IMG/VR virus record: IMGVR_UViG_2506381017_000002
From: a virus
Lineage: Duplodnaviria; Heunggongvirae; Uroviricota; Caudoviricetes
Length of the DNA stretch: 64,000 nt
Reading direction: 5' to 3' (one strand)
Shown: one piece after another, positions 1 to 64,000 of the stretch
Layout: each line of letters starts with the position of its first letter
Position numbering within the stretch: position 1 is the stretch's first letter
Notes under the pieces: model-generated
Database searches by the model: none
Seen by the model: only the letters and a program-made list of their open reading frames with translations
Told to the model about the DNA's origin: nothing
Translations under genes and position numbers: made by a program

Positions 1-161
1 TACTGATAGATGCAAATCTGTGACTTGCCTATCTTGAATTTTATATAATGACTGAGCATTGAGATATGAATTCTTAATGCTCTTTATTTTATGTTTAGTC
101 ACAACAAAAATACTAAAATAAATTAATTGCGACAGGAAAATTAATACATAGAACGAAAGGA

Positions 162-653
162 ATGTCTTACATAGCGAAGAATAAAGCAGGAACATGGTTT
201 GGACAAAAAATAGAAAAAGACGGTTATAAGTTCGATTCAATTAAAGAATATAACTTTTACGAAAACTTTGTTAAGCCGTCTGGATTAAAGTTCGAAGTGC
301 ATAAGGGATTTAAGTTGCATCCTATTATTGAACTGCAAAATGGTGATTTGAGACTTAGATCTAGTATTTATACACCAGACTTTGTTATCTATAACGAAGA
401 TGGCGGAATGAAGCATGTGATTGATATTAAGTCAGGATTTACTCAATTCGCTATTGATTCTGCTGCAGCATTAAGATTCAAGTTGTTTGCGGATAAATAC
501 AAAATCCCCGTTGAAGTTATTGTCCCAAGAGTTCATGACTTTCGAGTGAAGATCATGGGGACTACGAAGAAATTTGATCCACTTATTAGAGAAGATTTGA
601 CGTATAACACATCTGAATTAGTAAAGGAAGCTTTTTCGAATTTGAAGGACTGA
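162..653 (+). CDS. PD-(D/E)XK nuclease-fold protein (DUF1064-like phage protein)
   Basis: The 163 aa ORF contains a 'PDFVIY...VIDIKSG' D...(D/E)xK arrangement typical of restriction-endonuclease-like folds. Family assignment is from memory only. Confidence 0.4.
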   Translation: MSYIAKNKAGTWFGQKIEKDGYKFDSIKEYNFYENFVKPSGLKFEVHKGFKLHPIIELQNGDLRLRSSIYTPDFVIYNEDGGMKHVIDIKSGFTQFAIDSAAALRFKLFADKYKIPVEVIVPRVHDFRVKIMGTTKKFDPLIREDLTYNTSELVKEAFSNLKD

Positions 654-659
654 ATTAGT

Positions 660-950
660 ATGGTTTACAACATTTGGAACGATCCAGAAATTGAGATTGT
701 TGAGGCAGCTATTAGCAGGTATATAGATAATATTGACGATGAAGATATTATGTTAACCGTAAAAGCCTTAAAGGAACCATATCCTAAGGATATTGAAGGC
801 TACGAAAACATTCGGGCTAAATTGCTGATTGAAATGCGGGACACCTATTTCATTGACATTGAGGATGTAAACAATCTCAATTATTTTAACGATAAATTAA
901 AAGAAAGGTTGCTAAATAATGGCTTCAATTTGGGAAAAGACATTCGGTAA
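660..950 (+). CDS. hypothetical protein
   Basis: 96 aa ORF packed tightly with its neighbours; no recognisable motif. Confidence 0.4.
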   Translation: MVYNIWNDPEIEIVEAAISRYIDNIDDEDIMLTVKALKEPYPKDIEGYENIRAKLLIEMRDTYFIDIEDVNNLNYFNDKLKERLLNNGFNLGKDIR

Positions 951-1230
951 ACGAAACGCTAAGAAAAACGTTACCCGAGAATTGTCTGAAAAGATTATTG
1001 AATACAAAAATGCCTATGGTTACGAAACAATTGCAGAAGCAGTGGTTCAAGTAGGTAATTCATACGAATTTGCTAAAGATATGGACCATGCAGCTCCAAT
1101 TTACGCAGTATGGAGAAGTGCCAAGGAACTAAATGTACTTGATGTGGCTGTTATGAGAGCCATCGTGCATCAAGATGAGTATGAAAGTGATTCTGACGAT
1201 ACTTCGGGCACTAGCTTAGCAATGGTGTAG
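919..1230 (+). CDS. hypothetical protein
   Basis: 103 aa ORF with a modest RBS; acidic C-terminus. Confidence 0.4.
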   Translation: MASIWEKTFGKRNAKKNVTRELSEKIIEYKNAYGYETIAEAVVQVGNSYEFAKDMDHAAPIYAVWRSAKELNVLDVAVMRAIVHQDEYESDSDDTSGTSLAMV

Positions 1231-1264
1231 TTAGTAAAAGGTGGATTTTAACAGGAGGACATAT

Positions 1265-2539
1265 ATGAAGTTTATCGACTTTTTTGCCGGAATTGGAGGC
1301 TTCCATTCTGGTTTAGAAAATGCCGGTCATGAAATGGTCGGTTGGGTTGAATGGGATAAATTTGCTCGTCAATCATATGAAGCAATGTATGACACAGAAG
1401 GGAAGTATACAGCTAATGACATTAAATCAATTAAAGATGGAAAAGAACTCCCAGAAGCAGACCTCTGGGCGTTCGGTAGTCCATGCACCAACATCAGTTT
1501 GGCCGGCAATCGAAAAGGACTCCAAGGAGAACAATCAAGCATGTTCTTTGAAGTTATCAGACTCCTTAAAGACAGAACTTGGGAAGAGAAACCTTCCTAT
1601 CTCCTCATGGAAAATGTTAAAAACCTTCTTGGTTCAAACAAAGGATTTGACTTCTTCCGAGTTCTCTATGAAATGGACGAAGCTGGGTATGATGTCGAAT
1701 GGGAAGTGTTTAATTCCAGCTGGGTTATCCCTCAAAACCGTGAACGGGTATACATCATTGGGCACAAGCGCGGCATAGAATACAAACCCGTCTTTCCTAT
1801 CAATCGCGGTGAACTAGAGAAGAAGCGAAAGTACAACGTTCTACGTGATGTGCTTGAAACTAGTGTAGATAGCAAGTTTTACCTTTCTAAAGATAAGGTG
1901 GAACAATTACTAGTCAACGATAAAAAATCCACCTTTTTGAATACTGGTAAAGTCAAAATTTTTGGGAACACTTCAAACACAGGACATGGCAGTGAAGACG
2001 TGTTACAGGAAGACGGAGTATCAAAGACATTAACTGCTACCAATTATAGACATCCAGTTAAAGTCGCCACCGAAGTAAAGCAGGTTGGAAATATTAGTCA
2101 TTCAACTAGCTTTGGAGGAAATCCTCAAACAGGACGTGTTTATGATGAGTCTGGATTATCCCCTACATTAAATACGATGCAGGGTGGTGGAAGAGAACCA
2201 AAAGTTTTAGTCGAACCATGTTTAACTCCTGATAGAGTTAATAAACGGCAGAATGGACGGCGTTTTAAGAACAATGATGAACCAAATTTCACGTTAACTG
2301 CGGCCGATCGTCATGGAATTTTGCTTAGTAACGGTAAAACATATGTTATTAGAAAATTGACTCCACTTGAATGTTGGAGATTGCAAGGATTCACAGATGA
2401 ACAATTTAACAAAGCAAAGGAAGCTGGAGTAAGTAATAGTCAGCTTTATAAACAAGCCGGTAATGCGGTAACAGTACCAATCGTCGAAGCAATTGGAGAG
2501 AAATTAAATGAAAAACTGGTTAAAGAACAACAAGTATAA
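1265..2539 (+). CDS. DNA (cytosine-5)-methyltransferase
   Basis: AGGAGG sits 7 nt upstream of the ATG at 1265. The protein carries motif I FIDFFAGIGGF, motif IV GSPCTNIS (PC-T instead of PC-Q), motif VI ENVKNL, QNRERVYIIG, and C-terminal motif X GNAVTVPIV. Confidence 0.9.
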   Translation: MKFIDFFAGIGGFHSGLENAGHEMVGWVEWDKFARQSYEAMYDTEGKYTANDIKSIKDGKELPEADLWAFGSPCTNISLAGNRKGLQGEQSSMFFEVIRLLKDRTWEEKPSYLLMENVKNLLGSNKGFDFFRVLYEMDEAGYDVEWEVFNSSWVIPQNRERVYIIGHKRGIEYKPVFPINRGELEKKRKYNVLRDVLETSVDSKFYLSKDKVEQLLVNDKKSTFLNTGKVKIFGNTSNTGHGSEDVLQEDGVSKTLTATNYRHPVKVATEVKQVGNISHSTSFGGNPQTGRVYDESGLSPTLNTMQGGGREPKVLVEPCLTPDRVNKRQNGRRFKNNDEPNFTLTAADRHGILLSNGKTYVIRKLTPLECWRLQGFTDEQFNKAKEAGVSNSQLYKQAGNAVTVPIVEAIGEKLNEKLVKEQQV

Positions 2540-2768
2540 AATTATCATTTTACCTGCGGTTTTATTAGTTGGAATTTTCGTTGGCGGTTGCACTAATGGT
2601 GAGACAAAGGCAGATATTCAGGATATTCTCGATGATGCTAGTTTTACCTCTAAAATTGTTGTAGATAAGGAAACAAGCGTTGAATACATTGTTGTTAAAC
2701 GTGGAATTAATGTTTATGGAATTTCACCTCGTTTAAACAGTGATGGCAAACCTATTATTAAAAAATAA
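2508..2768 (+). CDS. small putative lipoprotein
   Basis: Signal peptide ending in a lipobox-like LVGIFVGGC-TNG; GGAGAG RBS upstream. Confidence 0.5.
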   Translation: MKNWLKNNKYKIIILPAVLLVGIFVGGCTNGETKADIQDILDDASFTSKIVVDKETSVEYIVVKRGINVYGISPRLNSDGKPIIKK

Positions 2769-2784
2769 GGAGAGAATTAATTAA

Positions 2785-2928
2785 ATGACAGGATTAAAAG
2801 CACAAATTAAGAAGTATTTACGTAGCAACGGAATTAACATGATTACTAACGATCAAGGGCGTTCAATTCGTTTGGGTAATGCGAAAACACAAGATTTACT
2901 CAAGGTAGCAGTAAAGCATGGTTTCTAA
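2785..2928 (+). CDS. small hypothetical protein (47 aa)
   Basis: ATG preceded by AAGGAGAG; too short for the ORF track; basic, no motif. Confidence 0.3.
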   Translation: MTGLKAQIKKYLRSNGINMITNDQGRSIRLGNAKTQDLLKVAVKHGF

Positions 2929-3154
2929 ATTAAAGAAAAAGTTTTCAACCCTACCAACCTGGTTTCAATACTATTTAATTATACTTTCTATATTTTTGGG
3001 CTTTGTACTTTTTATGTTTCTTCCAATATTTTTAGCAACCTTTTGTTTTTGTTCTGGACACTGGATTTGGGGATTGCTAACGGTGTTCTTTGTTGCTCTT
3101 CCTTCAATAACATTTATCACTGTTTGGACAAATGAACACGATGGATGGTGGTAA
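2918..3154 (+). CDS. small membrane protein
   Basis: 78 aa with two strongly hydrophobic helices. Confidence 0.45.
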   Translation: MVSKLKKKFSTLPTWFQYYLIILSIFLGFVLFMFLPIFLATFCFCSGHWIWGLLTVFFVALPSITFITVWTNEHDGWW

Positions 3155-3420
3155 CAATCGAGACATTAGTTAAAGAAAAGGAAGTTAAAAGCGCCCAGAC
3201 TATAACGGCGTTGGGCTGTACTTATTGCCAGGAACCATACAAGAAAATGTGGTTATTTGACGGCTTACTCTACTTGCAAATTGAACATGCCGATGGTCTG
3301 CATTATTTAAATGTAGTACCTAATGGTGATTCAGAAGACGTGGGGTTCTTGTATAATCTTTGCGCTAGTCAAGAAATACATTTTTGTCCTATGTGCGGAG
3401 AAGGATTTAAGGAGGAATAA
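3145..3420 (+). CDS. zinc-ribbon protein (paralog A)
   Basis: CTYCQEP ... CPMCGEGFKEE; the same arrangement appears in the next ORF. Confidence 0.5.
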   Translation: MVVTIETLVKEKEVKSAQTITALGCTYCQEPYKKMWLFDGLLYLQIEHADGLHYLNVVPNGDSEDVGFLYNLCASQEIHFCPMCGEGFKEE

Positions 3421-3626
3421 TGAAATTAACTGAAAAGCAAAAGAATTGTCCGTACTGTCAGGAACCTAAGATGACCTTTATTGGAGAAGATGGAGTTCTT
3501 TATCAAGTTAGTGAAGATGCCTTCACAACACCAAAGCTAATTACGATAACCAATGGTCAAACTCACATTGTTAAGATTGAATATTGTCCAATGTGCGGTC
3601 GTTCTCTGAAAGAGGAGGAAAAATAA
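3420..3626 (+). CDS. zinc-ribbon protein (paralog B)
   Basis: CPYCQEP ... CPMCGRSLKEEE; strong AAGGAGG RBS. Confidence 0.55.
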   Translation: MKLTEKQKNCPYCQEPKMTFIGEDGVLYQVSEDAFTTPKLITITNGQTHIVKIEYCPMCGRSLKEEEK

Positions 3627-3829
3627 TGAACATCTATGAAGTCATGCGCTCTAAGGGATTACATTTTGGTAGCCATATTGTGATAGCTAAGAACGAGGAA
3701 AACGCTAAAAGATTGGTTGCAGATATGCTAAATGAAACTCAAACTGCTATTTTTTATAAGCCTAGTGAGTTTGTAGTTAGTGGTCCAATTGATCCCGACA
3801 ATTACTTCGAAGAGACGGTGATCGCTTAA
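3626..3829 (+). CDS. hypothetical protein, paralog of the minus-strand gene at 21324-21539
   Basis: GAGGAGG RBS before the ATG at 3626. The protein shares 'IYEV...ENA.RLV...SGPIDPDNYFEETVIA' with the minus-strand gene at 21324-21539 (...SSPIDPNDYAEETIIN). Confidence 0.55.
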   Translation: MNIYEVMRSKGLHFGSHIVIAKNEENAKRLVADMLNETQTAIFYKPSEFVVSGPIDPDNYFEETVIA

Positions 3830-4089
3830 TGCTACATAAATACACAAAGATAACGGCTATTGAAGCTGAGCAGTTTGATGGTTCGGATGAAATGATGAAT
3901 AAATATTGTATTACTGATGATGGCTGGGGAGAAACGTTCACTTTTCGGAAAGATAATAATTGTCTACCACTAAAGCGTGGCTGGTGGATTATTAATCTTG
4001 GAAAGATTACCGTGTTTGATGTGACATTCACCGATTGGAGAACTATGAGTGATGAAAAATTTCGTAGAACTTACAAGAGGTGTGATTAA
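3829..4089 (+). CDS. hypothetical protein
   Basis: 86 aa ORF; start overlaps the preceding stop (TAATG). Confidence 0.4.
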   Translation: MLHKYTKITAIEAEQFDGSDEMMNKYCITDDGWGETFTFRKDNNCLPLKRGWWIINLGKITVFDVTFTDWRTMSDEKFRRTYKRCD

Positions 4090-4319
4090 TGAGTAGTAGC
4101 AGAGCGAGAAATCATCAAGATTTAGTATGGGAAGCCCAGCATTTCAAACACTCTCATAGAAGATACGTTAAGCACTTCATAATTCGCTCGTATCATTCAA
4201 GAACACGATGGCGTCAATTAAGGAGAGAATGTCATATGAATATTTTCTCTTACCTATATCTTCATGCTACTCGTATTAAATCAACACCTAGAGGAAAGTG
4301 GAGTGACAATAATGAATAA
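4089..4319 (+). CDS. hypothetical basic protein (doubtful)
   Basis: Arg/His-rich 76 aa with an AAGAGG-like RBS; composition looks odd for a real protein. Confidence 0.2.
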   Translation: MSSSRARNHQDLVWEAQHFKHSHRRYVKHFIIRSYHSRTRWRQLRRECHMNIFSYLYLHATRIKSTPRGKWSDNNE

Positions 4320-4518
4320 ATGGGAAATATTCATGCAAGGATTTTTCTCAGCGTTTAATTCTTATGCGTTATTTATATCTGTATTTGGCGATTATAGAGT
4401 AAAGCTTATCACTGGAGCTGAGTGGGTATTATCTGAACATCCTGGTTGGAAATTTGCTCTAGTATCACTTTTCTTGGTTGGATTAGTTTGTTCAATTTAC
4501 AGTGTACGGAAAGGGTAG
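4312..4518 (+). CDS. small membrane protein
   Basis: GGAAAGTGGAG RBS before the ATG at 4312; two hydrophobic helices. Confidence 0.4.
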   Translation: MNKWEIFMQGFFSAFNSYALFISVFGDYRVKLITGAEWVLSEHPGWKFALVSLFLVGLVCSIYSVRKG

Positions 4519-4528
4519 GAAAGACTGA

Positions 4529-4930
4529 ATGAGTAAAGAAAAATGTCCATACTGTCATTTTGTTGACATTAACGATCCCGATAGCGATCCATTAGATACC
4601 ATTATCAGCTCAGGTAACGACATAGAACTATTTATGCGACCCAATCGAACATTTGAAGCTATTCTTAACTGTTATGACGGAGTTGATGGAGATTATAGTT
4701 TCGCATACAAGATTCCTGACACACTTAATTATTGTTATCACTGTGGCCGTCGCCTAGATGGGAAAGAGGGTATAGACTGGAACGATTTATTAATAAAGAT
4801 TGGATTCACATTATCATTACTTCTCGTCCCTATTAGCATAACTTTAGCAGTTACAGTTAGTCCAAACTTCTTATGCGGAGTTATGTTGGGTATTATTTTG
4901 CCAGTCATTTCTATTGTTTGGGTGGATTAG
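4529..4930 (+). CDS. zinc-ribbon protein with C-terminal transmembrane anchor
   Basis: CPYCHF ... CYHCGRR followed by two hydrophobic helices. Confidence 0.5.
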   Translation: MSKEKCPYCHFVDINDPDSDPLDTIISSGNDIELFMRPNRTFEAILNCYDGVDGDYSFAYKIPDTLNYCYHCGRRLDGKEGIDWNDLLIKIGFTLSLLLVPISITLAVTVSPNFLCGVMLGIILPVISIVWVD

Positions 4931-4943
4931 GAGGTTAATAAAT

Positions 4944-5795
4944 ATGGCAATTAAATTATTTAGCATAGGATTATTTGACGAGAAAGATGAGCTCACCAGT
5001 ATCAATATGAAAATTTTCCCGGATCACACACCGCTTATTCATGTAGATATAGAAGGATTCGAGCTATCTACCCTCAAGCTCGAAATTAGATGGGATTATG
5101 AGAATGATTCTGAATTAATGGATCTCATTTATATTACTCGTTATCTACAAGACAAAGGTGCTCCTCATATTGGCTTGACGATGCCTTATATCCCTAATGC
5201 ACGTTATGATCGGATCAATAACGACGATGAAGTCTTTACACTCAAATATTTTGCCGAAGTAATTAATTCCCTTCACTTTGATTATGTGGATGTTTTAGAT
5301 GCACATTCGAACGTTAGTCTTGCATTGATTGATAGAGTACGGCAAATAGATGTTGCTCCGTTAATTCAAAAGGCTATTGACGACTTTAAACCAGATGTTC
5401 TGTTTATGCCTGATGAGGGAGCACATAAACGTTACTCAAAGATGTTCACCCTTCCGTCAACGTTTGGTATTAAGACACGTGATTGGAGAACGGGTGAGAT
5501 CAAAGATTACTTCTTGGCTGAACAAAATTTAGTTGAAGATAGGCGTGTATTAATTATCGATGATATTTGTTCAAGAGGTGGTACTTTCTATTACTCTTCA
5601 AAATTACTTCGTGATAATGGTGCTACTTCAACTGGTTTATATGTAACCCATTGCGAAGAGAACATCGCTAATGGCAATTTACTCAATAAAGAAAAATCAG
5701 GCATTGAACAAATTTATACAGCTAATCCACTATGGCATAGAGATATGACCACATCAGTATATTCGCCATTAGACGAGATTAAAGTCATTGACTAG
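4944..5795 (+). CDS. ribose-phosphate pyrophosphokinase family protein (Prs-like; candidate ADP-ribose pyrophosphokinase Adps of NARP1)
   Basis: GGAGG RBS before the ATG at 4944. PYIPNARYDR matches the Prs PYYGYARQDR region, MPDEGAHKR matches the Prs SPDHGGV region, and the PRTase loop VLIIDDICSRGGT is present. The protein is 283 aa. Confidence 0.8.
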   Translation: MAIKLFSIGLFDEKDELTSINMKIFPDHTPLIHVDIEGFELSTLKLEIRWDYENDSELMDLIYITRYLQDKGAPHIGLTMPYIPNARYDRINNDDEVFTLKYFAEVINSLHFDYVDVLDAHSNVSLALIDRVRQIDVAPLIQKAIDDFKPDVLFMPDEGAHKRYSKMFTLPSTFGIKTRDWRTGEIKDYFLAEQNLVEDRRVLIIDDICSRGGTFYYSSKLLRDNGATSTGLYVTHCEENIANGNLLNKEKSGIEQIYTANPLWHRDMTTSVYSPLDEIKVID

Positions 5796-5805
5796 GAGGA
5801 ATTAA

Positions 5806-7326
5806 ATGACAAAACCGTATTTAGCAACAGATTTTTATAAAGTATCACATGCAATGAATCGACTAAATAAGCCGGCTCTTCACCCAGAAAGTATTGAATA
5901 TATTTATGAGGTGTTGACTCCACGTCAGAATTCATTCTTCCCATACGATGACAAGATGGTTGTGTTTGGCTATGAATTCTTTGTTGCACGTCTGTTGGGC
6001 GAATGGCAAACAGAGTTCTTTGACAAAGATTGGGAAGATATTAAGTTAGACTTTTATGTATTTTTCGAAATGTCAGATAGCCTTGTTTATCGTTCAATGG
6101 TTGAAAAACTCAAGCAATTACATGATTTGGGACATTTACCATTAGAAATTCGGTCATTGCCTGAAGGGTCATTAGTCCCAATGAGAGTTCCTGTGTTATC
6201 AATCAAAAATACTGATCCAGATTTCTATTGGCTTCCAGGTTTCTTAGAAACGACACTACTCGCAAATACTTTTGTAACAACTGGTACTGCTAGTGTGGCA
6301 CGTCAATTCCGTAAGATCGCTGAACATTATGGTGATGTTTCAGCAGACGATAAGGCTTATATTGATTTCCAATTCCACGACTTTTCACAACGAGGACAAC
6401 ATGGAGATGATGCTGCCGTTCTTTCTGGTATCGGACACTTGTCTAGTTTTAAGGGGACAGATGCAGTTCCAGCCGTAGATGAATTATTAAGAGTATATGG
6501 TGGACTTACCCCAGATGAACTAATCGGTGGATCAGTTGTTGCTACAGAACATTCAATTATGGAATCACTTGGTGGTGAATTTGGAACAGATAAGGAAGGT
6601 CAACTTAAAGCTTATGAGTCTTTAATAGATCGAAATCCAGATGGCGTCATTTCTGTTGTTTCAGACACCTACCAATATTGGGACGTTATTGATTATGTAT
6701 TGCCACAACTTAAAGAAAAGATTATGGCTCGTGATGGCAAGTTAGTTATTCGTCCTGATTCTCTTGATGAGTATCGTAAGGCGACTGGTCAAACTATTAA
6801 GTCTACTGAAGATCAATTAGTAACAACACTCCAGGCGTTATATGACACTTTCGGCGGCCATATTAATTCTAAGGGATACAAAGTGCTTGACCAACATATC
6901 GGATTAATTCACGGCGAAGGAATTACCCTAGATAATATTCGACCAATGTTTGATGCCATCTTAAATGCTGGTTTCTCTGCCGAAAATATTGTTTTCGGAT
7001 TAGGAGCTTATGTTTATTCCGTTAAGGTTTCACGTGATGATTTCGGACAAGCTTTGAAAGCTACCGCTTGCGTTATTGATGGTAAAGAGAAAGTTATTTT
7101 TAAGGCGCCTCATTCAAAAAAAGAAGCGTTCAAGCGTTCTCCTCATGGGGCGGTATCAATCCATGGTAAATCTGGGGAATATCATATGATTGAAAATTTG
7201 ACTATGGAAGAAGCAGCTAACGATAAAGATAATCAAATGACTTTGCTGTACAGTCCCAAATACGGTAATCGTGTCACATCATTACGAGATATTCGTCAAA
7301 AAATCTTAGATGGATTAGATAAGTGA
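5806..7326 (+). CDS. nadV: nicotinamide phosphoribosyltransferase family protein (NadV / candidate Namat)
   Basis: N-terminal LATDFYKVSH matches the NAMPT LATDSYKVTH signature. The protein is 506 aa with a strong AGGAGG RBS, 10 nt after the Prs-like gene. Confidence 0.8.
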   Translation: MTKPYLATDFYKVSHAMNRLNKPALHPESIEYIYEVLTPRQNSFFPYDDKMVVFGYEFFVARLLGEWQTEFFDKDWEDIKLDFYVFFEMSDSLVYRSMVEKLKQLHDLGHLPLEIRSLPEGSLVPMRVPVLSIKNTDPDFYWLPGFLETTLLANTFVTTGTASVARQFRKIAEHYGDVSADDKAYIDFQFHDFSQRGQHGDDAAVLSGIGHLSSFKGTDAVPAVDELLRVYGGLTPDELIGGSVVATEHSIMESLGGEFGTDKEGQLKAYESLIDRNPDGVISVVSDTYQYWDVIDYVLPQLKEKIMARDGKLVIRPDSLDEYRKATGQTIKSTEDQLVTTLQALYDTFGGHINSKGYKVLDQHIGLIHGEGITLDNIRPMFDAILNAGFSAENIVFGLGAYVYSVKVSRDDFGQALKATACVIDGKEKVIFKAPHSKKEAFKRSPHGAVSIHGKSGEYHMIENLTMEEAANDKDNQMTLLYSPKYGNRVTSLRDIRQKILDGLDK

Positions 7327-7339
7327 GGTTAATAAAATA

Positions 7340-7507
7340 ATGATTTTATCATTCTTAATAACAGTAGGATTCTTTCTATTTACAGTTTTTCTAGCGTGCG
7401 CCATGTGTTCAGATATTCCATGGCTAGAAATTCCAGCGGGGATTTTTATATTAGTGATGGTGTTTGGGGCATTGTGGTGGGCTGTTTACACGAGCTTCAT
7501 ACAATAA
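7340..7507 (+). CDS. small membrane protein (55 aa)
   Basis: ATG after GTGAGGT; two hydrophobic helices; below the ORF-track length cutoff. Confidence 0.35.
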   Translation: MILSFLITVGFFLFTVFLACAMCSDIPWLEIPAGIFILVMVFGALWWAVYTSFIQ

Positions 7508-7522
7508 CGAAAGGTTGATTTA

Positions 7523-7939
7523 ATGGCAGAAAATAAAATTAATAAATTACGAAAGAAATTAAAGAAAACAATTAAAAAATTTAATGAAAGTCAATGTAAG
7601 TATGTAGCCGTTGGTAAACACGCAGACAATACAGATATTGTAATGATTATAGATAGTTGGGGCGCAGATTCTCTACGGCATATCTTAACTATTCGTCCTG
7701 GTGGGATTTATTCTACAGATAGATCAACATTTAAGATTAATGACAACTTGTTAGAATTTATGACAAATTCCTATGAGTTGGTTAAAAAATTAAACGATAC
7801 TGAAATTCACAGTGCTGACACTAAAGCTTTAGATACACATAAAATTCCAGCACCTAAAAATCCGTTTAATAACAATAACTCAATTGCACAGGGTATTCCA
7901 TTTGATTGCAAGGAACCAGGAAACAGAGCTGTATTATAA
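7523..7939 (+). CDS. hypothetical protein
   Basis: 138 aa with a GAAAGG RBS. Confidence 0.45.
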   Translation: MAENKINKLRKKLKKTIKKFNESQCKYVAVGKHADNTDIVMIIDSWGADSLRHILTIRPGGIYSTDRSTFKINDNLLEFMTNSYELVKKLNDTEIHSADTKALDTHKIPAPKNPFNNNNSIAQGIPFDCKEPGNRAVL

Positions 7940-7959
7940 GGAGGAAATTGACATATTAA

Positions 7960-8787
7960 ATGAGAGTAAGTGAATGCTATCCAGGGCTAAAGGTGGGATA
8001 TTTAATTCTATTAGAAAAGACACATTTAATAGTAGCGGGACATAACAGAACTGCATATAAATGCAAATGCGATTGTGGAAAAATTGTTACTCGTACAGCT
8101 TTGAGCCTTCATCCTAATGCGCATTGTGGAGCTAGTTTTCATAATAGAAAATACTATCATCCAGATGGTATGTCTAAAGATGGTTTTCGTAAGGTTTATA
8201 CAACATGGTATAAAATAAAAAGCCGGTGCGAAGATCCAAATGACAAAGATTATCACAATTATGGTGCGCGTGGTATTACTTTATGCGATGAATGGCACGA
8301 ACTAAATAATTTTGTCAAATGGTATTGGGAGGAAAGTAATCATGAGATCTTAAGCCCCAAATATCAAACTGTAGACAGAATAGACGTAAACAAAGGCTAC
8401 TCTCCAACTAATTGCAGATTACTTACTATGGTTCAACAATCGAATAATAAACGCACGAATAAAATTGTTGAAATTGATGGAGAAAAATTGACATATAGTG
8501 AAGCAGCTAGAAAATATAATATCAAAAAAGATACGGTACGGTGGAGATATTTACATGGCAAAAGAGGTTGGGACTTAGTTGATCATCATGATAGTTCTAA
8601 GGTATATGTGTTCATTGATGGTGAAGAAATGACTCTTAAAGAGATTAGTGAAGCCTACAATATCCCTATAACAACTCTATATCATTGGCGGAAACACAAA
8701 AAAGATAGATGTGAGTTTGAAACGAAAGTACATAATTATAAGGAGGAACAAAGCATTGAGCACGAACAAGAGCTTCAACTATCCTGA
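7960..8787 (+). CDS. Cys-rich phage protein, HNH/homing-endonuclease-like family (paralog of the minus-strand gene at 25118-25831)
   Basis: N-terminal CYPG..G.L.L.EK followed by CxCDCG...C. It shares W..M..RC..pnd..Y..YG.RGI.vC.EW..f.nF..W with the minus-strand gene at 25118-25831. The functional call is tentative. Confidence 0.5.
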   Translation: MRVSECYPGLKVGYLILLEKTHLIVAGHNRTAYKCKCDCGKIVTRTALSLHPNAHCGASFHNRKYYHPDGMSKDGFRKVYTTWYKIKSRCEDPNDKDYHNYGARGITLCDEWHELNNFVKWYWEESNHEILSPKYQTVDRIDVNKGYSPTNCRLLTMVQQSNNKRTNKIVEIDGEKLTYSEAARKYNIKKDTVRWRYLHGKRGWDLVDHHDSSKVYVFIDGEEMTLKEISEAYNIPITTLYHWRKHKKDRCEFETKVHNYKEEQSIEHEQELQLS

Positions 8788-9457
8788 TAACGAATTATAT
8801 CAATTTGTTCAGGAAGAATTACATAAACGAGGTATTACAGCATATTCTATTGGTGAGATTGCATACGAAATGCAGCATGATTATTTGCCAGATTATGAAA
8901 TTAGCGATTTTGCGGAACAATTCAGCGAAGTTCTTAAGAAGCGTGAGGTATTAAATCTTCTTGCATTTGCATTTGAACTAGACAATCTTGCTAATAAACG
9001 TATGTTTAGTGAACCAATTCAAAATATTATTGAAAATGATGCTGGCTTCTGGCAGATTGATGAAATTTTAGCTTCATCCTTGGCACAATTATTCGGCATG
9101 CTTGCGATTACGAATTACGGATACCTTGACAAAAATAAAGTAGGAATTGCAAGACGACTTGATGAGGAGGACAGTATTACTGTATTTTCAGACGATATTG
9201 TTTCTGCTCTTGCTTCGGCAGTAATTGGTCGCTGTGGTCATGGTTCCAAGCTGGAACTTGATGACAATACTGTAGAAGATAAACAAATTAATGATGAATT
9301 TAAAGAACTCAAGTTTGTGGTAAACGGTAAAGAAGTTGAACCCCAAGGCGATCTACGTTATTTTGCGAAGCCTATTAAGAGTGATCGTAAATTACCTAAT
9401 TGGGATCTAAATAAGTTTGCAAATGATTTAGGAAAAGCAATTAATAATTCACGGTAA
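8757..9457 (+). CDS. phosphatidylglycerophosphatase A family protein (PgpA/YutG-like)
   Basis: TTG start at 8757 with AAGGAGG 9 nt upstream. The blocks KRGITAYSIGEIAYEMQ, EPIQNIIENDAGFWQIDEILAS, ITNYGYLDK and FSDDIVSALASAV align with Bacillus YutG as I remember it. Confidence 0.65.
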
Positions 9458-9517
9458 CTCGCTGATAGCTTAGAAGAAGAATTCAGTCACGATTATTATG
9501 TCAACCTGAGTGTAGAC

Positions 9518-9910
9518 ATGGACGACGAATTTACTTGGCAACTAGCTATTGACCTATTAGATAATCAAATGGAATTAGTCGATGTAATTTTCGTCGATTT
9601 GGAATACTTCCTTGATTACGTATATCTCGAAGTTGATCCGCCTAGTGAGTTTGTTGATACAGCGCAAATGATTGCTCAATTCGTATTTGAACACGATCTT
9701 TATCCATATCCAGAGGACAGTAACGATTTAGAAGAAGCAGATGACGAAGACGATGAACTCGATATGAGTGAAATGACCAAGGCACTTGCTGCAATTACCC
9801 CATTATTCATGGAACACTTCAACTCATTGATAAAGTCTGGATCACTAGACAGTCTAATTGATATATTGAGTGACAAAGAAGATAATCGAAAGGATGATGC
9901 TAATGAATAA
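9518..9910 (+). CDS. acidic hypothetical protein
   Basis: 130 aa, very Asp/Glu-rich. Confidence 0.45.
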   Translation: MDDEFTWQLAIDLLDNQMELVDVIFVDLEYFLDYVYLEVDPPSEFVDTAQMIAQFVFEHDLYPYPEDSNDLEEADDEDDELDMSEMTKALAAITPLFMEHFNSLIKSGSLDSLIDILSDKEDNRKDDANE

Positions 9911-10265
9911 CGAAACACAAGAAAACATTGATATGAAATTGAGCCCAGATAATATTTACGGCTACATTTTTACAACCCAGGGCTATTCAGAAGATCAAGA
10001 CGACAAACGTAAGAAACCGTTATTCTTCTGGAAAGGATTCCATATGTATCCACTTGTTGTGCAAAATCCAGAAGACTATGATTTTGAAGATCCAGATTTT
10101 GATGCAACGGAATTGGAATTTTTGGTTTGTACAGAAGGCGGAGACCAAGATAACTATGAGTATGTTGAAATGAATGCAACAGAACTGCGTGATTTCTTAC
10201 GTGCGCATCCAGCATTCCGTATGTTCCCAGCAGCAGACTTATTTGAAGAATTACACGTGATTTAA
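9903..10265 (+). CDS. hypothetical protein
   Basis: ATG at 9903 overlaps the upstream stop; acidic. Confidence 0.45.
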   Translation: MNNETQENIDMKLSPDNIYGYIFTTQGYSEDQDDKRKKPLFFWKGFHMYPLVVQNPEDYDFEDPDFDATELEFLVCTEGGDQDNYEYVEMNATELRDFLRAHPAFRMFPAADLFEELHVI

Positions 10266-10266
10266 T

Positions 10267-10890
10267 ATGGCTCAATTATTCTTTAAATATGGGGCGATGA
10301 ATGCTGGCAAGTCATTGTCCCTATTGACTACAGCACACAATTATCAAGAACAAGATAAAGATGTTTTGATCATGACCAGTGCCATAGATGATCGCTATGG
10401 CGTTGGAAAGGTTTCAAGTCGAGTAGGATTAAGTTGTGAAGCACAACCAATTAAACAAGAAGATAACGTAATTGAATTGATTACAAAGTTATTGAAGTTA
10501 GACACAGAAGGAAAAACTGTTTGGCCACACTGTATTTTAATCGACGAAGCTGAATTCTTAACCGCACAGCAAGTCGTTGATTTAGCTAATATTGTTGACA
10601 CATATAATATTCCCATAATTTGTTATGGCTTACGGACTGATTTTCAATGCAATCTGTTTGAAGGCTCAAAAGCATTATTTGAAGTGGCCGACAAATTAGA
10701 AGAAATCAAAACAGTTTGTCAATGGTGTGACCACAAGGCAACAATGAATTTAAGAATGGTAGATGGCGCTCCAGCTTATGATGGAGATCAAATTCAAATT
10801 GGTGACCAGGAATATATTTCGGTTTGCCGATACCACTACACAAATCCATTAATTAAAGTAACTAAGAATAAAAAAGAAAAGGAAGTATGA
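10267..10890 (+). CDS. tdk: thymidine kinase
   Basis: P-loop GAMNAGKS, and a C-terminal zinc ribbon C.WC...A ... C..H; typical Tdk length of 207 aa. Confidence 0.9.
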   Translation: MAQLFFKYGAMNAGKSLSLLTTAHNYQEQDKDVLIMTSAIDDRYGVGKVSSRVGLSCEAQPIKQEDNVIELITKLLKLDTEGKTVWPHCILIDEAEFLTAQQVVDLANIVDTYNIPIICYGLRTDFQCNLFEGSKALFEVADKLEEIKTVCQWCDHKATMNLRMVDGAPAYDGDQIQIGDQEYISVCRYHYTNPLIKVTKNKKEKEV

Positions 10891-11516
10891 TATTTATTTT
10901 GAACACTAAGAATAACAACGGCGCAAAGATTGCATTAACAGCTATGGGAGCATTCGCACTAGGTCTTGTAGCAACAGGAACAACAGCAAATGCCGACACA
11001 ACTATTGACAGCAACCACGTGCAAGTAGAAGCGGGTGACACATTATCTGCCATCGCTCAAAAGCACGGAACCGACGTTGATACTCTTGTGCGTGAAAATC
11101 ATATTGCAAACAAACATTTAATTCACGTAGGAGATAAGTTGGTTGTTATGCCTGGTGTAAAGAACACCGATGTAAACGGGAAAGATACTGATAATCATGT
11201 AACGAACCCTGTAACTACACCAACTAGCGACCAACAAACAACTACAACTAATGACACACCAGTTACTCAACAAGCACCCGCTACAAGCGGTATTTCAAGC
11301 AACTCAGCTAAGGAAGCTATCGCCCAAAAGGAATCTGGCGGTAGTTACACAGCTACAAACGGTAAGTATATTGGGCGCTACCAACTTGATGCGAGTTATT
11401 TAAATGGTAATTACTCAATCGAAAATCAAGAAAAAGTGGCTGAACAATATGTGGCTCAAAGATACGGTAGTTGGGACGCTGCTTTAGCATTCCATAATGC
11501 ACATGGCTGGTACTAA
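10887..11516 (+). CDS. secreted LysM-domain protein with transglycosylase-like C-terminal domain
   Basis: Signal peptide; LysM block DTLSAIAQKHGTDVDTL...GDKL; C-terminal ESGGSYTATNGKYIGRYQ matching the ESGG..Y.A.N..G.YQ transglycosylase-like motif. Confidence 0.7.
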   Translation: MIFILNTKNNNGAKIALTAMGAFALGLVATGTTANADTTIDSNHVQVEAGDTLSAIAQKHGTDVDTLVRENHIANKHLIHVGDKLVVMPGVKNTDVNGKDTDNHVTNPVTTPTSDQQTTTTNDTPVTQQAPATSGISSNSAKEAIAQKESGGSYTATNGKYIGRYQLDASYLNGNYSIENQEKVAEQYVAQRYGSWDAALAFHNAHGWY

Positions 11517-11569
11517 ACTTAATTTCATTGTACTTAATTAACTAAGTATGATATTATAATTATGTAAAC

Positions 11570-11600
11570 AAAAAGAGCCATGCTGCAACATGACTCTTTC
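11570..11600. terminator. bidirectional rho-independent terminator
   Basis: Hairpin AGAGCCATG-CTGCAA-CATGACTCT with an A-run before and a T-run after. The same loop sequence recurs at 16083. Confidence 0.5.
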
Positions 11601-11637
11601 AGCGTCATCGGATTTTAGCGGTGGCAAGTTACTAACG

Positions 11638-11922
11638 TCATTTATTTTTATTAAACAAAGACTTCAGAAAACACTGCCCCGGTTCCAAAAGGCGGTGTTT
11701 TTCTTTTGCATCTCTGTCTAATTCTGTGTCATTCGGTGGAGATTTCCACGTCAACACAACCCTTTTTGCAGCTCGGATTACTGTGCCCACTGCATCAATA
11801 CAGTAAGCCACACTGAGTAACAATAGGCGTAGAGCCAGAAATATTCCGACCAAGCCTAGTATCGTTACAATCATCCCAACCGCCCAGGGGCAACTTGATT
11901 GCAAAAGTCCAATTAAGGACAA
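11638..11922 (-). CDS. small membrane protein (uncertain)
   Basis: 94 aa with two hydrophobic helices. It lies between the minus-strand ATGATATAAT promoter at ~12040 and the terminator at ~11600. An overlapping alternative ORF exists at 11795-12019. Confidence 0.3.
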   Translation of the reverse strand: MSLIGLLQSSCPWAVGMIVTILGLVGIFLALRLLLLSVAYCIDAVGTVIRAAKRVVLTWKSPPNDTELDRDAKEKHRLLEPGQCFLKSLFNKNK

Positions 11923-12039
11923 ACTTCACGGCGCACTCCCTTCTTACGGATAGAGGAGAGTACCACGAACTTACGCTCATAGTGACCACCATCCTTCCAT
12001 GGATTCGCGCCACCGCCATTAAATCTTTTTGACATTAAT

Positions 12040-12048
12040 ATTATATCA
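12040..12048 (-). promoter_or_regulatory. extended -10 promoter TGATATAAT (conserved ATGATATAAT motif, copy 1)
   Basis: Reverse complement of ATTATATCA; the same 10-mer recurs at 14241, 15194, 15680 and 61696. Confidence 0.4.
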
Positions 12049-12241
12049 TACGATTACAATAAAACAGTTAAACTATAGAATAATACTGCTCACAGCGTCT
12101 AAAATAATCCTTGACAAGTTTTGACTCCCACTAATTTACAAATGTGATACAATAACATTAAGGAAATCCAAATACGGATTCCTACCTTCCTAAGATGGCT
12201 CCACTTTATGTGGGGCTTTTCTTTTTACTTATTTTTAGTAA

Positions 12242-12353
12242 AGAAGTGTTATTTGTTTGTAATAACACTTCCTAATTTAAGCTATTTTAGCACTCATTTT
12301 TCTGGTAAAATAAAGAAGTGTTATAATTCTATATATCAAAAAATAACACTTGT
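12242..12353 (+). promoter_or_regulatory. two inverted-repeat operator-like sites (GAAGTGTTAT / ATAACACTTC)
   Basis: GAAGTGTTAT-N8-ATAACACTTC at ~12242-12272 and GAAGTGTTAT-N24-AATAACACTTG at ~12311-12353, directly upstream of the recombinase start at 12361. Confidence 0.4.
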
Positions 12354-12360
12354 ATTAGGT

Positions 12361-12960
12361 GGTTTTATGAAACAGTTAGTCTTACCCATAAAAGACTCTT
12401 ATGTGTTATCTGAAGTACAAGATACGTTACTAAATAACTTTAGAGCTGGTGTTAGAAACTACACTATCTTTCAAGTTGGAAAAGCTACCTTACTTCGAGT
12501 AAGTGACGTACTCAGATTAAAACAAGAAGATGTCTATGATAAATATGGTGAGGTAAAAAGAAATGCATTTATTAAAGACAAAAAGACGGGGAAGCAAAAT
12601 ACATTGTATTTAAAACCTGTCCGTGAAGATTTAGAAAATTACAAAAAATGGTTAGAAGAAAATGATTATTATTTAACAACGCCCTGGTTATTTCCTTCAA
12701 CTACCAGACCCAACAAACATATTGATGAAAGGCAATATTATACGGTCATGCACGAAGTTGGAGATCTCTTGGACATTCCATATCTTGGAACACACACTAT
12801 GAGAAAGACTGGGGCATATCGAGTTTATGTACAGAGTAATTATAATATCGGATTAGTCATGTCATTACTTAACCATTCATCAGAAGAAATGACCCTGAGA
12901 TATTTGGGATTAGATCAAGTATCCCGAGAAAGATTGTTGGACAAGGTCGATTTTGGGTAA
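12361..12960 (+). CDS. short tyrosine recombinase / phage-integrase-family protein
   Basis: AGGTGG RBS before ATG 12361. C-terminal catalytic signature LGTHTMRKTGAY ... LLNHSSEEMTLRYLGL (H-x-x-R ... H ... Y). Confidence 0.6.
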   Translation, partial: GFMKQLVLPIKDSYVLSEVQDTLLNNFRAGVRNYTIFQVGKATLLRVSDVLRLKQEDVYDKYGEVKRNAFIKDKKTGKQNTLYLKPVREDLENYKKWLEENDYYLTTPWLFPSTTRPNKHIDERQYYTVMHEVGDLLDIPYLGTHTMRKTGAYRVYVQSNYNIGLVMSLLNHSSEEMTLRYLGLDQVSRERLLDKVDFG

Positions 12961-12970
12961 GGAGAAAAAT

Positions 12971-13228
12971 ATGCAACCATTATATATTTTGCAGGGACTT
13001 ATATGTCTCAATATTCTATTTCAATTAATCGTTATTTCATTTTTTAATAGGAAGAAAAAGCATTGGATTGCCATTGCGCAAATGAGTTTAAGCGTTGTTG
13101 TTTTAGCTCTCGTCTCAACAGAGCTATTTGTTATTGGACGTGTCAACTTTCCAGTAGTGCTTACATTCATTATTCAATGCGCCTTGATTCGTATATTTTG
13201 GAAGACGCTTAGACAGTTCGAAAATTAA
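12971..13228 (+). CDS. small membrane protein
   Basis: AAGGAG RBS; hydrophobic throughout. Confidence 0.45.
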   Translation: MQPLYILQGLICLNILFQLIVISFFNRKKKHWIAIAQMSLSVVVLALVSTELFVIGRVNFPVVLTFIIQCALIRIFWKTLRQFEN

Positions 13229-13277
13229 CACTATATAATAGGAAGAAACTCGTTCAAAAAAGAAAAAGGTGAGGACT

Positions 13278-13952
13278 ATGGGAAGAAGATTTGGTAGCAA
13301 AAATGGTATGGGGACTGGTTCAACAAGGATGTCTAGGCATACTGGAAGTGGAAAATATGGTAGTGGTGGACGAAATTCTTCTATTCATGTTCCTACACGG
13401 CCATTCTGGACAACTAAGAAATGGAAAAAGAAACCATTATCTGCCAAGATATTTGATATTGTTATTATGTTAGCTGGATTAGCAATTATTTTGGTTGTAG
13501 CTATGTTTCTTGTTAATGGCACAAAGAACGGAAATAATAACGAGAATGTAACATCTGTATATTCAAGTAATAGCAAGAAAAAGAAGAATTCATCTTTTAG
13601 GGATAAGAATGAAGGAGTAGAGGGGACAAAAGAAACCGAAGAGGGGAGTACAGATACTATAAAAAGTGGAACGATCGATTCTTCACTTTCTAGAGAAGAA
13701 AGTATCGCTCGTGAAGAATCTATTGGTAGAAGCCATAGAGAATATAAGGATGATAACAACGGAAATAATAGTCGAGAATATTATGATGCAGATAGTATCT
13801 CATCTCGACTTCACATAACACCTACCCCTAAACGAAACCAGGACGAATACCCAAACCTGCAATCTCAGGAAACACCGCAACAAAGTCAATCCAATAACAC
13901 ATCAACTCAACCAGCCAAAAATAATGCTCCACAACCAATTAGTCCACAATAA
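13278..13952 (+). CDS. membrane-anchored low-complexity protein
   Basis: GGTGAGG RBS; a single TM helix followed by an S/N/E/K-rich disordered tail. Confidence 0.45.
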   Translation: MGRRFGSKNGMGTGSTRMSRHTGSGKYGSGGRNSSIHVPTRPFWTTKKWKKKPLSAKIFDIVIMLAGLAIILVVAMFLVNGTKNGNNNENVTSVYSSNSKKKKNSSFRDKNEGVEGTKETEEGSTDTIKSGTIDSSLSREESIAREESIGRSHREYKDDNNGNNSREYYDADSISSRLHITPTPKRNQDEYPNLQSQETPQQSQSNNTSTQPAKNNAPQPISPQ

Positions 13953-14240
13953 GCCTTATTATTATTCCTGCTTAGACGAAACGAAAAATTAATTAACATA
14001 TAGTTGATCATTTAGATTGCGCTGAGAGCTTGTTTTTAATGCTGAGTTGCAAGAAAAACTTCGGTAAAATAAAAAGGTAGATATTTTCCCACAAATATCT
14101 CACCCCAATATTCATATACTAAAATCTCCCTCAAGGAATTTTAGTGAAAATATGTTTCTTTATAACCTTTTGACATTCTACAATGAGTAGGATGTCTTTT
14201 TTTATACTCTGAAGCAGGATAAATGCCAAGTTTTATGTTA

Positions 14241-14249
14241 TGATATAAT
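14241..14249 (+). promoter_or_regulatory. extended -10 promoter TGATATAAT (copy 2)
   Basis: Context ATGTTATGATATAAT; no good -35 element. Confidence 0.35.
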
Positions 14250-14485
14250 TAGGGTATTATATGCTGCACAGTAAGAACCTAACAAAAATAGACATCTATC
14301 ATTACCTCAATTGAAGTAGTTAATAGATGCCTATTTTTCTTATTTCTATCAATTGTCCCCCCTGTGCAGGACACAAACCACCAATTTTATCATAACATTA
14401 AAATAATACTATGATCAAGTATGACTAATAGGGTATAATATACCTAGTTACTATTTAGAGTAACTATTTTCATCTTCATTGGAGC

Positions 14486-14519
14486 TCCAGGACATCTTCC
14501 CAGTCCTGGACTTCTTTTT
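14486..14519. terminator. rho-independent terminator (bidirectional)
   Basis: TCCAGGAC-ATCTTCCCA-GTCCTGGA followed by a T-run; it abuts the stop of the minus-strand gene at 14518. Confidence 0.5.
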
Positions 14520-15039
14520 ATCTAAATCCATAAAGAAACTGAACATACGAAAAAGACGTTACCATATTGTCTCCAAATCCGTCTAACATGTTTTTATTAT
14601 CCAGGAAAGGATATACCTTAATTCTCAATCCGATTAGTTCCTTATCAGAAAAACTGTCTAAATATTCATATACAGCTCGTGGTGAAGTAAACCATGTAGA
14701 CTCTAAGTCTTTTACAACCTCGAACTTATAGTTGATTGGATGAACTTCAATATTTTTCTTGCGTTTAATAGTTACTCGGAACTTTCTAGAGAACTTCCAT
14801 TCACCATATTTCATTCGTCCATGGACAGGCATTGATTGTTCTTGCCTTAAAGCAATCCACTTCTTGATTTGTATCCCCTTAGGGCGTGGCTGAAATTTCA
14901 TAGTTCGTGCAAACTTTTCTTTTAATTGTTCTCTAGTCAAACTAGTTGATTTATGTTCTAATTCCTTAATCCTTTTTTGTAATTGTTCATATTCTTGTAT
15001 TTCTTCTGGGGATAAATTTAATTTATTCATGTTTTTCAC
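14518..15039 (-). CDS. hypothetical protein
   Basis: 173 aa; GAGGTG RBS; basic with a coiled-coil N-terminus. Confidence 0.5.
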   Translation of the reverse strand: MKNMNKLNLSPEEIQEYEQLQKRIKELEHKSTSLTREQLKEKFARTMKFQPRPKGIQIKKWIALRQEQSMPVHGRMKYGEWKFSRKFRVTIKRKKNIEVHPINYKFEVVKDLESTWFTSPRAVYEYLDSFSDKELIGLRIKVYPFLDNKNMLDGFGDNMVTSFSYVQFLYGFR

Positions 15040-15193
15040 CTCAAAAAAAATATATCATACTCAGATTAAAAAATACGCAAATTTCAGTAATTACTGAAAA
15101 TGGAGTGAAATGCAGAAATTTTTGAAATTCTATTGACATCTTCATGTACAATACTAACTTTATAAAACATTCATTTTAGAAAATATTTGGCTA

Positions 15194-15202
15194 TGATATA
15201 AT
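15194..15202 (+). promoter_or_regulatory. extended -10 promoter TGATATAAT (copy 3)
   Basis: Context GGCTATGATATAAT. Confidence 0.35.
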
Positions 15203-15208
15203 AATAAT

Positions 15209-15292
15209 GTGCTATTTATCTCCCTAAGCGTAAATGGCATATTCATAAATAAATAACCCAGGAATCATTTCGGTTCCTGGGTCCCTTTTTAT
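15209..15292 (+). ncRNA. candidate small RNA (~85 nt) between the copy-3 promoter and its terminator
   Basis: No ORF; ends in the hairpin ACCCAGGAA-TCATTTCGG-TTCCTGGGT plus CCCTTTTTAT (15256-15292). Confidence 0.3.
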
Positions 15293-15551
15293 CTATATGA
15301 TATTTTTCACATTTTGTGCATAGTAAAAGACCGTCCTCGTATAACTTTGGCGAGTTGCAGGACGATCTTTTATTAGTTAATCTGTAACATGGCCACCGTC
15401 TTTTTAACGGGCCTGCTTTTTGCGTATCTATATTATAGCATGAAAGAAGGGAATTGAGTAGTCGGTGAATACTTAGTGAGGTGTTCATGAGTCTTTTGTG
15501 TTATAACCAGTCATTAAAATTTTTATTTTAATGCGACGAAAATAAGGCAAA

Positions 15552-15597
15552 CAAAAAAACACCATCTAATAAAGTTTTGACCGACTTTAGATGGTGC
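15552..15597 (-). terminator. rho-independent terminator (minus strand)
   Basis: CACCATCTA-loop-TAGATGGTG preceded by A7 on the top strand; the motif AAAAAACACCAT...ATGGTG.TTAGTCTC repeats at 15984-16032. Confidence 0.4.
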
Positions 15598-15679
15598 TTA
15601 GTCTCTACATTGTCTTATTATACACTATAGAAAAACTTAGTGTAAGTTGTAATCATTTAATTTCAAATAATCTTTCCTA

Positions 15680-15688
15680 TGATATAAT
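15680..15688 (+). promoter_or_regulatory. extended -10 promoter TGATATAAT (copy 4)
   Basis: Context TCCTATGATATAAT. Confidence 0.35.
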
Positions 15689-15820
15689 ATTTATGGATTA
15701 TAAGGAAGCGTTGGTGGTTCCTAATCTCTGGTTTATAATACTGGAGGTGCTGCCAATGAAAGCAGTTAAACAAACTTGACCCTAAGTTCAATTTTCGTAA
15801 GAAAGGAGAATGGCGGGTAA

Positions 15821-15970
15821 ATGAGTTTCAACAGCCTAGACCCATTTGAAGGCCTTGCAAAGGTTATTCGGGCTATGCGTGGACTCGATACCGGTGTGCA
15901 ATATGCCACCCTTGCCACATTTGTAATTGTGGTTGGCATTATTGCGTTTACTATTTGCTATACGCACTAG
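15821..15970 (+). CDS. small hydrophobic peptide (49 aa; holin or type I toxin-like)
   Basis: AAAGGAG RBS; MSFNSLDPFEGLAKVIRAMRGLDTGVQYATLATFVIVVGIIAFTICYTH with a C-terminal TM helix. Confidence 0.4.
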   Translation: MSFNSLDPFEGLAKVIRAMRGLDTGVQYATLATFVIVVGIIAFTICYTH

Positions 15971-15983
15971 CGTTAACAGCAAA

Positions 15984-16025
15984 TAAAAAACACCATTCGT
16001 GAGTTTAGCAGCGAACGATGGTGTT
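15984..16025 (-). terminator. rho-independent terminator (minus strand), repeat of the 15552 unit
   Basis: A-run plus an imperfect hairpin CACCATTCG...CGAACGATGGTG. Confidence 0.35.
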
Positions 16026-16082
16026 TAGTCTCAACGTCATTAAGAGATTAGGCATTATCAACAATACTTATTAATCTCAGGA

Positions 16083-16113
16083 AGAGCTATGCTGCAACAT
16101 AGCTCTTTTTGTT
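16083..16113 (+). terminator. rho-independent terminator
   Basis: AGAGCTATG-CTGCAA-CATAGCTCT plus TTTTTG; same loop as the hairpin at 11574. Confidence 0.55.
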
Positions 16114-16196
16114 TACACAAGTATTATAACATCTTATGTTCGTTACGTACATAAAAATTAAAAAATCTTCTTGACATTGTTATTTTGTAATAATTA

Positions 16197-16478
16197 CTAT
16201 GCTGCTTGCTCCATTTTAGTTAACTTAGTCCTCATCATTGCAGCTGCATGGCAATAAATTTCGTAACAAGGATCATCTTTTTCAAAGATTAATGCTTCGT
16301 TTAAATTAGGTGTCAAATATACTTCATTAACTTCAATATCAGAGGTCTTCATACCAAATCTACTCGTTAAGTGCTTGCCATCAACTCCACATACATATAA
16401 CTGTCCAACCTTGATTAAATAAAATGTCTCTTTTATAAGGATCACCGTTCCTCTCTTGGGGTATCTAAATAGTCCCAC
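16197..16478 (-). CDS. hypothetical protein (GTG start, uncertain)
   Basis: 93 aa with a non-ATG start. Confidence 0.3.
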   Translation of the reverse strand: MGLFRYPKRGTVILIKETFYLIKVGQLYVCGVDGKHLTSRFGMKTSDIEVNEVYLTPNLNEALIFEKDDPCYEIYCHAAAMMRTKLTKMEQAA

Positions 16479-16629
16479 AATAGCTGTTTTACAAATGGTG
16501 GAGCCGCATTAAAGTTAATTGCTGGTCGAATTAGCACATCTTTATTATCGCAAATACTAACCTCGACCTGTCCTCCAGCCATTTGTTCTAATCGTTGTTT
16601 AAATTCAGTTGCTAACAATTAACAACCTC

Positions 16630-16770
16630 CTAACTAACTTCTTTAACTAAGAATCCTGTTGCAATGATAATTGGGACAATAATAAATAGGCTGATACCAC
16701 CATATGCAATAGTAGATACGCCTAAAAACGCCAATATTACTAATAATGAAATAATTGCTGTGTAACTCAT
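16630..16770 (-). CDS. small membrane peptide (46 aa)
   Basis: MSYTAIISLLVILAFLGVSTIAYGGISLFIIVPIIIATGFLVKEVS; its ATG overlaps the upstream stop (TAATG). Confidence 0.35.
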   Translation of the reverse strand: MSYTAIISLLVILAFLGVSTIAYGGISLFIIVPIIIATGFLVKEVS

Positions 16771-17045
16771 TACGCCACCGCCCAATTAAATGTTTTTGCT
16801 TTTGACCGCAAATAATCTAGCTTTCCCCACATCATTTGTTTGTAATGTTTAGTAGCGTTAATTCCACAAAGATAATCTTTCGCGTCTTGAAACGAATCAA
16901 AAAACTCGTATTCACAGCACATAGTAGATAAGTTTTCTATGAAATGATAGAGCTCTAATGGATTCTCTGTATTTACCACGTCCCAATAATCTCTTTTAAG
17001 GTACGATGGACTTTCTGAAGTGGGCTGGACTAAAATAATTTTCAT
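16770..17045 (-). CDS. hypothetical protein
   Basis: 91 aa. Confidence 0.45.
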   Translation of the reverse strand: MKIILVQPTSESPSYLKRDYWDVVNTENPLELYHFIENLSTMCCEYEFFDSFQDAKDYLCGINATKHYKQMMWGKLDYLRSKAKTFNWAVA

Positions 17046-17052
17046 AATCTAC

Positions 17053-17271
17053 CTACCGTCTTACTACTTCGCCATCTACAATAATCTTGTAATGGTCCTC
17101 GTCAGTATATAAGCGAATAATCCCATCAGACATTTCTAGACGGACACCATTCATATTAACGATACTGCTGCCACATGAGTGGTATTGATTTAAGTTTTTG
17201 CCAGTACCCATGTTAATTGAAATTGCTTCTTGATCTAATACGTTTTTGATTTTTGTAAATAAGTTTTTCAA
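17053..17271 (-). CDS. hypothetical protein
   Basis: 72 aa. Confidence 0.45.
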   Translation of the reverse strand: MKNLFTKIKNVLDQEAISINMGTGKNLNQYHSCGSSIVNMNGVRLEMSDGIIRLYTDEDHYKIIVDGEVVRR

Positions 17272-17288
17272 AGTCTCTCTCCTTTCTA

Positions 17289-17630
17289 TTAACTTGCTTG
17301 AATGATTAAGAAAACTAGTGTAAAAACTACTTCTACAAGAAAAATGCCTATAATAACAATTCCAAGTTTTTCGTCTTTATCAGACATTTGGTTACTAGAA
17401 TTCTCATGCTCTCCTTCGCCTTGTTCTATGTTATCTGGATTTAACGGTGAGGCAGGATTAGCAGGATTAAGTGGGCTAATAGGACTCGCTGGGTTGCTTG
17501 GATTAGTTAAGCTTGTTGGACTAGCTGGATTAGATGGTGACATCATATCAGCATGTACAGTTGAACTTGGATAAAAAGAAAAGCCAATAATGACTAAAAT
17601 TACTGTTAAGGTTGTAATTATTTTCTTCAA
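17289..17630 (-). CDS. secreted/membrane protein with PxNPAS proline-rich repeats
   Basis: Signal peptide, then PSNPASPTSLTNPSNPASPISPLNPANPASPLNPDN, then a C-terminal TM helix. Confidence 0.5.
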   Translation of the reverse strand: MKKIITTLTVILVIIGFSFYPSSTVHADMMSPSNPASPTSLTNPSNPASPISPLNPANPASPLNPDNIEQGEGEHENSSNQMSDKDEKLGIVIIGIFLVEVVFTLVFLIIQAS

Positions 17631-17980
17631 GAGATATCTTCCTCGTCTTTTGACGTCTCTTCAGGTTTAACAGTGAGAATAATTACTTTGCGAAGGTCAA
17701 TCCCAACACCAGATGCGTCCTTAGTTGCGTACTGGAAAATACCTTCTGAGCCCTTATTCTTATGAGCAACTATCCATCCGACATCCTCTTTGTTCTGATG
17801 TGATAGATCGTATTCAGCGCCGTTTTCAAAAACTAAATGAATGGTGAAGAGCTTTTCGTTATCAAAATCGGAATAGCAATCAATAATGCCTTGTTTCGAA
17901 GCCTCAAAAGGTGATAACTCCTCTTTTTTCTCTAGTTCTTTTGCAGCCACATTTTCTGCTTTCTTATGAAAGAATCTCAT
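17627..17980 (-). CDS. hypothetical protein
   Basis: 117 aa; stop overlaps the next start. Confidence 0.45.
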   Translation of the reverse strand: MRFFHKKAENVAAKELEKKEELSPFEASKQGIIDCYSDFDNEKLFTIHLVFENGAEYDLSHQNKEDVGWIVAHKNKGSEGIFQYATKDASGVGIDLRKVIILTVKPEETSKDEEDIS

Positions 17981-17983
17981 GTA

Positions 17984-18307
17984 TTACTCCTCTTTATTTT
18001 TACTACTCTTTGCTTTTTTGAACGCATTTTTATCCTGACTTAAAATAAGCTGAGATATTTTTTTATAATTTTTCCAGCGACCTACCATGTCTCTACCCTT
18101 AACTCTTATGGAGCCACGATCTCCTCCTGGACGGTAGAAAATTCGAATATAGTTGAAACAATGATCAACATAAATCCACTCGTTATTATCGGTATCGTTA
18201 ACCCAGTACCATGGCCGATTTCTGCGATCAACTTCTTGGCTATATCGCTTTTTTCTTCGCTCAATTCTAGCAAGACGTTTCTTCTTTAATCGTTCTTTTT
18301 TTCGCAT
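17984..18307 (-). CDS. highly basic hypothetical protein
   Basis: 107 aa with K/R-rich termini. Confidence 0.45.
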   Translation of the reverse strand: MRKKERLKKKRLARIERRKKRYSQEVDRRNRPWYWVNDTDNNEWIYVDHCFNYIRIFYRPGGDRGSIRVKGRDMVGRWKNYKKISQLILSQDKNAFKKAKSSKNKEE

Positions 18308-18327
18308 AAAATATCCGTTTTATCTAA

Positions 18328-18936
18328 TTAGAACACCTTCCCGTCGTAAGGCTTGAACATAACATCGTGGAAATCAAAATCTCTCGCTTCGCTTAATGTA
18401 ATAATTCGAGTATTGCCACAACCGACCATCAAATTAAGCGGAATATCTTTTTCATCATCAGGAATGATCAAAATATTTGGCTTGTGTAAAGCATAAAGTA
18501 CCCCTTGTTCATACGTCTGACCAACGTCTGGTTTACTTGGCATAAATAATCCAATACCCATTTCCATGCCATACATTGCGTGCATATCCATTTGGTATGT
18601 ATTCTGTTGCCATTCACGGTCTCCCATTACTTCTGGGTGTTCATTTACATCAATGTCATTGTATTGATGGCTTAATGGGTGGTGACTGTATTGCAATGAA
18701 ACCGATGGATTTTGGCCTAATGCTTCTAATCCTTTTTCCATAAAATCAATTTCTTCTGGACTGAACCACGAGCATTGAATATATGCGCGGACTGCCGAAA
18801 CGCCATTATGAACTACTACATCTTCATATTTGCGCCCTGCTAATTCAACGGAGCCGTTTTGTACTGGCAATCCTCCAGCAATAGCCTCCAAGAATAATTT
18901 ACTTATTTCTGGTTGATGTGTGTTTTCTTGTGCCAT
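18328..18936 (-). CDS. nucleoside 2-deoxyribosyltransferase
   Basis: Aligns by eye with lactobacillus NDT: ...YSHHPLSHQYNDIDVNEHPE..., GMEMGIGLFMPSKPD...YALHKPNILIIPDDEKDIPLNLM...DFDFHDVMFKPYDGKVF at the C-terminus. Confidence 0.8.
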   Translation of the reverse strand: MAQENTHQPEISKLFLEAIAGGLPVQNGSVELAGRKYEDVVVHNGVSAVRAYIQCSWFSPEEIDFMEKGLEALGQNPSVSLQYSHHPLSHQYNDIDVNEHPEVMGDREWQQNTYQMDMHAMYGMEMGIGLFMPSKPDVGQTYEQGVLYALHKPNILIIPDDEKDIPLNLMVGCGNTRIITLSEARDFDFHDVMFKPYDGKVF

Positions 18937-19046
18937 AACTCTCTATTCCTCCATATTCTTTATGTATCATTACCATTTTCTTCTTGAATTCAATAGCACC
19001 AACAGACAAAGAATCGCTGTGGTGATTACTACTAATACTTCATTAC

Positions 19047-19400
19047 TCATGACCAGGGTTCCACATATGGTCCCGATTCAACACTAAAACTGTTACCTTT
19101 CCAAATCTTCTCTAACGCATCTTTCATCTCGGCATTAACCATAATCGGGTCACAACCGAAAACCGTAAGCTTGTATCTGCGTTCATTGTCCTGTGATAAC
19201 TCTTTTTCTGCGTCACGTCTAAATCTATATTCTTGACCATCTAGTTTGATATAGATATTTTGGTCGTAATTATTCTTTGGTACTTGTTCAAAGAACTTTT
19301 TTCGCTCGCCTGCGTCAGCAAACAGATCAACATTATTATCATAAGCACTGGCTAACAATACTTTGTTACCCTTAGTATCTTTGTAATATACAGTAATCAT
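19047..19400 (-). CDS. hypothetical protein
   Basis: 117 aa. Confidence 0.45.
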   Translation of the reverse strand: MITVYYKDTKGNKVLLASAYDNNVDLFADAGERKKFFEQVPKNNYDQNIYIKLDGQEYRFRRDAEKELSQDNERRYKLTVFGCDPIMVNAEMKDALEKIWKGNSFSVESGPYVEPWS

Positions 19401-19426
19401 TTTTATCCTCCTTAAAAACTGATATG

Positions 19427-19621
19427 CTACTTAAGTCTTAATCCCGCTTTAATAGATTGCTCAATGCCGTAATTACTTAAATCTAACTTACGCACTCGTT
19501 TATGTTTACCACATTTACTACACTGATAGATTTCTGACATATTGCTACCGTCCCAGTAGGGGTAATAGATGTCGTCTAACCACTTATAATCATGTTTACA
19601 AAATAACTGTTTAAGCTGCAT
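19427..19621 (-). CDS. small zinc-finger-like protein
   Basis: C.H ... CSKCGKH. Confidence 0.4.
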   Translation of the reverse strand: MQLKQLFCKHDYKWLDDIYYPYWDGSNMSEIYQCSKCGKHKRVRKLDLSNYGIEQSIKAGLRLK

Positions 19622-19949
19622 TTTTCTTAACCTTTACAAATTTATCCTGAGTCGCTGACCCTTCATATATTGTTTCATCATACTCAAATTCATTTCTATA
19701 CATTTCAATATTCCCGACAACTTTTTCTGCTTCAGATAAGTATCGGTTGTATCTATTAAGTTGATATCTGCGAATACGAATTGTGTCATGATCAAACCAA
19801 TAACGCTCATCATTATTAGTTGCTTCCGCTTCCTTGTCAGCATAACTTAACGCTAATTCATATGAATCAGTAACACCAACTACATATTCTGCATAATCGC
19901 TATACCAACCACTAGCGTGAATTACTACATAAATGTCTTTTGTTTTCAT
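19611..19949 (-). CDS. hypothetical protein
   Basis: 112 aa. Confidence 0.45.
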   Translation of the reverse strand: MKTKDIYVVIHASGWYSDYAEYVVGVTDSYELALSYADKEAEATNNDERYWFDHDTIRIRRYQLNRYNRYLSEAEKVVGNIEMYRNEFEYDETIYEGSATQDKFVKVKKNAA

Positions 19950-19978
19950 TTATTCTCCTTATAAAACTGGCATTTTAC

Positions 19979-20167
19979 TTAAAATGGCATGAAAGACATA
20001 ATGCCATAAATGCCCAAAATAATAGGCGCTGATAGCATTACAACACTTTCAGCGTTACTCTTTGCATGATTTTCTGATCCGTTATCAACTATTCTTATAG
20101 CGAGATACATCGTCACTTCAATTACGAACGTTGCAATAATTGGAATTAATAAGTGTTCAATCATCAA
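19979..20167 (-). CDS. small membrane protein
   Basis: 62 aa, hydrophobic. Confidence 0.4.
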   Translation of the reverse strand: MMIEHLLIPIIATFVIEVTMYLAIRIVDNGSENHAKSNAESVVMLSAPIILGIYGIMSFMPF

Positions 20168-20534
20168 AATTCACCGTTCTATCCTTATCTAAGTAGACCA
20201 ATCTTGGCTTAACAGAAATATCAGTTGCTCCCTCTTCACGTTGCTTTAAGACGAAAGCCCATGCGTCTTCTTCTCTTGAAAAGACATCGGTTTCGCGTAA
20301 TGGACCATAATCATCATGGGTCGTGTACTCGGCAATGTAAACACGTTGCATGCCTTGTTCTGTACGTTTCCATTTTGGGCGATCTTCTGATGCCTCATAA
20401 GTAATTTTTACACCTACACCCTCAGCAGATTGAATTACTGTACTTACAATCCTGTCAATGGCCTTTCCGTCAAAATAATCATCTTGACTAGGTTGAATTT
20501 TAATCATAGCTGTCTTTACTTCATCACTTAACAT
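20157..20534 (-). CDS. hypothetical protein
   Basis: 125 aa. Confidence 0.45.
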   Translation of the reverse strand: MLSDEVKTAMIKIQPSQDDYFDGKAIDRIVSTVIQSAEGVGVKITYEASEDRPKWKRTEQGMQRVYIAEYTTHDDYGPLRETDVFSREEDAWAFVLKQREEGATDISVKPRLVYLDKDRTVNFDD

Positions 20535-20536
20535 AT

Positions 20537-21061
20537 TTAACCCTCCGCAATCTTTTGCTTAGCCTCAGAAATAACCTGCATACTTCCGTCCAGTGTTTTC
20601 CTAATTTCACTGAATTCTTTCAATAACTGTTCCCAAGCAACATCAGCAAAACGGTGATTAACATGAGGACTCTTCATTCGTTCACAATAATCCATCATCG
20701 CTTGAATATTGTCGTAGATTTTACCGGCAGTTCGAACTTTCTTCTGCTTTACTAACAAATCTAATGCTTCATTAATAGCTGATTTAACTTCTGGATTGGT
20801 ATTCACCTTGAAACCATTATCGTCATGCTCATTCTCTGAATAAACAGTAATAACTTGCTTTTGGCGTGTATCAATGACAAACACAATATCGTGTAGTCGA
20901 TACTTTTCACGATTATTATTCTGTTTCTCAACGAATTCACCTTGAGATAATAAACGACTCATCCAGCCATCAAATTCAGTTTTAGTGATATTGAATCTTG
21001 TTAAGATTCGTTCTTTGGCATGTTCTGTTACTTTATAAAGCGGAAAGTTCTTAACTCCCAT
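20537..21061 (-). CDS. hypothetical protein
   Basis: 174 aa. Confidence 0.45.
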   Translation of the reverse strand: MGVKNFPLYKVTEHAKERILTRFNITKTEFDGWMSRLLSQGEFVEKQNNNREKYRLHDIVFVIDTRQKQVITVYSENEHDDNGFKVNTNPEVKSAINEALDLLVKQKKVRTAGKIYDNIQAMMDYCERMKSPHVNHRFADVAWEQLLKEFSEIRKTLDGSMQVISEAKQKIAEG

Positions 21062-21077
21062 CTAAAATCCTCCATTA

Positions 21078-21311
21078 TTACATTTTCATTATGTTAGACA
21101 ACATCATTGGCGTTGTTGTAATACTGTTTAAGTCATCAAGTTTACAAGTGAAAGACCCATCTTTTCCAAAGTCAATCGTGCATACTCCCTTAATTGGTTC
21201 GGTAATATTCTCAACTTTACCCGGAAATGACATAAGTGCTTGATGTTTCAGGTTGATTGTCGTTAGCCATGAAAAATCACCTGATACTGGTCTTCCTCGA
21301 AATGCTTTCAT
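21078..21311 (-). CDS. hypothetical protein
   Basis: 77 aa. Confidence 0.4.
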   Translation of the reverse strand: MKAFRGRPVSGDFSWLTTINLKHQALMSFPGKVENITEPIKGVCTIDFGKDGSFTCKLDDLNSITTTPMMLSNIMKM

Positions 21312-21323
21312 TTAAGGCGCTCC

Positions 21324-21539
21324 TTAATTAATAATCGTTTCTTCGGCATAATCATTTGGGTCAATTGGACTACTAGCCGCAAAGTCACTTGTTTTATAAC
21401 GCTCAAAACCAGCCATATCATTACAGCTATTTACTACTAGGCGTACTGCATTTTCTGGCGCTCTAGCAATTACCACGCTACTTTCAATTCCTTTAAACGC
21501 AATATTATCTTTAAGTGCTACCACTTCGTAAATGTGCAT
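21324..21539 (-). CDS. hypothetical protein, paralog of the plus-strand gene at 3626-3829
   Basis: MHIYEVV...ENAVRLV...SSPIDPNDYAEETIIN versus MNIYEVM...ENAKRLV...SGPIDPDNYFEETVIA. Confidence 0.5.
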   Translation of the reverse strand: MHIYEVVALKDNIAFKGIESSVVIARAPENAVRLVVNSCNDMAGFERYKTSDFAASSPIDPNDYAEETIIN

Positions 21540-21880
21540 TAATCTTCCTCCCTTACTGGTTCAATAATTGCTTTATCCCAGTCGATTGCTAAATCTTTTC
21601 GTTCTTTTAACTTATCAATTTCTTCTTGAGTGAAATGAGTTTGAAAATCACTATCTTTATCAATGTTGTTAAGAACAATATCTTCACCCTGAAAAACATT
21701 TAAATATCCACGTTCGCCAGGAAAGACTTGTACAGTATATTTTTGATTACTCAAAATTTGTCCACGAACTTTATAGAGCCAACTTAATGCGTCCTCGACA
21801 AGGATAGCCGGAGTCCCCTCATGTACATCCATGACAGCCTCTAATTGATTAATTTGGTCGTCAATTAATTTCATGTACAT
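21539..21880 (-). CDS. hypothetical protein, module gene B (paralog of 22943-23359)
   Basis: Shares YTVQV.P...QTHFTQ.EID..K......I.WD...IEPV with the gene at 22943-23359. Confidence 0.5.
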   Translation of the reverse strand: MYMKLIDDQINQLEAVMDVHEGTPAILVEDALSWLYKVRGQILSNQKYTVQVFPGERGYLNVFQGEDIVLNNIDKDSDFQTHFTQEEIDKLKERKDLAIDWDKAIIEPVREED

Positions 21881-22560
21881 TACTCTTCCACCTCAATTGG
21901 CTTGATAGCTTTAACCCAGTCGGGTCCATCAAGGATGTCTCTGCCTTGAACGGTAAATGTATCATTATGGTAGAGACAAGTTGAATGAAACGCCTCTTCA
22001 GCAGTACGTCCGTCTCCGATAAAGATCCATTTATCGAGGTCTTTTTTAGCAAATCTATCTGAACCTTCCATCGGTAAAATATACTTTTTATCTGGATCGA
22101 TCTTGGAAGATTCTAACTTGTTACCCTCGCCTCTTAGACAGATTTTAAGTCTTAACCCATAATCATCTTCAGGATCATAAATATCTACTCTATAACCATA
22201 TTTACGCAATGCTTCCGCTAAACTTTTGATATGGTATACGCGAACCATTTCATAACGAGGAAAATCGAAAGCAGTATAGCCATTATTTTCCTTAGTATAT
22301 TCGAACAATATCAAACTATCTTGTTCGTCATTAAGGGCTTTATCGATTGCAACAAACGCGTTGTTTAGCTCTTTAGGCAGTGCTTCTTCTTCAATTTGTT
22401 GTAATCGCCCCGCCGCTTCTTCGGCAGTAATTATATTCTTCTGATATTTGTCTTTTAACTCAAATTCTTTTAACTGATTTCTTATATCATCATAATCTGC
22501 CTCTAACCTATGAATAATAGGCCAAAGAGACTTAACTTCATTGTTTGTAAATAACCCCAT
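21880..22560 (-). CDS. hypothetical protein, module gene A (paralog of 23359-23877)
   Basis: Shares KKYILPMEGS ... PDWVKAIKPIEVEE with the gene at 23359-23877 (KKYILPMEGS ... PEWVKALEPVEVEE). Confidence 0.5.
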   Translation of the reverse strand: MGLFTNNEVKSLWPIIHRLEADYDDIRNQLKEFELKDKYQKNIITAEEAAGRLQQIEEEALPKELNNAFVAIDKALNDEQDSLILFEYTKENNGYTAFDFPRYEMVRVYHIKSLAEALRKYGYRVDIYDPEDDYGLRLKICLRGEGNKLESSKIDPDKKYILPMEGSDRFAKKDLDKWIFIGDGRTAEEAFHSTCLYHNDTFTVQGRDILDGPDWVKAIKPIEVEE

Positions 22561-22668
22561 TACGCAACCCCCTCTACTTCTCTACTCCAACAATACGGAC
22601 AGACATTTAACTCATCAGTGTCCTCTACAAAGAATCGTTCGCCACAATCAAGACATATACGAATCATT
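22561..22668 (-). CDS. tiny zinc-ribbon peptide (35 aa, tentative)
   Basis: MIRICLDCGERFFVEDTDELNVCPYCWSREVEGVA; C..C ... C..C. Confidence 0.25.
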
Positions 22669-22858
22669 TAAATCTCCTAACTATAATAAAGTTACAAATA
22701 ATTCCGACAAACATAGCAATCAAATAAATCCAAACAGTTATTTTTGACACTAATGCAAAGTTATTTATAGTAGCTGCTATCCATGATGCAATAATTAGCC
22801 CTGCAACCATAACACTTACTCCATAGCAAAAGCCGGAGAGAAAACTTAACTTATTCAA
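22664..22858 (-). CDS. small membrane protein
   Basis: 64 aa with two TM helices. Confidence 0.4.
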   Translation of the reverse strand: MNKLSFLSGFCYGVSVMVAGLIIASWIAATINNFALVSKITVWIYLIAMFVGIICNFIIVRRFK

Positions 22859-22942
22859 ACTTACTCCTCCACACGAATTGACTTCTTCTTGTTTTCTTTT
22901 CGCAGAATATACTTTTCAAAGAGCCACTTTAGACATTGATTG

Positions 22943-23359
22943 TTACTTGCTCTCTACTGGTTCAATCTTAACTTCGTCCCAATTAATAGTGGCAAAGAAT
23001 GGGTTGGTTTTCATTTCATCAATTTCTGATTGGGTGAAGTGCGTTTGATACTTCCCATCTCCCTCGTTATCATAAAGAAAATAGACGCCATCTCCTATAT
23101 CTTTATTCAAGAATCCATCATCATTTGGCAAAACTTGAACAGTATATTCACTATCGCCTTCTGCTAATTTAATGCGTTTATGCAGACTATCTCTATACAT
23201 TGCCATACCAACCATTTGATTAGCTAACAACATTTGATTAATGGTTGAAATACTTAGAAAATCATCGCAATCAATGAATTTTTGTAGCTTCTCAATTTTT
23301 GTTTCTAACTCAAATAATTCAAGATTTAAATTTTCAGTATCAATTATTTTATTTATCAT
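22943..23359 (-). CDS. hypothetical protein, module gene B'
   Basis: Paralog of the gene at 21539-21880. Confidence 0.5.
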   Translation of the reverse strand: MINKIIDTENLNLELFELETKIEKLQKFIDCDDFLSISTINQMLLANQMVGMAMYRDSLHKRIKLAEGDSEYTVQVLPNDDGFLNKDIGDGVYFLYDNEGDGKYQTHFTQSEIDEMKTNPFFATINWDEVKIEPVESK

Positions 23360-23877
23360 TATTCTTCTACCTCCACAGGTTCAAGCGCCTTTACCCATTC
23401 AGGTGCTTCTTCAATGTCTTTAGCGGTAACCAAATAGTTTGGAGTATATAGGGCTATATCATCTTTTTCTGGAAAAAAGCTCCCACAATCCCAAACTCCT
23501 AATTTATTTTTAAATGCACATCTTTGGACTTTCTCACCAAATGTATTGGTAATTGTTGAACCTTCCATAGGTAAAATGTATTTTTTATTAGGGTCAAGAT
23601 CTACATCAGACCAGTCAGCAGTTAAGTGATAGCAAGTCTTTTCTTTTTCAAGAGTTAAGCTGTAGTCTTGGGCAAGCAGCTCACGATATACCCGATTTAC
23701 TAAGCTCATTGAGTCATAAAAGAAGTGGGCATTTGTATAGCCATCTTTAATATTGCCCTGAATATCTGAGTAAACGTCCCTTAAAGTATTGAGATATTCT
23801 TCAGTACCAACAGATTGTTTATATGCTTCGCGAGCAGTAATCTTAATTGGCTTCACATCTTTTTCGTACGTAAGCAT
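23359..23877 (-). CDS. hypothetical protein, module gene A'
   Basis: Paralog of the gene at 21880-22560. Confidence 0.5.
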   Translation of the reverse strand: MLTYEKDVKPIKITAREAYKQSVGTEEYLNTLRDVYSDIQGNIKDGYTNAHFFYDSMSLVNRVYRELLAQDYSLTLEKEKTCYHLTADWSDVDLDPNKKYILPMEGSTITNTFGEKVQRCAFKNKLGVWDCGSFFPEKDDIALYTPNYLVTAKDIEEAPEWVKALEPVEVEE

Positions 23878-24311
23878 TAATTAGGCTCCTTAATTTCTTC
23901 AATTAGATTTGCGATTGCTGGGAATTGTTTCTTAGCTGCGTCTAATTCTTCTTGAGTGTACGCGTTTGGATTGTTTCCATAACCCACACCTAAGCCGTTA
24001 GGATTGATGCCTAGGTAATTAGCATCGCCATCCCGATCTACTCCGAGAGGAAGAATATATTTTTGCTGATTTTCTCGTTCATTTAAGTATTTACGAATGA
24101 TTTCAAGTGCCTCAATCGCACCATCATTAAGATGTTGAGCTAAAATAGTACCGTCAATATACCCGTCTCCATAGAGATCATTTGATCTTAAGTTAAATCG
24201 TACAAAATAATCACCATCACTCTTTTGACGGATATATAAATAATCGCCCTCAGCCTCTGCATAAAATTCATCTAGTTCGTTAATCTTCTTAGTTAACTTT
24301 GAAAGCTTCAT
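23877..24311 (-). CDS. hypothetical protein (distant member of the KYILP family)
   Basis: Contains QQKYILPLGVDRDG. Confidence 0.45.
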   Translation of the reverse strand: MKLSKLTKKINELDEFYAEAEGDYLYIRQKSDGDYFVRFNLRSNDLYGDGYIDGTILAQHLNDGAIEALEIIRKYLNERENQQKYILPLGVDRDGDANYLGINPNGLGVGYGNNPNAYTQEELDAAKKQFPAIANLIEEIKEPN

Positions 24312-24383
24312 TGATTTTTCCTCCTATGGATTATTATGTATAAGGGGAAGAACCCCTTGTTGTGTGTATATGTTTATTGCCTG

Positions 24384-25121
24384 CTAAGCTGCGACTGGAG
24401 CTGGATCGTTAAACTTTTCAGCGCGTTCAGCCTTAATTTGTTCAAATTCTGATTGAGTCAACTTACCAAGTTCGACTAAGCGTTGTTCAATCAGATCCAG
24501 TACAGCATTACGATCACTGTCGCTGTTTACAAAGTCATACTTTCTCATGTCAATTCTTAAAACAGAAGACTGAGAGTATCCTTGGTACCAATGGCTGTAC
24601 GTCTCCCAAACCGATCTGTAATAATCAACTAATTTAGGATCTTCTGTTTCCATTTCTCGGCCACGCAGTTTAATATGATCTAACATAACTTCAAATGGCG
24701 CATCTAGATAAATAATTAGGTCTGGAATTCCATTAAATGGATGGGCAGCCACATCAGAAATCATATTTTGGTTAAGTTCAATATAGAGATCAAACATTGT
24801 TTGAGGAAATTCTCCACGTTTATAAAGATTAAAGGCCATTAGAGAATCGCTAAGCAAAGAACTGTCATAAACTGTGTTTACCATATTTTCATGTTCAGCA
24901 AGATATAACCCCTCTTTCAGTTGCTTAAACCGATAATTTAAAAACGCTATTTGTAAAGCAAAACTTAAATCGTTTCTACTCTTATTCCCATCAGCATAAA
25001 ACTCCTTTAGCATTGGGATATTTTCAACGTCTTCATAAAATCCTTTTGTCCCCAAATCCTTGGTTAAAATGCGGGTTAAACTTGTCTTCCCAATTCCGAT
25101 TGGTGCGTTAATAAAAATCAT
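24384..25121 (-). CDS. deoxynucleoside kinase (dNK/dAK-dGK family)
   Basis: P-loop APIGIGKTSL, an ERS-like DSSLLSD block, and the lid KLRGREMETE. Confidence 0.8.
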   Translation of the reverse strand: MIFINAPIGIGKTSLTRILTKDLGTKGFYEDVENIPMLKEFYADGNKSRNDLSFALQIAFLNYRFKQLKEGLYLAEHENMVNTVYDSSLLSDSLMAFNLYKRGEFPQTMFDLYIELNQNMISDVAAHPFNGIPDLIIYLDAPFEVMLDHIKLRGREMETEDPKLVDYYRSVWETYSHWYQGYSQSSVLRIDMRKYDFVNSDSDRNAVLDLIEQRLVELGKLTQSEFEQIKAERAEKFNDPAPVAA

Positions 25122-25831
25122 GCTGCCGTTAATTCCTTTCTTTTATGTGACATATTTTCATTAATAGGAGCAATTAACTCTTCGTTCCTTTTACCATGTT
25201 TATATCGGGCGTAGAGAGTTAGTCTGTCTATTCCAGTTTCCCTTGCCAACTCGCCATATGTGTAATACTTTCCGCAAACTTTAATATAGACATTATTGCG
25301 TTTATTATTAGCTTGAACATATCTGTCAACCCATCTACAATTTTGGGGTTCATAATTGCCGTTAACGTCTATTCGATCAATAGATTGTTCGATACCTGTT
25401 TTATTAATATCAAATCCATTTTCTAGTGCCCATTTCTTAAAGTTCTTATAGTCGTTCCATTCAGTACATACGCTAATTCCTCGCCCACCATATTTTGGAT
25501 AGGCTTTGTCATTGGAGTTCATACACCGCTGTCGCATATGAGCCCAAGTATGATAAAGACGGTGATATTTACTATCTTTTTGGCTATCTGCTGTCTTATA
25601 TTTTTTATGAAAATTATTACCTTGTACGAGCTCTGCATTATAGCAACCACACGATAATGTCGATCGACTTTTATTCACACCTAGTCCATCGGTTCGAAAC
25701 ACCTTTTCAGTACCGCAATCACAGCGACATAGCCAACCGCCCCTTGTGTAACGACCATTAGGAATTCTTCTCTTCTCAATCAACGTCAGCCTTCCAACTC
25801 TTTTACCTGGATAGCATTCAGCCTCTTTCAC
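25118..25831 (-). CDS. Cys-rich phage protein, HNH/homing-endonuclease-like family (paralog of the plus-strand gene at 7960-8787)
   Basis: GTG start with an AGGAGGG RBS. Shares CYPGKRVGRLTLIEK ... CRCDCG ... YHTWAHMRQRC ... YGGRGISVCTEW..F..W with the plus-strand gene at 7960-8787. Confidence 0.5.
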   Translation of the reverse strand: MKEAECYPGKRVGRLTLIEKRRIPNGRYTRGGWLCRCDCGTEKVFRTDGLGVNKSRSTLSCGCYNAELVQGNNFHKKYKTADSQKDSKYHRLYHTWAHMRQRCMNSNDKAYPKYGGRGISVCTEWNDYKNFKKWALENGFDINKTGIEQSIDRIDVNGNYEPQNCRWVDRYVQANNKRNNVYIKVCGKYYTYGELARETGIDRLTLYARYKHGKRNEELIAPINENMSHKRKELTAA

Positions 25832-25957
25832 TCAATCCCTCCTCTTAAATTTTTGTATACAAAAAGCGTCACCAGATTCTAATCAATCTCGCAAAGTGAC
25901 GCTTATTTATATGTCTCGTTATAAATACGTAATAAAGAATTTCGCTAATTATAGCTA

Positions 25958-26024
25958 TGGGACGGGTGGGATTCGAACCCACGACATTGTGCACTTGTTC
26001 TACCAAACTGAACTACCGACCCTG
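25958..26024 (-). pseudogene. tRNA-like element (truncated anticodon arm; probable tRNA pseudogene)
   Basis: Acceptor GGGTCGG/CCGTCCC with one mismatch; D arm GTTC-AGTTTGGTA-GAAC; T arm GTGGG-TTCGAAT-CCCAC. Only ~65 nt, with about 8 nt missing between the D and T arms. Confidence 0.4.
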
Positions 26025-26295
26025 CTTGCTTTAGTACATTCAGAAAGCATTCCAAAGATCTTATTTTAAGCTCACAAATTTATTACACGGATAGGAGCTA
26101 GGTTCTACGTTTACCTGAATCGCCGTGGTTTCTATAAGAAATTTCTAACAACGAGGGAGCTACCCTCCGGCTACATATTAACGGTGGTGTAACCTTAGAT
26201 GCCACGTTTCCATTTCAATTAAGAAGGTTGATAAAAACCTTTCATCACTGCGCTATAGCGCGTCTGCCAATTCCGCCACTCCGGCGATTCAGAAT

Positions 26296-26440
26296 TTGAT
26301 CCTATACGCCAGAGGTAGGACTCGAACCTACAAAATCTATAGCATTTTGTGACTATGGAGTAGACGGGAGTCGAACCCGTGTCCAACCAAACCAGTTTCC
26401 AAATACATTTTAGACTTATTAGGATTATGTACTTAATTCT
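26296..26440 (-). other. two abutting tRNA-like elements of non-canonical structure
   Basis: T-arm-like CACGGG-TTCGACT-CCCGT plus CTACTCCA at ~26356-26400, directly followed by hairpin ACAAAAT-GCTATAG-ATTTTGT plus T arm GTAGG-TTCGAGT-CCTAC plus CTCTGGCG at 26307-26355. No matching 5' acceptor strands were found. Confidence 0.3.
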
Positions 26441-26791
26441 TAAATCAAAATAGTCACATAATCATTTTCCAAAGACTATTTTAATCGATCTAGTTTTAAT
26501 ACTTAGTCACACTTAAACTAGCAAATCATGAACTAAGACCAGAGGGGTGAAATGTGATAGCTAGTATCCTTATCTGGTATCAAGATATTAACCAAGTGCC
26601 TATAAGCTAGGCAGCTAAAGCTGTAACTCTATGGTTATTTGCTTTTATATTTAAATGAAAGTATTTCGGCGTTATCTTCCGTAAGTCGTATTTAGGGCTT
26701 TATTTGACTGTCGAATCCATAAACTACCCCAGAATAGAGCTTTAAATCATAGCTCCAAATAATAATTCAAATAGACTTCTTGATGAAGTCT

Positions 26792-26865
26792 ATAACATAG
26801 AAGGGATTTGAACCCTTGCTCTTACCCGCTAAGATAAAGCTCTACCAAGCTGAGACTTACTATGT
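26792..26865 (-). tRNA. tRNA-like gene (74 nt; perfect acceptor and T arm, internal arms not resolved)
   Basis: Acceptor AACATAG/CTATGTT 7/7, T arm AAGGG-TTCAAAT-CCCTT, D-loop-like CAGCTTGGTAGAGC. I could not fold the anticodon arm by eye. Confidence 0.45.
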
Positions 26866-27209
26866 TACTTATATATCAAAATATTTCTTGTGGTGGAACC
26901 CCTAACAGCTTTTGCCTTATTCCACATTTATTCCTACTAGCTTCATAGGATGGGCATAGTCCTTATCCCTGCTAAGGGGGCGCTGTCGTTACTCGCTGAA
27001 TATTTTAATATGTTCTTGTTAAGGGAGACTCATTTCAAGACCTCAACATCGGTCGGTTGAATGACTACTTACGCGCTAAGGATGTATACTATCCTTTCAT
27101 CATCTTCCCACCTGGTAGCTAACCCCACTCACGGATTCCGCACATGACTACGCTCCGTCAGCGAATATTGTACCTGTCTTTTATAAAATCCTGATTTTAA
27201 AAACCAGAA

Positions 27210-27282
27210 TGGACCTTGCAGGACTCGAACCTACGACCGAGCGGTTATGAGCCGCCTGCTCTACCAACTGAGCTAAAGGTCC
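27210..27282 (-). tRNA. tRNA-Met (anticodon CAT; could be Ile2 if lysidinylated)
   Basis: GGACCTT-TA-GCTC-AGTTGGTA-GAGC-A-GGCGG-CTCATAA-CCGCT-CGGTC-GTAGG-TTCGAGT-CCTGC-AAGGTCC-A gives a full canonical cloverleaf; no encoded CCA. Confidence 0.9.
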
Positions 27283-27428
27283 AAAATTTAGAGAACACGA
27301 TTAATCACTTCATGTTCTCAAAGTAACAAGGATAGTTGATTAGTCCTATCGCCGAGACGCCCATTCAAGTGCGTTGCTCTCCTTTACATACCAACCACTA
27401 CATTCAAAGCGTTGACGCTTGCTACTCT

Positions 27429-27515
27429 AACTACGAAGACAGGATTCGAACCTGCAACCTAGGATCAAGTTTTATCGGTGTACACCCCTATGCTCTAGCC
27501 AATTGAGCTACTTCG
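27429..27515 (-). tRNA. tRNA-like gene (~87 nt, long-variable-arm type; anticodon unresolved)
   Basis: Acceptor TACGAAG/CTTCGTA 7/7, D arm GCTC-AATTGGCTA-GAGC, T arm GCAGG-TTCGAAT-CCTGT; 36 nt between the D and T arms that I could not fold unambiguously. Confidence 0.4.
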
Positions 27516-27888
27516 TAAGAATAATGTCCACCCAGAAACGTTAGATGGTGAACTGATAAGTTAAGAGCTTGTTGACTGTGCTAAGTATCAGTCTGATTAC
27601 TCTTAGAGCTTATATCTTTTTGATGGACATTGACTTAGCAATTCTGTCCACGAATGATTAATTAGTAGGTTTACCACCAACCTACCTTGTAGAAACGCCG
27701 TTAAGCTTTCGTGGTCATGGTCACTCATTCTACTTTCACGGGGTTTGCCATGACACAAGCCGCTTGGTTTTTCTTAATAGCCTGACTAGGGCTACCAAAA
27801 TACAACAACTACCAATGGGCAGTGAAACGCCATGATTTAGGCGTATATCCAAATTCACTTGGTGTTCTCCTTGCATACCAAGGAGAAT

Positions 27889-27950
27889 AGCTTGGGAGGG
27901 AATTGAACCCTAAACGTACGCTGGCACCCTGCCATTATCACCAAGCCCCA
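27889..27950 (-). pseudogene. truncated tRNA-like element (~60 nt)
   Basis: Acceptor GGCTTGG/CCAAGCT and T arm TAGGG-TTCAATT-CCCTC, but only 26 nt between; no D or anticodon arms. Confidence 0.3.
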
Positions 27951-28800
27951 AACATAATACATGTATCGTTTTCGTTACTGTATTTTTACGTGCCAGTTGA
28001 AAACTGTTAATAAAAGTCGCAATGCACGGGCCCGTAGGCCATTGCCGTTTTGATAGGCTCGGCAACCTCTATATAAGACCGTTTTATTTTAACGGTGACG
28101 GTGCACCCCATCATTCAACCAATTAAGAGAGGGTTGATTCTCTCGACAATAACTGTCGATTAAGGAGTCAAGCTCCACGTTAATCTGATTAATCTTTAAC
28201 AAGACAGCCTCTTTCTTATCTGTCATACCTATTTCTTTTGCATTCACACGAACACCGAGGTGGGTAATTATTCTGTATTTCGAAGCCCTACGTGAGCCGT
28301 AATCAGATTTTATAAAAGAAGCATTTTACAGATGTATCTCCGTATGTTTATAGGGCTGGGCGCTGATTTAACAATATCTAGCCGATTTCAAGAGGTGATC
28401 AACCCCTCTAGCGCACTTGTTCATCGGGTATCCAACATGTCTCGTCCCGGGAAGCCCACACTTCCAGTGTAAGAGACTATATCTTCAAATACTTCCCGCC
28501 ATTAAATGACTTGCAATCTTATGTTTGTATTATTCAGGGTGTAGATTACTAGATCACCCGAACCCGCAACCTGAGAATTAAACCCAGCATTAACTTAGGC
28601 AATATCTGCATCGCAGGTAGTCGCACACGCAACCATAACAATAAGAAGCGTGGCATCAATCACATTACGAGCATTAGAAACTCCTCCAGTTGTGAGTAGG
28701 ATACCTCGTATAAATCACATTACTGCCATTTATACTCAAGCGCTTCAACCGACATACCTGTTGCCGGTTTTCCTATTATACATATCCATATAACAGAAAC

Positions 28801-28885
28801 ACCTAGAGAGGGATTTGAACCCCCGAACCCGAAGGAACGGTTTTGGAGACCGTCGCGTTTGACCAGACTTCGCTATCTAGGTATT
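28801..28885 (-). tRNA. tRNA with long variable arm and anticodon CCA (85 nt)
   Basis: ACCTAGA-TA-GCG-AAGTCTGGTCAAA-CGC-G-ACGGT-CTCCAAA-ACCGT-TCCTTCGGGTTC-GGGGG-TTCAAAT-CCCTC-TCTAGGT-G. The acceptor is a perfect 7/7, the D stem is 3 bp (class II like) and the variable arm is 12 nt. A UGG reader with class II architecture is unusual. Confidence 0.6.
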
Positions 28886-29037
28886 AATAACGTGCCATGC
28901 CAGCGTAAACACGTTATTAGATCGAATTGAAAAATGTAAAGGTAAAGGTATATGGAAAATATAACCTATTGAACATACGTTAGGTGTTTTTACATTCCAA
29001 ACGTTTTCCGTCATTTGGAACAACCTATTACTAGGAA

Positions 29038-29110
29038 TTTCGGTAATGGGAATCGAACCACATATCTACACTACATAATGTTGCTCTACCATTGAGCTAT
29101 ACCGAACCTT
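29038..29110 (-). tRNA. tRNA-like gene (T stem imperfect)
   Basis: Acceptor TTCGGTA/TACCGAA, D arm GCTC-AATGGTA-GAGC, anticodon-like ACATT-ATGTAGT..., but T stem TGTGG/CCCAT is mismatched. Confidence 0.3.
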
Positions 29111-29179
29111 GTCAAGATAAGACCACACATATCTTATCTGACTAACCAATCTTTCATATTTCGGAGGTGCTTAACCATG

Positions 29180-29260
29180 AAAGGAGTTCCCCAGCCCAAC
29201 CACTTAGCTGGGAATAACACAAAACGGAATCGAACCGCAGTGTGCCAACAAAAGTAGATA
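29180..29260 (-). other. tRNA-like fragment(s)
   Basis: CGG-TTCGATT-CCG T-loop-like motif and a D-loop-like GCTAAGTGGTTGGGC; no complete cloverleaf found. Confidence 0.2.
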
Positions 29261-29339
29261 AAAAGAAATGACAATTTATGAATCAACAATTTTTGATTAT
29301 CAAACACAGCACGTAAATGTTTAATAATTTCGGGCATTT

Positions 29340-29420
29340 CTGCCCTATGCGAAGCAGAGGAGTCGAACCTCTGTAAAGGACAAACATGGATGATTAAAAA
29401 TTAGAAAGGTGTGTTTGTAT
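29340..29420 (-). other. tRNA 3'-half-like element
   Basis: T arm AGAGG-TTCGACT-CCTCT plus acceptor 3' strand GCTTCGC-A; no matching 5' strand within 400 nt. Confidence 0.25.
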
Positions 29421-29500
29421 TATCAATTTAAAAGATATATAGGGAGTGTGTACTTCCAAAATGTACGTATTGCCTTTCCACTCTTCGCGATAGACCCACT

Positions 29501-29573
29501 TGGACTCGAACCAAGGTTGGTAGTTTAGAAGACTACTGTTCTATCCAGTTAAACTATAGGTCCATAATCAGGA
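29501..29573 (-). tRNA. tRNA-Arg (anticodon TCT)
   Basis: GGACCTA-TA-GTTT-AACTGGATA-GAAC-A-GTAGT-CTTCTAA-ACTAC-CAAC-CTTGG-TTCGAGT-CCAAG-TGGGTCT-A; all stems pair (two G-U wobbles in the acceptor); 73 nt. Confidence 0.85.
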
Positions 29574-29728
29574 TTACTCCTGAAATGTTGAAGTGATCAT
29601 TTGATCTGTGTGATTTATTAACGGGTCGCAACTGCGTTGCTCCTCATCAACGATATCTATAATAACCCAAATAAAAATATTTGTCAATTGATTTACCTAC
29701 AATTTAATATAAAATATTTTTGTTGTGT

Positions 29729-29971
29729 TCAAATAAAAGTTACTTTACCTTTTTGATCGCTATTAGAGAGGTAATATACAACAATATCTTCCATAGTCCA
29801 TTGCGCTTTAGGATCACCCTTTGTTAAAAGTTCATAACGATCTTTAGGATATTCAAACGTATCCTTTGAATGTTTTTTATAGTAGTCAAGTACGAAGTTA
29901 CGAAAACCATCTTCGCCATTCTCTTTGTTAAACATTTCTTTTTCAAACAATTTAATTAATGCTTTGTCCAT
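29729..29971 (-). CDS. hypothetical protein
   Basis: 80 aa. Confidence 0.45.
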   Translation of the reverse strand: MDKALIKLFEKEMFNKENGEDGFRNFVLDYYKKHSKDTFEYPKDRYELLTKGDPKAQWTMEDIVVYYLSNSDQKGKVTFI

Positions 29972-30227
29972 AATAACTGGCTACCTCCTTAATATTATCT
30001 GGTTTAAATCCTGACCAAGCGTCTCCTACGCCTTCTTCGTCCAGCCATTCTACTACGGGAAAACTGTGCCACCCCTGTTTACGTAAAACTTCTAACATTG
30101 GACTATCTTGAAGAACTGTTACCTCTTTATAATCTACGCCCAGCTTATTAAATAACTTCTTAGTCATCATACAAGCAGGACAATGCTCTTTTGTATAAAT
30201 CTTTACTTTAATGATGAATCCACCCAC
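29952..30227 (-). CDS. glutaredoxin-like protein (NrdH/Grx fold)
   Basis: KIYTKEHCPACMMTKKLF...VD (CPAC active-site-like) then ...FPVV. Confidence 0.6.
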   Translation of the reverse strand: MGGFIIKVKIYTKEHCPACMMTKKLFNKLGVDYKEVTVLQDSPMLEVLRKQGWHSFPVVEWLDEEGVGDAWSGFKPDNIKEVASYYGQSIN

Positions 30228-30558
30228 TTAATGTATCTTGTCATATTATCGCTCCTTAAACAAAAATGACCATCCTAACTCTTTTGTCAGAATAGCCATT
30301 TTATCTGTTATAATTAAAAAGTGCATTGGTCGAGACCCAATACACCAAAACCGTTTAAAGGGTGTGATTAAGTCGCAAGCCTTTTTGTCGAGTGTTTGGT
30401 TGGTGGTGTACGGCAATACACCAGAATAGGAACACTTGCCAGCTAACTTATCAACCCAACTATTGAAGTAATATAATTCTTTGATACGGTTATATTATAG
30501 CATGAGTTAGTGTTTTTATCTACCGTCTAGTTTTTCGGGACTAGGCGGTTTTTCTGTA

Positions 30559-31308
30559 TTATTGTACTTTATTTGGGCGCCAGTTGATCTTACCTACTAT
30601 CGCTGTTGCCGTGTAAAATAGCGTCATAGCAAGCATTGGTAACGCAGCCTGAGAATATCCATCCTTAAGTGCAGTAAACCATAATAGTACGTTCACAAAA
30701 TCAGAAATCAACCATAATGTGTATGTTGTTGAATATTGCCGGAAACATAACCAACTAGCCGTTCCACCAATAGCAAGTGCCAATGCGTCCCAAAGAGGGT
30801 TTGTATCATGAAGATAGATTCCAACATAATAAAGCACAAACCAAGCTGCTAAGATTGCAACAATTACATATAACCAGCCCATCTTAGTTAATCCTTTAAT
30901 TTCCGTACTCTTACCGCTCCATGTACGCCAATTCTTTAACAAAGGTAAATCAATCAAGAATAGAAATACCAGTTGATCTAAGACACTCCAATAATGGCCG
31001 GCACTAACATTGATAATGACATAAGCAATTACAGAAATACTTCCAAGCAATCCATTAATAGCATGACTGGATACTCGATTTCCTTCTGAATCATATCCAC
31101 CTGCGCCCATAGCAACTGTACACCACATACCAAAGAATATTCCGATAAATGATACAACCGCAATCCAATTAATTGGGTTTAATAACAGAATAGCTAATTG
31201 AAATCCTACGCCAAATCCAAATAGTGCCCAGGGGAACCGATCCCAACCTGTTAATTCTTCTTTTAACCATTGAAGATAAGTACCTTCAAAACGATATGCT
31301 TTATCCAT
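30559..31308 (-). CDS. multi-pass membrane protein, possible PnuC-like nicotinamide riboside transporter
   Basis: 249 aa with about 7-8 TM helices and W/N/G-rich helices typical of the NMN_transporter family. Its size fits PnuC (~230-250 aa). The call is tentative and motivated by the NAD genes elsewhere in the window. Confidence 0.4.
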   Translation of the reverse strand: MDKAYRFEGTYLQWLKEELTGWDRFPWALFGFGVGFQLAILLLNPINWIAVVSFIGIFFGMWCTVAMGAGGYDSEGNRVSSHAINGLLGSISVIAYVIINVSAGHYWSVLDQLVFLFLIDLPLLKNWRTWSGKSTEIKGLTKMGWLYVIVAILAAWFVLYYVGIYLHDTNPLWDALALAIGGTASWLCFRQYSTTYTLWLISDFVNVLLWFTALKDGYSQAALPMLAMTLFYTATAIVGKINWRPNKVQ

Positions 31309-31467
31309 CTTTCTACATTCCCTCTTTCTTATTAGTAGCTTTCACTCGTTTATTTTCGAGCTGCTTATCCGAGTTATTACTCTTCTTATCAGATAGAAAT
31401 AAAATACCAAAAATCAATATTCCGATGACAATAATCATCGTTAATGACTTAATAATGAAATACCCCA

Positions 31468-32278
31468 TTACTTGTTACCTGTTTGATCTACAATCACACC
31501 ATTTGCACCTTGAACAGTAACGAAACCATGCTTAAGGTGTGCTTGTGCTTCCATGTATTGAATATTCTTATCAGTGATTGAATCAGAAATCTTCTTATTT
31601 GCCTTAGCTTCCCCTTCTGCACGTGCAATCTTTGCATTTGCATCAGCTTCGGCCTCGGTCTTCTTAGTCTTCGCTTCTAACTTAGCCCGTTCGTTATCTT
31701 GACTGGCCTTAATTAAATCATCAATTGATTTTTTGAGTTTGAGCATCAACATCAGGAACGCCGAAACTTAAATCTTCAACAATGAATCCTTGGTCTTCAA
31801 CTGACTTTTGGAAGTCCTTCAAAATAGCGCCTTGGACCTTAGCAGAGCCAGAACCCATTACATCAAGCAAGCTATACTTAGATAATTCATCACGACTAGC
31901 TTTTTGAAGCTTTTGATTAAGCCAACCATTTTCAATTGACTTAATATCTGCTGATCCAAATTTCTTATATACCTTAGTGGCTTTAGTTGGATCTACATGG
32001 TAAGCGTAAGTAATGTTAACAGTAGTCTTCTTCCCATCTTTAGTAGCAGACCCAACCTTTTGTTTAACAGTTTGACTGCAAATAGGGTACTGAGTAACCT
32101 TATCTAACCCAACGAATCGTACTCCCTGGCCTAAACTTTCGTCACGAACCCCTCCCGACATCGAATAACGAATACCAACGTTACCATTATCAATCTTCTC
32201 AAAGAATCGGAAGCCTCCAATAGTGACACCCAATAATACAACAACTGCTCCAATAGACCATTTAACTGATTTTTCCAT
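31468..32278 (-). pseudogene. SPFH/band-7 (prohibitin/stomatin-like) protein gene split by a frameshift at an A6 run
   Basis: The N-terminal ORF (31721-32278) has a TM helix plus SPFH core and ends ...DVDAQTQKIN*. The C-terminal ORF (31468-31752) carries the coiled-coil AEADANAKIARAEGEAKANKK. The reading frames join if CAAAAAATCA loses one A (...QKSIDDLIKA). Confidence 0.55.
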
Positions 32279-32483
32279 TTACTTCCTCCCTATTTGGTAA
32301 TACATGAATTTTACTTACAACAATTTTCTTTGCAGGCAATCCAGTCATTTCACGCCCTGTTCTAACATTAATTGCATCAATAAACTGAACTGTCCCACTA
32401 TCACCATCTACTTCCCACTGATTAGTAGGAATAATTTGAATTCCTTTATAGTAAAAATACATAGGTTCTCTATTTAACTTCAC
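32262..32483 (-). CDS. hypothetical protein
   Basis: 73 aa. Confidence 0.4.
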   Translation of the reverse strand: MKLNREPMYFYYKGIQIIPTNQWEVDGDSGTVQFIDAINVRTGREMTGLPAKKIVVSKIHVLPNREEVNGKIS

Positions 32484-32811
32484 TTATCTTGTATCCTTTA
32501 TGTGTTTTTACTACGCCTTCAAGACAATTTTGAATCATTGCTTTATTTAATTTATTATCGGCAACAAACTTTTCGTATTCGTTAGAGTCTAACCAAAAGA
32601 TATATTCCTCATCGCCCTTTGAAAAACGAATTCTAGGAACTCTTTTTTCAACTACAGCTTTCTTTTTTATTGCTTTCTTCTTACCTAAATCCTCAACTGG
32701 AATACTTTCAAAGTCTTCTCCAGCTTGATTACGCAAATCTACATATTGATTATTATCAACTTTATAAGCACGAATAACACGCATAGATTCGCCGTTATAC
32801 TCTTTCATCAT
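32470..32811 (-). CDS. hypothetical protein
   Basis: 113 aa. Confidence 0.45.
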   Translation of the reverse strand: MMKEYNGESMRVIRAYKVDNNQYVDLRNQAGEDFESIPVEDLGKKKAIKKKAVVEKRVPRIRFSKGDEEYIFWLDSNEYEKFVADNKLNKAMIQNCLEGVVKTHKGYKISEVK

Positions 32812-35062
32812 ATTGCTTCTCCTCCCTCTTTAATAACAATTCTAGATTACTATGATGAACAGTCTCACCAGTTTTTTTAACAGTTGATTTAAGTGATTTT
32901 GTTGATGTAAGCAAGAAACAAAGCTCACTGGCTCGGGTCAAAGCCGTATATAATAATTCCCGATTATTTAGCATGTAATGGAATGGCAACACCACAATCA
33001 CACATGGAATAGTAGACCCTTGAGACTTATGAACTGTCATCGCGTACCCTAATTGGATAGTCTCAAGCTCCTTATCTCTAAGAAATACTTTACCGACCCC
33101 GTCGAAATCAATAACGGCCTCAACATGGCTAACGCCACCTTTGCTATTAAATTCAAGGTCTATACTTTCAATAATTCCTGTGTTCCCGTTGAAAATAGGG
33201 CGATACATCTGATGATTCTCTGCCGCTGTTGCTCGATAGTTATTTGACGTGTTAAGAACTTTATCGCCTTCACGTAGAATATAAGCATCAGCACTATTAG
33301 CTTTGACCTTGTACTGGTTCTTAGTAGGACTCTTAGGGTTAGCAATTGTTTGCGCTAAGTCATTAATACGAGTACAACCACTAACTGTCTGAGTGAGTAT
33401 TTGAATATCGCTAACATCATACTTATTTAACGCCTGGGCAAAAATCCTATAAGCATCTGTGTTTAGCTTCTCTTCTTCTGCCGAATCTTCAAACACATAG
33501 CCTAGATCGTTCTTATTACCTAGCATTGTCCAACTATCTTTCGGGCTAACCTCAGGCATCTTGCCCATTCGATATTGTAATGAATGAGTAATAATTGCTG
33601 AATCCTGTGCTTGACGATGAATCTTAGTCAAAGAAACAGTAGGGACAATTTTAGAAGAAATAATATCTCTCATAACCCCAACACCAATAGAATCTAATTG
33701 AGCGATATCACCGACCATAATAAATTTAGTACCATCGCCCAAAGCATTAACTAGCGCCTCAAATAAGCTATCATTAACCATTGACACCTCATCTAAGATA
33801 ACCACATCAACTGGCAATGGATTTTCTTCATGTTCAAAACCGCCAAATGGATCACCGATTCCAAGCAAACGGTGAATAGTCTGTCCTCGTTTACCTGTTA
33901 ATTGAGTAAGATTATCAGCTGCCTTCCCAGACAATGCACAGGTAGCTACCTGGTAGTCATTCTCCTGTAATACTTTAATCACGGCATTTAAGGCGGTAGA
34001 TTTACCTGTACCGGCTAATCCCTGTAACATTGATACATTTTTATCAAGCATCATATTAATTGCTTCGGTCTGTTCGTCTGAGTATTTCCAACCTTGTTCT
34101 TCTTGAATTCTGTCGATAATTTTATCGCGCTCTTTATACTCAAATTTATTTTCAGAGTGAAGTAATCTCAATAGATTCTTTGCAATAGATTTTTCGGTGT
34201 TATACAAACGCTTAGTAGCCACTCGTCTTACATCATCAGCTTCATAAATGACAAACTCATCGCTATCGTTAATCCATTGAAGTGTCTCTTCAACGTCACA
34301 ATCAAACACCTCTTGGCGAAGATATTTCATCAAATCTATTTCTTTTGTCCAGGAGCTTCCATCCATAGCCAATTTATCAAAGTAATCTTTTACAAAAGCA
34401 TGGACACGACGTGGATCATTAGATGGAATACCAAAGTTAAGCGCCTTTTCATCTATAGTCTTAAAACCTACTCCCGGAACGTCCATAAACTCATAAGGAT
34501 CTTTATTAAGCATTTCGATAGCACCTTCCACTGAATGAACGTGGCGCACTAATTTTCGTGTCATATGAGGGTTAAAGCCCCACTTACCAAAAGCAACATA
34601 GGCTTCGCTATAATCTTTTTGCTCTTCATAGGCGTTAATCAACTTGTCAGCACTGACAGGTCCAATGCCCTTGATAGCCATCAATTCTTTTACCCTATGC
34701 TCTTGAAAAATAGGTCGAGGATCATCAAATTGAGCATTAACAAGTACCCCTTTGGGGGAGATATCAGTAAGGAATTGCCGGAAGTCTTCTCGAGACATAC
34801 CTTCAATTGGATCTCGACGCTTGCTACTAATGTATTGATATTGCGGGCCATATTTTTCATCGTTAATAAATTCACCGCGAATAATATATTCGTTCTGAGG
34901 AATGAGTGACATCTCACCCTTGAACACTACATCGCCAAAAGAATTTTTAACAATATTCCCTTCTCGTACCTCTGACACCCTCATCGTAGCAATTTTGAAT
35001 AATGAATCGTTGGCGGCAAACCTTATGCGTTGAATTGAACCTACAATTTCTACTTCGGCCAT
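32795..35062 (-). CDS. RecD-like SF1 DNA helicase
   Basis: N-terminal HhH segment GIGPVSADKLI, Walker A QGLAGTGKSTAL, Walker B VVILDEVSMV, and C-terminal TVHKSQGST; 755 aa. Confidence 0.85.
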   Translation of the reverse strand: MAEVEIVGSIQRIRFAANDSLFKIATMRVSEVREGNIVKNSFGDVVFKGEMSLIPQNEYIIRGEFINDEKYGPQYQYISSKRRDPIEGMSREDFRQFLTDISPKGVLVNAQFDDPRPIFQEHRVKELMAIKGIGPVSADKLINAYEEQKDYSEAYVAFGKWGFNPHMTRKLVRHVHSVEGAIEMLNKDPYEFMDVPGVGFKTIDEKALNFGIPSNDPRRVHAFVKDYFDKLAMDGSSWTKEIDLMKYLRQEVFDCDVEETLQWINDSDEFVIYEADDVRRVATKRLYNTEKSIAKNLLRLLHSENKFEYKERDKIIDRIQEEQGWKYSDEQTEAINMMLDKNVSMLQGLAGTGKSTALNAVIKVLQENDYQVATCALSGKAADNLTQLTGKRGQTIHRLLGIGDPFGGFEHEENPLPVDVVILDEVSMVNDSLFEALVNALGDGTKFIMVGDIAQLDSIGVGVMRDIISSKIVPTVSLTKIHRQAQDSAIITHSLQYRMGKMPEVSPKDSWTMLGNKNDLGYVFEDSAEEEKLNTDAYRIFAQALNKYDVSDIQILTQTVSGCTRINDLAQTIANPKSPTKNQYKVKANSADAYILREGDKVLNTSNNYRATAAENHQMYRPIFNGNTGIIESIDLEFNSKGGVSHVEAVIDFDGVGKVFLRDKELETIQLGYAMTVHKSQGSTIPCVIVVLPFHYMLNNRELLYTALTRASELCFLLTSTKSLKSTVKKTGETVHHSNLELLLKREEKQYDERV

Positions 35063-35367
35063 TAATATTTCACCACCAAGTTCAGTAATTCGAATTCATC
35101 GGGATAATTATATGCATCTAATTTACTATTGGCTTCATAATAAATTAGGGTTTTACGACCAGCCTCAATAAGCTTCTCCACATCTTCTTGCGCTAAGTTA
35201 ATATTATCTTTTAGCTTCACATTAGAAGTTGTGTTGGTGCGGACTAATTCTTTTGATAATTCAGTCTTAGTTCTAAATGCTTCATCGGGTTTTGCTTTTA
35301 GTAAAAAACCAGTCATATTGAAGTCGTTTTTTAACGTAAAAGTAAATGGCTTCTTGGACACTTCCAT
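35062..35367 (-). CDS. hypothetical protein
   Basis: 101 aa. Confidence 0.45.
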   Translation of the reverse strand: MEVSKKPFTFTLKNDFNMTGFLLKAKPDEAFRTKTELSKELVRTNTTSNVKLKDNINLAQEDVEKLIEAGRKTLIYYEANSKLDAYNYPDEFELLNLVVKY

Positions 35368-35370
35368 AGA

Positions 35371-35898
35371 TTACGCTACCTCCTCAAGATTGAATTCAGG
35401 GTGTTGTTCCTTCCAGACATCAGTCTTATATAAATGACGACCGTTTCGCATCACTCTATGACCTTCAAGATTAACGAATGACCGTCTACTTAGTTCAGGT
35501 GCAACTCTTAAGCCATGAGAAATACTCTTAACGAATACCGGATTATCATTATTCTTATCAGTAATCACATAACCGACTTTCGCATAGTACGCAAGACGTT
35601 GTTTTCTTAGCAGGTCATACTTAACTAATAGATTGTGCATCTTACGTACCGATAATTCTAAATCATCGGCAATTTCTTTAATCGTAACCAGTCCACGACT
35701 AATGCAATTGTTAAGCATTCTTTCTAGCCGATCATGACTATATTCGTCAAATAAATTATTTTCTTTAATATAATTGCGTATCCAAATTAAATCCGGGTTA
35801 TTTTTGTCAGCTTTTCGTGACCAGCTCTCGCCAACCTTGTTATATGATTCCAAACGGTACAAATGATTGTAAAATTCGTCTGAGTATGTTTGCTTCAT
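35371..35898 (-). CDS. hypothetical protein (possible DNA-binding/regulatory)
   Basis: 175 aa, basic, helix-rich. Confidence 0.4.
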   Translation of the reverse strand: MKQTYSDEFYNHLYRLESYNKVGESWSRKADKNNPDLIWIRNYIKENNLFDEYSHDRLERMLNNCISRGLVTIKEIADDLELSVRKMHNLLVKYDLLRKQRLAYYAKVGYVITDKNNDNPVFVKSISHGLRVAPELSRRSFVNLEGHRVMRNGRHLYKTDVWKEQHPEFNLEEVA

Positions 35899-36030
35899 GC
35901 CTCCCAGCCTTTCTAAACTAAAATACTACTTTATTTTATTTTCAACTAAAATCAATATAAAATATTTTTGTTGTGATTAACAATATACATAATATCATAC
36001 AACCCAAGTCCATGACACTAGAAAAATAAA

Positions 36031-37515
36031 TTATTCTAAATCATTATTAATTTGTGTTTTTCCAACATCACGAATAAGATTAAGGCCGCGATCGACCTCC
36101 AGAACAACCTGTCGATTAGTCTGACCTTGTCGGTTTTTATCCCAGAAAACAATCATGTAATCATTATCTTCGTCTAACATTTCTGAGTGTCCCTTTGAGT
36201 TAACTACCTTAATAGCATTCTTCCCACTCACCTCTGATTGAGAGGCCATACGTACTAAAATCAATGACGATACTACGTCGGTAATATTCTTCGCCATTCC
36301 AATCATGCTTTGATCTAAATAACGCGCTCGTCGATTAGTCTTGGTCATCTGTGTAGTAACCCAAACATGGACGTTCAAATTACTAGGCTTAATCACGTTA
36401 TATAGCTTCACCATATTCTGTTGTAATTGTAGCCAAGAACTATCGTTGACCCGACTATATGTATCGTTATCCAATTTCAATGTATCAAGGATAAAATACC
36501 GTACATCATATAATCGAGCATACTTCTTAATAAGTCGAATTGTCTTTGCCATACTAAACTCATTCATATTAACAAAACGGACTAGACCTTCTGACACCTT
36601 TCTCAAATACCATTCTTTGGCCTCGTTTAAATATTCCCATTCTTCATCGGTAAAACTACCTCGCAAGAACCTATTCTTGTTAAACATGGCACCCTTATGG
36701 CGAGCGTTAATATAAGCTGTTAGTAATCCTTGAACATATCGGCTTTTTTCTTCTTCATTAGCGATAATTAAGACAGGTTCCTCGTTGTTAATTGAACTTT
36801 GAATATGCAAAAGGGTAGTGAGAAACGTCTTCCCTACCCCCGAATTAGCAGCTAACATTGTAATATTTCCTAGTGCTAACCCGTTTTGAATTGAATCCAT
36901 TAATGGACTTCCTAATGGTAGTCCTTGTGCAATACCCTCATCTGCCTCTTTAAGCATTTCATCAACATCATCAAACATTTCTTCAACTCGGTCATTTCCA
37001 AATTGAGAATCTACAAATGCCTCTGCTATAAGACCTTCTAATACTTCATTGAGGGTTTCCAGGTCCATTTCCTGGTATTTATCCCAGTTCTGCTTAATAG
37101 GAAATCCCATCTCAGTCAGTTTCATTAACGTTTTATAACGTTGCAATTCGTTGTAATAACTATCGACATTTTCTTTTTCGACAATGGCGATACCCTTTTC
37201 AATGGTTTCGTAACCACCAGCTTCTGAATATGCTTTTTGAATTTTCTCTTCTTTGGAATTTACGTAGGCACCTACGGATACTGCATCCAAAGTTTTAAGC
37301 CCACGATCCTCGACCATCTCTTTCAGCATATGATAGTAGAAACGCCACATCGAATTAGAAATATCGTTTGGATTTACAGGGTAATCAAAAAAGTAATTTG
37401 TATCACCATAAAGAGAAAAAATTAATTGACTCTCGATGATACCTCTTTGAGTTTTCAGCTCTTTATAAAAGTCAGATTTTATAATGGTATTTTCTTGTTT
37501 TACCTTTTCTGCCAA
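36031..37515 (-). CDS. DnaB-like replicative DNA helicase
   Basis: C-terminal RecA-fold with Walker A LAANSGVGKTFLTT and a DnaB-like N-terminal helical domain; 494 aa. Confidence 0.6.
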   Translation of the reverse strand: MAEKVKQENTIIKSDFYKELKTQRGIIESQLIFSLYGDTNYFFDYPVNPNDISNSMWRFYYHMLKEMVEDRGLKTLDAVSVGAYVNSKEEKIQKAYSEAGGYETIEKGIAIVEKENVDSYYNELQRYKTLMKLTEMGFPIKQNWDKYQEMDLETLNEVLEGLIAEAFVDSQFGNDRVEEMFDDVDEMLKEADEGIAQGLPLGSPLMDSIQNGLALGNITMLAANSGVGKTFLTTLLHIQSSINNEEPVLIIANEEEKSRYVQGLLTAYINARHKGAMFNKNRFLRGSFTDEEWEYLNEAKEWYLRKVSEGLVRFVNMNEFSMAKTIRLIKKYARLYDVRYFILDTLKLDNDTYSRVNDSSWLQLQQNMVKLYNVIKPSNLNVHVWVTTQMTKTNRRARYLDQSMIGMAKNITDVVSSLILVRMASQSEVSGKNAIKVVNSKGHSEMLDEDNDYMIVFWDKNRQGQTNRQVVLEVDRGLNLIRDVGKTQINNDLE

Positions 37516-37527
37516 TCGCCGAACCCC

Positions 37528-37818
37528 CTAATTATTAATAACTTTCAACCCTACCAAACTTTTCTCTTCTGAGATAAATCTATCAACTTCGCTTAATCTA
37601 AACTGTTTGAATTGAGAATCAGCAAGATAACGCTCACGTAATTCGTCAAAAAAGATTGTTACATTTTCGATTGCGCTCCCTGGCATTTCTCTTATAATCT
37701 TTAGAATCAATGGAAGCTTTAATTTTGATTTCAATAGACCTTGAAAACCAAATGAGGCCATTAATACATGTTTATGCTCTTCGATTTTTTGATCTACCCA
37801 CATGTGTTTATCTTTCAT
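37528..37818 (-). CDS. hypothetical protein
   Basis: 96 aa. Confidence 0.4.
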   Translation of the reverse strand: MKDKHMWVDQKIEEHKHVLMASFGFQGLLKSKLKLPLILKIIREMPGSAIENVTIFFDELRERYLADSQFKQFRLSEVDRFISEEKSLVGLKVINN

Positions 37819-38432
37819 TAAATAAAATCAACCTTCCGTCTCCCGGAGCCTTTGCGCTTGTAAGCGACTGTAGGCTGTTCGATCTTCTTCTTTTCCTCTT
37901 TACTAATTTTCTCTACTTTTTTCCGCTCTTTATCCAAAGCATCTAACCTTCTCTGAATAAAATTAATATTTCCTGTCACGATTTTCATGATGTAATTAAT
38001 TTCATGTTCTTCGTTGTTAAATTCAACTGTTTTCTGCGCTTTTTTTATGGCGTCATAAGAATATAACAGCGTATAATAAATTGTTTTGAACGAGTATCCC
38101 TGCTTATTCCCACGAACATTTGTGCTCGCGGGTCTAAATTTACCTACTCTCAATCCCAACAGGCGCTCAACGCAATATTTTGATAGGTTAGCACCAGCAG
38201 GAAGATTTAATATTTCTGACTTGAAATATTGATAAACTTGATCCCAATCACTATTTTCCTGTTCCCTAAACTTGATATCTTCATGTTCTTTAAGATATTT
38301 GGGTAAGCAGTCAATATGGAATTTACGCTTATAATTTCTGTACCCGCTCTTAGTTTTTAGCGGAATTGGTTTGATTACCATATCTTCTTCATTTAATGGA
38401 TTGGCACAGTAATAGCACTTTTGAATAGCCAT
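37818..38432 (-). CDS. hypothetical zinc-finger protein
   Basis: N-terminal CYYC ... HIDC; basic C-terminus. Confidence 0.4.
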   Translation of the reverse strand: MAIQKCYYCANPLNEEDMVIKPIPLKTKSGYRNYKRKFHIDCLPKYLKEHEDIKFREQENSDWDQVYQYFKSEILNLPAGANLSKYCVERLLGLRVGKFRPASTNVRGNKQGYSFKTIYYTLLYSYDAIKKAQKTVEFNNEEHEINYIMKIVTGNINFIQRRLDALDKERKKVEKISKEEKKKIEQPTVAYKRKGSGRRKVDFI

Positions 38433-39535
38433 TATAGTTTAACCTTTCGAATTTCAAATTCATTTTGGTTAACTAAAACTACACCTTGAGAACGACTAGA
38501 TTTCGCACTTATTTTTTTGCTGTATTCATCCATTCCTTTGATCGATCCAAAAGTTGCTTGGAAACGATTATCACCCACTTCTAACATTGAGAAACGATGT
38601 AAATGTCCTCCAAGAACTGCATCATAATGACGATCATATTGTTCTCCCAATTCAGCTAATGTAGTCTTTTTATTCAAATTATTTCTATCACCATGTACAA
38701 ATGCAAAATTCCAACCTTGTACATTAATGTCTGTAAAATAGCTATCTGAATCAATAAATTCTACGTCTGATCCTGATAATTCAATCCACATCTTAATAAT
38801 CTGATTGCTAATATTTACTGCATGATCTGAATTTAGATTAGAATTTTTGTCTCCTTGCATACGGTCGTGATTACCAGCAATTCCACGATAAGTAATTAGC
38901 TCTACATGTTGCCGAATTCGTTGAATAAAATCAATAATTAATTTTGTTACATGAACGATTTGTTCAGACAAAGTTTCTTCCGAGTCGTATAAGTTCTGGT
39001 TACGCATGTAAGCATGTTCTACAATGTCACCAAGATTAACAATATCAACGCTATAAACTTTATTTTCTTCGATAAGTTTAATGACTTTATCAGCATATTT
39101 AATTAATAAACCTTCAACCACTTGTGTATCATAATAGTTTTCTGGCATATCAACATATGCACCATAATGAATGTCAGATAAACAAACGATCATTGCGCTA
39201 TTTGTATCCTGTCCAGCGTCAGGAAGAATTACTGGATTTTCCGCTAAAACAAAATCGGTCTTTTCTAACGCTGACTTAATTTCATTAATAAACAACAGAT
39301 CTTTATTAGTTTGACGAACTAATCGCCGAATTACTCGACCCTGCTCTTGCGTTTCCAGCTTCTTACTATTCAATTGACCAATTGCATTCTGAATACTTTG
39401 TAACTTATTATCTGCAATCAAGTCCGCATGAGTAGTTGCATCTTTTAAACGACCAGAATCTTTTTGAAACCGTTTAATAAGCCCACGATAGTTTTCGTTA
39501 GTATCACTATCATAGAACCCTTCTTGTTCCATCAT
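38432..39535 (-). CDS. calcineurin-like metallophosphoesterase (Mre11/SbcD-like nuclease candidate)
   Basis: Motifs SDIHYG, NLGDIVEH, GNHDRMQG, FVHGDRN and GGHLHRF. Confidence 0.65.
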   Translation of the reverse strand: MMEQEGFYDSDTNENYRGLIKRFQKDSGRLKDATTHADLIADNKLQSIQNAIGQLNSKKLETQEQGRVIRRLVRQTNKDLLFINEIKSALEKTDFVLAENPVILPDAGQDTNSAMIVCLSDIHYGAYVDMPENYYDTQVVEGLLIKYADKVIKLIEENKVYSVDIVNLGDIVEHAYMRNQNLYDSEETLSEQIVHVTKLIIDFIQRIRQHVELITYRGIAGNHDRMQGDKNSNLNSDHAVNISNQIIKMWIELSGSDVEFIDSDSYFTDINVQGWNFAFVHGDRNNLNKKTTLAELGEQYDRHYDAVLGGHLHRFSMLEVGDNRFQATFGSIKGMDEYSKKISAKSSRSQGVVLVNQNEFEIRKVKL

Positions 39536-39758
39536 CTTCTTGTGCTTAGGCCATGAGCAACGTCTCGATGGGGACGTTTTTTGTAATTCTTCTTTTATTT
39601 CACTAGCTACATTTAAATGTTGGTGAGTAACATTAATATGTTCTCCCTTTTTATTAACATAGCTGTATTCTTTTGTAGCGATACTAATTACCCTCCATAG
39701 TTTTAGTTTTATATATGTACACGAGGAAAATCCTCGTAATTAAATATGTTATGTGTTA

Positions 39759-40754
39759 TTAAGCTGCTACCGGTGTTTCGTCTAAAATTTTCACCTTTTG
39801 TTCATTCATATACTTAATAACCTTATTTTGTTGTTCTTTAGTTAATGCGCTTAAAGTCTTGCTTCCAGTCATCTCTTTAACTTTAGTAGCAAATTCTTGC
39901 TTCTTATCTTGACCTTCTAACAAAGATAAGAAATCTGCCACTTGATCTTCAAACGGCATTTCAGAAGTAATACTTTCTTCATATGCGACCTTGGCCTTTT
40001 TCTTATCCTTACTAAAGTCTTTAACAATAACATTACCCTTGTTGTCATCTGCTTCTAAGCGTTTGGCCCAGTTGACATACGAAGGATTTTCGATTTCGGC
40101 TCCCCGAGCATAGGTATCAGTACGGTCTTTTTCAACTACACCAAAGTACTTATTATCACGAGTAAATAATCGAAGAACCACGTCGTAATCGAATGGCGCC
40201 TTCTTTGCCATATCCGGCTTCTCGCCAGTCTTAACACGGACACCGCCACCTGCATCTTTCATTACATCTGAAGCCTGAGCAATTGACACAATATTAATTC
40301 CTTGACTTGCTAATTTAAGTTTTAAGTTCTGCAAGCGACTCGCTAATTGCTTAATCTTTCCCCATGAACGTACAGACAAATTAGCATCAAGTACATCTTT
40401 TCCCTTACGAATCGCACGAGATTCTTCAACTTCTTGAAGGGCCTCTTGAATGTTTTCGTAAATCTTAGTTTCTGAATCAATAATTAATGTCTTGAAGTCG
40501 TCCACATTTTCATCTAATTCATCAATTAAATTAGCTAAATCATCAAATGATTGGGAATCAACAATTCCTAATAAATTCTTGGCCCGTTCTGTTCCTTCGT
40601 ACCACGCATACCCGTCTTCACTATCCATTGCAATTATTTCCGGGAATGAAAGACCAAAAACAGTCTTACCAACACCTGTTGGTCCGTATACTAAAATTTT
40701 CAAGCCCTTTTTACGGCTGTTAGGCTTTCGCAACATATCCAAATCCAATGCCAT
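39759..40754 (-). CDS. RecA-fold AAA ATPase (Sak4-like recombination/replication ATPase candidate)
   Basis: Walker A ILVYGPTGVGKTVF and Walker B LIIDSE; 331 aa. Confidence 0.5.
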   Translation of the reverse strand: MALDLDMLRKPNSRKKGLKILVYGPTGVGKTVFGLSFPEIIAMDSEDGYAWYEGTERAKNLLGIVDSQSFDDLANLIDELDENVDDFKTLIIDSETKIYENIQEALQEVEESRAIRKGKDVLDANLSVRSWGKIKQLASRLQNLKLKLASQGINIVSIAQASDVMKDAGGGVRVKTGEKPDMAKKAPFDYDVVLRLFTRDNKYFGVVEKDRTDTYARGAEIENPSYVNWAKRLEADDNKGNVIVKDFSKDKKKAKVAYEESITSEMPFEDQVADFLSLLEGQDKKQEFATKVKEMTGSKTLSALTKEQQNKVIKYMNEQKVKILDETPVAA

Positions 40755-40812
40755 ACAATAACTCCTTTAATTAATATCATTTCGTATTTTTGTTGTGGTT
40801 GATGAAAAATTT

Positions 40813-41964
40813 TTATTTAAATAAACCGCCAAACATATCATCGACGCCAGATTCTTCTTCTTCCTTGTTGTCGTCCTCATTGAATACGCTGGTATTTTCT
40901 TCAATATCTTCATCATCTTCAACAACAATCAAGGCCTCTGGAGAATACTTATCAGCCAACATGAAATCGGACTTTTCGCCATCGACGTTCATTAATGGCA
41001 TCTTAAAAATAACCTTGTCAACACTGCGGTCACCAATTGTTTCTTCGTTTTCAATTTGTTCTTCGGTCATAATACCAAGTTGAATCAATTCCATAACCTG
41101 CTTACTTCGTTGAATCTTACCCGTACTCTTTTCATAACCGTGAACAATATTATTCTTAAGACCAATTTCACGAACTACGCCTTTCTTAACCTTAAAAAGC
41201 GTTTCGATAGCCTTGGTCATCATATCTACTTTTTCTTCCGTAGTTTGAATAGTAAATTGTTGTGGGAAGGCAAGCGTCTTTTTAATTTCCTTGCCATTTT
41301 CTTTGCCAATGTATTGTGGGACAAGGGCATTAACAACAATTTCGTTTCTTTCCTTTAATGTCTTTTCCCAATCTCGTGGCAACGCCGTACTTTCAAGCAA
41401 GTAGGTTTGACGCATTTCTGCCTTTTCTTCTACTTCTTCATTATCCTTACCGTCATACAAGCCAATATTTGTAATATTAAAACTACGACTGATCTTTCCA
41501 TCGTAACGTTGATATTCAATATTCCCACTAACATAAATTTCTTGGCCGTCATGTAAGTGTTCGTCCATGTAATTAATAGCATCTAGCTCAGACAAGAAAC
41601 GTTTTCGGATTAACTTCCCTTTTTCGTCACGTTCAAGGGCAACGTTAATAAATGAGAACTCAGCAACATTTTCAAGAGCATCTTCGTTATCACGTAGGTC
41701 CCAATCAAGTTCCATATGTTGATTAGTATCCTTGTTAAATACATGAACAACTGGCTTGCGCTTTGAGTAGCCACCCATCATTTGCACATAAATCGAATTG
41801 CTATCACCAATCTTAACTGGGAAGCCCACTCGTTTATATACCCAACCTGACTTAGATTCAGTAGTTTGTGCAGGGAATGTGTCGCTTGAAATAGAAGCTC
41901 GTCCACGAGCAGTAAAACGAGCAATTCCCGGTTTTAATTCTTTTTCTAACTTAGCCTTTGGCAT
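40813..41964 (-). CDS. putative ssDNA-binding protein (acidic C-terminal tail)
   Basis: 383 aa ending ...EEEESGVDDMFGGLFK, reminiscent of SSB acidic tips; no further motif. Confidence 0.3.
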   Translation of the reverse strand: MPKAKLEKELKPGIARFTARGRASISSDTFPAQTTESKSGWVYKRVGFPVKIGDSNSIYVQMMGGYSKRKPVVHVFNKDTNQHMELDWDLRDNEDALENVAEFSFINVALERDEKGKLIRKRFLSELDAINYMDEHLHDGQEIYVSGNIEYQRYDGKISRSFNITNIGLYDGKDNEEVEEKAEMRQTYLLESTALPRDWEKTLKERNEIVVNALVPQYIGKENGKEIKKTLAFPQQFTIQTTEEKVDMMTKAIETLFKVKKGVVREIGLKNNIVHGYEKSTGKIQRSKQVMELIQLGIMTEEQIENEETIGDRSVDKVIFKMPLMNVDGEKSDFMLADKYSPEALIVVEDDEDIEENTSVFNEDDNKEEEESGVDDMFGGLFK

Positions 41965-42550
41965 TAACTAGTTCCTCCTTAGAAATTTTCTTAAATTGTA
42001 ATTGTTGTTTTTCAGGATCTGTATACGAGATCAGTATTACTCCATCATTTAACTCTTCAAAGTTAAATTCCATTTCATCATCTAATCCAGCTTCTTTGCG
42101 GATAACATCAAAATTGGGAGCAATACTAATGTAGGCTGCATCAATATCCACCTTGATAATTTCTCCATCATTATCAGAAATCTTTTTCTGCTCATCCTTT
42201 AAAAGTGAAACTAGCGCACTACTAAATTCTTCAAGGCTTAATTGGTTACCTTTTTGTTTACTGCTAGATCCACGATCTGTAGCTTCATTTAAAGGTGACG
42301 TACTTGTACTTTTTTGTTCGTCACGATCTCTTCCTTCAATTCTTGAGAATCCCGCTCGAATAACTTCAAAGCCAGCCTCTTGCAATGCTTGGACTAATTT
42401 TTGGTATCTATCTTCTGCAATAGCACTCAAGAGCTCATTATCGTTATCAACACCTAAATAGGCTTTAATACCAGGAATAGCTTCTGGAGTAAGAATTTTA
42501 GTCAAATCTAATCCAACTTGTATGTCATACTTGTGTGTAAAATTACTCAT
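41951..42550 (-). CDS. hypothetical protein
   Basis: 199 aa. Confidence 0.45.
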   Translation of the reverse strand: MSNFTHKYDIQVGLDLTKILTPEAIPGIKAYLGVDNDNELLSAIAEDRYQKLVQALQEAGFEVIRAGFSRIEGRDRDEQKSTSTSPLNEATDRGSSSKQKGNQLSLEEFSSALVSLLKDEQKKISDNDGEIIKVDIDAAYISIAPNFDVIRKEAGLDDEMEFNFEELNDGVILISYTDPEKQQLQFKKISKEELVNAKG

Positions 42551-43118
42551 GAATCAATTCCCACCATTCATTTAATTGCCGATACGTATCTTGGAGTGAA
42601 CCCGAGTTATCAATAACATAAATTTCACTGAATGGATATGGTGCATTTAATTGTGTAACGAAACGTTTAGGGAATTGTTCACGGCCATATTCTTGTAAGA
42701 AATCCATTTGTCGTTCACTATTCTTTCCTAAATCTTCTTCGTTATAACCACCATCCCGATCTTTCAGTCTCTTTTTTGCGACTTCTGGGTCGGTATAAAC
42801 ATACAAGGGCTTAAAACCCTTTTCGATGCAGTAATGTGAATATTCTAATAATTTGCGAATATCTGGGATTATTAACGGTGTATCAATACTGCCATATTTT
42901 TCGTCAAGTAGATTAATCCACGCTTCATGACCGAAAATACTTCTGATACTTTCTCCCAAATCTTGCAGGTGATGACGCTGTACCTTGTCCCCGGCAAATT
43001 GCTCAGCTAATTCATGAATAGGTTCTCCTAATGCGTGTTTAACAGCACGGCCGTTAAACAAATTATCTTTAATATAATTTGCCACTGTATCTTTACCTGC
43101 ACCACCACTAGAACCCAT
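42543..43118 (-). CDS. deoxynucleoside monophosphate kinase (T4 gp1-like)
   Basis: N-terminal MGSSGGAGKDTVANYI (SG...SGKDT P-loop variant) and IIPDIR (compare T4 gp1 IVPDTR). Confidence 0.65.
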   Translation of the reverse strand: MGSSGGAGKDTVANYIKDNLFNGRAVKHALGEPIHELAEQFAGDKVQRHHLQDLGESIRSIFGHEAWINLLDEKYGSIDTPLIIPDIRKLLEYSHYCIEKGFKPLYVYTDPEVAKKRLKDRDGGYNEEDLGKNSERQMDFLQEYGREQFPKRFVTQLNAPYPFSEIYVIDNSGSLQDTYRQLNEWWELIHE

Positions 43119-43292
43119 AATGGCTATATTTAAGATAGATATTCCTCCTTTTGATATATATTAGTATTTTTGTTGTGATTAATAATGCTCAGTTATCATA
43201 TCAAAAAAGATATAAGCAAGTCATAAAATTGCATCTACCGGTAACGTTTTTTTGAAGAAACTAAAAAAAGCAGTAGTTACACTGCAAAATAA

Positions 43293-44561
43293 CTACTGCT
43301 TGATTTTCATTAAGTTTTCTCTATCGTGATAGTACATAAGTCCACGATGCCAAATTGAGTTTGCGAATTTTTGAGAAGAAATAGCTTCTTTAATCTTATC
43401 TTCTGGATAGTCGCCAACCTCACCAAATACCTCTACAATCTCAGTCACCACGTCAGATTGATGTTCTGGTTGTAAAGTACCATATTTGGCTATCAATCTA
43501 CGATTAACCAGGTCAATTATACCAGATATTCTTAATTTATTAGCGCTAACCTTTGAATCCTTACCATACACAGTTTTCCACGCCTCATTAAGTCTCTTGT
43601 TAAGAGTCCAATGTCCAAGTGGAGTTTCTTCACTACTTAAAAATTTTAATTTACGAAATAGGTAAGAGTCTTGTGTTACAGGTATAAAGTATTTGTCAGT
43701 TTGAGGACTGGCCCCTCCTCCATTCTTCACCTTAACTTCCTTTATCCCTAAATTTATCCACTCCATTTCTTTTGGAGTAAACTTAACTATTCTATCACCA
43801 TATTTACCATGGACAGTTAATTCATTTCCGTTAAAGTCTTTTAGTTTAATGCGAGCAATTTCGCTATCTTCCGTTTCTCTAGCAAGATATATACCTTTAA
43901 ATAGAAATAGAGCAATTAAGTTTTCTGGACTTGGCGATTCCGGCATAAAATTGTCCATAAGCTCATTATAGGTAATTAATTGTAATTTTCTAGGCTTCCA
44001 TTTATGCGAGTGTAAAGCCCAATTATCTTCGATCGCTATTTTCTTGTCGTTATATTTTGATAACAGGTCATTAATTGATCGCACTAAAGTACGACAATAG
44101 CCCAATTTATTATTGACCGTCTTTTCGTTCAGTTGCTTCTCTTCAAGTAAATATTTGCGAAATTCTTTTATCTGAGCTTTATTGAATTCCCAAAATGGAA
44201 TGTTATACTTTTTTTCGATTGTTTCTACATCGGTCAACGCAGCATTAGCACCTGCCGCACTTATTTCGTTATGCCGTTCTGCATAGTAATACCATGATAA
44301 TTGTTTTATGTTATTCCCAATCTCATATTTAGGATTAAAAGACCTATATTTTTCAATTCGATATGTTCGGAGTTGAAGGTATTTATTTAACTTATCATTC
44401 ATAAAGTTATTAAAAAACACATGGAATATAATTTCAACCTGTTCTGAATTATATTCCACTGACAATAACAATTCACTAATTTCTTTCTGATCTTTCTCCC
44501 CTAGATCATTAATTATCTCATTAAGATTACCGATTCTGTCTAATATTATCTTATTTTCCAT
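43293..44561 (-). CDS. hypothetical protein, possibly recombinase-associated
   Basis: 422 aa immediately downstream of the tyrosine recombinase; no clear catalytic motifs. Confidence 0.35.
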   Translation of the reverse strand: MENKIILDRIGNLNEIINDLGEKDQKEISELLLSVEYNSEQVEIIFHVFFNNFMNDKLNKYLQLRTYRIEKYRSFNPKYEIGNNIKQLSWYYYAERHNEISAAGANAALTDVETIEKKYNIPFWEFNKAQIKEFRKYLLEEKQLNEKTVNNKLGYCRTLVRSINDLLSKYNDKKIAIEDNWALHSHKWKPRKLQLITYNELMDNFMPESPSPENLIALFLFKGIYLARETEDSEIARIKLKDFNGNELTVHGKYGDRIVKFTPKEMEWINLGIKEVKVKNGGGASPQTDKYFIPVTQDSYLFRKLKFLSSEETPLGHWTLNKRLNEAWKTVYGKDSKVSANKLRISGIIDLVNRRLIAKYGTLQPEHQSDVVTEIVEVFGEVGDYPEDKIKEAISSQKFANSIWHRGLMYYHDRENLMKIKQ

Positions 44562-44727
44562 GTTCTTCCCCTATATGCCTGTCCTAATTAATCTAAACAA
44601 TTGTATTATACCTTTAGTTATAGCTTAAATCCATACATCAAATACAATTGTGTTGTTATATTAACACTTTCTTATATTATAGCAAGCAGAATAGGCTATT
44701 AATTTACCCCAACCAGATATTAGTGAA

Positions 44728-45768
44728 TTATTTTAGTACTTTGTGCTCCTTACCAGTACGATAAACTGTATTTTCTATTTCTGGACGTGAGTGAATTAAC
44801 ATTAATAATTGTTCTTTTGAGAGCTTATCAATTTCTGTGTAATCATAATTGGTTGTTAGCATTGCTGCTCCAGTCATTGTTGGGTCTTGTTGTGAATGGA
44901 TATATTTTTCTGTGTTCACGATACTCTCGTGATCTAGGAAATCTTTTACTAACATAATATCTTTAGTTTGGTAATAAAGAGTAGTGGCAGCTCCTGCACG
45001 CAATGAGTGTGGTGTTAATTGGTGATTTATTTTCTTACTAAATTCTCTAAGCGCATTCTTTAATGTTTCATGCGAAAGAGAGTTAAATACGAATTCATTT
45101 TTATCTCCGTTAAACAATTTTTCTTTTAACTTATTGTAATAACTCAATTCAAGATATTTAGTATTTAATTTTTTCCCTTTATCAATAACGTCTAATCGTG
45201 CAAAACGTGTTCCATCATGTGCAATGACGAATTGAAAATCTTCCCATTTGATCGAAAATATCGCTGAAACACGGACGCCTGTTCTAAACATAAAATCTAC
45301 TAATAACGCATATTTTATTCCTAACGTTTCATCGGGATCATTACGATATCTTCTCTCTTTTAAAAATTCTTTTAATTGTTCTAACTCTTCACGAGAAATT
45401 GCCTCATGGTGCTTAACGTCATTTGTCTTTAATGATTTATTTGTTAAAACGTAATTATTTAAATCGTCAATATTTACACTTTTATAAATTCCCTCCTTCT
45501 TAATCATTTTCATAAGTGAACGAACTGCTATCAAGTGACCTTTAATCGTTGAATCCTTAATGTCTTTTTCTCGTAAAGGTGCAATAAATTTATTTAATAC
45601 ATCACTGAACCGAAGATGATTTAGGTCATATTCGCTAATCTCAACTGGCTCTTTATTAAACACCATTTTGCTGAAAAGCGTTACTGATGTTTTGTAATTG
45701 TGAATTGTATTAGCTGTAGCCAACGAATTAATCCAAGTTAAGTATACTTCGTGCATTTCTCTTTCCAT
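44728..45768 (-). CDS. tyrosine recombinase / phage integrase family protein
   Basis: GGAGGA RBS before MEREMHEV; FRTGVRVSAI (box I Arg), HSLRAGAAT, and LDHESIVNTEKYIH (His...Tyr). Confidence 0.75.
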   Translation of the reverse strand: MEREMHEVYLTWINSLATANTIHNYKTSVTLFSKMVFNKEPVEISEYDLNHLRFSDVLNKFIAPLREKDIKDSTIKGHLIAVRSLMKMIKKEGIYKSVNIDDLNNYVLTNKSLKTNDVKHHEAISREELEQLKEFLKERRYRNDPDETLGIKYALLVDFMFRTGVRVSAIFSIKWEDFQFVIAHDGTRFARLDVIDKGKKLNTKYLELSYYNKLKEKLFNGDKNEFVFNSLSHETLKNALREFSKKINHQLTPHSLRAGAATTLYYQTKDIMLVKDFLDHESIVNTEKYIHSQQDPTMTGAAMLTTNYDYTEIDKLSKEQLLMLIHSRPEIENTVYRTGKEHKVLK

Positions 45769-46012
45769 TGTAATTCCTCCATATCTCCTATAACACAATG
45801 CGGATTTTATAAATCAATACTAAAAACAGATAATTTTTATAGCACCTACAAATAAGTCAATTTCGAGCATTTAATTTTACTTACTCTTAAATAAATGATA
45901 TAAAAGCTATAATAAAAAAACGGAGCCATTTAATACAGCTCCGTTTTTTCAATATCAAGTGTATAAATATTTTAATTAAATATTATAAAATCCGCATTTT
46001 ATTTCGTTTTTC

Positions 46013-46540
46013 TTACCATTGAAATTTATATTGTTGTGGTGACAGTTGATACGTGTAAGTCTCAACTATATTTCTATCCTTGTCGATTACATAATCTACT
46101 GTAAAATTATTCGGATCATCACCATTGATTTTGCACCACTTAGGCCCATTCTGACCATCAAGTTTTATTTTATCTCCAGATTTCGTATGTTTTATTTTCA
46201 TCCATCCTTCTTTTACTGGATAAAAGTCACTGTCGTCACTTTGCTTTTTATTATAGCCATTTTTGCTAGATAGCATATTGTTGTAATCTTTCTTTTCATT
46301 AGAGTTTAGTTTTGACTCGTCTATATTGTTATTCCCATCTACTTCAGCAACAAATTGACGATAACCAGTTCCTTTTCCGTTAAATAAAATGACAATACGT
46401 CGATTTTCTGATTTCGGACTACTACGTAAGTAGATTTTTCCTGCTAAGTCCTTATTAGACATAGCATGAACATCATTAGGAATAATAACTATCCCAATTG
46501 CCACTAAAAATGCAATAATAATTCCAAAATATTTTTTCAT
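46013..46540 (-). CDS. secreted protein
   Basis: Signal peptide ending ...NDVHA; 175 aa. Confidence 0.5.
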   Translation of the reverse strand: MKKYFGIIIAFLVAIGIVIIPNDVHAMSNKDLAGKIYLRSSPKSENRRIVILFNGKGTGYRQFVAEVDGNNNIDESKLNSNEKKDYNNMLSSKNGYNKKQSDDSDFYPVKEGWMKIKHTKSGDKIKLDGQNGPKWCKINGDDPNNFTVDYVIDKDRNIVETYTYQLSPQQYKFQW

Positions 46541-46563
46541 AGTAAATTTTCTCCTGTCGCTAA

Positions 46564-47223
46564 CTATAGGTCTTGAAGTTCTTCTACATGGTCAGCTACT
46601 TTTTGGTCCAATTCATTATGCTTATCCATAAAGTCATCGTAGCTTCCACTAATATTCGTAGCATGGTTAGCAAAATGTTTTGCGTCTAAATAAGCATTAT
46701 GAATTTTCTCTTTGTCTGAATCGTCAACAGAATCATTTTTCTGAATCTTCTGGTCTAAGTCATGAAGATCGCTAAGTTTACTATCAACATCATCAATCTC
46801 ATCAGTATGATTATTTTGAATAGTATCAATTGTAGAATCTACATCAAAATCATCGTCAGAATTTTCTATAGCATCATTCCATTCGTTACCTTCTTTGGAA
46901 GATAATTGTTCTACCTTGTGACCAAGTGCAAAGTATTGAGTAGCAAATTCTTCTTTATCATCTTTGTAATTTGATTTGTTTTTCTTCTGTTGTTGGGCTG
47001 TTTCTGCCTGCTCTTCCGCTTCATCGGCACTATTTTGAGCCATTCCACCGAAAATAAATGTACATACAACTACTACACACGTAATGATAAATTTCTTTTT
47101 GCTTTTCTTAAACTGATCGCTCTCTTTATCTTTTCTTTGTTTAAACCACTTAACACCGTAGACTATTGCAACAATAAATGAGACTAAAAACGCCAATTCT
47201 AATAAGCCAGCTAAAGTTTCCAT
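46564..47223 (-). CDS. membrane protein with acidic C-terminal domain
   Basis: Two TM helices then a D/E-rich tail. Confidence 0.45.
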   Translation of the reverse strand: METLAGLLELAFLVSFIVAIVYGVKWFKQRKDKESDQFKKSKKKFIITCVVVVCTFIFGGMAQNSADEAEEQAETAQQQKKNKSNYKDDKEEFATQYFALGHKVEQLSSKEGNEWNDAIENSDDDFDVDSTIDTIQNNHTDEIDDVDSKLSDLHDLDQKIQKNDSVDDSDKEKIHNAYLDAKHFANHATNISGSYDDFMDKHNELDQKVADHVEELQDL

Positions 47224-47340
47224 AATATAAATATCCTCCTAATTACACAAAAATGGTCAATCAGCGTAGCTAATTGCGTCGATTGACCATTTAGTTTTAA
47301 AACTCCTTTATTTTACCAAAAATTTCTTTCGCTGAAAACG

Positions 47341-47688
47341 CTATATACAAAAGTCATTAATTACTTTACTAAGTTGTCTTTTAACCTTGTTGAAATCTTC
47401 TAGTCGTAATTTATCCATTGGTAAAGAACGCACTCTTTCACGAGAATAACAATGTATTTGTGTTGCATTTACTCGACCATATATATTTGCATAGCCCTGT
47501 AAATTAACGTAACCATTAAAATAAGTTCCACCAGAAGTGATTGGTGCTACCATAAGATAATTTGTATTGCGATTATATCGATCGTTAGAAATAATTACCG
47601 CTGGATGAATACCTTCCATCTCAGTATCTATAGCCGGACTAAAGTCTAAATAGATAATATCTCCCTGTTTATACTGTACTTTACTCAT
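47341..47688 (-). CDS. MazF/PemK-family endoribonuclease toxin
   Basis: GGAGAA RBS before MSKVQYKQGDIIYLDFSP...GIHPAVIISNDRYN...YLMVAPITSGG (PemK signature). Confidence 0.7.
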   Translation of the reverse strand: MSKVQYKQGDIIYLDFSPAIDTEMEGIHPAVIISNDRYNRNTNYLMVAPITSGGTYFNGYVNLQGYANIYGRVNATQIHCYSRERVRSLPMDKLRLEDFNKVKRQLSKVINDFCI

Positions 47689-47736
47689 AATTTTCTCCAT
47701 TCTACATTGTAAAAATGTCATTTTAACGACTGCTTA

Positions 47737-47880
47737 TTCTAAAAAGAGGATCGCCTAGAATGACGACCCCCTTTTTGGTTGATTTTATTTTTCTTTCCAA
47801 TTTTTGGAGGAAAATTTCCTTCCCACCAATCAATACAAATTGCTATTAAGAAACAAATTCCGATAATAATTAAATGTGTC
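47737..47880 (-). CDS. small membrane peptide upstream of the MazF-like gene
   Basis: AGGAGAA RBS; MTHLIIIGICFLIAICIDWWEGNFPPKIGKKNKINQKGGRHSRRSSF; not MazE-like. Confidence 0.3.
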
Positions 47881-47890
47881 ATACATTCTC

Positions 47891-48256
47891 CTATAATTTC
47901 ATATATCCTCTAGAAACAGTTAGATCAGCTAATTTAATACTAAAATTATCAAAATAATCTCGATCATTAATACTTAAATCAGAATATGGAGTACTATCAA
48001 GCCCACCAAATGATAATTTTGAAATAATATCTTTAGTAATTTCCACGCGTGTATCATTTTTATCCCAGCCAGCAGCAATATTCTCTAACCAATCATCATT
48101 TAATTCGTAAGCACGAACTCCACCTTCGGGAGCAATAACGCAAAGAAAATTTTTTCCAACATTACTATTCAAAATTTTCCCAGTTACGCCCATATAGCCA
48201 CATAGGTTACTAAAAATCTCTACTGCATCATCAATTAATGTTCTATGTTTCCACAT
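47891..48256 (-). CDS. hypothetical protein
   Basis: 121 aa with a GGAGGAG RBS. Confidence 0.45.
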   Translation of the reverse strand: MWKHRTLIDDAVEIFSNLCGYMGVTGKILNSNVGKNFLCVIAPEGGVRAYELNDDWLENIAAGWDKNDTRVEITKDIISKLSFGGLDSTPYSDLSINDRDYFDNFSIKLADLTVSRGYMKL

Positions 48257-48525
48257 AATTTTCTCCTCCTACATAAATAAATCTGCAATTGCTACCAATA
48301 AGCACGTTAACAATAATCCGACCTTTACAAAATTAAAGGCAAAGCCTAATTCTTCACCGATCCGATTAATTAAATTCATAATATATTTCCTCCTAAATAA
48401 TAAAGACTTCATTTGAATGCTGCCTAGTTTCCTCACTAAACATAATTCAAATGAAGTCTTTTAACTTCTATTAAAATTTCTTTTGCAAAAAACGTTTTAT
48501 AAAGAAAGACCACCGTTGATATAAA

Positions 48526-48939
48526 TTAGTGGTGGTCTTGCTCTTTGATTCGACTTGAATGTTCTTTTAAGAACTTTGCTACTTTAAGCATAATTTCTTC
48601 GGTATCATCCTGTGTAGTAATACCAAGCATTAAAGCTATACCCTCATCCTTAGTAACTTTGAGATGATAATCATTTTTCATTAAGAACAGCTTTGTAGCA
48701 ACGTAAGCTGTTCTTTTATTTCCATCAGAAAATATATGCTTTTTTGTAATCTTCTGCATTACATACGCGGCTTTAACCCAAATTGTTGGGTATAATTCCG
48801 CACCAAAAACAACCATCTGTGGCTGTTCAACTACTAAACTTAAACCTTCCGGGTATTGTAGCCCATAAACTCCTTCACCCGCTTTTCTAATCACTTGTTT
48901 ATTTACAGCTAAAATTTCTTTTTCTGTTAAATATTCCAT
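48526..48939 (-). CDS. doc: Doc (Fic-family) toxin
   Basis: Fic/Doc motif HIFSDGNKRTAYV; 137 aa. Confidence 0.8.
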   Translation of the reverse strand: MEYLTEKEILAVNKQVIRKAGEGVYGLQYPEGLSLVVEQPQMVVFGAELYPTIWVKAAYVMQKITKKHIFSDGNKRTAYVATKLFLMKNDYHLKVTKDEGIALMLGITTQDDTEEIMLKVAKFLKEHSSRIKEQDHH

Positions 48940-48940
48940 A

Positions 48941-49186
48941 CTACAAATCCTTGAGAGCGTCTATTAAATCGGAGTCTTCATCGAAAATTTTATCTATCAT
49001 TTTCTGTGTATCTTTACTTATACTTTCTTTCTTTTTAAATGTTATTACTCGACCATCGGAAGAAATATCTTTTTCATATTCGTCACCTGGTTGAGCGTGC
49101 ATTTTTTCTTTGTCACTCTTGGTCAATCGTAAACCAAATGAATTTCCAGACTTAAAAAATTTTGAATTTTCATGAATTTCTTGCAT
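48941..49186 (-). CDS. AbrB/MazE-fold antitoxin
   Basis: KSGNSFGLRLTKS swapped-hairpin motif; 1 nt spacing to the doc gene. Confidence 0.65.
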   Translation of the reverse strand: MQEIHENSKFFKSGNSFGLRLTKSDKEKMHAQPGDEYEKDISSDGRVITFKKKESISKDTQKMIDKIFDEDSDLIDALKDL

Positions 49187-49270
49187 AATATCACCTCGTA
49201 ATTACATTATAGCATATTAGTGATTACAATTTCTCCAATTCTTACTTTTGTAAAAGACGTGTTTTATAAG

Positions 49271-49588
49271 TTAAGCGATTTCTTCCCAAGTGGACCAATC
49301 ATCGTAGTAATCAACAATTCCGTCAACGTAATTGTCGATTTCCTTATCTTCACCGCCGTTTTCCCAATAATTATCAAATTGTTCTTCAGTCCAATTTAAG
49401 TCATACATATAATAATCAATAGCGGAGTCGTACACTACCCCTGATAAACCAGTGTGAGCGATAACAAGTTCTTTTTCTTCTTTACCACGTTGCATTGTCA
49501 AAATGGCCTCGCCATAAGTTGTTTCCACAAGACTCACTAATTCGGTTTTTGCATTATCTGTTAAAATTTTCATAATAATTTCCTCCAA
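49271..49588 (-). CDS. acidic hypothetical protein
   Basis: 105 aa. Confidence 0.45.
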   Translation of the reverse strand: MEEIIMKILTDNAKTELVSLVETTYGEAILTMQRGKEEKELVIAHTGLSGVVYDSAIDYYMYDLNWTEEQFDNYWENGGEDKEIDNYVDGIVDYYDDWSTWEEIA

Positions 49589-49614
49589 TTCTTACCTTTT
49601 CTAAAATATCTGTT

Positions 49615-49917
49615 TTATAAATCAATCCAAATTTCATTCATATCTTCGTCGTAGAATAACGCTTGCCATTTATCGGCGTTTCCTTCAAAATCAACTAGCC
49701 AAACAATTGAGTCATGTTCTGCGCTTAATTGATCCAAAAATTCATCGGTTGCATACTTTGTTTCTAAAACCCGAAAAATTTCGTCTAGTTCCGAGTTAGT
49801 AATTAAATTTTCTGTACTATTACCAATGCTGTACCAGCCTTCTGTAAGATAGGTAACATTTAATTCATCTAGTCGTGCTAATGCGTCTTTTGCTGTTAAA
49901 ATTTCCATTTTATTCAC
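49615..49917 (-). CDS. hypothetical protein
   Basis: 100 aa. Confidence 0.45.
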   Translation of the reverse strand: MNKMEILTAKDALARLDELNVTYLTEGWYSIGNSTENLITNSELDEIFRVLETKYATDEFLDQLSAEHDSIVWLVDFEGNADKWQALFYDEDMNEIWIDL

Positions 49918-50096
49918 TCTCCTAAAATTTCTTTTTCTTTTAACTGTTCTACTTTGTACCCAACATTTTCTAATGCTTCAATTGCCTCGGATAATGTCAT
50001 TTCTATACCAATTCCAAATGACTCTCCCCATTTAATTAACTCTTGTTCATTAACTCGTTCACGAAATCCGTCGTGAGTGTCAATTAAAAATCTCAC
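49914..50096 (-). CDS. hypothetical protein (GTG start, tentative)
   Basis: Downstream part of the 93 aa track ORF that does not overlap the clamp gene. Confidence 0.3.
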   Translation of the reverse strand: MRFLIDTHDGFRERVNEQELIKWGESFGIGIEMTLSEAIEALENVGYKVEQLKEKEILGE

Positions 50097-50121
50097 TCTA
50101 AAATCATCTCCAAATTTTCTT

Positions 50122-50934
50122 TTAGTGCAAACGAATAGGGCAAACCAAACCAAGCCCACCATTTTCTCGTGAAATTGTGAATGGACGGTAAGCATTTTGG
50201 TAGAATCTAAATGTTAGATTTTCTCGACTACTAAGATGTTGTAAACGTTGCTTTAATTTTTTCATGTTGAAATTAATTTCAAACTCACCTTCTACTTCTA
50301 CATTAGTGACTGCGAGTGGGAACTCTAAATCTTTTCTCCCATCAAAGTATTCAAGTTTTACTACATTACCTTTTACCAAAAGTGCTCCTACATCAGACTT
50401 TTTTACTATTTCTTTCAACACTGGAAAAATTTCTTTTTGTTGTACATCAAACTTAACGGTTGCATCATTAAGATATGGTGTAACTCGTACTAAATCTGGA
50501 TAACCAAACACACTTATATTTCCTCGGCTGTCATCAATAAATTCTTCACCACCGCCAACGATTGAAATAATTCCCTTGTACTTTCCATCATTAAATTGAG
50601 GGTAAACTCCCAATGTCTTCCCGTATTTCGTCGGTGTCTTAGATAAATTCTTTGCAAACTTACCATCAATTAAAAATTCTTTACCAACTAACTCAGATGG
50701 AATACTTGCTGCCACGTGTGAACGTTCTAATACATGGCTATCTGTTGCTTCTAAGATCAAGTTATTTTCTGTAATCCGAACATGAACAAATGTAAGGTTA
50801 GGACGATGGTCAGATGGCTTAGCAACAGCAGTCGCCACTTGACGTAACTTTTGTAAAAATTCTTTTGCGTTTACAAAAATACCGTTATCTTTATTAATAG
50901 TTGCTACATTGTTTAATAGTGTTTGTGTATTCAT
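50122..50934 (-). CDS. DnaN-like DNA polymerase sliding clamp (short, 270 aa)
   Basis: N-terminal LQKLRQVATAVAKPSDHRPNLTFVHVRITENNLILEATDSHV matches DnaN domain I, and the C-terminus ...VCPIRLH resembles DnaN ...VVMPMRL. Confidence 0.5.
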   Translation of the reverse strand: MNTQTLLNNVATINKDNGIFVNAKEFLQKLRQVATAVAKPSDHRPNLTFVHVRITENNLILEATDSHVLERSHVAASIPSELVGKEFLIDGKFAKNLSKTPTKYGKTLGVYPQFNDGKYKGIISIVGGGEEFIDDSRGNISVFGYPDLVRVTPYLNDATVKFDVQQKEIFPVLKEIVKKSDVGALLVKGNVVKLEYFDGRKDLEFPLAVTNVEVEGEFEINFNMKKLKQRLQHLSSRENLTFRFYQNAYRPFTISRENGGLGLVCPIRLH

Positions 50935-50998
50935 GATAATTACCTCTTAATAGTGAATTTATTTTTAATAGTGTATTTGTTATGAGAATTTCTTTTGA

Positions 50999-51334
50999 TT
51001 AGTACGATAGCGGGTGTTTATACATATCGATTGCCTTATCTTTCTTACCAGCCTTCCATGCGTTCATAATTTTTTCACCCATGCAGCTTTCCATGGTATG
51101 GAAATAATTGCAACTATAGAAATCAACATTACTTTTTTCTTCCTCGGTCAAACTTTCAATTAACGCCTTATGGAATTCCTCGGTTTCACTCAAAGCAATT
51201 GCACATTTGGCTTCAATTATCGCTAACGGCTCGCCTAACTTATAAGCGACGGCTTTCTTCAAATGCAACTTTACTACCCTGTCTAATTCTTTCTTAAATG
51301 ACTTTTCATCAAAATTTGCATCAAAATAACTCAT
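50999..51334 (-). CDS. hypothetical protein
   Basis: 111 aa. Confidence 0.45.
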   Translation of the reverse strand: MSYFDANFDEKSFKKELDRVVKLHLKKAVAYKLGEPLAIIEAKCAIALSETEEFHKALIESLTEEEKSNVDFYSCNYFHTMESCMGEKIMNAWKAGKKDKAIDMYKHPLSY

Positions 51335-51357
51335 TTTCTATTTCCTCCAAAAATTTT

Positions 51358-51552
51358 TTACTGTGATACCTTACAAATTCCACATTCCTGTAATGCTTCA
51401 TTCAATTCTTCAATGCTTACTGGACTAATTCCAACACTTTCAATAAATTCCTGAACAGTTTCACCAATATGGTCAATTCCACCTGTAACCGTTGCGTCAT
51501 CTTTTAATTCAATTCCCAAAGTCTTTTTTGATAACATTTCTATTTCCTCCAA
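51358..51552 (-). CDS. hypothetical protein
   Basis: 64 aa. Confidence 0.4.
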   Translation of the reverse strand: MEEIEMLSKKTLGIELKDDATVTGGIDHIGETVQEFIESVGISPVSIEELNEALQECGICKVSQ

Positions 51553-51616
51553 TTCATAAATACCGTTATATCAACGTTTCTAGCATCTGAATTTCTTTAT
51601 AAAATACATATTTTAT

Positions 51617-51886
51617 CTAATCTTCTGCTTCGCTCAGTAATTCGTTTAGATTAATTCCAAATGTTATCCTTGGTTTCAAAGCATCAATTTCTTGCTCCCA
51701 AATTTCGATACTATTATTTAATTCTTGCCCAAAATCTACTGCGCTATATTCGTTGAATTGTAGATATTGAACTAATAATTTCTTTGCCTTGTCTAACGTG
51801 GTTGCTGTAGTAATGTAATCAGTCGGTTCCTGCCAAAACTCTTGATGATCGACAATAACAACAACATAAACTTTTTTATTTTCCAT
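51617..51886 (-). CDS. hypothetical protein
   Basis: 89 aa. Confidence 0.45.
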   Translation of the reverse strand: MENKKVYVVVIVDHQEFWQEPTDYITTATTLDKAKKLLVQYLQFNEYSAVDFGQELNNSIEIWEQEIDALKPRITFGINLNELLSEAED

Positions 51887-51959
51887 CTTTATTTCCTCCG
51901 TTTATCTAAAAATTCTTTTTGCTCCAGCCTATGGAAATATCTAATTTTGTTAATCGTTT

Positions 51960-52523
51960 TTATGCTTCGACGATTTTCAAGCCGTAACTCTCAACCCAAC
52001 CAAGGTCAGTAAGACGCTTCATCATTTCATTTGCCGCATCAAGGCTGTAAAATTTCTTCCAACGATCATAGCTTAATTTTGTATAACGAGATGTAACTTT
52101 TACTCCAATTCTTTCACCATCTGTAATTATCCATACTTTTGGCTTAACTCTTTTTTCTCCAACAAGCACTTTGAATGTCTCTTCATCACGTTTCACCACA
52201 AACCATTCTTTGTACCAGGCATCTTCCGGCTTATTGGACTTTACCTTTTCTGGGTAACGATATTCTAATTTGTTATTCTGTGATAACCATGTCAATCGTT
52301 TACTCATCGTACTCGAATTACTGAATCTTAAGCTTCCATTAAGCGCGTCATCAGCAAAGCCGAAAACTCCTTCCTTAAAATCTTCAAATGTTTCATATGC
52401 TTTCGTGTAATCTTCTACCGTGCGTTTTCCGTTCCAGTCCCAACTATTGCTAGATCGATAGGTCCCTGCAATGGTCATATTCTCACGGTCAATTCTGAAC
52501 CTTACTACTGTGTCGTAACTCAT
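51960..52523 (-). CDS. hypothetical protein
   Basis: 187 aa. Confidence 0.45.
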   Translation of the reverse strand: MSYDTVVRFRIDRENMTIAGTYRSSNSWDWNGKRTVEDYTKAYETFEDFKEGVFGFADDALNGSLRFSNSSTMSKRLTWLSQNNKLEYRYPEKVKSNKPEDAWYKEWFVVKRDEETFKVLVGEKRVKPKVWIITDGERIGVKVTSRYTKLSYDRWKKFYSLDAANEMMKRLTDLGWVESYGLKIVEA

Positions 52524-52561
52524 TTTAATTTCCTCCGTTTATCTAAAAATTCTTTTTCTAC

Positions 52562-52897
52562 TTACCAAATAGGAAAAACATATTTTTCTTTAACAATAGT
52601 TGTTTGACTAACTGGCATCGCCCCTGCTATACCAACTAATTCATGCTTTTCTACACTTTCACCATCTTCAAGTGGATAAGCGAAAATTTGAATATCCTCG
52701 ACTTCTTCATCTGATAAGTTCTCTAAAGACTCAATCATTTCGTTTTCATCATAGAAACCTTCAAGCTCATTGCCGAACCAATCGCAAACACTGAAATACC
52801 AAGACTTACGAATTAGCTCACCATCAAAGTAGTCGTCTGGCTTAATCCATTTGAAAGTAACTGGATAGTTTTCTCGGCGATAGTGTAATTTCTTCAT
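52562..52897 (-). CDS. hypothetical protein
   Basis: 111 aa. Confidence 0.45.
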   Translation of the reverse strand: MKKLHYRRENYPVTFKWIKPDDYFDGELIRKSWYFSVCDWFGNELEGFYDENEMIESLENLSDEEVEDIQIFAYPLEDGESVEKHELVGIAGAMPVSQTTIVKEKYVFPIW

Positions 52898-52924
52898 GAT
52901 TATTTTCTCCTCAATAATTTTTTC

Positions 52925-53149
52925 TTAGTGTTCGATACGTAGGCACCACCAGTAGTTATCAACTACCGCTTGATTGATTACGTCATACTCCCACAACTTG
53001 TTGAATGTAAAAACTGCGATTGCGTCATTACATAAGCTCGCAATTCTAATACCCTTTTTGTCAGCTTTCGTTAAGACAAGTTCGATAAACTTATCAAGTT
53101 TCTTCTGGCTCGCTTTTGTCTTAAATTCATTCATTTTTATTTCCTCCAA
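52925..53149 (-). CDS. hypothetical protein
   Basis: 74 aa. Confidence 0.4.
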   Translation of the reverse strand: MEEIKMNEFKTKASQKKLDKFIELVLTKADKKGIRIASLCNDAIAVFTFNKLWEYDVINQAVVDNYWWCLRIEH

Positions 53150-53176
53150 GTGGTTAATTTATTTTCTGTTCAGTAA

Positions 53177-53524
53177 TTAATAGTGATAATTTCTTTTATT
53201 CTTAACGTTGACCAATTCAATACCATCAGCACCTTCACCTTGTTGACCCACAATTTTTTGTGATTTATCAGTAGGAACAACAACGAGGGTGTAGTCACCA
53301 TTGCCTTGGTCGTGGTACTCAACCTCGAAATTCTGAGTTTTAATAGTGTCGTCATTCTTGAGCGATAAATTTTTCTGTTTGTGACCAATAGTCTTACTAA
53401 TAATTTTTGCCTCACTGTGCATTGTGATTGCGTTTGAGTTGGCTTCATGCTTTGACATAATCCAGCCGGTAACGCTTACGATAGTTGTTAGGGTTAATAC
53501 GATTAGTGCAATATTTTTCTTCAT
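53177..53524 (-). CDS. secreted protein
   Basis: Signal peptide MKKNIALIVLTLTTIVSVTGWI. Confidence 0.45.
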   Translation of the reverse strand: MKKNIALIVLTLTTIVSVTGWIMSKHEANSNAITMHSEAKIISKTIGHKQKNLSLKNDDTIKTQNFEVEYHDQGNGDYTLVVVPTDKSQKIVGQQGEGADGIELVNVKNKRNYHY

Positions 53525-53564
53525 GGTTATTTATCCTCCGAGTGGTTGTATTGTGTGGTTGTGG

Positions 53565-53921
53565 TTAGTCTTCTAATTCTTCGATAGCATCATCAATCGC
53601 TTGACTTAATACATAGCAACGCAAGGAAACATCAATTGATTCATAGCAATCATCAAGCCACCATTCAGCAGTTTTTTGACGGTCCATAAACCCTTCATCA
53701 ATTGCTTCGCGGATTAAGTCCTTGTTATCATCAACGTATTCCTTGGCTTTGTTGGCGTTGAAAGTATATGATCCTGAGCCATTACCAGTTACAGAATCTT
53801 CGATCCAAAGTTGTTCGTTGAGTTCTTCACGATCAACCTCGTTGACATTGATTTCGTTGTCCTTGATGAAGTCGATTACATCGTTCTTAACATTTTCAAA
53901 GTAGTCATATTGTTGTGTCAT
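53565..53921 (-). CDS. acidic hypothetical protein
   Basis: 118 aa. Confidence 0.45.
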   Translation of the reverse strand: MTQQYDYFENVKNDVIDFIKDNEINVNEVDREELNEQLWIEDSVTGNGSGSYTFNANKAKEYVDDNKDLIREAIDEGFMDRQKTAEWWLDDCYESIDVSLRCYVLSQAIDDAIEELED

Positions 53922-53984
53922 GATATTTACCCCTCAATTAATATATTTTAGTATTTTTGTTGTGATTAATAGTGTAAGATTACA

Positions 53985-54197
53985 TTAGTTTAGCAAGTTC
54001 GTCAATAGTACCCGTAGAAGTGGTAAGGTCACTGCAATAACAATAACTGTAATGAATACAGCTAAAATACTGTACTTCTTGAACCTGATTAGCCTTTCGC
54101 TATCTCGTTCTAACTGCTTAATGTATTCAGGATCAACCAACTTGTAATCCTGTTCAGCGTATTTCTGTAGTTCCTTTTGTGACATCATAATTGTCAA
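53985..54197 (-). CDS. small membrane-anchored protein
   Basis: 70 aa with a C-terminal TM helix. Confidence 0.4.
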   Translation of the reverse strand: MTIMMSQKELQKYAEQDYKLVDPEYIKQLERDSERLIRFKKYSILAVFITVIVIAVTLPLLRVLLTNLLN

Positions 54198-54719
54198 AAC
54201 CTTTCTAATTTGCTTCAGCGGTTATTATTAATCGCTTTATATAGAGTCTTATCGTGTTGATAAGGCTCTCTAAAAACAATTAATAGTGTCTTTTTCACTT
54301 TCACAGGCTTAAACCAAGGAATATTAGCAAGTCCCTGCTGGTAGTATCACGGTGCCTTTATCTACTATTGATTAGGCGGTTGACGTGGAATCACCTCCCC
54401 CTACCGTACCGGGTTATTTACCAACTTTTGATATTGCGGAGTTGTTCTCAGTTCTACTGAAAGATTGAACCGCCGTTATTTTGTTTTCAAAGTTCAGCAT
54501 ATGTTGGTTTGAAAGTGATTGAGTATGCTCTCGCTCACACTGTCCGCCACCTTAACTTTTAGCTTGAATACAGTTATGGCTTTATCCTGCCCTAGGTGAT
54601 ATATGGAATCCTACACCCTTGCGGTTTATCAAGTTATTATGTTAAGCCTGTTCAGCCCGTTGACTTTTGCGACTTGTTAACGTTTTTTGAATTGGTAACT
54701 TTCCAATTAGTTTGAACAA

Positions 54720-55490
54720 TTTTATATAACATCGTAAGTTATATAAGGATAACCTTTTATTTCTTAATCGCTTCAAGGCTTGCGATTGCCTGCTCCTTTA
54801 TCGTGTCTTTATTATAACTTCCGATGTTATAATTGTCAAGACTTAATTTTTTGAATTGTAGCGGTTGACCTTGAAGTCAAAGTTAGATACTCAAGTGAAC
54901 TCACTTTCAATCCATTTATTAAGTTTGTGCTTTTTATTATAACTTCGTAAGTTATAAATTGTCAAGAAGTAAATTTGATTAATTTTTAATCACCTAGGCT
55001 AGTTCGATGACTGCTCTTTATTGTGATTGTCCTAATCAACTTTACGGCTTTATTATAACTTCCGATGTTATAAATGTCAATACCTTTTTCAAATTATTTT
55101 TGATACCTGGTATTTATTGCCGTTGTCCTTTTGACGATTCCAATTATAACATCGCAAGTTATAAAGTCAACTATTTTTTGTAAAAAAATAAGAGTAGTTA
55201 TAATAACTACTCTTGTAATTCTTTTAGGCGCTTATCTAATTCAATTTTAAACTCTTTCAAATCACTGATATAAGTATCTCTTATATCTATATTAGATTTT
55301 ATTAATTGATATAATCTTGTTTTAGATGATGGGCGAATAAAGCCCCCCGCCTCACTCTTACGCTTCCAATAGTAAGCTTTATCTGGATTAGCTTTTTCAT
55401 AATTCTTTTTTGCTTGTTTTTGTGCTTCACTAACCAAGACTTCACCTCCTTTTTACTTTATAACATGGTAAGTTATAAGTATTATACCAT
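54720..55490. repeat. array of six TTATAAC-N7-GTTATAA palindromic promoter/operator elements
   Basis: Copies at ~54731, 54810, 54943, 55076, 55144 and 55462. Several embed TGTTATAAT/TGTTATAAA extended -10 sequences, and several are followed by ATTGTCAAG. Confidence 0.6.
55207..55437 (-). CDS. small basic protein (TTG start), candidate regulator; inverted paralog of the plus-strand gene at 56715-56912
   Basis: AAAGGAGGTGAA RBS; one TTATAAC-N7-GTTATAA element sits between its -10 and its RBS. The C-terminus ...DKRLKELQE matches ...ERLKELKK in the paralog. Confidence 0.5.
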   Translation of the reverse strand: MVSEAQKQAKKNYEKANPDKAYYWKRKSEAGGFIRPSSKTRLYQLIKSNIDIRDTYISDLKEFKIELDKRLKELQE

Positions 55491-56714
55491 ACTCAACAGA
55501 AATAAAACTACACAATCAGTAATTGACTATTACAATACTTAAGTTTAAAATTGTTATATCTCCTTGAGTAAGGAGGTGACAACATGAAACATAATGAAAA
55601 AGAAAAGAAACAACCCTATAAGGCTTTTTACTTTGAGTGTAGCCTAATAAAGTTATTTCTTAAAATCATCATTATAAAGTAGTGTAATCACTTCCCTGAG
55701 TTGTTGTGTGACGGCTCAACCCAGGGAGATTTTTATTACAATTACATTATATCACAATTTATTGTGGTATTATATATTTGTTGATATGATATTACTAGAT
55801 TGTTATAATATAGATACAAGAAAACCCCTAAAGGTTGTTAACTTGTCCGTTAACCTTTAGGGCGGTGAGTTATTCACTACTTAATAATAAAGAATTTAAA
55901 GAATAATCTTAAAAGGCTGAACTCGCAATATACAACCTTAAAAGATTGTTCTTTTTTCTTTTTATTGTTCATGTTCCCACCCCCTTTCCTTAAGGGGTTA
56001 AAATAATTTAAACATCGTTATTTCTGAAAGTCAATAATTGAAAAAGAAAAAGCCAAAACGCAAAAGTAAAAAACGTTAAGGCTTAAAGGCTTAAAAGCTT
56101 ACATATTGAGGGAACGTGGCGCCGTTCCCTTTTTGTATAATTATCATATCATACTTACAACCCTAACAGAATAGAAAAATAACACCCCTTTATTTTTCTA
56201 TATAAGGAAGAAAAAACATAATAAAAAAACGATAAAGAAAAAAATAAATATACATGTTGACAACATGAAGAATTGTGTTATTATAATATACGTAAGCTAT
56301 TAATATAGTTTACAAGGCGACACACTAACAACAAATAATAAAGGTTTGAGGTGGTCAAATTGTATTCTATATTGTTGCATGCTGCAACCTTGTTTAGTTT
56401 GGTAAGTGGTGGAATTCTGGCGATAGTAACATCAATCGAAAAAGTTCTTATCATAAAAGAAAAAGCCCACAAGTCAGATAAGGACAAGGGGCAAAAATAA
56501 CTTACATTTATGAATATTTGGGAAGTGTTGCGACCACTTCCCTTTTTCTACAGTGTTATAATAACATAATAAAAAGGGTGTGACAATATGAAATGGATCA
56601 TATTAATTGGTCTATATCTTTTCGGGTTTGTTTGTCTAACGGTTGCGATCAAAAAGGCGAGAAAAATATATAATACTTTAAAGCATAATAAATAATTAAA
56701 ATAAATATAGAATT

Positions 56715-56912
56715 ATGGAAAACAAACAAAACAAAACAAGTAAAGCAAAATTACAAGCAAATAAACGCTATCAAGAAAGACATAAAAAAGAAGTTTATCG
56801 CAATCAGAAAAAATCTAGGGCGAAAAATTTTCTATTGAATGATGCAAGGATTGACGAACTAGAATTTTTTTCTGAATTAATTTCTGAAAGATTGAAAGAA
56901 TTAAAAAAATAA
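56715..56912 (+). CDS. small basic protein, inverted paralog of the minus-strand gene at 55207-55437
   Basis: 65 aa, K/R-rich then IDELEFFSELISERLKELKK. Confidence 0.45.
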   Translation: MENKQNKTSKAKLQANKRYQERHKKEVYRNQKKSRAKNFLLNDARIDELEFFSELISERLKELKK

Positions 56913-56939
56913 TAATAGTAATTAGGGTAATGCGTTAGT

Positions 56940-57620
56940 GTTTAGCGTGTTGCCCTTTTGTATTGTGGTTATATGATAACGCTTACATAGTGATGTATAG
57001 CAGTGTATAGGTATTACAGTGATATGTATATAGTAGCGTGCATAGTGTTGTTATGATAGTGATATATAGTAGTGTTATTTGTGTCTGTGTATAGATGTAT
57101 ATAGGTTAGTGAGTGAGTAGTGTTACATAGTGATATGCATAGTGAAGTAATATGATAGTGTAGTGATGTATATAATGTATTGAGTTAGTAACTGATTTAC
57201 GTTTGTAGATATTAGATTGTCAAGGCTGAGAGTGAGTGCGGTGTATGGGGTGTAGTGTGATTAGTATGTTTGATATATGATAATGTTTTCATATGTTATT
57301 GTAATGATATAGTAAGTGAGTAGTATATTGATATGTATGTATTGAGTGAGTAAGTAGGCGGATTGCGTGAGTGTGTTTGGTTAGTTAGTTATTATATTAG
57401 GGGTGTGTATTAAGTTACGTTTGTAAATTTTAAATTGTCAAGAGTGAATTTTTATGGTCTGGGTTTATTATTGTGTTGGTTGTGATATGTATTAGTTAGA
57501 TTTTATTTATTAGGGGTGTGGGTGAATTATTGGGCGGTGTTAGGTTAGGTAAACGGTTATTATATTAATTTATTGGGTGTTTGGTGTGGTGTGTGAGTAT
57601 GTGTGAACATTTGTTCATAG
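56940..57620 (+). repeat. cytosine-depleted GT/A-rich degenerate repeat tract
   Basis: About 2% C over ~650 bp on the top strand; reiterated GTGATA / TAGTG / GTATAG units; two copies of TTACGTTTGTA..ATTGTCAAG. Confidence 0.6.
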
Positions 57621-58099
57621 CAGATTATAATATATGAAATTTTGTTCATATGAATTAGTGAAAAGTACCCTACCCAGCCCACCAAAATAAATATATTAAG
57701 TTTACAACTGTAGCCCCTTATAAATAAAATTACCCCTTATCAAAAGATAGGGGCTTTCTTTTTCGATATTAAAATATTCTTGTAACCGTTTACACATAAC
57801 AACAACTATTATTGTGTCTTAAATTTGCAAATAGGCGGGGGTTATTTTACTCAAAACGCCTTAATTTTTAGGGAAAATTTTAGGGTAGTTGCTTCACTCA
57901 CACACCACAAAATTTTTTCCATTCACCCCATTTCTCGCACCCTATCACCCCTCAAATATCCCAATAAATTAATACCAAATTTAACCTTTTCAAAACTATG
58001 AAAATATCTTTCATAATCTTTCAACACAATATCCCTACCCATTCCTCTCACCCTTTCCCATTCAACTATAAATAAAGAGCCTAGGAATTACCCTAGACT

Positions 58100-58426
58100 C
58101 TAATTCATCTCATTATTAATATACTCTTCTAACCCAACTCTGGTCTCGTCATCTAAATTGGCAACATACTCCCTATATTTACTCAAATAGCCCTCATTAA
58201 TACTACTAATTACATATAATATATACCCTTCGTATAGACCATCTGGACACTTTAATAATCGCTGCATCAGTCTCATTAAATAGTAATACTGTTCATCATA
58301 ACCATCATTCATATATTTATTCTCAAATATATAATATGCAGTCCAAATAATATTATCGTCCCTATTTTCTAAACTGGATATACCCCATAGTTCCTTAATT
58401 ATAGTATCTAGTTTAATAATCTCCAC
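58100..58426 (-). CDS. hypothetical protein
   Basis: 108 aa, Tyr/Glu-rich. Confidence 0.45.
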   Translation of the reverse strand: MEIIKLDTIIKELWGISSLENRDDNIIWTAYYIFENKYMNDGYDEQYYYLMRLMQRLLKCPDGLYEGYILYVISSINEGYLSKYREYVANLDDETRVGLEEYINNEMN

Positions 58427-59857
58427 TGTCGTTTCCCCATTCTTATATTAAACGTATGTTCCCTTGTTATAATACACGAACGAATGTTCTTTATCAAGTA
58501 TTATCAGTAAATAGATACATATATCGCTTTATAGTACATTTTTATATTTATGTTCTTAATGCCATATACCCAATTATTCTGATTTATGAAAATATTGCGC
58601 ACCCAAAATAGCCATTTTTTGAAACAAAGAAAATTGCCTCTCGCTTTCATAACAATTATTTTCATAAAATTACTCAAAACTACCCTATTTTGCACCCAAT
58701 AAAATCTTCGAAACTCCCTATGAGGAATTCCTCAATTCACAAACTTTCGACTTCTACACAAACAACATTACTGAATTTAATTATACTTTGTGAATTTTTC
58801 TTCACTAATTCAAGAATTCAATTCTAAATAACTAAAATATGAACAAAAATTGTTATGAAAACATCGTTTTATGCATACCTAACTTATTTACGAAATAATC
58901 TGTCTTATTGTACAAAACTAAAAATTCATCATTCTTAATATTTCGCACCCTACTACTCATGTAACTAACCCTATCGAAACTCCCTATTTTTCATTTTGAT
59001 ATTTTTACTCAAATCACTGAATTTTTAACCAAAAAAAATGAACTAATACCAAATCCTATTTAATAGGATCTAGTAGTACTTTTTTATAATTATTATTCAC
59101 TTGAGACATTCATTAGTACATCTTCGATAATACAAGGGGTTTCAAACATCTAATTCCAGAAAATTTCACAAACTTAAAAAGGGTGCGGGGTATTTTTACT
59201 CTAATAACCTATAATTATATGTTTCGTATTGGTTCATTATTTCCACTCAGACTATTTTTCATAATTCCGCCGCCATCTATCCATTGTAATAGGAAGAAAA
59301 CCTCTATTTTCTATCACTGCTTTTATTGTCGCTTGTGAAGTCATCAAAAAATGCTGTTTCATTTTTATGTAACTATTCTCGCCTTCTTTTTCTCTTTAAA
59401 CACAGCCAAACACCAACGTAGAATGGAGTTAACGGGTCATAAATCAAAATTACATTAATTTATCTAAATCAGCTCTTAGCCCCATTATTCATTGTTCGTT
59501 TTGATTATTTATGAGCAATAATTATGTAGGTCAATTATTAAAACAGCTATTCCACAAGTTCCTTTAAATAAAAAACAGCGACAGTAAATACCACCGCTGA
59601 AATAATTACGGATTACTTACATAACCACTTACTAATCTTTTTAATTAAATGTTTAACGTGCTTATTAGGCACAATCAATATTATTAGACACCAATGCGTC
59701 ATAAAGGAGTTGCCTCCTTTCTGCACTAGTCGGGTTTCCTAAGCCCGCTCAAATGTGCCTAATTATTGTATCATATTTATTTTATGCTATAATATAGTTA
59801 TCAATATTATTAGGCCGTGTGATGTGGGTGCTTCCTAGCTCACGCATTGGTTTAACG

Positions 59858-59935
59858 TGGGGCGCCCTGATAGGCGCTCTTTTTTTTATTTAAAATAAAA
59901 GCCACAGTAACTAGTTTATCTGTTACTGTGGCTTT
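59858..59935. terminator. two consecutive rho-independent terminators
   Basis: GGGCGCC-CTGATA-GGCGCTC plus T8, then GCCACAGTAAC-loop-GTTACTGTGGC plus TTTT. Confidence 0.5.
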
Positions 59936-59997
59936 TCACATTTTATATTACTTTATATGTTTAATTCCGATTAAATCATATATAATCAGATTAAGTA

Positions 59998-60387
59998 TTA
60001 CGATAACATGTCTAAATTAGGCCTGTTTTTCAATTTAGAACTCAAAGAACTGTCATCAGTTTTAGAGTCATTATCGTTTTTCTTATTTCCAATTCTTGTC
60101 CTTAATTTGCGCTTGGGCTTTTCTTCAACATCGACATCATCATTCTCTTCTACCGACGTCTTTTCTTCTAGTTTTGAAACTGAGTTAATAGTACCTAACT
60201 GTCCATCTAAGCTTGCACTATCTAAAATAGCTTGGATAAGATCACCAGTTCCATATTTCCTAACTACCATTTCTAATGCCCTAATAGCAGCCGGAGAAAA
60301 TTGTGACTGGTTTTTAGACCATTCTGCAACTTTTGAATCCTCGGGAATAAGGATAGTTTTTCTAATCATTTTCGCCATAAAAATCAC
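59998..60387 (-). CDS. putative ParR-like centromere-binding adaptor (type II partition)
   Basis: Immediately downstream of the actin-like ATPase; N-terminal basic ribbon-helix-helix-like segment and acidic/Ser-rich tail. Confidence 0.4.
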   Translation of the reverse strand: MIFMAKMIRKTILIPEDSKVAEWSKNQSQFSPAAIRALEMVVRKYGTGDLIQAILDSASLDGQLGTINSVSKLEEKTSVEENDDVDVEEKPKRKLRTRIGNKKNDNDSKTDDSSLSSKLKNRPNLDMLS

Positions 60388-60392
60388 ACTCT

Positions 60393-61604
60393 CTATAAGG
60401 CTTCAACAATTACTTGTAATCCTAATTCATTTAAATATTGTGCATATTCCTTATCAATCCAAATTACTGGAACATCATATCCACCACTGAAGCTCTTAAG
60501 TTTTTCGTTCAATACTTCGCGAAGATTACTCTCATCTAGCATTGGAATGGAACCACCACCATATACGTAAACAAGTTCAGTATCCTTAGCGATACGCATT
60601 GTTTGACTAACTGTATCGATAATCTTGTCAGCTAATGGTTCTAATTGGTCGTAAACAACTTGACGTACTTTATCTTGGCGAGCTCGACGCAATGGACTGA
60701 CCTTTTCAGATAAGAAACTCTGTAATTGTGAACGTTCCTCAAAATTCATTTGTTGATCTTGAAGAACACGCACTGCATCTTGTAATACATTTCCGTATCC
60801 TTGTGGTAACGAAGCTGATGCTGCTGGATTAGCTTTACCGTTAATAATTGCTACTACATCAGTAGTCCCTTCTCCGATATCAATTCCAAGTACATTTCGT
60901 GAATTAATAAGGTCGTCAGCTCCAACTTCATCCTTCATTTCTGAATAGTTCTTATCAAAGTCTTCCTTAATTTTATCTGTTAATCCATCATAATCGGAGG
61001 AAATAAGCATTTGGGCTGTTTCACCTTCTAATGCAACATATACTTTATTAAATTCAATGGTTACATTAATTGGATCCTTAAAGTTATGGAAAGTTACTGT
61101 ATGCGTACTACCCATGTAACGTTCTTTGTAACGATCTTTTGCATTATTAACCTTACCTTCTGAAATAGGTAACGCAGTCGCCATATTAACTTTTACCTTT
61201 AGAGTCTCCTTTAAGTCTTGTCCAGCTTCATATGCTTCTTTTACTTTCTTTCCAGCTATCAAACTTAAAGTAAGAATAATTGCTAAATCTGTTTCTGATT
61301 TACCAGTAAAGTCATTAACATCAAAAGCCCTCATAGATAGACCACTGTCGATCGCAGCATTACCAATTAAAAATCTTCCAGAGGTTTTTACTGCATTACT
61401 TGACACACTAACGTCCATGTTATTAAGAAAGTTCTTCATATATGTATCTTGATCTTGTTTAGAATCAAATTCCATAGGAGCTTGTACATCTTGTGGACGT
61501 TCTGCTGCTATAACTGACGGAAACTTAATATTTTCACCATCAACATTTGCTTTTACAGAACCATATCCCAAATCATTTGCAACCTTCATAATCTTCTCAA
61601 CCAT
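60393..61604 (-). CDS. actin-like ATPase (ParM/Alp-family segregation protein)
   Basis: N-terminal phosphate-1 motif KVANDLGYGSVKA, later VLGIDIGEGTTDV and VYVYGGGS (actin-fold phosphate-2/adenosine motifs); 403 aa. Confidence 0.65.
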   Translation of the reverse strand: MVEKIMKVANDLGYGSVKANVDGENIKFPSVIAAERPQDVQAPMEFDSKQDQDTYMKNFLNNMDVSVSSNAVKTSGRFLIGNAAIDSGLSMRAFDVNDFTGKSETDLAIILTLSLIAGKKVKEAYEAGQDLKETLKVKVNMATALPISEGKVNNAKDRYKERYMGSTHTVTFHNFKDPINVTIEFNKVYVALEGETAQMLISSDYDGLTDKIKEDFDKNYSEMKDEVGADDLINSRNVLGIDIGEGTTDVVAIINGKANPAASASLPQGYGNVLQDAVRVLQDQQMNFEERSQLQSFLSEKVSPLRRARQDKVRQVVYDQLEPLADKIIDTVSQTMRIAKDTELVYVYGGGSIPMLDESNLREVLNEKLKSFSGGYDVPVIWIDKEYAQYLNELGLQVIVEAL

Positions 61605-61695
61605 TATTTCTACCTCCGATTTATAACATAATCATATTATATCATACTTAATACAAATTTAAGTGTAACTAAATAAGATATTTTATTTTTTTATA

Positions 61696-61704
61696 TGATA
61701 TAAT
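61696..61704 (+). promoter_or_regulatory. extended -10 promoter TGATATAAT (copy 5)
   Basis: Context TTATATGATATAAT in the parM upstream/centromere region; the hairpin AACGCT-TTGGT-AGCGTT at ~61803-61822 lies downstream. Confidence 0.3.
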
Positions 61705-61825
61705 CTTCTTTTTGATTACCACAATGTTAATAATACTATGTATTTAACATAATGTAAATAACATTTAACACTTTTAGAAAGTTTTATGAAGGCAAATAAA
61801 AAACGCTTTGGTAGCGTTTCATAGT

Positions 61826-62155
61826 TTACTTAAGGCTTTTAGACATGTAGTCCTTTTGCTCTAATATATTATACATTCTATCAAATCGAGTTTTTTCACT
61901 CTCGTTTAATTCAGCAATTTCACTCTCAATCATATGTTCGACAACTGCCTTTGCATTTTTTGCAACACCAAGATTAATTAAGGCAGAAACCTTATTACGA
62001 ATATGATTGTCAACACGTATATTAACTGGAAAGGACACTTCTTTATTGTCTGTTAAGATGTCTTCTTTTTTTGTTATCTCCTTGAATGATGGCTTTGCAT
62101 CTACCTCACTATTTTTCAAGGAATTCTTTGATTTAGCTGGCTTTGATATTGCCAT
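61826..62155 (-). CDS. small ParB/ParG-like centromere-binding protein (partner of ParA)
   Basis: 109 aa; overlaps the ParA stop; basic N-terminus and predicted RHH-like C-terminal region. Confidence 0.45.
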   Translation of the reverse strand: MAISKPAKSKNSLKNSEVDAKPSFKEITKKEDILTDNKEVSFPVNIRVDNHIRNKVSALINLGVAKNAKAVVEHMIESEIAELNESEKTRFDRMYNILEQKDYMSKSLK

Positions 62156-62967
62156 TATTCATGTGCCTCCTTAATACGCCCTAAAAGTTCAACTGCAACT
62201 TCTTTATAAACATTGAGAGTTTTTTTGTCCCATGCATCTCTATCTTCTGTAATACCTGTGACGTCATAATTTTTAGCTCTTTCCATAATCCTAATATGAC
62301 TATTAAAAACGTCAGCTCCCCATTCTTCTCTTGATTTTTCCAAAATCAATTGATCGACTTTAGCATTGTCTTTAGATAAAACAGGAACAACTGCTAATAC
62401 TTCTGTGTCAGCAATATACTCATCAATTATGTCGTCTTGAATATATTCAATAAAGTCTTTTGCATCGTCAAAAGCTCTTTGTTGAGTTTGAAGAACAATT
62501 ACTAATTCGTCACAAGCATACAAAGCTGTATCATTTTGTAAACTCAACGTAGGACTAACATCTATAAAAATGTAATCATACTTGTCCTTTATATCACTTA
62601 GCTTATTTTTAAAGGATGCGACACGCTCCTTTTCATTAAGATAAGCATGTTCAAGATATCTAGGATATAGATAAAAATCACTAGCAGTTGGGACAAGATA
62701 AAGATTATCCATTACCTGAACTGTAACATTATCCAAACTTTCATTATCTTTAATAGCGCTCATTAGCGTCTTGTTAAATGATAAAATCTCATCAGACTTT
62801 TGACTCTTTGTCTTTACCATCAATGTTGTCAAATCTGCCTGTGGATCAAAATCAATTAATAATACCTTATTCCCCATTTTTGCCAAACTATACGCTACCA
62901 ATGCAGTGGTCGTTGTCTTACCAACACCACCCTTTTGATTACACATTGAAATTACTTTTGCACTCAT
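62155..62967 (-). CDS. parA: ParA/Soj-family partition ATPase
   Basis: Deviant Walker A MCNQKGGVGKTTTTALVAYSLA; 270 aa. Confidence 0.85.
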   Translation of the reverse strand: MSAKVISMCNQKGGVGKTTTTALVAYSLAKMGNKVLLIDFDPQADLTTLMVKTKSQKSDEILSFNKTLMSAIKDNESLDNVTVQVMDNLYLVPTASDFYLYPRYLEHAYLNEKERVASFKNKLSDIKDKYDYIFIDVSPTLSLQNDTALYACDELVIVLQTQQRAFDDAKDFIEYIQDDIIDEYIADTEVLAVVPVLSKDNAKVDQLILEKSREEWGADVFNSHIRIMERAKNYDVTGITEDRDAWDKKTLNVYKEVAVELLGRIKEAHE

Positions 62968-62979
62968 TTCAATTCCACC

Positions 62980-63700
62980 TCACCTATTTATTAAGTACTA
63001 TAATATCAAACCTTTCGGATTGTGTTAAGTGTAATATGTAATGTATATTATATGAATCGCATAAAACTACACAAAAGTGTTAAATGTGATTTATATAATG
63101 CATAATGTGAAATATATTATTAATTATAAATTATGTATAAAACATATCCCATTATATATAATGTTTTTAATACTATACATAATGGGATATACACGACTTA
63201 TTAATATCTATTGACTTTTTAGGTTTTTGATGGGATTATCTACTTGTAACAACAAACTATCCAAATGTGTTACAGGTGAGAGTTATTTATATGATTGGCT
63301 CACACAAAACAATTTTATATCTGCCCGAAAATAAGTCACTATCAAAGTATATGTTCGTGAGATAGTGTTATTTAAGCGTGATTTAATATGGTTCACGCAA
63401 AATATATTGAACATTATTGTTATATTGCTATTTAAATTCGGGTATGGTATCTTATATTACATACCACAATAAGTGGTATTTTAGGCGAACCAAGTTTGAG
63501 AAGGATTAGGCACCCTTTGATAACTATTACAACTGAATAAAGAGTATAAAAAAAGACCCAACCATTAGGCATTTGGTTAGATCGACAAAAAACTTTTATT
63601 CATATATTGTATGTATTTATAATACCATACTTTGTCGATTAATCAATAGGTTGAGCTTGTTTTCTTATACTCATTTTCAAATAAATGATTAGGAGAAAAA
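62980..63700. repeat. AT-rich centromere/origin-like region with inverted and direct repeats
   Basis: ATATCCCATTATAT ... ATAATGGGATAT inverted repeat at ~63143-63195, and GTGTTAA(G/A)TGT(A/G)AT direct repeats at ~63023 and ~63078. Confidence 0.45.
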
Positions 63701-63703
63701 CAA

Positions 63704-64000
63704 TGAATAACCAAAAAGCATTTCTAGGTATCAACCTAGATTTACTCGAAAATCCCAAATATAAGAATCTAGACTCCCGTGCAATGATGTTGTACGCTCT
63801 TTACGCTGACCGCTATTCTGCATCAATGAATAACGCTCGTTTAGGGAATACTGCATTCGTTGATGATATGGGAGTTTTTATTCGTTTTACTAATGAATTA
63901 GCTGCCAAGGTACTTCACACAACAGCCAAAATGATTAGTAAATTTCGTAAGCAATTAGAATCAGAGAATTTAATTAAGATTGTTCGTGAAGGACTTAAGG
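63704..64000 (+). CDS. replication initiator / replisome organizer (RepA_N-type wHTH), 5' partial
   Basis: AGGAG RBS; FLGINLDLLENPKYKNLDSRAMMLYALYADRYSAS...GNTAFVDDMGVFIRFTNELAAKVLHTTAKMISKFRKQLESENLIKIVREG matches the RepA_N / phage replisome-organizer N-terminal pattern. Truncated by the window end. Confidence 0.7.

What the first reader, a model, noticed from the sequence alone, without database searches (positions are those of the whole stretch)
59998..64000. Plasmid-like maintenance block: type II (ParM/ParR) and type I (ParA/small ParB) partition systems plus a RepA_N initiator
Five features are packed within 4 kb. They are an actin-like ParM (phosphate-1 KVANDLGYGSVKA), a small downstream adaptor, a ParA (KGGVGKTTT) with an overlapping small centromere-binding-like gene, an AT-rich iteron/inverted-repeat region (ATATCCCATTATAT ... 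ATAATGGGATAT), and the start of a RepA_N/replisome-organizer initiator. The rest of the window is clearly phage-like (tRNA array, dNK, Tdk, helicases, clamp). Two different partition systems side by side suggests the element is maintained as a low-copy extrachromosomal replicon, i.e. a phage-plasmid, or uses cytoskeletal positioning of its DNA.
Basis: partly seen in the sequence, partly recalled or inferred. Interest (0 to 1): 0.7.

Follow-up and report, generated by a model that had tools for sequence, protein, structure and literature searches.

The report
Phage-plasmid replicon with two partition systems
This 4-kb block is the plasmid-style maintenance unit (a replication initiator plus two different DNA-segregation machines) of a ~127-kb virus-like element of the gut bacterium Limosilactobacillus reuteri that appears to live as a free circle instead of inserting into the chromosome; the block is real and well formed, but it is a new example of a known kind of element.

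Summary
They are an actin-like ParM with a small downstream adaptor, a type Ib ParA with an overlapping DUF5388 gene, a 22-nt-arm palindrome, and the 5' end of a RepA_N initiator.

The window is 100% identical over its last 11 kb to a 127,015-bp L. reuteri contig. On that contig a phage portal and a terminase-like gene follow repA. Colinear 129-139 kb relatives are deposited as plasmids, and one was closed as a circle by PCR. The exact ParA occurs in 307 blocks of the assembly index, never on a contig longer than 200 kb. A chimeric assembly is therefore excluded, and the phage-plasmid reading is supported.

The same block also sits on ordinary cargo plasmids with no phage genes, so it is a plasmid backbone and not lytic-cycle machinery. 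parM, parA and the parR 5' part are under strong purifying selection (dN/dS 0.006-0.03). The cumulative GC-skew minimum lies at parA/repA.

Two ParMR types and two ParA/ParB types occur in all four combinations. Each ParA/ParB cassette carries its own flanking inverted repeats.

Double par loci, RepA_N/ParA replicons and large ParM-bearing plasmid prophages are all known, so this is a new member of a known kind and of moderate interest.

The parts
59998..60378 (-). parR-like adaptor gene (126 aa from the ATG at 60378; an upstream GTG at 60387 gives 129 aa). It starts 15 nt after the parM stop.
   Evidence: Position and size are read directly from the sequence. There is no Pfam, NCBIfam or PHROG hit. 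The gene downstream of ParM in 11 Lactobacillaceae loci shares the same architecture: an N-terminal W..Q(D/N)NK..S...YG..D motif, a variable low-complexity linker, and a C-terminal D-x-x-M-(L/F)-S motif, with W20, Q24, G43 and D46 invariant and M124 and S126 nearly invariant. dN/dS of the N-terminal 58 codons against pLr03 is 0.006. The AF2 model has low confidence (pLDDT 59) with a coil-helix-helix pattern. The RHH fold is not shown.
60393..61604 (-). parM: actin-like (ALP) segregation ATPase, 403 aa.
   Evidence: Pfam ALP_N, MreB-like_C and Alp7A_like_C. PHROG 691 'partition protein' 7.8e-38. The family profile hits solved ParMs and an archaeal actin: 4xhp 5.3e-5, pCBH ParM 6ixw, Ta0583 2fsj, Dh-cParM1. 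Nucleotide-binding motif residues are invariant across 12 homologues: D11 G13 K18, D242 G244 G246 T247 D249, G349-G351. dN/dS is 0.027.
61605..61700 (-). parM promoter region and candidate parC.
   Evidence: A promoter-like site lies at 61669-61641. Three TATGAT(A/T) copies are present, two direct about 10 nt apart and one inverted; this is weak evidence. The equivalent region of relative pI has 5 x ATCATTCA in 11-bp-spaced pairs around the promoter. In FN041 it has GAAGTC/GACTTC copies at 11-bp spacing. The repeat sequence therefore changes with the ParR type.
61727..61788 (+). Downstream copy of the ~60-nt inverted repeat that brackets the parA-DUF5388 operon (candidate parS).
   Evidence: The local alignment with 63060-63123 (reverse complement) scores 53, against a maximum of 43 in 200 shuffles. 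The 14-mer CATTTAACACTTTT occurs only twice in the 64-kb window, at 61762(+) and 63073(-). The pair is present in every fetched locus that has this ParA/DUF5388 cassette, whatever its ParMR type, and is absent from the RepC-type loci.
61800..61820 (-). Terminator-like hairpin ending the parA-DUF5388 operon.
61826..62155 (-). DUF5388 gene (109 aa), the presumed centromere-binding partner (ParB role) of ParA.
   Evidence: Pfam DUF5388 1.3e-24. Translationally coupled to parA by an ATGA overlap. The conserved core is FPVNIRVDNHIRN..INLG. The AF2 model (pLDDT 61) has a disordered N-terminus, then coil(42-49)-helix-helix-helix. An RHH-like topology is inferred, not shown: Foldseek and PDB profile searches found nothing.
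62155..62967 (-). parA: type Ib Walker-type partition ATPase, 270 aa.
   Evidence: AAA_31 3e-40, CbiA, MipZ. Best NCBIfam hit is PrgP, 156.6 bits, below the equivalog cut-off of 400. Best solved relative is pSM19035 delta (2oze, 3.9e-26), followed by Soj and ParA proteins. It has the deviant Walker A motif KGGVGKT and no N-terminal DNA-binding extension. dN/dS is 0.007.
63000..63123 (-). parA promoter (63028-63000) and the upstream copy of the bracketing inverted repeat (63060-63123).
   Evidence: The promoter-like site TTAACA-17-TATTAT has a TG extension, and its -35 lies in a TTAACAC motif.
63144..63240 (.). Candidate operator or high-affinity site of the ParA/DUF5388 cassette.
   Evidence: ATCCCAT occurs 3 times here and 7 times in the whole window. 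The ATATCCCATTAT pair is found in all loci with this cassette, including JBR3 plasmid 2, which has a different ParMR. It is absent from RepC-type loci and from pI. At the same relative position pI has a different palindrome, GTGGTAAATA...TATTTACCAC.
63290..63702 (+). repA leader region. It contains a hairpin at 63555-63583 followed by a U-run on the - strand (candidate counter-transcript terminator).
   Evidence: The leader is 89% identical to FN041. The hairpin has a conserved loop TTAGGCA, while the stems differ between the window and FN041/pI. Its fold energy alone is not significant (z = -1.7). Antisense copy control is an inference.
63703..64000 (+). 5' part of repA (RepA_N-family initiator; full length 361 aa on the identical contig L008).
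   Evidence: Pfam RepA_N scores 30.2 bits for the fragment and 26.4 bits for the full protein, against a cut-off of 30. phmmer hits the solved RepA_N N-terminal domains 4pql, 5kbj, 4pta and 4pt7 at about 1.4e-4. The cumulative GC-skew minimum lies at 63-65 kb.
59576..59890 (.). Adjacent candidate type I toxin-antitoxin (post-segregational killing) locus: a 29-aa peptide ORF at 59613-59702 (-) with terminator 59599-59576, and a divergent ~90-nt sRNA at 59800-59890 (+).
   Evidence: The peptide MTHWCLIILIVPNKHVKHLIKKISKWLCK is conserved in pI and pLr03. The sRNA folds with z = -3.55. The sRNA-mRNA duplex is -59.5 kcal/mol, against shuffles of -41.2 +/- 4.6. Direct repeats create the complementarity (D5, D11, D13). 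There is no Rfam or Pfam match.

Best explanation
The block is the plasmid-type maintenance backbone of a ~127-kb temperate phage-plasmid of Limosilactobacillus reuteri. The element is a large siphovirus-like genome of the SPbeta / phiCD211 / lactococcal-949 kind.

RepA (RepA_N family) initiates bidirectional theta replication at or next to its own gene. Two independent operons read away from repA.

(i) parA-DUF5388 is a type Ib system. The small DUF5388 protein is inferred to bind the palindrome and the inverted ~60-nt repeats that bracket the operon. It would stimulate the Walker ATPase and repress the parA promoter.

(ii) parM-parR is a type II system. The adaptor is inferred to bind short repeats over the parM promoter through its N-terminal domain and to capture ParM filament ends through its conserved C-terminal D-x-x-M-(L/F)-S peptide.

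Together with an adjacent candidate type I toxin-antitoxin locus, these keep a low-copy circular prophage in both daughter cells.

Shown here: the gene identities, the operon layout, co-linearity with phage structural genes, presence of the same block on non-phage plasmids, purifying selection, the skew minimum at repA, and co-inheritance of the cis repeats with their cassette.

Inferred: DNA binding by the two small proteins, filament formation, copy number, virion formation, and any division of labour between the two par systems.
For: Gene identities.

Source and context: the window is 100% identical over 53001-64000 to L008 (GCA_009649645.1, contig of 127,015 bp). RepA is followed there by HU, a YonG_N protein, a terminase-like protein and a portal (phrog_2739, 1.4e-109), then a YonD_N protein. 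The portal's nearest phages are the C. difficile phiCD211/phiCDIF1296T group (5e-38), then lactococcal 949-type and staphylococcal SPbeta-like phages, all 113-135 kb. The C. difficile phages are circular extrachromosomal elements and carry parM (PMC5786514).

Relatives: the colinear FN041 plasmid (128.8 kb) has terminase, tape measure, holin, a PHP-domain protein (possibly the replicative polymerase) and primase. ATCC 53608 pI (138.5 kb) has the same five-gene order and was PCR-closed.

Extrachromosomal state: the exact ParA is indexed in 307 blocks, with 85 on 50-200 kb contigs and none above 200 kb.

Plasmid nature of the block: the same block is on pLr03 (83.7 kb, hdc and metal-resistance cargo, no phage genes) and on the two IMAUJBR3 plasmids.

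Functional constraint: dN/dS is 0.027 for parM, 0.007 for parA and 0.006 for the parR N-terminal part.

Origin: the cumulative GC-skew minimum is at 63-65 kb, and gene orientation switches there.

Cis sites: inverted repeats bracket the ParA/ParB operon in all four elements, each exceeding 200 shuffles. The palindrome and the 14-mer pair travel with the DUF5388 cassette only. The parM-upstream repeats differ with ParR type.
Against: Nothing here is experimental.

Neither small protein could be assigned a fold. AF2 pLDDT was about 60, and there were no Foldseek, PDB-profile or hhalign matches.

The candidate parC upstream of parM in the window itself is weak: three 6-7-nt copies.

The full-length RepA scores 26.4 bits against Pfam RepA_N, below the cut-off of 30. 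The origin itself was not located; the only candidate is one tandem 13-nt repeat inside repA, outside the window.

Virions, copy number and circularity of this exact element were not observed.

The phage part (~100 kb) and the backbone (~20 kb) are each contiguous on the circle, so a prophage carried by a plasmid cannot be excluded on topology alone.
Confidence: 0.8

Rival explanations
1. The element is a conventional L. reuteri plasmid that carries an integrated, possibly defective, SPbeta-like prophage. It would not be a phage that uses the plasmid state as its lysogenic form. The block would still be a plasmid maintenance module, but the 'phage-plasmid' label would be wrong.
For: The 2015 description of pI called the phage part an 'incomplete prophage'. 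The backbone is shared with ordinary plasmids. Tyrosine recombinase genes lie near one backbone/phage junction, at 43.3-45.8 kb. No virion data exist.
Against: At least four diverged lineages (window type, CP065541, FN041, pI) keep the phage-gene content (in the annotated records) and gene order at 79-93% nucleotide identity. No related free phage was found in 50,697 phage records by megablast, and no chromosome-sized contig carries the exact ParA. Skew and gene orientation of the whole element are organised around repA (PMC4667477 reports 98.8% of genes co-oriented with replication). IMG/VR lists the relatives as viral genomes, though that is a computational call only.
Confidence: 0.2
2. ParM/ParR is not a plasmid segregation system here. 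Instead it would be a phage cytoskeletal device acting in the lytic cycle, positioning or transporting replicating phage DNA as reported for AlpC/AlpA of the Corynebacterium prophage CGP3 or for the tubulin PhuZ. ParA/DUF5388 alone would handle plasmid partition.
For: The related C. difficile big phages carry parM, and their authors drew the CGP3 analogy. ParM-like proteins form a PHROG family.
Against: ParM/ParR cassettes 97-99% identical in ParM lie next to RepA on pLr03 and on IMAUJBR3 plasmid 1, neither of which shows phage genes in the regions examined. ParM homologues at 58-60% identity are on L. salivarius megaplasmids. The cassette is under strong purifying selection between the phage-plasmid and the cargo plasmid pLr03.
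Confidence: 0.08
3. The block belongs to a separate plasmid that was co-assembled with a phage contig (chimeric assembly).
For: None found.
Against: Identical junctions on both sides occur in isolate genomes, MAGs and metagenome assemblies from different projects. They also occur in three complete records, one of which was PCR-closed.
Confidence: 0.02

Closest known systems
L. reuteri ATCC 53608 megaplasmid pI (LN906635; Wegmann et al. 2015, PMC4667477)
   Same: Same element family. It has the same order adaptor-ParM-DUF5388-ParA / RepA, followed by HU and phage structural genes. It is 138.5 kb and circular by PCR.
   Different: The proteins have diverged: ParM 57%, ParA 58%, DUF5388 52% and RepA 52% identity, with different cis repeats. 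The paper described a 'RepA/ParA' megaplasmid with an incomplete prophage. It annotated the ParM and adaptor genes as hypothetical and attributed stability to a toxin-antitoxin pair.
Big 'plasmidial' siphophages of Clostridioides difficile (phiCD5763, phiCD211/phiCDIF1296T; PMC5786514)
   Same: They are ~131-kb circular extrachromosomal temperate siphoviruses with parM. They hold the closest phage portals to this element. A Clostridioides 136-kb record has a ParM at 28% identity.
   Different: The portal is only 28% identical. The searched passages of that paper mention no ParA/ParB system or RepA_N initiator in those phages. The host phylum branch also differs.
Double par locus of E. coli plasmid pB171 (par1 = ParMR, par2 = ParAB; own knowledge, Ebersbach and Gerdes 2001)
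   Same: A type II and a type I partition system lie side by side on one low-copy replicon, with cis sites in the region between them.
   Different: In pB171 the two operons are divergent and share a central centromere region. Here they are tandem and co-directional, the proteins are unrelated in sequence, the host is Gram-positive, and the replicon is a phage-plasmid.
pAD1 repA-repBC and pCF10 prgW-prgPO replicons of enterococci (own knowledge; NCBIfam PrgP model)
   Same: A RepA_N initiator is transcribed divergently from a small ParA plus a small DNA-binding partner. Cis repeats lie on both sides of the par operon. In relatives FN041 and IMAUJBR3 plasmid 1 the partner is annotated as RepC.
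   Different: ParA reaches only 157 bits against the PrgP equivalog cut-off of 400. The partner in the window is DUF5388, which shows no detectable similarity to the RepC-type partner. The window has no long 8-bp iteron arrays.
Type II ParMRC systems of Firmicutes (pSK41; B. thuringiensis pBMB67 BtParM; C. botulinum pCBH)
   Same: An ALP_N-type actin-like ATPase is followed by a small adaptor, with repeats at the promoter. Solved BtParM and pCBH ParM are the best PDB matches.
   Different: The matches are distant (E about 1e-3 to 5e-5). The adaptor has no detectable similarity to any solved ParR. Its family is very small: 8 representatives at 50% clustering among 1.84 billion proteins.
Archetypal phage-plasmids P1 and N15 (own knowledge; Pfeifer et al. 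2021, PMC7969092)
   Same: A temperate phage is maintained as a low-copy plasmid using a plasmid-type initiator and partition system, plus addiction modules.
   Different: P1 and N15 have a single type Ia ParAB/SopAB system. This element has a type Ib and a type II system, a RepA_N initiator, and an SPbeta-like virion and replication gene set.

Membership tests
Type II partition system (ParMRC) | Actin-fold ATPase with phosphate-1, phosphate-2 and adenosine motifs | tested here: met
   Pfam ALP_N, MreB-like_C and Alp7A_like_C. PDB profile hits to ParMs and Ta0583. Motif residues are invariant in 12 homologues.
Type II partition system (ParMRC) | Small adaptor gene immediately downstream in the same operon | tested here: met
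   A 126-aa ORF starts 15 nt after the parM stop. The arrangement and a conserved C-terminal motif recur in 11 loci from several genera.
Type II partition system (ParMRC) | Adaptor is a DNA-binding (ribbon-helix-helix) dimer related to known ParR proteins | tested here: inconclusive
   No Pfam or PDB similarity. The AF2 monomer has pLDDT 59. Foldseek gave no match.
Type II partition system (ParMRC) | Repeated centromere sites (parC) at the parM promoter | tested here: inconclusive
   The window has only three TATGAT(A/T) copies. Relatives are clearer: pI has 5 x ATCATTCA in 11-bp-spaced pairs, and FN041 has GAAGTC repeats.
Type II partition system (ParMRC) | ATP-dependent filament formation that pushes plasmids apart | not testable with these tools
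   Needs biochemistry or imaging.
Type Ib ParA/small-ParB partition system | Deviant Walker A motif (KGGxGK[ST]) ATPase of about 200-300 aa without an N-terminal DNA-binding domain | tested here: met
   KGGVGKT at residues 12-18 of 270 aa. AAA_31 3e-40. The closest structure is pSM19035 delta, 2oze, 3.9e-26.
Type Ib ParA/small-ParB partition system | Small partner gene downstream, co-transcribed | tested here: met
   A DUF5388 gene of 109 aa overlaps the parA stop codon. The pair is conserved in pLr03, IMAUJBR3 plasmid 2 and pI.
Type Ib ParA/small-ParB partition system | Partner is a ribbon-helix-helix centromere-binding protein | tested here: inconclusive
   The AF2 model has pLDDT 61 and a coil-helix-helix-helix pattern after a disordered N-terminus. 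There are no Foldseek or PDB matches.
Type Ib ParA/small-ParB partition system | Cassette-specific repeated cis sites near the operon | tested here: met
   Inverted repeats bracket the operon in 4 of 4 elements, each above all 200 shuffles. The palindrome and the 14-mer pair co-occur with the DUF5388 cassette only. The RepC-type cassette has different TTGCA-rich repeats on both sides. Binding itself was not tested.
PrgP/PrgO of pCF10 (NCBIfam equivalog NF041283) | Score at or above the curated equivalog cut-off (400 bits) | tested here: not met
   156.6 bits. It is related to PrgP but is not an equivalog. The partner has no NCBIfam match.
RepA_N replication initiators | N-terminal RepA_N winged-helix domain | tested here: inconclusive
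   Pfam gives 30.2 bits for the fragment and 26.4 bits for the full length, against a cut-off of 30. phmmer matches the solved RepA_N domains 4pql, 5kbj, 4pta and 4pt7 over residues 10-103 at 1.4e-4. Homologues are annotated 'replication initiator protein A'.
RepA_N replication initiators | Origin inside or next to the rep gene | tested here: inconclusive
   The GC-skew minimum is at 63-65 kb. One tandem 13-nt repeat lies in the centre of repA on L008, outside the window. No origin was mapped.
Phage-plasmid | Phage structural and packaging genes and plasmid replication/partition genes on one replicon | tested here: met
   Portal and terminase-like genes lie 5-9 kb beyond repA on the identical contig. 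The full structural module is present in the colinear FN041 record.
Phage-plasmid | Extrachromosomal circular prophage state | tested here: met
   Indirect for this element: no contig above 200 kb among 307 index blocks. Direct for relative pI: PCR closure. Relatives pI, pLr03 and the IMAUJBR3 plasmids are deposited as circular plasmids, while FN041 is recorded as linear.
Phage-plasmid | Production of infectious virions | not testable with these tools
   No induction or virome evidence is available. IMG/VR membership is computational.

The most novel reading that the evidence does not exclude
An SPbeta-like giant siphovirus of L. reuteri has adopted, and keeps exchanging with ordinary cargo plasmids, a ~20-kb RepA_N backbone. 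The backbone's two partition cassettes (two ParMR types and two ParA/ParB types, each with its own cis sites) are shuffled combinatorially as incompatibility determinants. This would let a phage-plasmid and sibling plasmids with nearly identical initiators share one cell: RepA is 97% identical in the two co-resident IMAUJBR3 plasmids, which differ at both par loci.
Probability: 0.4. Interest if true: 0.55.

Novelty: new member of a known kind. Interest (0 to 1): 0.4.

Why it matters
L. reuteri is a widely used probiotic and a model gut symbiont. A 127-139 kb phage-plasmid is common in it: the exact ParA is indexed in 307 blocks of the assembly collection. Yet it has been treated as a 'megaplasmid with an incomplete prophage'.

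Recognising its maintenance module gives three things. It gives a compact candidate for stable low-copy vectors in lactobacilli. It explains how so large an element is inherited. It also offers a natural system for asking why some replicons carry both an actin-type and a Walker-type segregation machine, because natural variants carry all four cassette combinations and some of them co-reside in one strain.

It also documents gene flow between plasmids and phage-plasmids in a Gram-positive gut species.

Tried and rejected
Searches that found nothing useful:
- Megablast of the block and of 25 kb of context against 50,697 phage records gave no match.
- Rfam, at gathering thresholds on the whole window and at E <= 1 on 53.9-64 kb, found nothing in the block and only tRNAs and a tmRNA elsewhere.
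- AF2 models of the ParR-like adaptor and of DUF5388 had low confidence (pLDDT 59 and 61). Foldseek against the PDB returned nothing usable.
- HMM profiles of both small proteins against PDB sequences gave no meaningful hits.
- hhalign between the two adaptors showed no relationship.
- An exhaustive HMMER search with the adaptor profile found only 8 representatives, so it cannot be linked to a named family.

Ideas rejected:
- The six-copy palindrome array at 54.7-55.5 kb is not a centromere of either par system. Its sequence does not co-vary with ParR or ParB type, and it does not occur in the block.
- My first pattern for that palindrome had the wrong spacing.
- An alignment of pLr03 flanks was set up in the wrong orientation and was ignored.

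Literature: ten full-text searches found no paper that calls these L. reuteri elements phage-plasmids or that mentions DUF5388. The supplements of Pfeifer et al. 2021 were not available.

Full report
**Observation**

The last 4 kb of the window contain four genes on the - strand and one on the + strand.

- 60393-61604 encodes a 403-aa actin-like protein. It matches Pfam ALP_N (1.9e-10), MreB-like_C (1.9e-11) and Alp7A_like_C, and PHROG 691 'partition protein' (7.8e-38). A profile of 12 homologues matches solved ParMs and the archaeal actin Ta0583. The nucleotide-binding motif residues are invariant.
- A 126-aa ORF (59998-60378) starts 15 nt downstream. It has no family match.
- 62155-62967 encodes a 270-aa ParA with the deviant Walker A motif KGGVGKT. 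Its closest solved relative is the delta protein of pSM19035 (2oze, 3.9e-26), so it is type Ib.
- The parA stop codon overlaps the start of a 109-aa DUF5388 gene (61826-62155; 1.3e-24).
- From 63703 a RepA_N-type initiator runs off the window. The fragment scores 30.2 bits and the full protein 26.4 bits against a cut-off of 30. It matches solved RepA_N domains at 1.4e-4.

No tandem iteron array was found.

**Where the block sits**

The window's last 11 kb are 100% identical to a 127,015-bp contig of an L. reuteri isolate assembly (L008). Beyond the window that contig continues with the rest of repA, two hypothetical genes, HU, a YonG_N protein, a LAGLIDADG-like ORF, a terminase-like protein, a portal (phrog_2739, 1.4e-109) and a YonD_N protein.

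The portal's nearest phages are the 131-kb C. difficile phages phiCD211/phiCDIF1296T. Next come lactococcal 949-type, Mammaliicoccus and staphylococcal SPbeta-like phages. The C. difficile phages are circular extrachromosomal 'plasmidial' siphoviruses that carry parM (PMC5786514).

At the DNA level the window matches only L. reuteri plasmid records and no phage record.

- FN041 'unnamed1' (128.8 kb) is colinear with the window. It carries terminase, a 9-kb tape-measure gene, holin, a PHP-domain protein (possibly the replicative polymerase), primase and ligase.
- ATCC 53608 pI (138.5 kb) has the same five-gene order and was closed by PCR.

The exact ParA protein is indexed in 307 blocks of the assembly collection, never on a contig above 200 kb. 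IMG/VR lists the relatives as viral genomes. A chimeric assembly is therefore excluded, and the phage-plasmid interpretation is supported. Virions have not been shown.

**The block is a plasmid backbone**

pLr03 is an 83.7-kb circular plasmid with histidine decarboxylase, metal resistance, restriction-modification genes and IS elements, and no phage genes. It carries the same adaptor-ParM-DUF5388-ParA/RepA block at 92% nucleotide identity. It also shares the ArdA and toxin-antitoxin region to the left and the two hypothetical genes and HU to the right.

Two ~99-kb circular plasmids of strain IMAUJBR3 have the same architecture. An L. johnsonii 127-kb plasmid has a ParA-small gene-ParM-small gene tandem. 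L. salivarius megaplasmids carry the ParM/adaptor pair at about 59% identity.

This argues against a lytic-cycle cytoskeletal role for ParM.

Both systems look functional. Between the window and pLr03, dN/dS is 0.027 for parM, 0.007 for parA and 0.006 for the adaptor's N-terminal part.

The cumulative GC-skew minimum falls at 63-65 kb of the extended window. Gene orientation flips there and again near 14 kb. This fits bidirectional replication from the repA locus and matches what was reported for pI.

**Cis elements and modularity**

A comparison of six elements shows two ParM/adaptor types (M1, M2; ParM 52-57% identical between types) and two ParA/partner types (A1 with DUF5388, A2 with a 'RepC'-annotated partner; ParA 34-35% identical, partners unrelated). 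All four combinations occur.

| Element | ParMR type | ParA/ParB type |
|---|---|---|
| window | M1 | A1 |
| pLr03 | M1 | A1 |
| IMAUJBR3 plasmid 1 | M1 | A2 |
| IMAUJBR3 plasmid 2 | M2 | A1 |
| FN041 | M2 | A2 |
| pI | M2' | A1' |

CP065541 has a ParM 99% identical to the window's and a RepC-annotated partner, which suggests M1 + A2. The two IMAUJBR3 plasmids co-reside in one strain. Their RepA proteins are 97% identical, but they differ at both par loci.

Each ParA/ParB operon is bracketed by an inverted repeat that exceeds all 200 shuffles in all four elements tested. In the window this is 63060-63123 against 61727-61788. Its core 14-mer CATTTAACACTTTT occurs only at these two places in 64 kb.

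They are absent from A2 loci. A2 loci instead have TTGCA-rich repeats on both sides.

Upstream of parM the short repeats change with the adaptor type. pI has 5 x ATCATTCA in 11-bp-spaced pairs, FN041 has GAAGTC/GACTTC, and the window has only weak TATGAT copies.

The adaptor family shares an N-terminal motif and a C-terminal D-x-x-M-(L/F)-S motif across genera. By analogy with R1 ParR (own knowledge), this would be the ParM-binding peptide.

The folds of the two small proteins could not be established.

**Mechanism**

RepA_N-driven theta replication is combined with a type Ib and a type II partition system and an adjacent candidate type I toxin-antitoxin locus (59576-59890). Together these maintain a low-copy circular prophage.

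- Shown: gene identities, operon layout, replicon context, selection, and cassette-linked cis repeats.
- Inferred: DNA binding, filament dynamics, copy control (a hairpin with a conserved loop and differing stems in the repA leader), and virion production.

**Comparison and novelty**

Several related arrangements are already known:
- Double par loci, as in pB171 (own knowledge).
- RepA_N/ParA replicons with flanking repeats, as in pAD1 and pCF10 (own knowledge). The PrgP model scores only 157 of the 400 bits required.
- ParM-bearing plasmid prophages of about 131 kb.
- Phage-plasmids in general (PMC7969092).

The family itself has been sequenced and partly described as a megaplasmid. Not found in the searched literature are its recognition as an SPbeta-like phage-plasmid, the ParM/adaptor system, and the combinatorial exchange of both par cassettes with ordinary plasmids.

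I rate it a new member of a known kind, with interest 0.4.

Noticed in passing
window 54712-55480 (also L002 31048-31495, L001 2633-3015, L014 2737-3103): Six copies of a 21-nt palindrome (TTATAACWT-NNN-AWGTTATAA) are spaced about 88-125 bp apart. Most sit in the spacer of a - strand TTGACA-17-TATAAT promoter, upstream of the ArdA-containing operon. Chance expectation is 0.08 copies. The same array architecture and spacing is conserved in FN041, pLr03 and pI, but the palindrome sequence differs in each element. This looks like a tandem array of repressor-controlled promoters with element-specific operator specificity. The regulator is unknown, and the sequence does not co-vary with ParR or ParB type.
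   Followed up: partly
window 56960-57620 and 57660-58100: About 650 bp are almost free of C on the + strand (GC skew up to +0.36), with degenerate ATAGTG/TAGTGA-like repeats. A C/A-rich stretch follows (skew -0.50), and several inverted repeats link the two halves. The whole 54-60 kb stretch has only three small called genes. The region is conserved in FN041 (89%), but no match was found in pLr03. Its function is unknown (an alternative origin, a packaging site or non-coding transcripts are possible).
   Followed up: partly
window 59576-59890: A candidate type I toxin-antitoxin locus lies next to parR. It has a conserved 29-aa hydrophobic/basic peptide whose RBS sits in a hairpin, and a divergent structured ~90-nt sRNA. 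Direct repeats make the sRNA 5' end complementary to the peptide's start and coding region. It matches no Rfam or Pfam family, and it is also present on other L. reuteri plasmids.
   Followed up: partly
window 25958-29563: The element encodes a tmRNA (26353-26730, tag ANNHRVTALAA) and seven tRNA matches. One, at 27430-27518, is reported by ARAGORN with a four-base anticodon 'tgta' and has an unusually long anticodon-arm region.
   Followed up: no
window 63555-63583 and the aligned positions in L002 and L014: A hairpin in the repA leader is followed by a U-run on the - strand. Its loop (TTAGGCA) is conserved, while the stems differ between the window and FN041/pI. It could be the terminator or target loop of an antisense copy-control RNA, as in other RepA_N plasmids. 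Fold energy alone is not significant.
   Followed up: partly
L026 and L027 (NZ_CP139477.1 and NZ_CP139476.1): Two ~99-kb circular plasmids of one strain (IMAUJBR3) share the same replicon cluster and have 97% identical RepA proteins. They carry different ParM/ParR and different ParA/ParB cassettes.
   Followed up: partly
L032 (Limosilactobacillus allomucosae, contig of 2,332,244 bp, positions 1,024,735-1,033,946): A ParM (56% identity) plus adaptor pair lies on a chromosome-sized contig, with no ParA or RepA in the 9 kb fetched. It may be an integrated plasmid remnant.
   Followed up: no
window 5806-7326, 10267-10890, 24384-25121; L002 6347-7090: The element carries a set of nucleotide and NAD salvage genes: an NAPRTase-family protein, thymidine kinase and deoxynucleoside kinase, plus PnuC and a nucleoside deoxyribosyltransferase in the colinear relative.
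   Followed up: no
L005 3327-4286: A LAGLIDADG-type homing-endonuclease-like ORF (faint Pfam hits) lies just upstream of the terminase-like gene. It is split into two ORFs in some assemblies (L006, L011).
   Followed up: no
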